Below, piece by piece: positions 1 to 11,364 of a stretch of DNA of 11,364 nucleotides. Source of the stretch: an uncultured Lachnospiraceae bacterium (GTDB lineage Bacteria; Bacillota; Clostridia; Lachnospirales; Lachnospiraceae). A program made the translations under genes and the position numbers. Location of the stretch: assembly GCA_944384015.1 (NCBI GenBank), contig CALWRT010000055.1, positions 1 through 11,364 on the forward strand. Reading direction: 5' to 3'. Within the stretch, counting starts at the first letter, position 1. The number at the start of each line of letters is the position of its first letter. Under the pieces are notes generated by a model. That model did not search any database. It was not told the DNA's origin and was given only the letters and a program-made list of their open reading frames with translations.

Positions 1-16
1 TCTCCGTTGTTTTCAT
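1..16 (-). CDS. 5' end of an unidentified gene (MKTTE...) that runs off the left edge of the window
   Basis: The reverse complement of 1-35 reads AGGAGGGTGTACACA ATG AAA ACA ACG GAG. A strong AGGAGG-type RBS sits 8 nt before an ATG at 16..14. The ATG lies 19 nt downstream of the TAG stop (36-38) of the helicase gene, which suggests co-transcription. Only 5 codons are visible, so the product is unknown. Confidence 0.3.
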
Positions 17-35
17 TGTGTACACCCTCCTGCTT

Positions 36-3000
36 CTACAAGTCAAACAGCTCTGACAGGCTCATCTGATGCCCTCCCTGCTCCTTTCTCCGGAATGCCT
101 CTTCTCTCACTATCAGATAATCCGGCACTGGGAAAAGAAACTCCGATTCCTCTTGTCCGCATGTCAGTATCAGCTCTTCCTGCGCGCGGGTCATCCCCAC
201 ATACAGCAGTCTTCTCTCCTCTTCTCTGTCCACATGATACTTCTCTTCCCGGGGCGGTACGATACCGGCTTCTATCCCGTACAGGAAGATCACCGGGAAC
301 TCCAATCCTTTCGAGCCGTGGAGAGTCATCAGCGTGACAGCCTCTCCCTCATAAGACTTTTGCCCGCATCGCTTCAAGTCGCTCTCCACTCCTAAGGTTA
401 TCGCCTCCAACAGCTCTCCCATAGAGGAATAGAAGACTCCCATCTGGGCCAGCTGTTCCATCGCCTCGTCCTGGGCCAGCCCCATCTGGGCCATCCATCT
501 GCGGATGAACCGTTCCGGCTGCTCCTCTTGGTAATATGGGGCAAACTGCTCTGCCATCGTACGGAGCACTTCTTCCCCGACCGCTCCGGCCTCTTCTTCC
601 TGCCACCGCTGCAGGCACCGCTTCTGAGCTGCCTCATCAGACGGCTGTGCAAGATACTGGAAAAATGCCAGGCTGTCCTGCACCGGCTTCTCTCTCAGAA
701 ATGTCTCTCTCCCGGCCACAATATACGGGATCCCTTCCTGTCGAAGGCACTTTTCCAGCAGCCTTGCCTGCCGGTGTGTACGGTACAAGACCGCAATCTC
801 TCCAAAGCCGCGCAGCCCTCGCTCCTTCTGAACCGACAGAGCCTGAGCGCCCAGCATATCCAATCCTCCTGTCATGCGGCTGATTTCTTTGGCAATAAAA
901 ATCCCTTCTCCCATAGGAGTTGCCGCGCTCACCAGCCGTACCGGGGTTCCTTCTCCCCTGTTTGCATGCAGGCGCTGCCTGTCACCTGGATTACGCGCGA
1001 TGATTTCCCACGCCGCCTCTAATATCTTCTTTGTACTTCTGTAATTTTCTACAAGGGTAACCCGGCATATATCCGGATAGTCTGTTCCAAGGCGCCCGAA
1101 GCAGCCTGGGTCAGCCCCCCGGAATCCATAAATGGCCTGATCCATATCTCCGATCACAAACAGATCTGTCCCCAGTCTGTGCCACTTCTGGATCAGCCGG
1201 TACTGCAGCGGGTTAATATCCTGGAATTCATCCACCAGCAGGCAGGAAAACATGCCGCCGCGAGCCGCCCCGTCCCTATCATCCAGCCTTTCGGCTTCCA
1301 GCAATAAGTCATCAAAATCCAGCAGTCCCTTCTCCTGCATCCAAGCCTGGTAGCAGTGAAGCGCCTCCTGAAATTTCTCATCCTCGCTTCTTTCGTCCTG
1401 GGACTTCCAGCGGGAGACTTTTTCCCGGAACTTCCCCGGGGAGACTGTAAGACTGCATTTCTCAACCGCTTCTTGGGCAGCTTCCAGCGACTGTTCCTCC
1501 CCGGCGATGGAAAACTCTCTTCCCGCCTCTCTCAGAAGCCGCACACAGATCGTATGGAAGGTGCCGGCCTGTACTCCCTCGGCTCCTCTGGGCAATCGCC
1601 CCTTCAATTCCGCAGCGGCCTGGTTTGTAAATGTCACCGCCGTAATCTGCTCCGGCCGCATCCCTCTGTCCTCCAGCAAATACTGGATGCGCGAGATGAG
1701 CGTCTTTGTTTTCCCTGTCCCGGGTCCCGCCGTCACCATGATCCTTCTCTTAGGCGAGTAAGCCGCCCGCCGCTGTTCCTCATTCAGCCCGCCGCTCTGA
1801 TCTGGGCTGACGGCCTCTTCCCGGCTCTCCTCCATCTTATGGACTCCATCATTGCGCGGGGTCTTGTCCTTCTTTTCCTCTCCTTTTTCCTCTCCCATTG
1901 CTCCCAGAAGGGCAAAGAAATCCATCTGTCCTTCCGTATTCCTCTCTTCCCCCGGAAGAAAGACCTGTATGGTCCCGTATGCCCCGTCATAACCCGGGAT
2001 TTTATTCACTTTTCCATCCCTCAGCCTCTGGATTCCCTCTGCAATCATCGTCCCTGATACTCTGCGGATGTCTTCCACAGGGATCTCCCTCAAAATAGCA
2101 AATTCTGAGCCGAGGGTTCCCAGCATCTTCTGATATTCCTTCTGCACCTGCTTGCCTGACGGCCCGCGTCCCAGCACATTTCCCAGCAGCTCCGGCAGAG
2201 GCATCAGGCTCTCATACGGCCTTGCCCCAGGGGGAACGTAACCCTCCTCTCTGTCTGAGAGCTGTTCTGCCCGGTGGGAGACGCCGACCGTCAGTTTTTT
2301 GCCGCACACAGGGCAGATGCCTCCCAGTCCGGCCGCCTCTCCCGGCGATAGACACACGCCGCATTTTCTGTGGCCGTCAAAATGGTATTTCCCCTCTTCC
2401 GGGAAAAATTCAATGGTTCCACACAGCCCTTCGCCCTCTTGGATTGCCCGGTACAGCCCTTCATAGGACAGATCAATGTCCAGCAGATTCGCCTCCCTGC
2501 CCAGCTTGGACGGTGAATGGGCGTCGGAATTCGAGATGAGCTGGCAGCCGTCCAAATCCGATACTCTCCAGTTCATCGGCGGATCCGAGGACAGCCCCGT
2601 CTCCACTGCGTGGATATGCCCGGCCAGATCCTCAAAGCACTCCTCCATGCTGTCAAATCCAGAGAAGGCTCCGAACATGGAAAAGTGAGGCGTCCAGATA
2701 TGCGCAGGGACATAGATCCCCTTCGGGCTGACCTCCAGCATAATCTCCAGCAGATTCCGGCAGTCTATCCCAAGAATCGGCCGCCCGTCAGAATGGATAT
2801 TGCCGATAACTTCCAGCTTCCTGGACAGGCGATTGGCCTCCTCCAGCCCGGGAAGCAGTATCAGGCTGTGTACTTTCCTGACTTTGCCGTTTTTCTTGTA
2901 GATAGAGCTGATCTCCCCGGTTACAGCGAATCTCGGATAGAACGCGTCCGAGACAGGGCCGTCTGGTATCCGGTATTCTTCCTTCAACACATAGAGTCCA

Positions 3001-3179
3001 TCTTCCGCCGGCGCCAGTTTCTCTGCCAGTTCCTCCCGCCAGGCTGGGTGGGTAAAATCCCCGGTGCCGACGATTGCTATTCCTTTTCGCCTGGCCCACA
3101 GATCCAGCTGCTCCGGCGTTCCATCCTTGCTCGTAGCCCTGGAATATCTGGAATGGATATGTAAATCCGCAATATACAT
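36..3179 (-). CDS. Fusion protein of 1047 aa: N-terminal endonuclease Q-like PHP-fold nuclease with an internal four-Cys zinc finger, joined to a C-terminal UvrD/PcrA-like SF1 DNA helicase
   Basis: The N-terminus MYIADLHIHSRYSRATSKDG is a PHP-type metal-binding motif (DLHIHS). Further His/Asp-rich segments follow (HIWTPHF, SNSDAHS). A C-x2-C...C-x2-C finger is present (CGVCLSPGEAAGLGGICPVCGKK). This arrangement and the size (about 415 aa) match the EndoQ/TIGR00375 architecture (nt about 1935-3179). An acidic Lys/Glu-rich low-complexity linker (GEEKGEEKKDK...) spans about nt 1787-1934. The helicase part (nt 39 to about 1786) carries the UvrD motifs: LNEEQRRAA, Walker A AGPGTGKTKTL, TFTNQAAAEL, LLVDEFQDINPLQ (DExx), VIGDMDQAIYGFRGA, ENYRSTKKIL, TLHGSKGLEFPVIFL and LLYVGMTRAQEEL. 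The RBS is AAAGGAAAACAG before the ATG at 3179. Confidence 0.85.
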   Translation of the reverse strand: MYIADLHIHSRYSRATSKDGTPEQLDLWARRKGIAIVGTGDFTHPAWREELAEKLAPAEDGLYVLKEEYRIPDGPVSDAFYPRFAVTGEISSIYKKNGKVRKVHSLILLPGLEEANRLSRKLEVIGNIHSDGRPILGIDCRNLLEIMLEVSPKGIYVPAHIWTPHFSMFGAFSGFDSMEECFEDLAGHIHAVETGLSSDPPMNWRVSDLDGCQLISNSDAHSPSKLGREANLLDIDLSYEGLYRAIQEGEGLCGTIEFFPEEGKYHFDGHRKCGVCLSPGEAAGLGGICPVCGKKLTVGVSHRAEQLSDREEGYVPPGARPYESLMPLPELLGNVLGRGPSGKQVQKEYQKMLGTLGSEFAILREIPVEDIRRVSGTMIAEGIQRLRDGKVNKIPGYDGAYGTIQVFLPGEERNTEGQMDFFALLGAMGEEKGEEKKDKTPRNDGVHKMEESREEAVSPDQSGGLNEEQRRAAYSPKRRIMVTAGPGTGKTKTLISRIQYLLEDRGMRPEQITAVTFTNQAAAELKGRLPRGAEGVQAGTFHTICVRLLREAGREFSIAGEEQSLEAAQEAVEKCSLTVSPGKFREKVSRWKSQDERSEDEKFQEALHCYQAWMQEKGLLDFDDLLLEAERLDDRDGAARGGMFSCLLVDEFQDINPLQYRLIQKWHRLGTDLFVIGDMDQAIYGFRGADPGCFGRLGTDYPDICRVTLVENYRSTKKILEAAWEIIARNPGDRQRLHANRGEGTPVRLVSAATPMGEGIFIAKEISRMTGGLDMLGAQALSVQKERGLRGFGEIAVLYRTHRQARLLEKCLRQEGIPYIVAGRETFLREKPVQDSLAFFQYLAQPSDEAAQKRCLQRWQEEEAGAVGEEVLRTMAEQFAPYYQEEQPERFIRRWMAQMGLAQDEAMEQLAQMGVFYSSMGELLEAITLGVESDLKRCGQKSYEGEAVTLMTLHGSKGLEFPVIFLYGIEAGIVPPREEKYHVDREEERRLLYVGMTRAQEELILTCGQEESEFLFPVPDYLIVREEAFRRKEQGGHQMSLSELFDL

Positions 3180-3525
3180 CTGTTTTCCTTTCTCTCTTGT
3201 ATGATGTCCAGCTTACGATGTTCCTTCATCTTTCCAACAGGCTGTCTGTCCTAAGAAAACACCGATAAAATAAGCGTTCCCCTGAGAATCCTCAGAAAAA
3301 TGACCATATCACCGCGATTACAACGGCGGGCAGCATATTCTCCATTGCCCCGCCATATTTATGATTGTACCAATTCCTTCCAATGAAATTTCCCCGCTTT
3401 TCTGTCATTTGTCTGTTACGCTGACACACCCGGAACACAGTGCCCAGACCGCCTGCCGGCTGCCTGGGCACATATCATCTCCCTATTCTGTCTCCTAGCC
3501 GGCACGCGGCACTCTTTCATCAAAG

Positions 3526-4539
3526 TTACCCTAATCGGAACCCGCAGTTTCCGCAGAACCGCATCCCATTTGTCTTCGCGCCGCAGTTCGGACAGAAGTT
3601 GGGAATTGTGCCTTCACCCGGCTGTCCCTGGGGCGCCGGATTCTGTACATATCCGCCCGCACCGCCTGTTCCCGGACCGCTTGGGCCACCGCTGTTCCTC
3701 TGCTGCATCTGGGACGCCATCTGCTGGCCCATAGCCATCCCCATGGCCATTCCAGCCATATCGGATGCTGGGCCGCTGCCTCCTCTTCCAAGCGCCTCTC
3801 CCATTGACACTTGCTGGAAACGCCCCACATCTCCGATCATGCTCTGGGCAGCAGCCTTCTCTGCCATACGCTGCACTTCTTCTGGATAATTAAAGTTGGA
3901 AATGGAAAAAGAAGTTATGGCAATGCCGATGCCTCTCATCTCCATATCCAGATCTTCCTGAATGCCGTCCCCAATCTCCCTGGCGTTCATCTGAAGGTTG
4001 AACATATTCTTCCCTTCCTTGCCGATCCATTTCATCAGGAACGGATCCAAGGAAGCGATGATGCGCTCTTTCACGTCGTCTACGGTAAATTGTCTCCGCA
4101 CTCCCGCAATCTTATCGATCAGGACATCATAGTCATCCACCTTGCACGTAAACGTTCCGAACGCGCGGATGGGCATTCCCCCTGGCAGTCCCGGCGCAGG
4201 TATCAGCACAGGACTTTTTGTCCCCCATTTCACCAGAATCTCCTTCGTATTGATAAACAGCACTTCCGCCCGGATTCCGCTGTTGAAGCCGAATTTAAAG
4301 CCCTTCAGCGTAGACAGGAAGGGAATGATGTCCGATTCCATCTCATAGCTTCCCTCATCCCGGAAGATCCCTTCTACTACACCATTGTACAGAAATACCG
4401 CATCCTGTCCCGGACGGATGATCAGACGGCTTCCTTTCTTAATCTCGGCGTTGCTCCATTTCCAGAACAGCATGTCATCCCGGAATTCCTCCCATTCAAT
4501 GACATCCGAAAACTGATTGCTAAATAAACCCATTGCCAT
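3526..4539 (-). CDS. SPFH (stomatin/prohibitin/flotillin/HflKC)-domain protein with a C-terminal zinc ribbon (YdjI-like; COG4260, 'putative virion core protein' family)
   Basis: The 337-aa product has an N-terminus MAMGLFSNQFSDVIEWEEF typical of COG4260/YdjI-type SPFH proteins. The C-terminus is low-complexity and Gly/Met/Ala/Gln-rich (MAGMAMGMAMGQQMASQMQQ...), followed by CPNCGAKTNGMRFCGNCG (a C-x2-C-x8-C-x2-C zinc ribbon). A GGGGGAA RBS precedes the ATG. A 12-nt gap separates it from the upstream gene, consistent with an operon. Confidence 0.8.
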   Translation of the reverse strand: MAMGLFSNQFSDVIEWEEFRDDMLFWKWSNAEIKKGSRLIIRPGQDAVFLYNGVVEGIFRDEGSYEMESDIIPFLSTLKGFKFGFNSGIRAEVLFINTKEILVKWGTKSPVLIPAPGLPGGMPIRAFGTFTCKVDDYDVLIDKIAGVRRQFTVDDVKERIIASLDPFLMKWIGKEGKNMFNLQMNAREIGDGIQEDLDMEMRGIGIAITSFSISNFNYPEEVQRMAEKAAAQSMIGDVGRFQQVSMGEALGRGGSGPASDMAGMAMGMAMGQQMASQMQQRNSGGPSGPGTGGAGGYVQNPAPQGQPGEGTIPNFCPNCGAKTNGMRFCGNCGFRLG

Positions 4540-4551
4540 TTCCCCCGTTTC

Positions 4552-5604
4552 CTAACCTATAAAGTAAAATACTAGACCCGCCGCCGCTAATATAATCAAA
4601 ATACACAAAGCGATCTTGAAAATGCTCTTCGGGTATTCCCCTTCAATCTGGCCCGTCTGCCCATTCATCAGCACATGGTATACTTCATCTTTATATTTGT
4701 ACGCTGTCGTATAGACCGGCAGCAGAATGTGTTTGAACGTCTCTGCTGAGAAAAAAGGCGTCATTCGGATATTTCTGACATCGTCGTACCTGGCGAGCAC
4801 CTCGCTCCTGATAAAATCTTCCAGCCTTCTCTCCATTTCCCTGTGCGCGTCTATGTAAGCCTCATCCAGGCTGACTGTAAAACACTCTGATGCATATCCG
4901 GAGAAGTATTCCGGAGCATAGGAGGCCACTTCCCGCGTGTCGAACTGATCCACATCCTTCAGCAGGCCTTCGTCCAGCTTACGGGATGCCGGAATCAATA
5001 CATCGTCGAAAAAGTGTCCAATATGGCCGCTCACAGGATGCCAGGTCATATAAGTCCTTGTCTGGGTCTCTCCTTTGGAATTCTTATAGGTCTGCACATG
5101 GCGGATACCGCCGTCAGCCATATAATCGCTCTCCGACTGGGCATCGAACGTCCAATATGGAATGTAAATTCCCTGAAGCCGGTCCTTCTGATACAAATGC
5201 TTCAGCTCTCCCGGCGCCCAGAATCGTCCTTTGACCCATTCCTGGAATTTTATCCCCGCTTCCTTCTTATCAAATCGGAACGGCACAACCCCGTCTGGGA
5301 CAATCACATCCTCCTGCTTATCTGCCAGCACATATTTAGAGCCGCAGTAGGGGCATTCCGCCGCTGTGCTGGTGGCTTCTACTTCCACTTTGGCTCCGCA
5401 CCCCTGGCAAATCATCGTGTGGGACGTCTTCTCTCCCGCCCGGATCGTCCTCCTGGCCTCCCGGGTCACCGCGTGCTCTTGTATCTTTTCTCTGTCATTC
5501 GTAATTTCAATGGAAGTACCGCACCCAGGGCATCGAAGCGTCTGTGTCCTGGGGTCAAACTCCATAATACTTCCACAGTTCTCACATCGGTATATGTTCC
5601 CCAT
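4552..5604 (-). CDS. Double zinc-ribbon protein with a C-terminal transmembrane anchor (YdjG-like PspA-associated protein)
   Basis: The 350-aa product has two C-x2-C...C-x2-C ribbons near the N-terminus (CENCGS...CPGCGT and CQGCGAKV...CPYCGS). A soluble domain of about 220 aa follows, then a single hydrophobic C-terminal helix (IFKIALCILIILAAAGLVFYFIG). Its ATG lies 3 nt after the pspA stop (TAA TAT ATG), indicating translational coupling. The family assignment rests on the architecture and on synteny with pspA and the SPFH gene, not on recognised sequence identity. Confidence 0.7.
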   Translation of the reverse strand: MGNIYRCENCGSIMEFDPRTQTLRCPGCGTSIEITNDREKIQEHAVTREARRTIRAGEKTSHTMICQGCGAKVEVEATSTAAECPYCGSKYVLADKQEDVIVPDGVVPFRFDKKEAGIKFQEWVKGRFWAPGELKHLYQKDRLQGIYIPYWTFDAQSESDYMADGGIRHVQTYKNSKGETQTRTYMTWHPVSGHIGHFFDDVLIPASRKLDEGLLKDVDQFDTREVASYAPEYFSGYASECFTVSLDEAYIDAHREMERRLEDFIRSEVLARYDDVRNIRMTPFFSAETFKHILLPVYTTAYKYKDEVYHVLMNGQTGQIEGEYPKSIFKIALCILIILAAAGLVFYFIG

Positions 5605-5607
5605 ATA

Positions 5608-6291
5608 TTACAGTCCCAGCTTCGCTTTCAGAGCCGCAAGTTCATCATCCACCTCGCTGCTGGCCGGCGTCCCTTCATCATATTTCTTCATCAGGTCTTC
5701 TGCCGTGTCTTCTTGGCTGTTCAGCTCTGCCATCGCCTCGGCTTCATCCAGCATCCGGTTCGCCTTCTCTTCCATCCGGTCAAAGGCCGACATGGACTCT
5801 CCGACGCCGTCCATGCTGCTTCCCAGCTTGTTCATGCGTTCCCTTGTCTTCACCATCGCCATCTTGGCCTGGATCTCCGACTTGCGCTGGCGCAGTTCCT
5901 TCAAATCCGCCTCCAGCTTATCGTGCATTTCTCTCATTTTCCGAGAGTTCTGTACTGAGACATCATATATCTGCTGCAGGTTCGCCTGCTTCGCTGTAAG
6001 CTCTGTTTTCTTAGCCAGAAATGTCCTGGCATCTCCCTCATTGCCGGCCATCAGCGCTTTCTCAGCATATTTCTGCATCTTCGCAGCCTCAGCCTCATTC
6101 TCTTCCAGGTCCCGCTTCGCCTTCTTCTCGCTTGCCATCACAGCGGCAGTCTCCGCCTTCACTTTGCCTAGATCACTCTCAATATCTCTCATATACTGGC
6201 TGATCATCTTCTCCGGATCTTCTGCTTTATCTAACAGTGCATTGATATTTGCCGACATGATATCTGTAAATCTCTTTAAAATGTTTGCCAT
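5608..6291 (-). CDS. pspA: Phage shock protein A / IM30 family (PspA/LiaH/Vipp1-like, ESCRT-III superfamily) membrane-stress protein
   Basis: The product MANILKRFTDIMSANINALLDKAEDPEKMISQYMRDIESDL... aligns by eye with the E. coli PspA N-terminus ([38 protein letters not shown]). The rest is a charged coiled-coil ending AALKAKLGL, as in PspA. I chose the start at 6291 (ATG preceded by a GGGAGGA RBS at 6298-6304) instead of the track's longer start at 6363, which has no RBS and adds a non-conserved 24-aa extension. Confidence 0.9.
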   Translation of the reverse strand: MANILKRFTDIMSANINALLDKAEDPEKMISQYMRDIESDLGKVKAETAAVMASEKKAKRDLEENEAEAAKMQKYAEKALMAGNEGDARTFLAKKTELTAKQANLQQIYDVSVQNSRKMREMHDKLEADLKELRQRKSEIQAKMAMVKTRERMNKLGSSMDGVGESMSAFDRMEEKANRMLDEAEAMAELNSQEDTAEDLMKKYDEGTPASSEVDDELAALKAKLGL

Positions 6292-6297
6292 TATGAT

Positions 6298-6304
6298 TCC
6301 TCCC
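6298..6304 (-). promoter_or_regulatory. Ribosome-binding site of pspA (GGGAGGA, 6 nt before the ATG)
   Basis: The reverse complement reads ...AATTGGGAGGAATCATA ATG. Confidence 0.6.
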
Positions 6305-6564
6305 AATTTCCTGTTCCTTGGACAATATACATCTATATTCCATTTTACATGAAAACATCTCAAAACGGAACTATAAAATCAAAAATATAGCAGACGTCTG
6401 TTCGGATACCAGTCCCATACAGGCCAAAGTCAGGAAGACTGCGGACGGACTTGTTCGATATTGCGGCAAGCCGGCTGCAGTTACGATTTTCTTTCATCCA
6501 TGTTATAAAAAATTTCCCTTTTCTGACATTTTCCATACGATTGCTTACAAATCCCAGACTTCCC

Positions 6565-6593
6565 TTCCAATCCCACCGCACTTCTGCTACAAT
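6565..6593 (+). promoter_or_regulatory. Putative sigma-A-type promoter for the plus-strand lipoprotein gene
   Basis: The -35 is TTCCAA (6565-6570). A 17-nt spacer follows. An extended -10 TGcTACAAT sits at 6585-6593. The predicted transcription start near 6600 lies upstream of the AAGGAGGA RBS (6609-6616) and the ATG at 6625. Confidence 0.4.
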
Positions 6594-6624
6594 CGTACAT
6601 ACCAAAATAAGGAGGATGTATTTT

Positions 6625-7227
6625 ATGAATCGAAAATTATTGTTGCTATCAGCTATTTGCGCTTTTGCGCTCACTGCCTGCGGTGTTCGGGGCGCCGCTT
6701 CTAATTCTGAGGCAGGCAAGGAAACGGCCTCCTCTTCCTCTAGCGCAGAGACGGATTCTGAGGGGACATCCGCTCCTGATAAAGAATCTGCCGCCTCAGG
6801 TACAGGGACTTCCTCAGGAACCGACGGCGCAGCCGTGGAAGTCAGTCTTGCCTCTCTTGTAGAACTGCTCGGCAAAAATGACTCCGAAGCCGTAGCTCTG
6901 CTGGGTGAGGGAACTCCAGAATATAACGGCGATGATGTTCTTCTTAGCAGAACCTATACAGCAGAACTGCTCGGCGCTCAAGCCGACCTGTCCCTATCTG
7001 TAAACCTGTATCAGTATGGGGAAAACTTGGTAGAACAATGCCGCGCAGATCTTTCTTCCGGGGATTTAGAAACTTATCGCGCCCAGCTTGCAGAACTCTT
7101 CGGTGAGCCGACCGAATCTTATGACAGCTCTTATTTCTTCCAATCCGGTACGGTGACGATTGTTCTTGCAGATCCCTATGGAGATGGTCCCTACATAGAA
7201 ATCTCCATTCCGTCTGATCAAGCATAG
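6625..7227 (+). CDS. Secreted lipoprotein of unknown function, with a Ser/Thr-rich disordered linker
   Basis: A strong AAGGAGGA RBS precedes the ATG at 6625. The signal peptide MNRKLLLLSAICAFALTAC has an L-T-A-C lipobox. An S/T/G/E-rich low-complexity segment follows, then a folded domain of about 110 aa. The track ORF starts earlier at 6451, but that start has no RBS and the signal peptide begins at the internal Met. Confidence 0.75.
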   Translation: MNRKLLLLSAICAFALTACGVRGAASNSEAGKETASSSSSAETDSEGTSAPDKESAASGTGTSSGTDGAAVEVSLASLVELLGKNDSEAVALLGEGTPEYNGDDVLLSRTYTAELLGAQADLSLSVNLYQYGENLVEQCRADLSSGDLETYRAQLAELFGEPTESYDSSYFFQSGTVTIVLADPYGDGPYIEISIPSDQA

Positions 7228-7236
7228 ATAAAACTC

Positions 7237-7262
7237 GCGCCTGCAGTGATTGCTGCAGGCGC
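7237..7262. terminator. Bidirectional intrinsic terminator hairpin between the convergent lipoprotein genes
   Basis: A perfect 10-bp inverted repeat GCGCCTGCAG / CTGCAGGCGC with a 6-nt loop (tgattg). It is flanked on the low side by AAAA (giving GAGTTTTATC on the minus transcript) and on the high side by a weaker T-containing tract (GATTTCGTT). It lies 10 nt past the plus-strand gene's stop and 54 nt past the minus-strand gene's stop. Confidence 0.5.
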
Positions 7263-7315
7263 TGACCGCTGATTTCGTTCCTATCTTATATATCCGTGTA
7301 TTGATATGCCAGCCG

Positions 7316-8017
7316 CTATTTCATAATAGCATTGCTCAGCTCAGTCTCAAACTGTCCGATATCTGACGGCAGCCACGCGACAATCTCATCGCCGCCTCCT
7401 TCTGCAATCAGGCGCTCACAGACCACTTCCATCTGCGTCTCCTGCGTGGGCTCCAGCGACACAATCTTGTCTATGTACGCAGTCATATACTCCTTCATAT
7501 AGTTCATCGTAGCTTCTGTATCTCCCGTGGCAATTGCCATCTGTGTATCTTCATCCATTCCGGCAATCATCTCTTCCTGAACTTCCAGAGCCGCATTCTC
7601 AATATCTGTCATTGCATATCCATTCGTAGTCAGCAAAACTGTTGTTTCATCACTGCTCTCGTCTGTGATCTCTGTCGTGCAGCTCAGCTTATCCAGCATC
7701 CCTTCCAGGCTGCTGCTCATATCTGCCAGTTCTTCATCCGTAAATTCGATTCCGGAAGCGATAAACTCTTCTTCCAAGGATGCTACAAAGCTGAAGCTTT
7801 CCACATCTTCCACAAAGGCCTCCATCACCGCGTCATCAGAGCTGAACCCCAGAAGGTCTTTCAGCGTAGTCGGATTCTCCTTTACCGCCAAGTCATACAA
7901 CGCGCTCACCGTTTCATCCGCTGGCGGAATCTCTTTCCCGCAGCCTGCCAGTGCAATCCCGCAAAATGCCATGACGACAGCCATACAAACAGCCGCTCTT
8001 CTCCCTAAGCGTCTCAT
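7316..8017 (-). CDS. Highly acidic lipoprotein of unknown function
   Basis: The start is taken at the internal Met (8017), preceded by an AAGGGAGA RBS. The signal peptide MRRLGRRAAVCMAVVMAFCGIALAGC has an L-A-G-C lipobox. The mature protein is about 205 aa and rich in Asp/Glu/Thr/Met. The track's longer start at 8107 lacks an RBS and sits before the signal peptide. Confidence 0.75.
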   Translation of the reverse strand: MRRLGRRAAVCMAVVMAFCGIALAGCGKEIPPADETVSALYDLAVKENPTTLKDLLGFSSDDAVMEAFVEDVESFSFVASLEEEFIASGIEFTDEELADMSSSLEGMLDKLSCTTEITDESSDETTVLLTTNGYAMTDIENAALEVQEEMIAGMDEDTQMAIATGDTEATMNYMKEYMTAYIDKIVSLEPTQETQMEVVCERLIAEGGGDEIVAWLPSDIGQFETELSNAIMK

Positions 8018-8077
8018 AATACTATTCTCCCTTCCTATTCTTTGTCTTAGCCTCTCCGGCTTATTAGATACATCAAT

Positions 8078-8108
8078 ATTATACTCCTTATCATCTATAT
8101 GTGACAAT
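8078..8108 (-). promoter_or_regulatory. Putative promoter for the minus-strand lipoprotein gene
   Basis: On the minus strand there is a perfect -10 TATAAT (plus coordinates 8078-8083). A TTGTCA -35-like hexamer lies at 8103-8108, but with a long 19-nt spacer. This would give a 5' UTR of about 50 nt to the ATG at 8017. Confidence 0.35.
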
Positions 8109-8282
8109 AAATATCTTCATAAGCATTGCATTTGGGGGAGCACAAAATATCCGGCGGACATATGCATCCTGTATCCCCTCTTCTTATCAAGCCACCTCTA
8201 CATATCCCCTGCAAAGCACTGCTGATGCCAGTGAAAACTGCTCTATGATTGTTGATTTTTTCTATACACTTCCTGTTTTTTC

Positions 8283-8313
8283 AAAAAATCACGCCGGTGC
8301 AAAAGCACCGGCG
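8283..8313 (-). terminator. Rho-independent terminator downstream of the zinc alcohol dehydrogenase gene
   Basis: A perfect 9-bp stem CGCCGGTGC / GCACCGGCG with a 4-nt AAAA loop (8292-8313). On the minus transcript it is followed immediately by TGATTTTTTG (the complement of the A-run at 8283-8288). It lies about 55 nt past the stop at 8369. A TTTTT tract on the plus side (8317-8321) makes it potentially bidirectional. Confidence 0.7.
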
Positions 8314-8368
8314 CAATTTTTGTGCAATCTCTATTATGGCTATAAAAGTAAAATGGTCTATCGGTCTG

Positions 8369-9421
8369 TCACGGTTTCAACAGAATCTTAATTCCCTCTC
8401 CATTCTCTGCTTTTGCGAATCCCCTCTCCCAATCTGTCAGAGAAAACACATCTGTCTCCACCGCTTCCGCGTTGAGCTGGCCGTTTGACATCATCTGAAG
8501 CACTTTCTCCCATCCTCTGTATCTCTGCCCATAGGAACCCGAGATCCGGATTTCATTATTTACCAACGTATTAAAGGTATTGATCGGGATCTCCCCATTC
8601 TTGAACAAAGATACGATCACAAGCTCTCCCATCTTCTTCAGGGAGACAATTGCCTGATCCAGCACTGCTCCTGCTCCGGAGCACTCAAATGCCGCATCCG
8701 CCCCTCTTCCTCTTGTCAGCTCCTTGATCTTCGCCGGTACGTCTGCTTCATCCGACAGCAGTATCTCATCCGCTCCTAATGCTTTGCCGACGGCCAGCCG
8801 CTTCTCGTCTTTGCTCATCCCGACCAGGATCGCCCGGCTTCCCGCTGCCTTTACCATCTGCAGCACCAACAGCCCGATGGTTCCCGGGCCAAAGATCACT
8901 GTTGTATCCCCCGGCTGCACTGTCGTCTTGTCGTACACCGCATGGGCTGCCACCGCCGCGGGCTCACACAGTGCCGCTTCTTTGAAGGAGACGTTCTCCG
9001 GGATCTTATGTACCAGCTCCTGGCGAATAGTTACATAATCCGCCATCGCCCCGTCTGTCTGGTATCCGATGGAGCGCTTGTGGGAGCACAGCAGGATATT
9101 CCCTGTCCGGCACTGCTCACATTTCCCGCAGTAAATTTCCGGCGTCTCCGAGACCACTCTCTCACCCACCGCGATGCCTTCTACCCCTTCTCCCACTTCC
9201 ACAACTGTGCCGCTGTACTCATGGCCGAAGGTGACCGGGATCGGGATATTCAGGCCCGGACGCATGTTCCAGTGGTAAAATTTCATGTCTGACCCGCAGA
9301 TCCCGCAGTATTCTACCTTAATCTTCACATGGCCCCTGGTTACCTCCGGTTCCGGTATATCTACAAGTTCCATACAGCCGTAGGCTGCCTTCATTTTCCT
9401 CAATGCTTTCATCGCTCTCAT
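8369..9421 (-). CDS. Zinc-dependent medium-chain alcohol dehydrogenase (2,3-butanediol / sorbitol / threonine dehydrogenase-like)
   Basis: VKIKVEYCGICGSD plus GHEYSGTVVEVGEGVEG form the catalytic-Zn motifs, with near-identity to my recollection of the B. subtilis BdhA segment VKIKVKWCGICGSD / GHEFSGEVVEVGEGVEN. CGKCEQCRTGNILLC is a structural-Zn Cys cluster. VIFGPGTIGLLVLQMVKAAG is the Rossmann GxGxxG. I chose the start at 9421 (MRAMKAL..., with AGGAGA and GGGAGGG upstream). The track's start at 9532 would overlap the upstream gene by 40 nt. Alternative starts at 9412 or 9394 are possible. Confidence 0.85.
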   Translation of the reverse strand: MRAMKALRKMKAAYGCMELVDIPEPEVTRGHVKIKVEYCGICGSDMKFYHWNMRPGLNIPIPVTFGHEYSGTVVEVGEGVEGIAVGERVVSETPEIYCGKCEQCRTGNILLCSHKRSIGYQTDGAMADYVTIRQELVHKIPENVSFKEAALCEPAAVAAHAVYDKTTVQPGDTTVIFGPGTIGLLVLQMVKAAGSRAILVGMSKDEKRLAVGKALGADEILLSDEADVPAKIKELTRGRGADAAFECSGAGAVLDQAIVSLKKMGELVIVSLFKNGEIPINTFNTLVNNEIRISGSYGQRYRGWEKVLQMMSNGQLNAEAVETDVFSLTDWERGFAKAENGEGIKILLKP

Positions 9422-9491
9422 GCCCTCCCTGTCTCCTATAGAATTTCCCTCCCCCCTGAAGAAAATTCTGTTCTGCGCAGTCATCTGCTCA

Positions 9492-10607
9492 TCAATACAG
9501 CTCTTTGTATATTTTATATACCCTCGCCTCATCCAGCGGGACGAAGTTGTTGCCCATCAGCCGCCCCTGGGTCTGCATGACGCTCGTTGTGAATTCTTTC
9601 AGGTCTTCCTCTGTCACCCCATACTCATGCAGCGCCTTCTTCGGCAGAATCTGGTTCAGCAGGTCTTCCAGGCGGTCGTAGACTTCTTCTGTCCCGCATC
9701 CCAGCAAATTCGACAGATACTCGTTCATCACCGCGATCTCCCCGTCCTGCCTGATCTCCATATAGTTCTTCAGCACTCCGGTAAACATGGCGTAGTTGCT
9801 CTCCCCGTGGGGTACGTGATACTTTCCTCCCAGCGGGTAACTCATCGCATGAACTGCCGCGCAGCCCGCTGTTCCGAATGCAAGGCCTGCATAGTTGGAG
9901 GCGATCAGGAAGTCATTCAGCAGTCCAATCCGTGCTTCCCGGCCTTCCTTCACGATTGTCTGATATCCTCGGATAATCATTTCAATCGCCTTATACCCGA
10001 ACAGCTTCGTGTATGGCGTCGCCTTCGGCGACAGGCTGGATTCCACCGCATGTACCAGCGCGTCGATGGAACTTGTGGCAAACACCCCGAATGGCAGCGT
10101 CTCCAGCAGCTGCGGAATCAACACCGCGTCATCTGCATACATAGCAGGCCCCACCAGCCCCATCTTCGTCCCAAGCCTCGTCCGGTTCAGGATCGCGATA
10201 TTGGTCACCTCACTTCCTGTCCCGCAGGTGGTCGGGATTATGACTAATTTTCTTCGCTTCGGCAGGTTCGGCGCCATATCATAGAGCTCATCTATGCTCT
10301 CATCACCAGCCACCGCCAATACTTTGGCAATGTCGATCACCGTGCCTCCTCCGATGGCGATAATCCGTTCACAGCCTGTCTTGGCGGCATCCTTCATAAT
10401 CTCCTCTGTCATCACGTCCGTCGGCTCCCCGGCTCCGTATTTCTCCTGGCAGAGCACCGCGCATTTCAGATTCATCGCCCCGAAGTACGGCTGATAGATA
10501 TATTCGTTCGTCAGTACCAGATCTTTTTCCCCCGGCTGAAATTCTTCTACAAATTCCTTGCAAGTGGCAAATCCACTTAACTGTGGCTCCCAGATAATTT
10601 CTTTCAT
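9492..10607 (-). CDS. Iron-containing (group III) alcohol dehydrogenase, 4-hydroxybutyrate dehydrogenase-like
   Basis: The GGGTVIDIAK motif sits at about residue 95. Also present are VIIPTTCGTGSEVTN and HVPHGESNY. Several segments match my recollection of Clostridium kluyveri 4HbD (LTNEFLYKPF / QEKYGLGEP / IIAVGGGSVIDIAK / C-terminal YKKLY) versus VLTNEYIYQPYF / QEKYGAGEP / IIAIGGGTVIDIAK / YKELY here. The start at 10607 (MKEIIWEP..., preceded by AAGGGATGGGAAG) is preferred over the in-frame ATGs at 10631 and 10619, which lack an RBS. Confidence 0.8.
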   Translation of the reverse strand: MKEIIWEPQLSGFATCKEFVEEFQPGEKDLVLTNEYIYQPYFGAMNLKCAVLCQEKYGAGEPTDVMTEEIMKDAAKTGCERIIAIGGGTVIDIAKVLAVAGDESIDELYDMAPNLPKRRKLVIIPTTCGTGSEVTNIAILNRTRLGTKMGLVGPAMYADDAVLIPQLLETLPFGVFATSSIDALVHAVESSLSPKATPYTKLFGYKAIEMIIRGYQTIVKEGREARIGLLNDFLIASNYAGLAFGTAGCAAVHAMSYPLGGKYHVPHGESNYAMFTGVLKNYMEIRQDGEIAVMNEYLSNLLGCGTEEVYDRLEDLLNQILPKKALHEYGVTEEDLKEFTTSVMQTQGRLMGNNFVPLDEARVYKIYKELY

Positions 10608-10809
10608 GGAACTTCCCATCCCTTCTTTCATTCTTCATGCATATCACACATAGATCTTCCTCGGCGGGAACCGCTCGGAACACTCCTTTATCTCTTTTCT
10701 GTCCGGCACGCTCCGAGTTGGTTCTCCGCCTCTCCCGTTTCTTTCACAATCTTCCTTCTCTTGCGGAAACGCCGATAAAATTGCTATTCCTTAGTCAAGC
10801 ATGGATGTC

Positions 10810-11364
10810 TTACTGCTCCTCGGCCTTCCTCTTGGCATCCTCCCGGATGTAATTGACTGCCTTTGGATCGTCCGTGAACTTGCAGGCCTCCGTCTCAACG
10901 GTAGTGATGTCGATCATGGCAGGCCCTTCCATAGCCAGCGCTGCCTTCAGCTCTTCCTCCAGCTTCTTCGGATCGTGGATGCTCACTCCCGTACAGTTCA
11001 GCCCTTTCGCCACCGTCGCGAAGTCGATCTTCTTCGTGTCCACTTCCGTGAAACGTCCATCCCAGTTCGCCGCCTCATACCACTTGATCCATCCAAGGAC
11101 GCTGTTGTTTAGCACGACGACTTTCACGTCCATCTTCTGTTCTGCAAGTACGGCCATCTCTCCTATGCAATAGCTTAAGCCGCCGTCTCCTGTGAGAACG
11201 ACAACCTTGCTTCCCGGCCTTGCCGCTGCCGCTCCGATCCCTGCCGGCAGTCCGTAGCCCAGTCCGCCCGCTCCTCTCGGAAGAATGGTTCTTCTTGTAT
11301 GGTATACGTCGAAGAACGACCCGGCCCAGCCGCAGGAAAAACTTGCGTCGCATGCCAGAATGGT
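10810..11364 (-). CDS. C-terminal (pyrophosphate-binding) portion of a TPP-dependent enzyme of the acetolactate synthase/pyruvate oxidase superfamily; the 5' end lies outside the window
   Basis: Manual translation of the minus frame from the window edge shows no stop. It reads ...LGYGLPAGIGAAAARPGSKVVVLTGDGGLSYCIGEMAVLAEQKMDVKVVVLNNSVLGWIKWYE..., which is the canonical TPP-binding GDG-x(24-27)-NN motif. The track truncated this ORF at the Met at 11157 only because no in-frame Met occurs upstream within the window. Confidence 0.85.
   Translation of the reverse strand, partial: TILACDASFSCGWAGSFFDVYHTRRTILPRGAGGLGYGLPAGIGAAAARPGSKVVVLTGDGGLSYCIGEMAVLAEQKMDVKVVVLNNSVLGWIKWYEAANWDGRFTEVDTKKIDFATVAKGLNCTGVSIHDPKKLEEELKAALAMEGPAMIDITTVETEACKFTDDPKAVNYIREDAKRKAEEQ

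What the first reader, a model, noticed from the sequence alone, without database searches (positions are those of the whole stretch)
36..3179. A single ORF fuses a complete EndoQ-like nuclease to a UvrD-type SF1 helicase
Endonuclease Q (a PHP-fold nuclease with an inserted zinc finger that cleaves 5' of deaminated bases and abasic sites) is characterised as a stand-alone enzyme of about 420 aa in Thermococcales and a few Bacillus species. Here the first ~415 aa carry the DLHIHS PHP motif, a C-x2-C...C-x2-C finger and a trailing helical region, as in stand-alone EndoQ. An acidic Lys/Glu-rich linker joins this in the same reading frame to a helicase with every UvrD/PcrA motif intact (Walker A GPGTGKT, DEFQD, GDxDQxIYxFRGA, NYRST, HGSKGLEFP, VGMTRA). 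A covalent nuclease-helicase pair would amount to a self-contained lesion-incision-plus-unwinding machine for repair of deaminated or abasic DNA, analogous to but distinct from UvrD in nucleotide excision repair/mismatch repair. I cannot tell from memory whether this fusion architecture is already catalogued, so it deserves a check.
Basis: partly seen in the sequence, partly recalled or inferred. Interest (0 to 1): 0.7.

Follow-up and report, generated by a model that had tools for sequence, protein, structure and literature searches.

The report
EndoQ nuclease fused to UvrD-type helicase
One 1047-residue gene joins a complete lesion-specific DNA nuclease (Endonuclease Q) to a UvrD/PcrA-type helicase; this fusion is widespread in anaerobic Firmicutes and listed in databases, but I found no paper that describes or tests it.

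Summary
Window 36..3179 (minus strand) is one uninterrupted 1047-aa ORF. Residues 1-408 are a full-length Endonuclease Q homologue: PfuEndoQ E 4e-49, fold TM 0.84, and every metal ligand and lesion-pocket residue conserved. Residues 409-464 are a disordered linker. Residues 465-1010 are a UvrD/PcrA-type SF1A helicase with all motifs intact.

The fusion is not an artefact or a rarity. At least 345 species genomes carry it. 127 of the 150 closest 50%-identity clusters are ≥950 aa (most shorter ones look truncated or frameshifted). 378 full-length proteins were collected from Lachnospirales, Oscillospirales, Moorellales, Peptococcaceae and Negativicutes, and both catalytic centres are 98-100% conserved in them.

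Databases already record the architecture (Pfam MJ0043_C plus UvrD domains). One GenBank record is even named "Endonuclease Q … / ATP-dependent DNA helicase". I found no paper on it, and the EndoQ literature still calls bacterial EndoQ rare.

New here:
- Two conserved motifs resembling β-clamp-binding motifs. One sits where archaeal EndoQ carries its PCNA-binding box. The other is at the C-terminus, but is atypical in this window.
- A His-Cys3 zinc site.
- A shortened 2B domain without the GIG motif.
- In Moorella the gene lies between uvrB and uvrA-uvrC.

Best reading: a possibly clamp-recruited nick-and-unwind repair enzyme. This is inferred, not shown.

The parts
36..3179 (-). Complete CDS of the EndoQ-UvrD fusion protein (1047 aa plus stop)
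   Evidence: ORF list and translation. Exact match to NCBI protein P0001 on an 11364-nt contig.
3186..3190 (-). Shine-Dalgarno-like AAGGA, 6 nt upstream of the ATG
   Evidence: Read directly from the sequence. No sigma-70 consensus promoter was found in 1..3700.
2403..3179 (-). EndoQ PHP-fold catalytic domain, aa 1-259. Metal ligands H7, H9, E89, H104, H160, D219, H221; lesion pocket G195/S197.
   Evidence: Alignment to PfuEndoQ H8/H10/E76/H84/H139/D193/H195 and G169/S171. These residues are 99-100% conserved in 378 homologues. Residue roles are from PMC5961232 and PMC8307549.
2202..2402 (-). EndoQ Zn-binding domain, aa 260-326. Probable ligands H270, C273, C289, C292; DNA-contact K264/Y265.
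   Evidence: Aligns to PfuEndoQ 239-303 and its C249/C252/C268/C271 site. H270 is 99% conserved, C273/C289/C292 100%, C276 only 63%.
1956..2201 (-). EndoQ C-terminal helical domain, aa 327-408 (region covered by Pfam PF27218 MJ0043_C in the precomputed annotation)
   Evidence: PDB sequence alignment runs to aa 406. Foldseek match to 5zb8 has TM 0.84 over about 410 columns.
1788..1955 (-). Disordered, charged interdomain linker, aa 409-464
   Evidence: pLDDT <50 for aa 414-463. 39% charged residues. The consensus is unconserved here and spacing varies: EndoQ end to Walker A is 74-125 aa (5th-95th percentile), and longer in P0268 and P0128.
1914..1931 (-). Candidate beta-clamp-binding motif 1: G417-QMDFF-422, directly after the EndoQ module
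   Evidence: Translation. G417 and Q418 are invariant and F422 ≥90% conserved in A1. A Q-phi-x-[LF]-[FL] motif is found here in 143 of 247 homologues, against about 3% in shuffled controls. Q418 is 87% and F422 83% conserved in 378 homologues. Consensus Q-phi-x-L-F is from bioRxiv 10.64898/2026.05.27.728225.
150..1787 (-). UvrD/PcrA-type SF1A helicase core, aa 465-1010. Q469; Walker A 485-491; DEFQD 650-654; motif III 677-689; NYRS 712-715; R800; motif V 954-962; motif VI 994-999.
   Evidence: Pfam PF00580 and PF13361 above gathering scores. PcrA 1pjr E 5.7e-72. Foldseek to UvrD/PcrA TM about 0.73. Motif residues are 98-100% conserved.
390..647 (-). Shortened, all-helical 2B subdomain, about aa 845-930, lacking the GIG duplex-binding motif
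   Evidence: PcrA residues 417-541 correspond to only about 74 residues here. The model shows five helices at 849-929. [KR]GIG occurs in 3 of 247 homologues, but is present in the bona fide PcrA of a genome that also carries the fusion.
45..68 (-). C-terminal clamp-binding-like motif, atypical in this window: QMSLSELF (aa 1038-1045). Family consensus is QMSLF/QLSLF.
   Evidence: Translation. 217 of 247 plus 103 of 118 homologues have the motif in their last 20 aa, against about 1% in shuffled controls. Q1038 is 98% conserved.

Best explanation
The gene encodes a bifunctional DNA-repair enzyme.

Shown by sequence and fold:
- The N-terminal 408 residues are a complete, catalytically competent Endonuclease Q. 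It has the PHP two-metal site, the uracil/hypoxanthine/AP pocket, a zinc domain and the helical DNA-clamping domain.
- The C-terminal roughly 580 residues are a catalytically competent UvrD/PcrA-type 3'-5' SF1A helicase.
- The two modules are joined by a flexible linker of 50 to about 190 residues.

Inferred mechanism:
- The EndoQ module flips out a deaminated base (dU, dI) or an abasic site and nicks the strand immediately 5' of it. Like PfuEndoQ, it would tend to stay on the nicked product.
- The tethered helicase then loads at that nick. Moving 3'-5' on the intact strand, it peels off the 5'-lesion-bearing strand and/or evicts the nuclease.
- This hands a gapped or flapped intermediate to Pol I, a flap or 5' exonuclease, and ligase.

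Two conserved Q-phi-x-L-F-like peptides probably tether the enzyme to the DnaN sliding clamp. One lies just after the EndoQ module. The other lies at the extreme C-terminus, and is atypical in this window. This would be the bacterial counterpart of the PCNA-PIP interaction that stimulates archaeal EndoQ.
For: EndoQ identity:
- TIGR00375 matches over its full length, E 1.2e-52.
- PfuEndoQ 5zb8 E 4e-49, aligned aa 4-406 to 5-382.
- Model-to-structure TM 0.84, rmsd 3.4 A.
- All metal ligands, pocket residues and the zinc site are 99-100% conserved in 378 fusions.

Helicase identity:
- Pfam UvrD-helicase and UvrD_C.
- PcrA E 5.7e-72.
- TM about 0.73 to DNA-bound UvrD.
- Motifs Q and I-VI are 98-100% conserved.

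Real, ancient and selected fusion:
- 345 species genomes carry it, and 79 of 80 loci with a complete gene call (79 related loci plus this window) have an intact ORF.
- 127 of the 150 closest 50%-identity clusters are ≥950 aa.
- It spans several classes of Bacillota, including Moorella thermoacetica.
- Identity to the window falls with taxonomic distance, consistent with vertical descent.

Flexible tether: pLDDT <50 for aa 414-463, with variable linker length.

Clamp motifs: the C-terminal motif is present in 217 of 247 and in 103 of 118 homologues, against about 1% by chance. The internal motif is present in 143 of 247, against about 3%. Both match CBMs of Firmicute PolC, Pol I and MutS (bioRxiv 10.64898/2026.05.27.728225). 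The internal one occupies the position of the PfuEndoQ PIP box (PMC5961232).

Repair context:
- Moorella: uvrB-[fusion]-uvrA-uvrC.
- Sporomusa: [fusion]-pcrA-ligA.

From the literature:
- PfuEndoQ stays bound to its nicked product, and downstream steps are unknown (PMC5961232).
- The enzyme's discoverers proposed a branch that needs 'helicase activity' (PMC4357722, Fig. 10 legend).

No copies in phage or viral collections.
Against: - No biochemical activity is shown for any member of the fused family.
- The TIGR00375 score is below the curated cutoff, so substrate range could differ from characterised EndoQs.
- Gene neighbourhood is uninformative in most lineages, including this window and 80 Lachnospirales/Oscillospirales loci. 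The uvr and pcrA-ligA contexts come from only two lineages.
- No LexA box is enriched upstream.
- The window's own C-terminal motif is atypical (QMSLSELF).
- Clamp binding is inferred from short-motif resemblance only.
- The strand on which the helicase loads, and therefore whether it removes the lesion strand, is pure inference.
- The 2B domain lacks the GIG motif, so DNA handling may differ from UvrD.
Confidence: 0.55

Rival explanations
1. Same two activities, different coupling. The helicase is not an excision motor. It may be a translocase that scans DNA and delivers the EndoQ module to lesions, for example on ssDNA at forks or in R-loops. Alternatively it may only strip the tightly bound nuclease from its nicked product so that the enzyme can turn over.
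For: - PfuEndoQ cleaves ssDNA as well as dsDNA and behaves as a single-turnover enzyme that stays on its product (PMC5961232, PMC6202378).
- The long flexible linker allows either geometry.
- Clamp-binding-like motifs fit replication-fork-associated scanning.
- The shortened 2B domain without GIG suggests altered duplex engagement.
Against: UvrD-family enzymes are established nick-initiated unwinders in NER and MMR (textbook knowledge). Placement of the gene inside the uvrB...uvrA-uvrC cluster in Moorella fits an excision role. Nothing here discriminates directly between the two models.
Confidence: 0.2
2. An anti-phage or anti-mobile-DNA nuclease-helicase. It would recognise uracil-containing or otherwise non-canonical foreign DNA and degrade it processively, analogous to Gabija GajB-type or Nhi-type helicase-nuclease defences.
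For: - The best PADLOC hits are GajB models (E 2e-72).
- In one clade (6 loci) a ThsA/Dsr-like SIR2_2 gene is directly adjacent, co-oriented and sometimes overlapping.
- In Calderihabitans the gene abuts a Wadjet JetABCD cluster.
- Neighbourhoods are variable.
- The literature has speculated that Bacillus EndoQ could act against uracil-DNA phages (PMC8307549).
Against: - GajB models match any UvrD-like helicase, and PcrA/UvrD models match as well or better.
- No GajA or other conserved partner is present.
- The gene was recovered from 345 species genomes, with identity that falls with taxonomic distance, unlike patchy defence islands.
- No copies occur on phages or viral contigs, and the only plasmid hit is a stand-alone EndoQ.
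- Clamp-binding-like motifs and uvr/pcrA-ligA contexts point to housekeeping repair.
- The SIR2 neighbour is confined to one small clade.
Confidence: 0.12
3. A general end-processing or recombination helicase-nuclease of the AddA/RecB/AdnAB kind. The PHP domain would act as a non-lesion-specific exo- or endonuclease on unwound DNA.
For: UvrD-like motors fused to nucleases are the rule in AddAB, RecBCD and AdnAB, and these appear as weaker structural and HMM matches. PHP domains of PolX and Pol III act as 3'-5' exonucleases (established knowledge).
Against: - The nuclease is N-terminal and of the EndoQ type, not a C-terminal PD-(D/E)xK domain.
- The lesion pocket (H160/G195/S197), the zinc domain and the DNA-bending helical domain are all strictly conserved. 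That would be unnecessary for a non-specific nuclease.
- No AddB/RecC/RecD-like partner gene is nearby.
Confidence: 0.07
4. The fusion is an assembly or frameshift artefact of a metagenome-assembled contig that joins two adjacent genes.
For: The window is a short (11.4 kb) contig from an uncultured organism.
Against: The same continuous architecture is found in isolate and complete genomes (Sellimonas catena, Eisenbergiella tayi, Blautia glucerasea, Moorella thermoacetica, Sporomusa aerivorans). It is also found in 79 of the 80 loci with a complete gene call.
Confidence: 0.01

Closest known systems
Archaeal Endonuclease Q (P. furiosus PF1551, PDB 5ZB8 / 7K30; T. kodakarensis TK0887; M. acetivorans EndoQ)
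   Same: - Same three-domain nuclease: PHP catalytic, Zn-binding and C-terminal helical domains.
- About 35% identity, TM 0.84.
- Identical metal ligands and identical H/G/S lesion pocket.
- A short sliding-clamp-type peptide follows the helical domain in a disordered segment. It is a PIP box in archaea and a Q-M-D-F-F motif here.
   Different: - Here the disordered tail continues into a roughly 580-aa UvrD-type helicase.
- The first zinc ligand is His, not Cys.
- There are two insertions in the PHP domain, about aa 66-81 and 90-100.
- The score is below the TIGR00375 equivalog cutoff.
- The clamp partner would be bacterial DnaN rather than PCNA.
Bacterial stand-alone EndoQ (B. pumilus EndoQ; B. 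subtilis YqxK by my recollection; 'endonuclease Q family protein' WP_031414379.1 of Brevibacillus laterosporus)
   Same: Homologous over the whole EndoQ module, about 29-31% identity, with the same catalytic residues.
   Different: - Stand-alone, 393 aa, with no helicase in the gene or next to it (nudix-endoQ-spoIIM-fur-xerD).
- C4 zinc site.
- No clamp-binding-like tail in the Brevibacillus protein.
- The fused EndoQ module is about as distant from the Bacillales form as from the archaeal form.
PcrA / UvrD / Rep (SF1A 3'-5' DNA helicases)
   Same: All helicase motifs. 1A/1B/2A/2B fold, with TM about 0.73 to DNA-bound UvrD. UvrD's established role is unwinding from a nick after incision in NER and MMR.
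   Different: - About 30% identity to the bona fide PcrA of a genome that also carries the fusion, against 36-40% among fusion helicases from different classes.
- Scores are far below the PcrA, UvrD and Rep equivalog cutoffs.
- The 2B domain is about 50 aa shorter and lacks GIG.
- There is no C-terminal Tudor/RNAP-binding domain, which the true PcrA next door has.
AddA / RecB / AdnB helicase-nucleases
   Same: A UvrD-like SF1A motor is covalently joined to a nuclease, so unwinding and cutting are coupled in one polypeptide.
   Different: - Those carry a C-terminal PD-(D/E)xK nuclease, work on DNA ends and need partner subunits.
- Here the nuclease is N-terminal, has a PHP fold and is lesion-specific by homology.
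- No partner gene is conserved.
Gabija GajB and other UvrD-like defence helicases
   Same: UvrD-like core. GajB HMM E 2e-72.
   Different: No GajA partner. Distribution looks vertical and core-genome-like. The match is generic for the UvrD family.

Membership tests
Endonuclease Q (EndoQ / TIGR00375 / COG1379) | PHP-fold catalytic domain with metal ligands H8, H10, E76, H84, H139, D193 (and H195) in PfuEndoQ numbering | tested here: met
   The equivalents H7, H9, E89, H104, H160, D219 and H221 align and are 99-100% conserved in 378 fusions. Ligand list from PMC5961232.
Endonuclease Q (EndoQ / TIGR00375 / COG1379) | Lesion-base pocket (H139, G169, S171) that excludes T and A | tested here: met
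   H160, G195 and S197 are 100% conserved. Residue roles from PMC8307549.
Endonuclease Q (EndoQ / TIGR00375 / COG1379) | Zn-binding domain with four ligands (C249, C252, C268, C271) | tested here: met
   The domain aligns. The ligand set is H270/C273/C289/C292, so the first Cys is replaced by His in 99% of fusions. Metal binding itself was not tested.
Endonuclease Q (EndoQ / TIGR00375 / COG1379) | C-terminal helical domain, giving the overall three-domain fold | tested here: met
   Foldseek match to 5zb8: TM 0.83-0.84, rmsd 3.4-3.5 A over 410-416 columns. Match to 7k30: TM 0.81.
Endonuclease Q (EndoQ / TIGR00375 / COG1379) | Score at or above NCBIfam TIGR00375's curated cutoff (326.6 bits) | tested here: not met
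   179.6 bits, E 1.2e-52, but over the full profile 2-374 of 374. This marks a divergent subfamily rather than an equivalog.
Endonuclease Q (EndoQ / TIGR00375 / COG1379) | Mg2+-dependent incision immediately 5' of dU, dI, dX or an AP site | not testable with these tools
   Needs purified protein and lesion-containing oligonucleotides.
UvrD/PcrA/Rep SF1A helicases | Pfam UvrD-helicase (PF00580) and UvrD_C (PF13361) above gathering scores | tested here: met
   183.5 bits against a cutoff of 23, and 153.6 bits against 25.6.
UvrD/PcrA/Rep SF1A helicases | Conserved motifs Q, I, Ia, II, III, IV, V and VI | tested here: met
   Key residues are 98-100% conserved in 378 homologues.
UvrD/PcrA/Rep SF1A helicases | Four-subdomain architecture with a full 2B domain carrying the GIG duplex-binding motif | tested here: inconclusive
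   The overall fold matches (TM about 0.73). However, 2B is about 50 aa shorter and [KR]GIG is absent in 244 of 247 homologues.
PcrA / UvrD / Rep orthologues (housekeeping equivalogs) | Equivalog-level HMM score and a C-terminal Tudor/partner-binding extension | tested here: not met
   TIGR01073 scores 325.5 against a cutoff of 911. UvrD and Rep models are also far below cutoff. There is no Tudor domain. A separate PcrA with a Tudor domain lies next to the fusion gene in Sporomusa.
Beta-clamp (DnaN) client proteins | Exposed Q-phi-x-L-F (QL[S/D]LF) peptide in a disordered region or at a terminus | tested here: inconclusive
   The family consensus is QMSLF/QLSLF at the C-terminus and QMDFF after the EndoQ module, both far above shuffled controls. 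The window has a canonical internal motif but an atypical C-terminal QMSLSELF. Binding was not tested.
Gabija (GajA+GajB) defence system | GajB helicase encoded next to the GajA OLD-family nuclease | tested here: not met
   No conserved neighbour in 80 loci. The window's neighbours are a PspA/Zn-ribbon/SPFH operon.
AddA/RecB helicase-nucleases | C-terminal PD-(D/E)xK nuclease domain and partner subunits | tested here: not met
   Matches to the AddA and RecB models fall within aa 562-728 of the helicase core and are far below cutoff. No Pfam nuclease family matches after the helicase core, which ends at about aa 1007-1010 and leaves only a roughly 40-aa tail.

The most novel reading that the evidence does not exclude
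The helicase-fused form, not the stand-alone enzyme, may be the main bacterial version of Endonuclease Q. It would constitute a DnaN-clamp-coupled, single-polypeptide 'nick-and-unwind' excision pathway for deaminated and abasic DNA in anaerobic Bacillota, including dominant gut Lachnospiraceae. It would be the bacterial counterpart of archaeal EndoQ-PCNA. As a natural fusion of two pathway partners, it would point to a helicase as the missing step downstream of EndoQ incision.
Probability: 0.35. Interest if true: 0.7.

Novelty: new variant of a known kind. Interest (0 to 1): 0.55.

Why it matters
EndoQ was discovered in 2015, and what happens after it nicks DNA is still unresolved. Papers up to 2024 describe it as archaeal, with homologues in only 'some limited groups' of bacteria.

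This window belongs to a large, strictly conserved family in which EndoQ is welded to a UvrD-type helicase and appears to carry sliding-clamp-binding peptides. The family covers hundreds of species of Lachnospiraceae, Oscillospirales, Moorella, Peptococcaceae and Negativicutes.

If the inferred mechanism is right:
- It gives direct genomic evidence that a helicase acts downstream of EndoQ.
- It extends the clamp-EndoQ partnership from archaea to bacteria.
- It defines an unstudied excision-repair route in some of the most abundant human-gut anaerobes.

It also exposes systematic mis-annotation. The same protein is called PcrA, Rep, 'DNA helicase' or 'UvrD-helicase domain-containing protein' in public records. 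The thermophile Moorella thermoacetica offers an easy source of protein for testing.

Tried and rejected
1. Sequencing or assembly artefact. Rejected: 79 of the 80 loci with a complete gene call have intact ORFs, and the same architecture occurs in complete genomes.
2. Generic PHP phosphoesterase. Rejected: no Pfam PHP hit, only a sub-threshold PHP_C match, and a full-length EndoQ match.
3. Conserved operon partner. ORFs of 80 loci were clustered and no neighbour was shared beyond genus level. A BLAST of UvrA/B/C, PcrA, LigA, NUDIX and RecQ against those ORFs found nothing adjacent.
4. SOS regulation. A GAAC-N4-GTTC box with ≤1 mismatch occurs upstream in 4 of 77 loci, against a 7% background. 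There is no evidence for it.
5. Promoter scan of 1..3700 found no sigma-70 consensus match.
6. Phage or plasmid carriage. There was no tblastn hit in 50,697 phage records and no pattern hit in IMG/VR. The single plasmid-collection hit was a stand-alone EndoQ in chromosome-like context.
7. Gabija membership. Rejected because there is no GajA.
8. Housekeeping PcrA. Rejected on equivalog scores, the missing Tudor domain and a co-resident true PcrA.
9. Literature. Ten full-text searches (EndoQ plus helicase, UvrD, fused or Clostridia; COG1379; TIGR00375/YqxK/PF27218; PHP domain plus UvrD) found no description of the fusion. Several EndoQ papers are not held (for example PMC6941527), so absence is not proof.
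11. Rfam and tRNA scans of the window were empty.
12. I could not determine what fraction of the roughly 1,100 EndoQ-like 50%-identity clusters (E ≤1e-30) beyond the best 150 are fused.

Full report
**1. Observation**

Window 36..3179 holds a single uninterrupted ORF on the minus strand (ATG at 3179, TAG at 38-36, 1047 aa). An AAGGA Shine-Dalgarno-like element lies 6 nt upstream.

**2. Domain identity: the nuclease**

- NCBIfam TIGR00375, the EndoQ family model, matches aa 4-404 over the entire profile (2-374 of 374) with E 1.2e-52. At 179.6 bits it stays below the curated equivalog cutoff of 326.6.
- Pfam finds no generic PHP domain. The only PHP-related hit is a sub-threshold PHP_C match.
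- Among solved structures, only P. furiosus EndoQ matches the N-terminal 463 aa (5zb8 E 4e-49; aa 4-406 against 5-382).
- In a MAFFT alignment, the window keeps every PfuEndoQ metal ligand. H8, H10, E76, H84, H139, D193 and H195 correspond to H7, H9, E89, H104, H160, D219 and H221.
- It also keeps the lesion pocket (G169/S171 correspond to G195/S197) and the DNA-contact residues K243/Y244 (K264/Y265). Residue roles are taken from PMC5961232 and PMC8307549.
- The zinc site differs in one respect. PfuEndoQ C249 is His (H270) in the fused family.
- Identity to PfuEndoQ is about 35%, and to a Bacillales stand-alone EndoQ about 31%.

**3. Domain identity: the helicase**

- Pfam UvrD-helicase (aa 465-701, E 8.6e-54) and UvrD_C (to aa 1007, E 1.2e-44) both match.
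- PcrA is the best solved relative (E 5.7e-72).
- PcrA, UvrD and Rep equivalog models all match far below their cutoffs (for example 325 against 911 bits).
- Relative to PcrA, the 2B subdomain is about 50 residues shorter.
- The [KR]GIG duplex-binding motif is missing in 244 of 247 family members.
- There is no C-terminal Tudor domain.
- In Sporomusa aerivorans the fusion gene lies directly upstream of a bona fide pcrA (740 aa, KGIG and Tudor domain present) and ligA.
- Fusion helicases from different classes are 36-40% identical to one another, but only about 30% identical to that PcrA. The helicase is therefore an old, distinct paralogue of PcrA/UvrD, not the housekeeping enzyme.

**4. Structure**

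An AlphaFold2 model built on 51 homologues has mean pLDDT 79.7 and pTM 0.55. It shows two well-folded modules and a linker with pLDDT <50 (aa 414-463).

Foldseek against the PDB:
- The C-terminal module matches DNA-bound UvrD and PcrA (TM about 0.73, rmsd 4.6-5 A). It fits these closed forms better than the apo open forms.
- The N-terminal module matches PfuEndoQ (TM 0.84, rmsd 3.4 A).

Three short low-confidence loops inside the EndoQ module (aa 163-173, 196-201, 260-264) coincide with invariant residues. They align with PfuEndoQ's DNA- and lesion-contacting positions, which suggests induced-fit DNA-binding loops.

**5. Is the fusion real, conserved and common?**

- A scan of one genome per species recovered 345 genomes encoding a relative, using only 8-mer peptides from this protein. 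The 80 best loci matched nearly the whole protein. They include isolates such as Sellimonas catena, Eisenbergiella tayi, Blautia glucerasea, Merdimonas faecis and Massiliimalia timonensis.
- Of the 80 loci with a complete gene call (79 of those related loci plus this window), 79 carry a continuous ORF of 1027-1177 aa. One locus (L026) is cut by the contig end. The single interrupted gene is broken inside the helicase, not in the linker.
- An exhaustive HMMER search with the EndoQ module alone found 3916 clusters at 50% identity (1129 at E ≤1e-30). Of the best 150, 127 are ≥950 aa. Most of the rest carry part of the helicase or frameshift-like tails, so they look like truncated fusions.
- A second search seeded with the Neomoorella glycerini protein extended the family. 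It reaches Moorella/Neomoorella (including M. thermoacetica ATCC 39073), Calderihabitans, Thermoanaerobacteraceae, Syntrophomonadaceae, Pelotomaculum/Peptococcaceae, Candidatus Formimonas, Caproiciproducens, and the Negativicutes Sporomusa, Dendrosporobacter and Methylomusa.
- In 378 full-length members, all nuclease ligands, the lesion pocket, H270/C273/C289/C292 and the key residues of all helicase motifs are 98-100% conserved. C276 is conserved in only 63%. Both activities are therefore under purifying selection.
- The linker is unconserved and variable. The distance from the EndoQ end to Walker A is 74-125 aa (5th-95th percentile), and the linker reaches about 190 aa in the longest members.

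**6. Candidate sliding-clamp motifs (not in the original finding)**

Two short conserved peptides lie in otherwise unconserved, disordered sequence.

- The first lies directly after the EndoQ module. The window has G417-Q-M-D-F-F422. A Q-phi-x-[LF]-[FL] motif occurs there in 143 of 247 homologues, against about 3% in shuffled controls. Q418 is 87% and F422 83% conserved in 378 sequences.
- The second lies at the extreme C-terminus. It occurs in 217 of 247 and in 103 of 118 homologues (QMSLF 98, QLSLF 37+36), against about 1% by chance. It usually ends 0-4 residues before the C-terminus, and its Gln is 98% conserved.
- These match the bacterial clamp-binding consensus Q-phi-x-L-F (QL[S/D]LF). 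They also match verified Firmicute motifs: PolC QLSLF, Pol I QLELF and MutS QLSFF (bioRxiv 10.64898/2026.05.27.728225).
- The window's own C-terminal copy is atypical (QMSLSELF). Its closest relative has the same variant.
- The first motif sits exactly where PfuEndoQ carries its PCNA-binding PIP box, in the disordered tail after residue 400. PCNA stimulates that enzyme (PMC5961232).
- Clamp binding is an inference from motif resemblance and positional analogy only.

**7. Genomic context**

- In the window, the upstream genes form a PspA / zinc-ribbon / SPFH operon. Only about 16 nt of a downstream gene remain before the contig ends.
- Across 80 Lachnospirales/Oscillospirales loci, no neighbour is conserved beyond genus level, and no repair gene is adjacent.
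- In deeper lineages the picture is mixed.
  - Two Moorella/Neomoorella species have uvrB-[fusion]-uvrA-uvrC.
  - Sporomusa has [fusion]-pcrA-ligA.
  - Formimonas has a NUDIX gene upstream, as Brevibacillus does next to its stand-alone endoQ. The two NUDIX proteins are not detectably similar.
  - One genome has an AP_endonuc_2 gene 1.2 kb upstream.
  - Calderihabitans has a divergent Wadjet cluster next door.
  - The other genomes examined are uninformative.
- One small clade (about 70% mutual identity; 6 loci) has a ThsA/Dsr-like SIR2_2 gene directly adjacent, upstream or downstream and sometimes overlapping.
- No LexA box is enriched upstream.
- No copy occurs in phage or IMG/VR collections. 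The only hit in the plasmid collection is a stand-alone Brevibacillus EndoQ in chromosome-like context.

**8. Mechanism**

*Shown.* One polypeptide carries a complete EndoQ-type active site and lesion pocket, and a complete SF1A ATPase/helicase. The two are connected by a flexible tether, and both are strictly conserved.

*From the literature.*
- EndoQ nicks immediately 5' of dU, dI, dX and AP sites, leaving 3'-OH and 5'-P ends.
- It remains bound to the product.
- The downstream steps are unknown.
- Its discoverers proposed a branch that requires 'helicase activity' (PMC4357722, PMC5961232).
- UvrD-family helicases translocate 3'-5' and start unwinding at nicks in NER and MMR (textbook knowledge).

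*Inferred.*
- After incision, the tethered helicase loads at the nick.
- If it tracks 3'-5' on the intact strand, it moves past the lesion and peels off the 5'-lesion-bearing strand as a flap or ssDNA. That intermediate would go to a 5' nuclease, then Pol I fills the gap and ligase seals it.
- The helicase would also evict the product-bound nuclease.
- The clamp-binding-like peptides would concentrate the enzyme on DnaN left on DNA.

I put 0.55 on this reading. The rivals are:
- the helicase as a scanning or turnover motor only (0.20);
- an anti-foreign-DNA defence role (0.12);
- an AddA-like general helicase-nuclease (0.07);
- an assembly artefact (0.01).

**9. Comparison with what is known, and novelty**

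By homology the protein is a divergent member of the EndoQ family and a divergent paralogue within the UvrD/PcrA family. It is not a PcrA/UvrD/Rep orthologue, not GajB of a Gabija system, and not an AddA/RecB-type enzyme.

The architecture is already recorded in databases:
- Precomputed Pfam shows PF27218 (MJ0043_C) plus UvrD domains on all listed hits.
- IMG calls such proteins 'TIGR00375 family'.
- One GenBank MAG protein (MBA1335645.1) is annotated 'Endonuclease Q, cleaves 5' to damaged DNA bases / ATP-dependent DNA helicase...'.
- Most records, however, call it PcrA, Rep, 'DNA helicase' or 'UvrD-helicase domain-containing protein'.

Ten full-text searches found no paper that mentions the fusion. 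EndoQ papers from 2015 to 2024 state that bacterial homologues are confined to a few groups (PMC4357722, PMC6202378, PMC11354406). Some relevant papers are not in the library.

I therefore rate it a new variant of a known kind. It is catalogued as sequence but undescribed and untested as biology.

**10. Verdict**

- The functional model is reasonable but unproven.
- Interest is moderate to high (0.55). The fusion would not astonish a specialist, but it makes the open question of what follows EndoQ incision directly testable.
- It also suggests a clamp-EndoQ partnership in bacteria, and it concerns a very abundant group of gut anaerobes.

Noticed in passing
window 1914-1931 (-) and 45-68 (-); family-wide in P0001-P0401: Two conserved peptides resembling beta-clamp-binding motifs. 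QMDFF lies right after the EndoQ module, at the position of the archaeal PIP box. QMSLF/QLSLF lies at the extreme C-terminus. The window's C-terminal copy is atypical (QMSLSELF).
   Followed up: yes
window 2302-2372 (-), aa 270-292: The zinc site of the fused family is His-Cys3 (H270, C273, C289, C292), not the Cys4 of PfuEndoQ. C276, which gives the apparent C-x2-C in the window, is kept in only 63% of 378 homologues.
   Followed up: yes
L045 9324-10166; L049 2977-3819; L053 4129-4977; L061 4883-5902; L066 623-1483; L067 5052-5924: In one clade of mouse-gut Lachnospiraceae, a roughly 280-aa SIR2_2 protein is encoded directly next to the fusion gene. It resembles the SIR2 domain of Thoeris ThsA (E 5e-32) and Dsr1. 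It lies upstream or downstream, is co-oriented, and overlaps the fusion gene in two cases. This may be a defence-type pairing confined to that clade.
   Followed up: partly
L082 3848-15750 and L084 3102-14620: In Neomoorella glycerini and Moorella thermoacetica the fusion gene is inserted between uvrB and uvrA-uvrC. In M. thermoacetica, toxin-antitoxin genes (HicA-type, and PIN/MazE-type) also flank uvrB.
   Followed up: partly
L083 6001-13781: In Sporomusa aerivorans the fusion gene lies immediately upstream of a bona fide pcrA (with Tudor domain and KGIG motif) and ligA. The genome therefore has both helicases side by side.
   Followed up: partly
L081 5423-7170 and L085 5146-9339: A NUDIX hydrolase gene sits immediately upstream of the stand-alone endoQ in Brevibacillus and of the fusion gene in Candidatus Formimonas. 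The two NUDIX proteins show no detectable similarity in BLASTP, so the adjacency may be coincidental.
   Followed up: partly
window 3526-6294 (-): An operon of PspA/IM30 (5608-6294), a 350-aa multi-zinc-ribbon membrane-anchored protein (4552-5604) and an SPFH/Band_7_1 protein with a C-terminal zinc ribbon (3526-4539). It resembles, by my recollection, the B. subtilis pspA-ydjGHI membrane-stress operon.
   Followed up: partly
window 1-16 (-): A further gene starts 19 nt after the stop codon of the fusion gene (ATG at 16-14, GGAGGG at 30-25). It is cut off by the contig end after about five codons (MKTTE...).
   Followed up: no
window aa 163-173, 196-201, 260-264 (nt about 2661-2693, 2577-2594, 2388-2402, minus strand): Three loops of the EndoQ module are invariant across homologues yet have pLDDT <50 in the model. 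They align with PfuEndoQ lesion- and DNA-contacting positions (W144 region, G169/S171, K243/Y244).
   Followed up: no
public records of P0280/P0388-P0401, P0128, P0274, P0375: The same fusion protein is annotated inconsistently. Names include 'ATP-dependent DNA helicase PcrA', 'Rep', 'DNA helicase', 'Polymerase/histidinol phosphatase-like' and 'UvrD-helicase domain-containing protein'. Only once is it named 'Endonuclease Q ... / ATP-dependent DNA helicase ...'.
   Followed up: partly
L067 5953-9162: In Clostridiaceae bacterium 1XD21-29 the fusion gene is interrupted within the helicase domain (ORFs of 729 aa and 335 aa). This is either a pseudogene or a sequencing error.
   Followed up: no
window 1-11364: All convincingly assigned genes lie on the minus strand. 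One unassigned 258-aa ORF with no Pfam match (6451-7227) is on the plus strand. GC skew of the plus strand is negative throughout, which is consistent with the minus strand being the leading strand. No tRNA or Rfam family was found.
   Followed up: no
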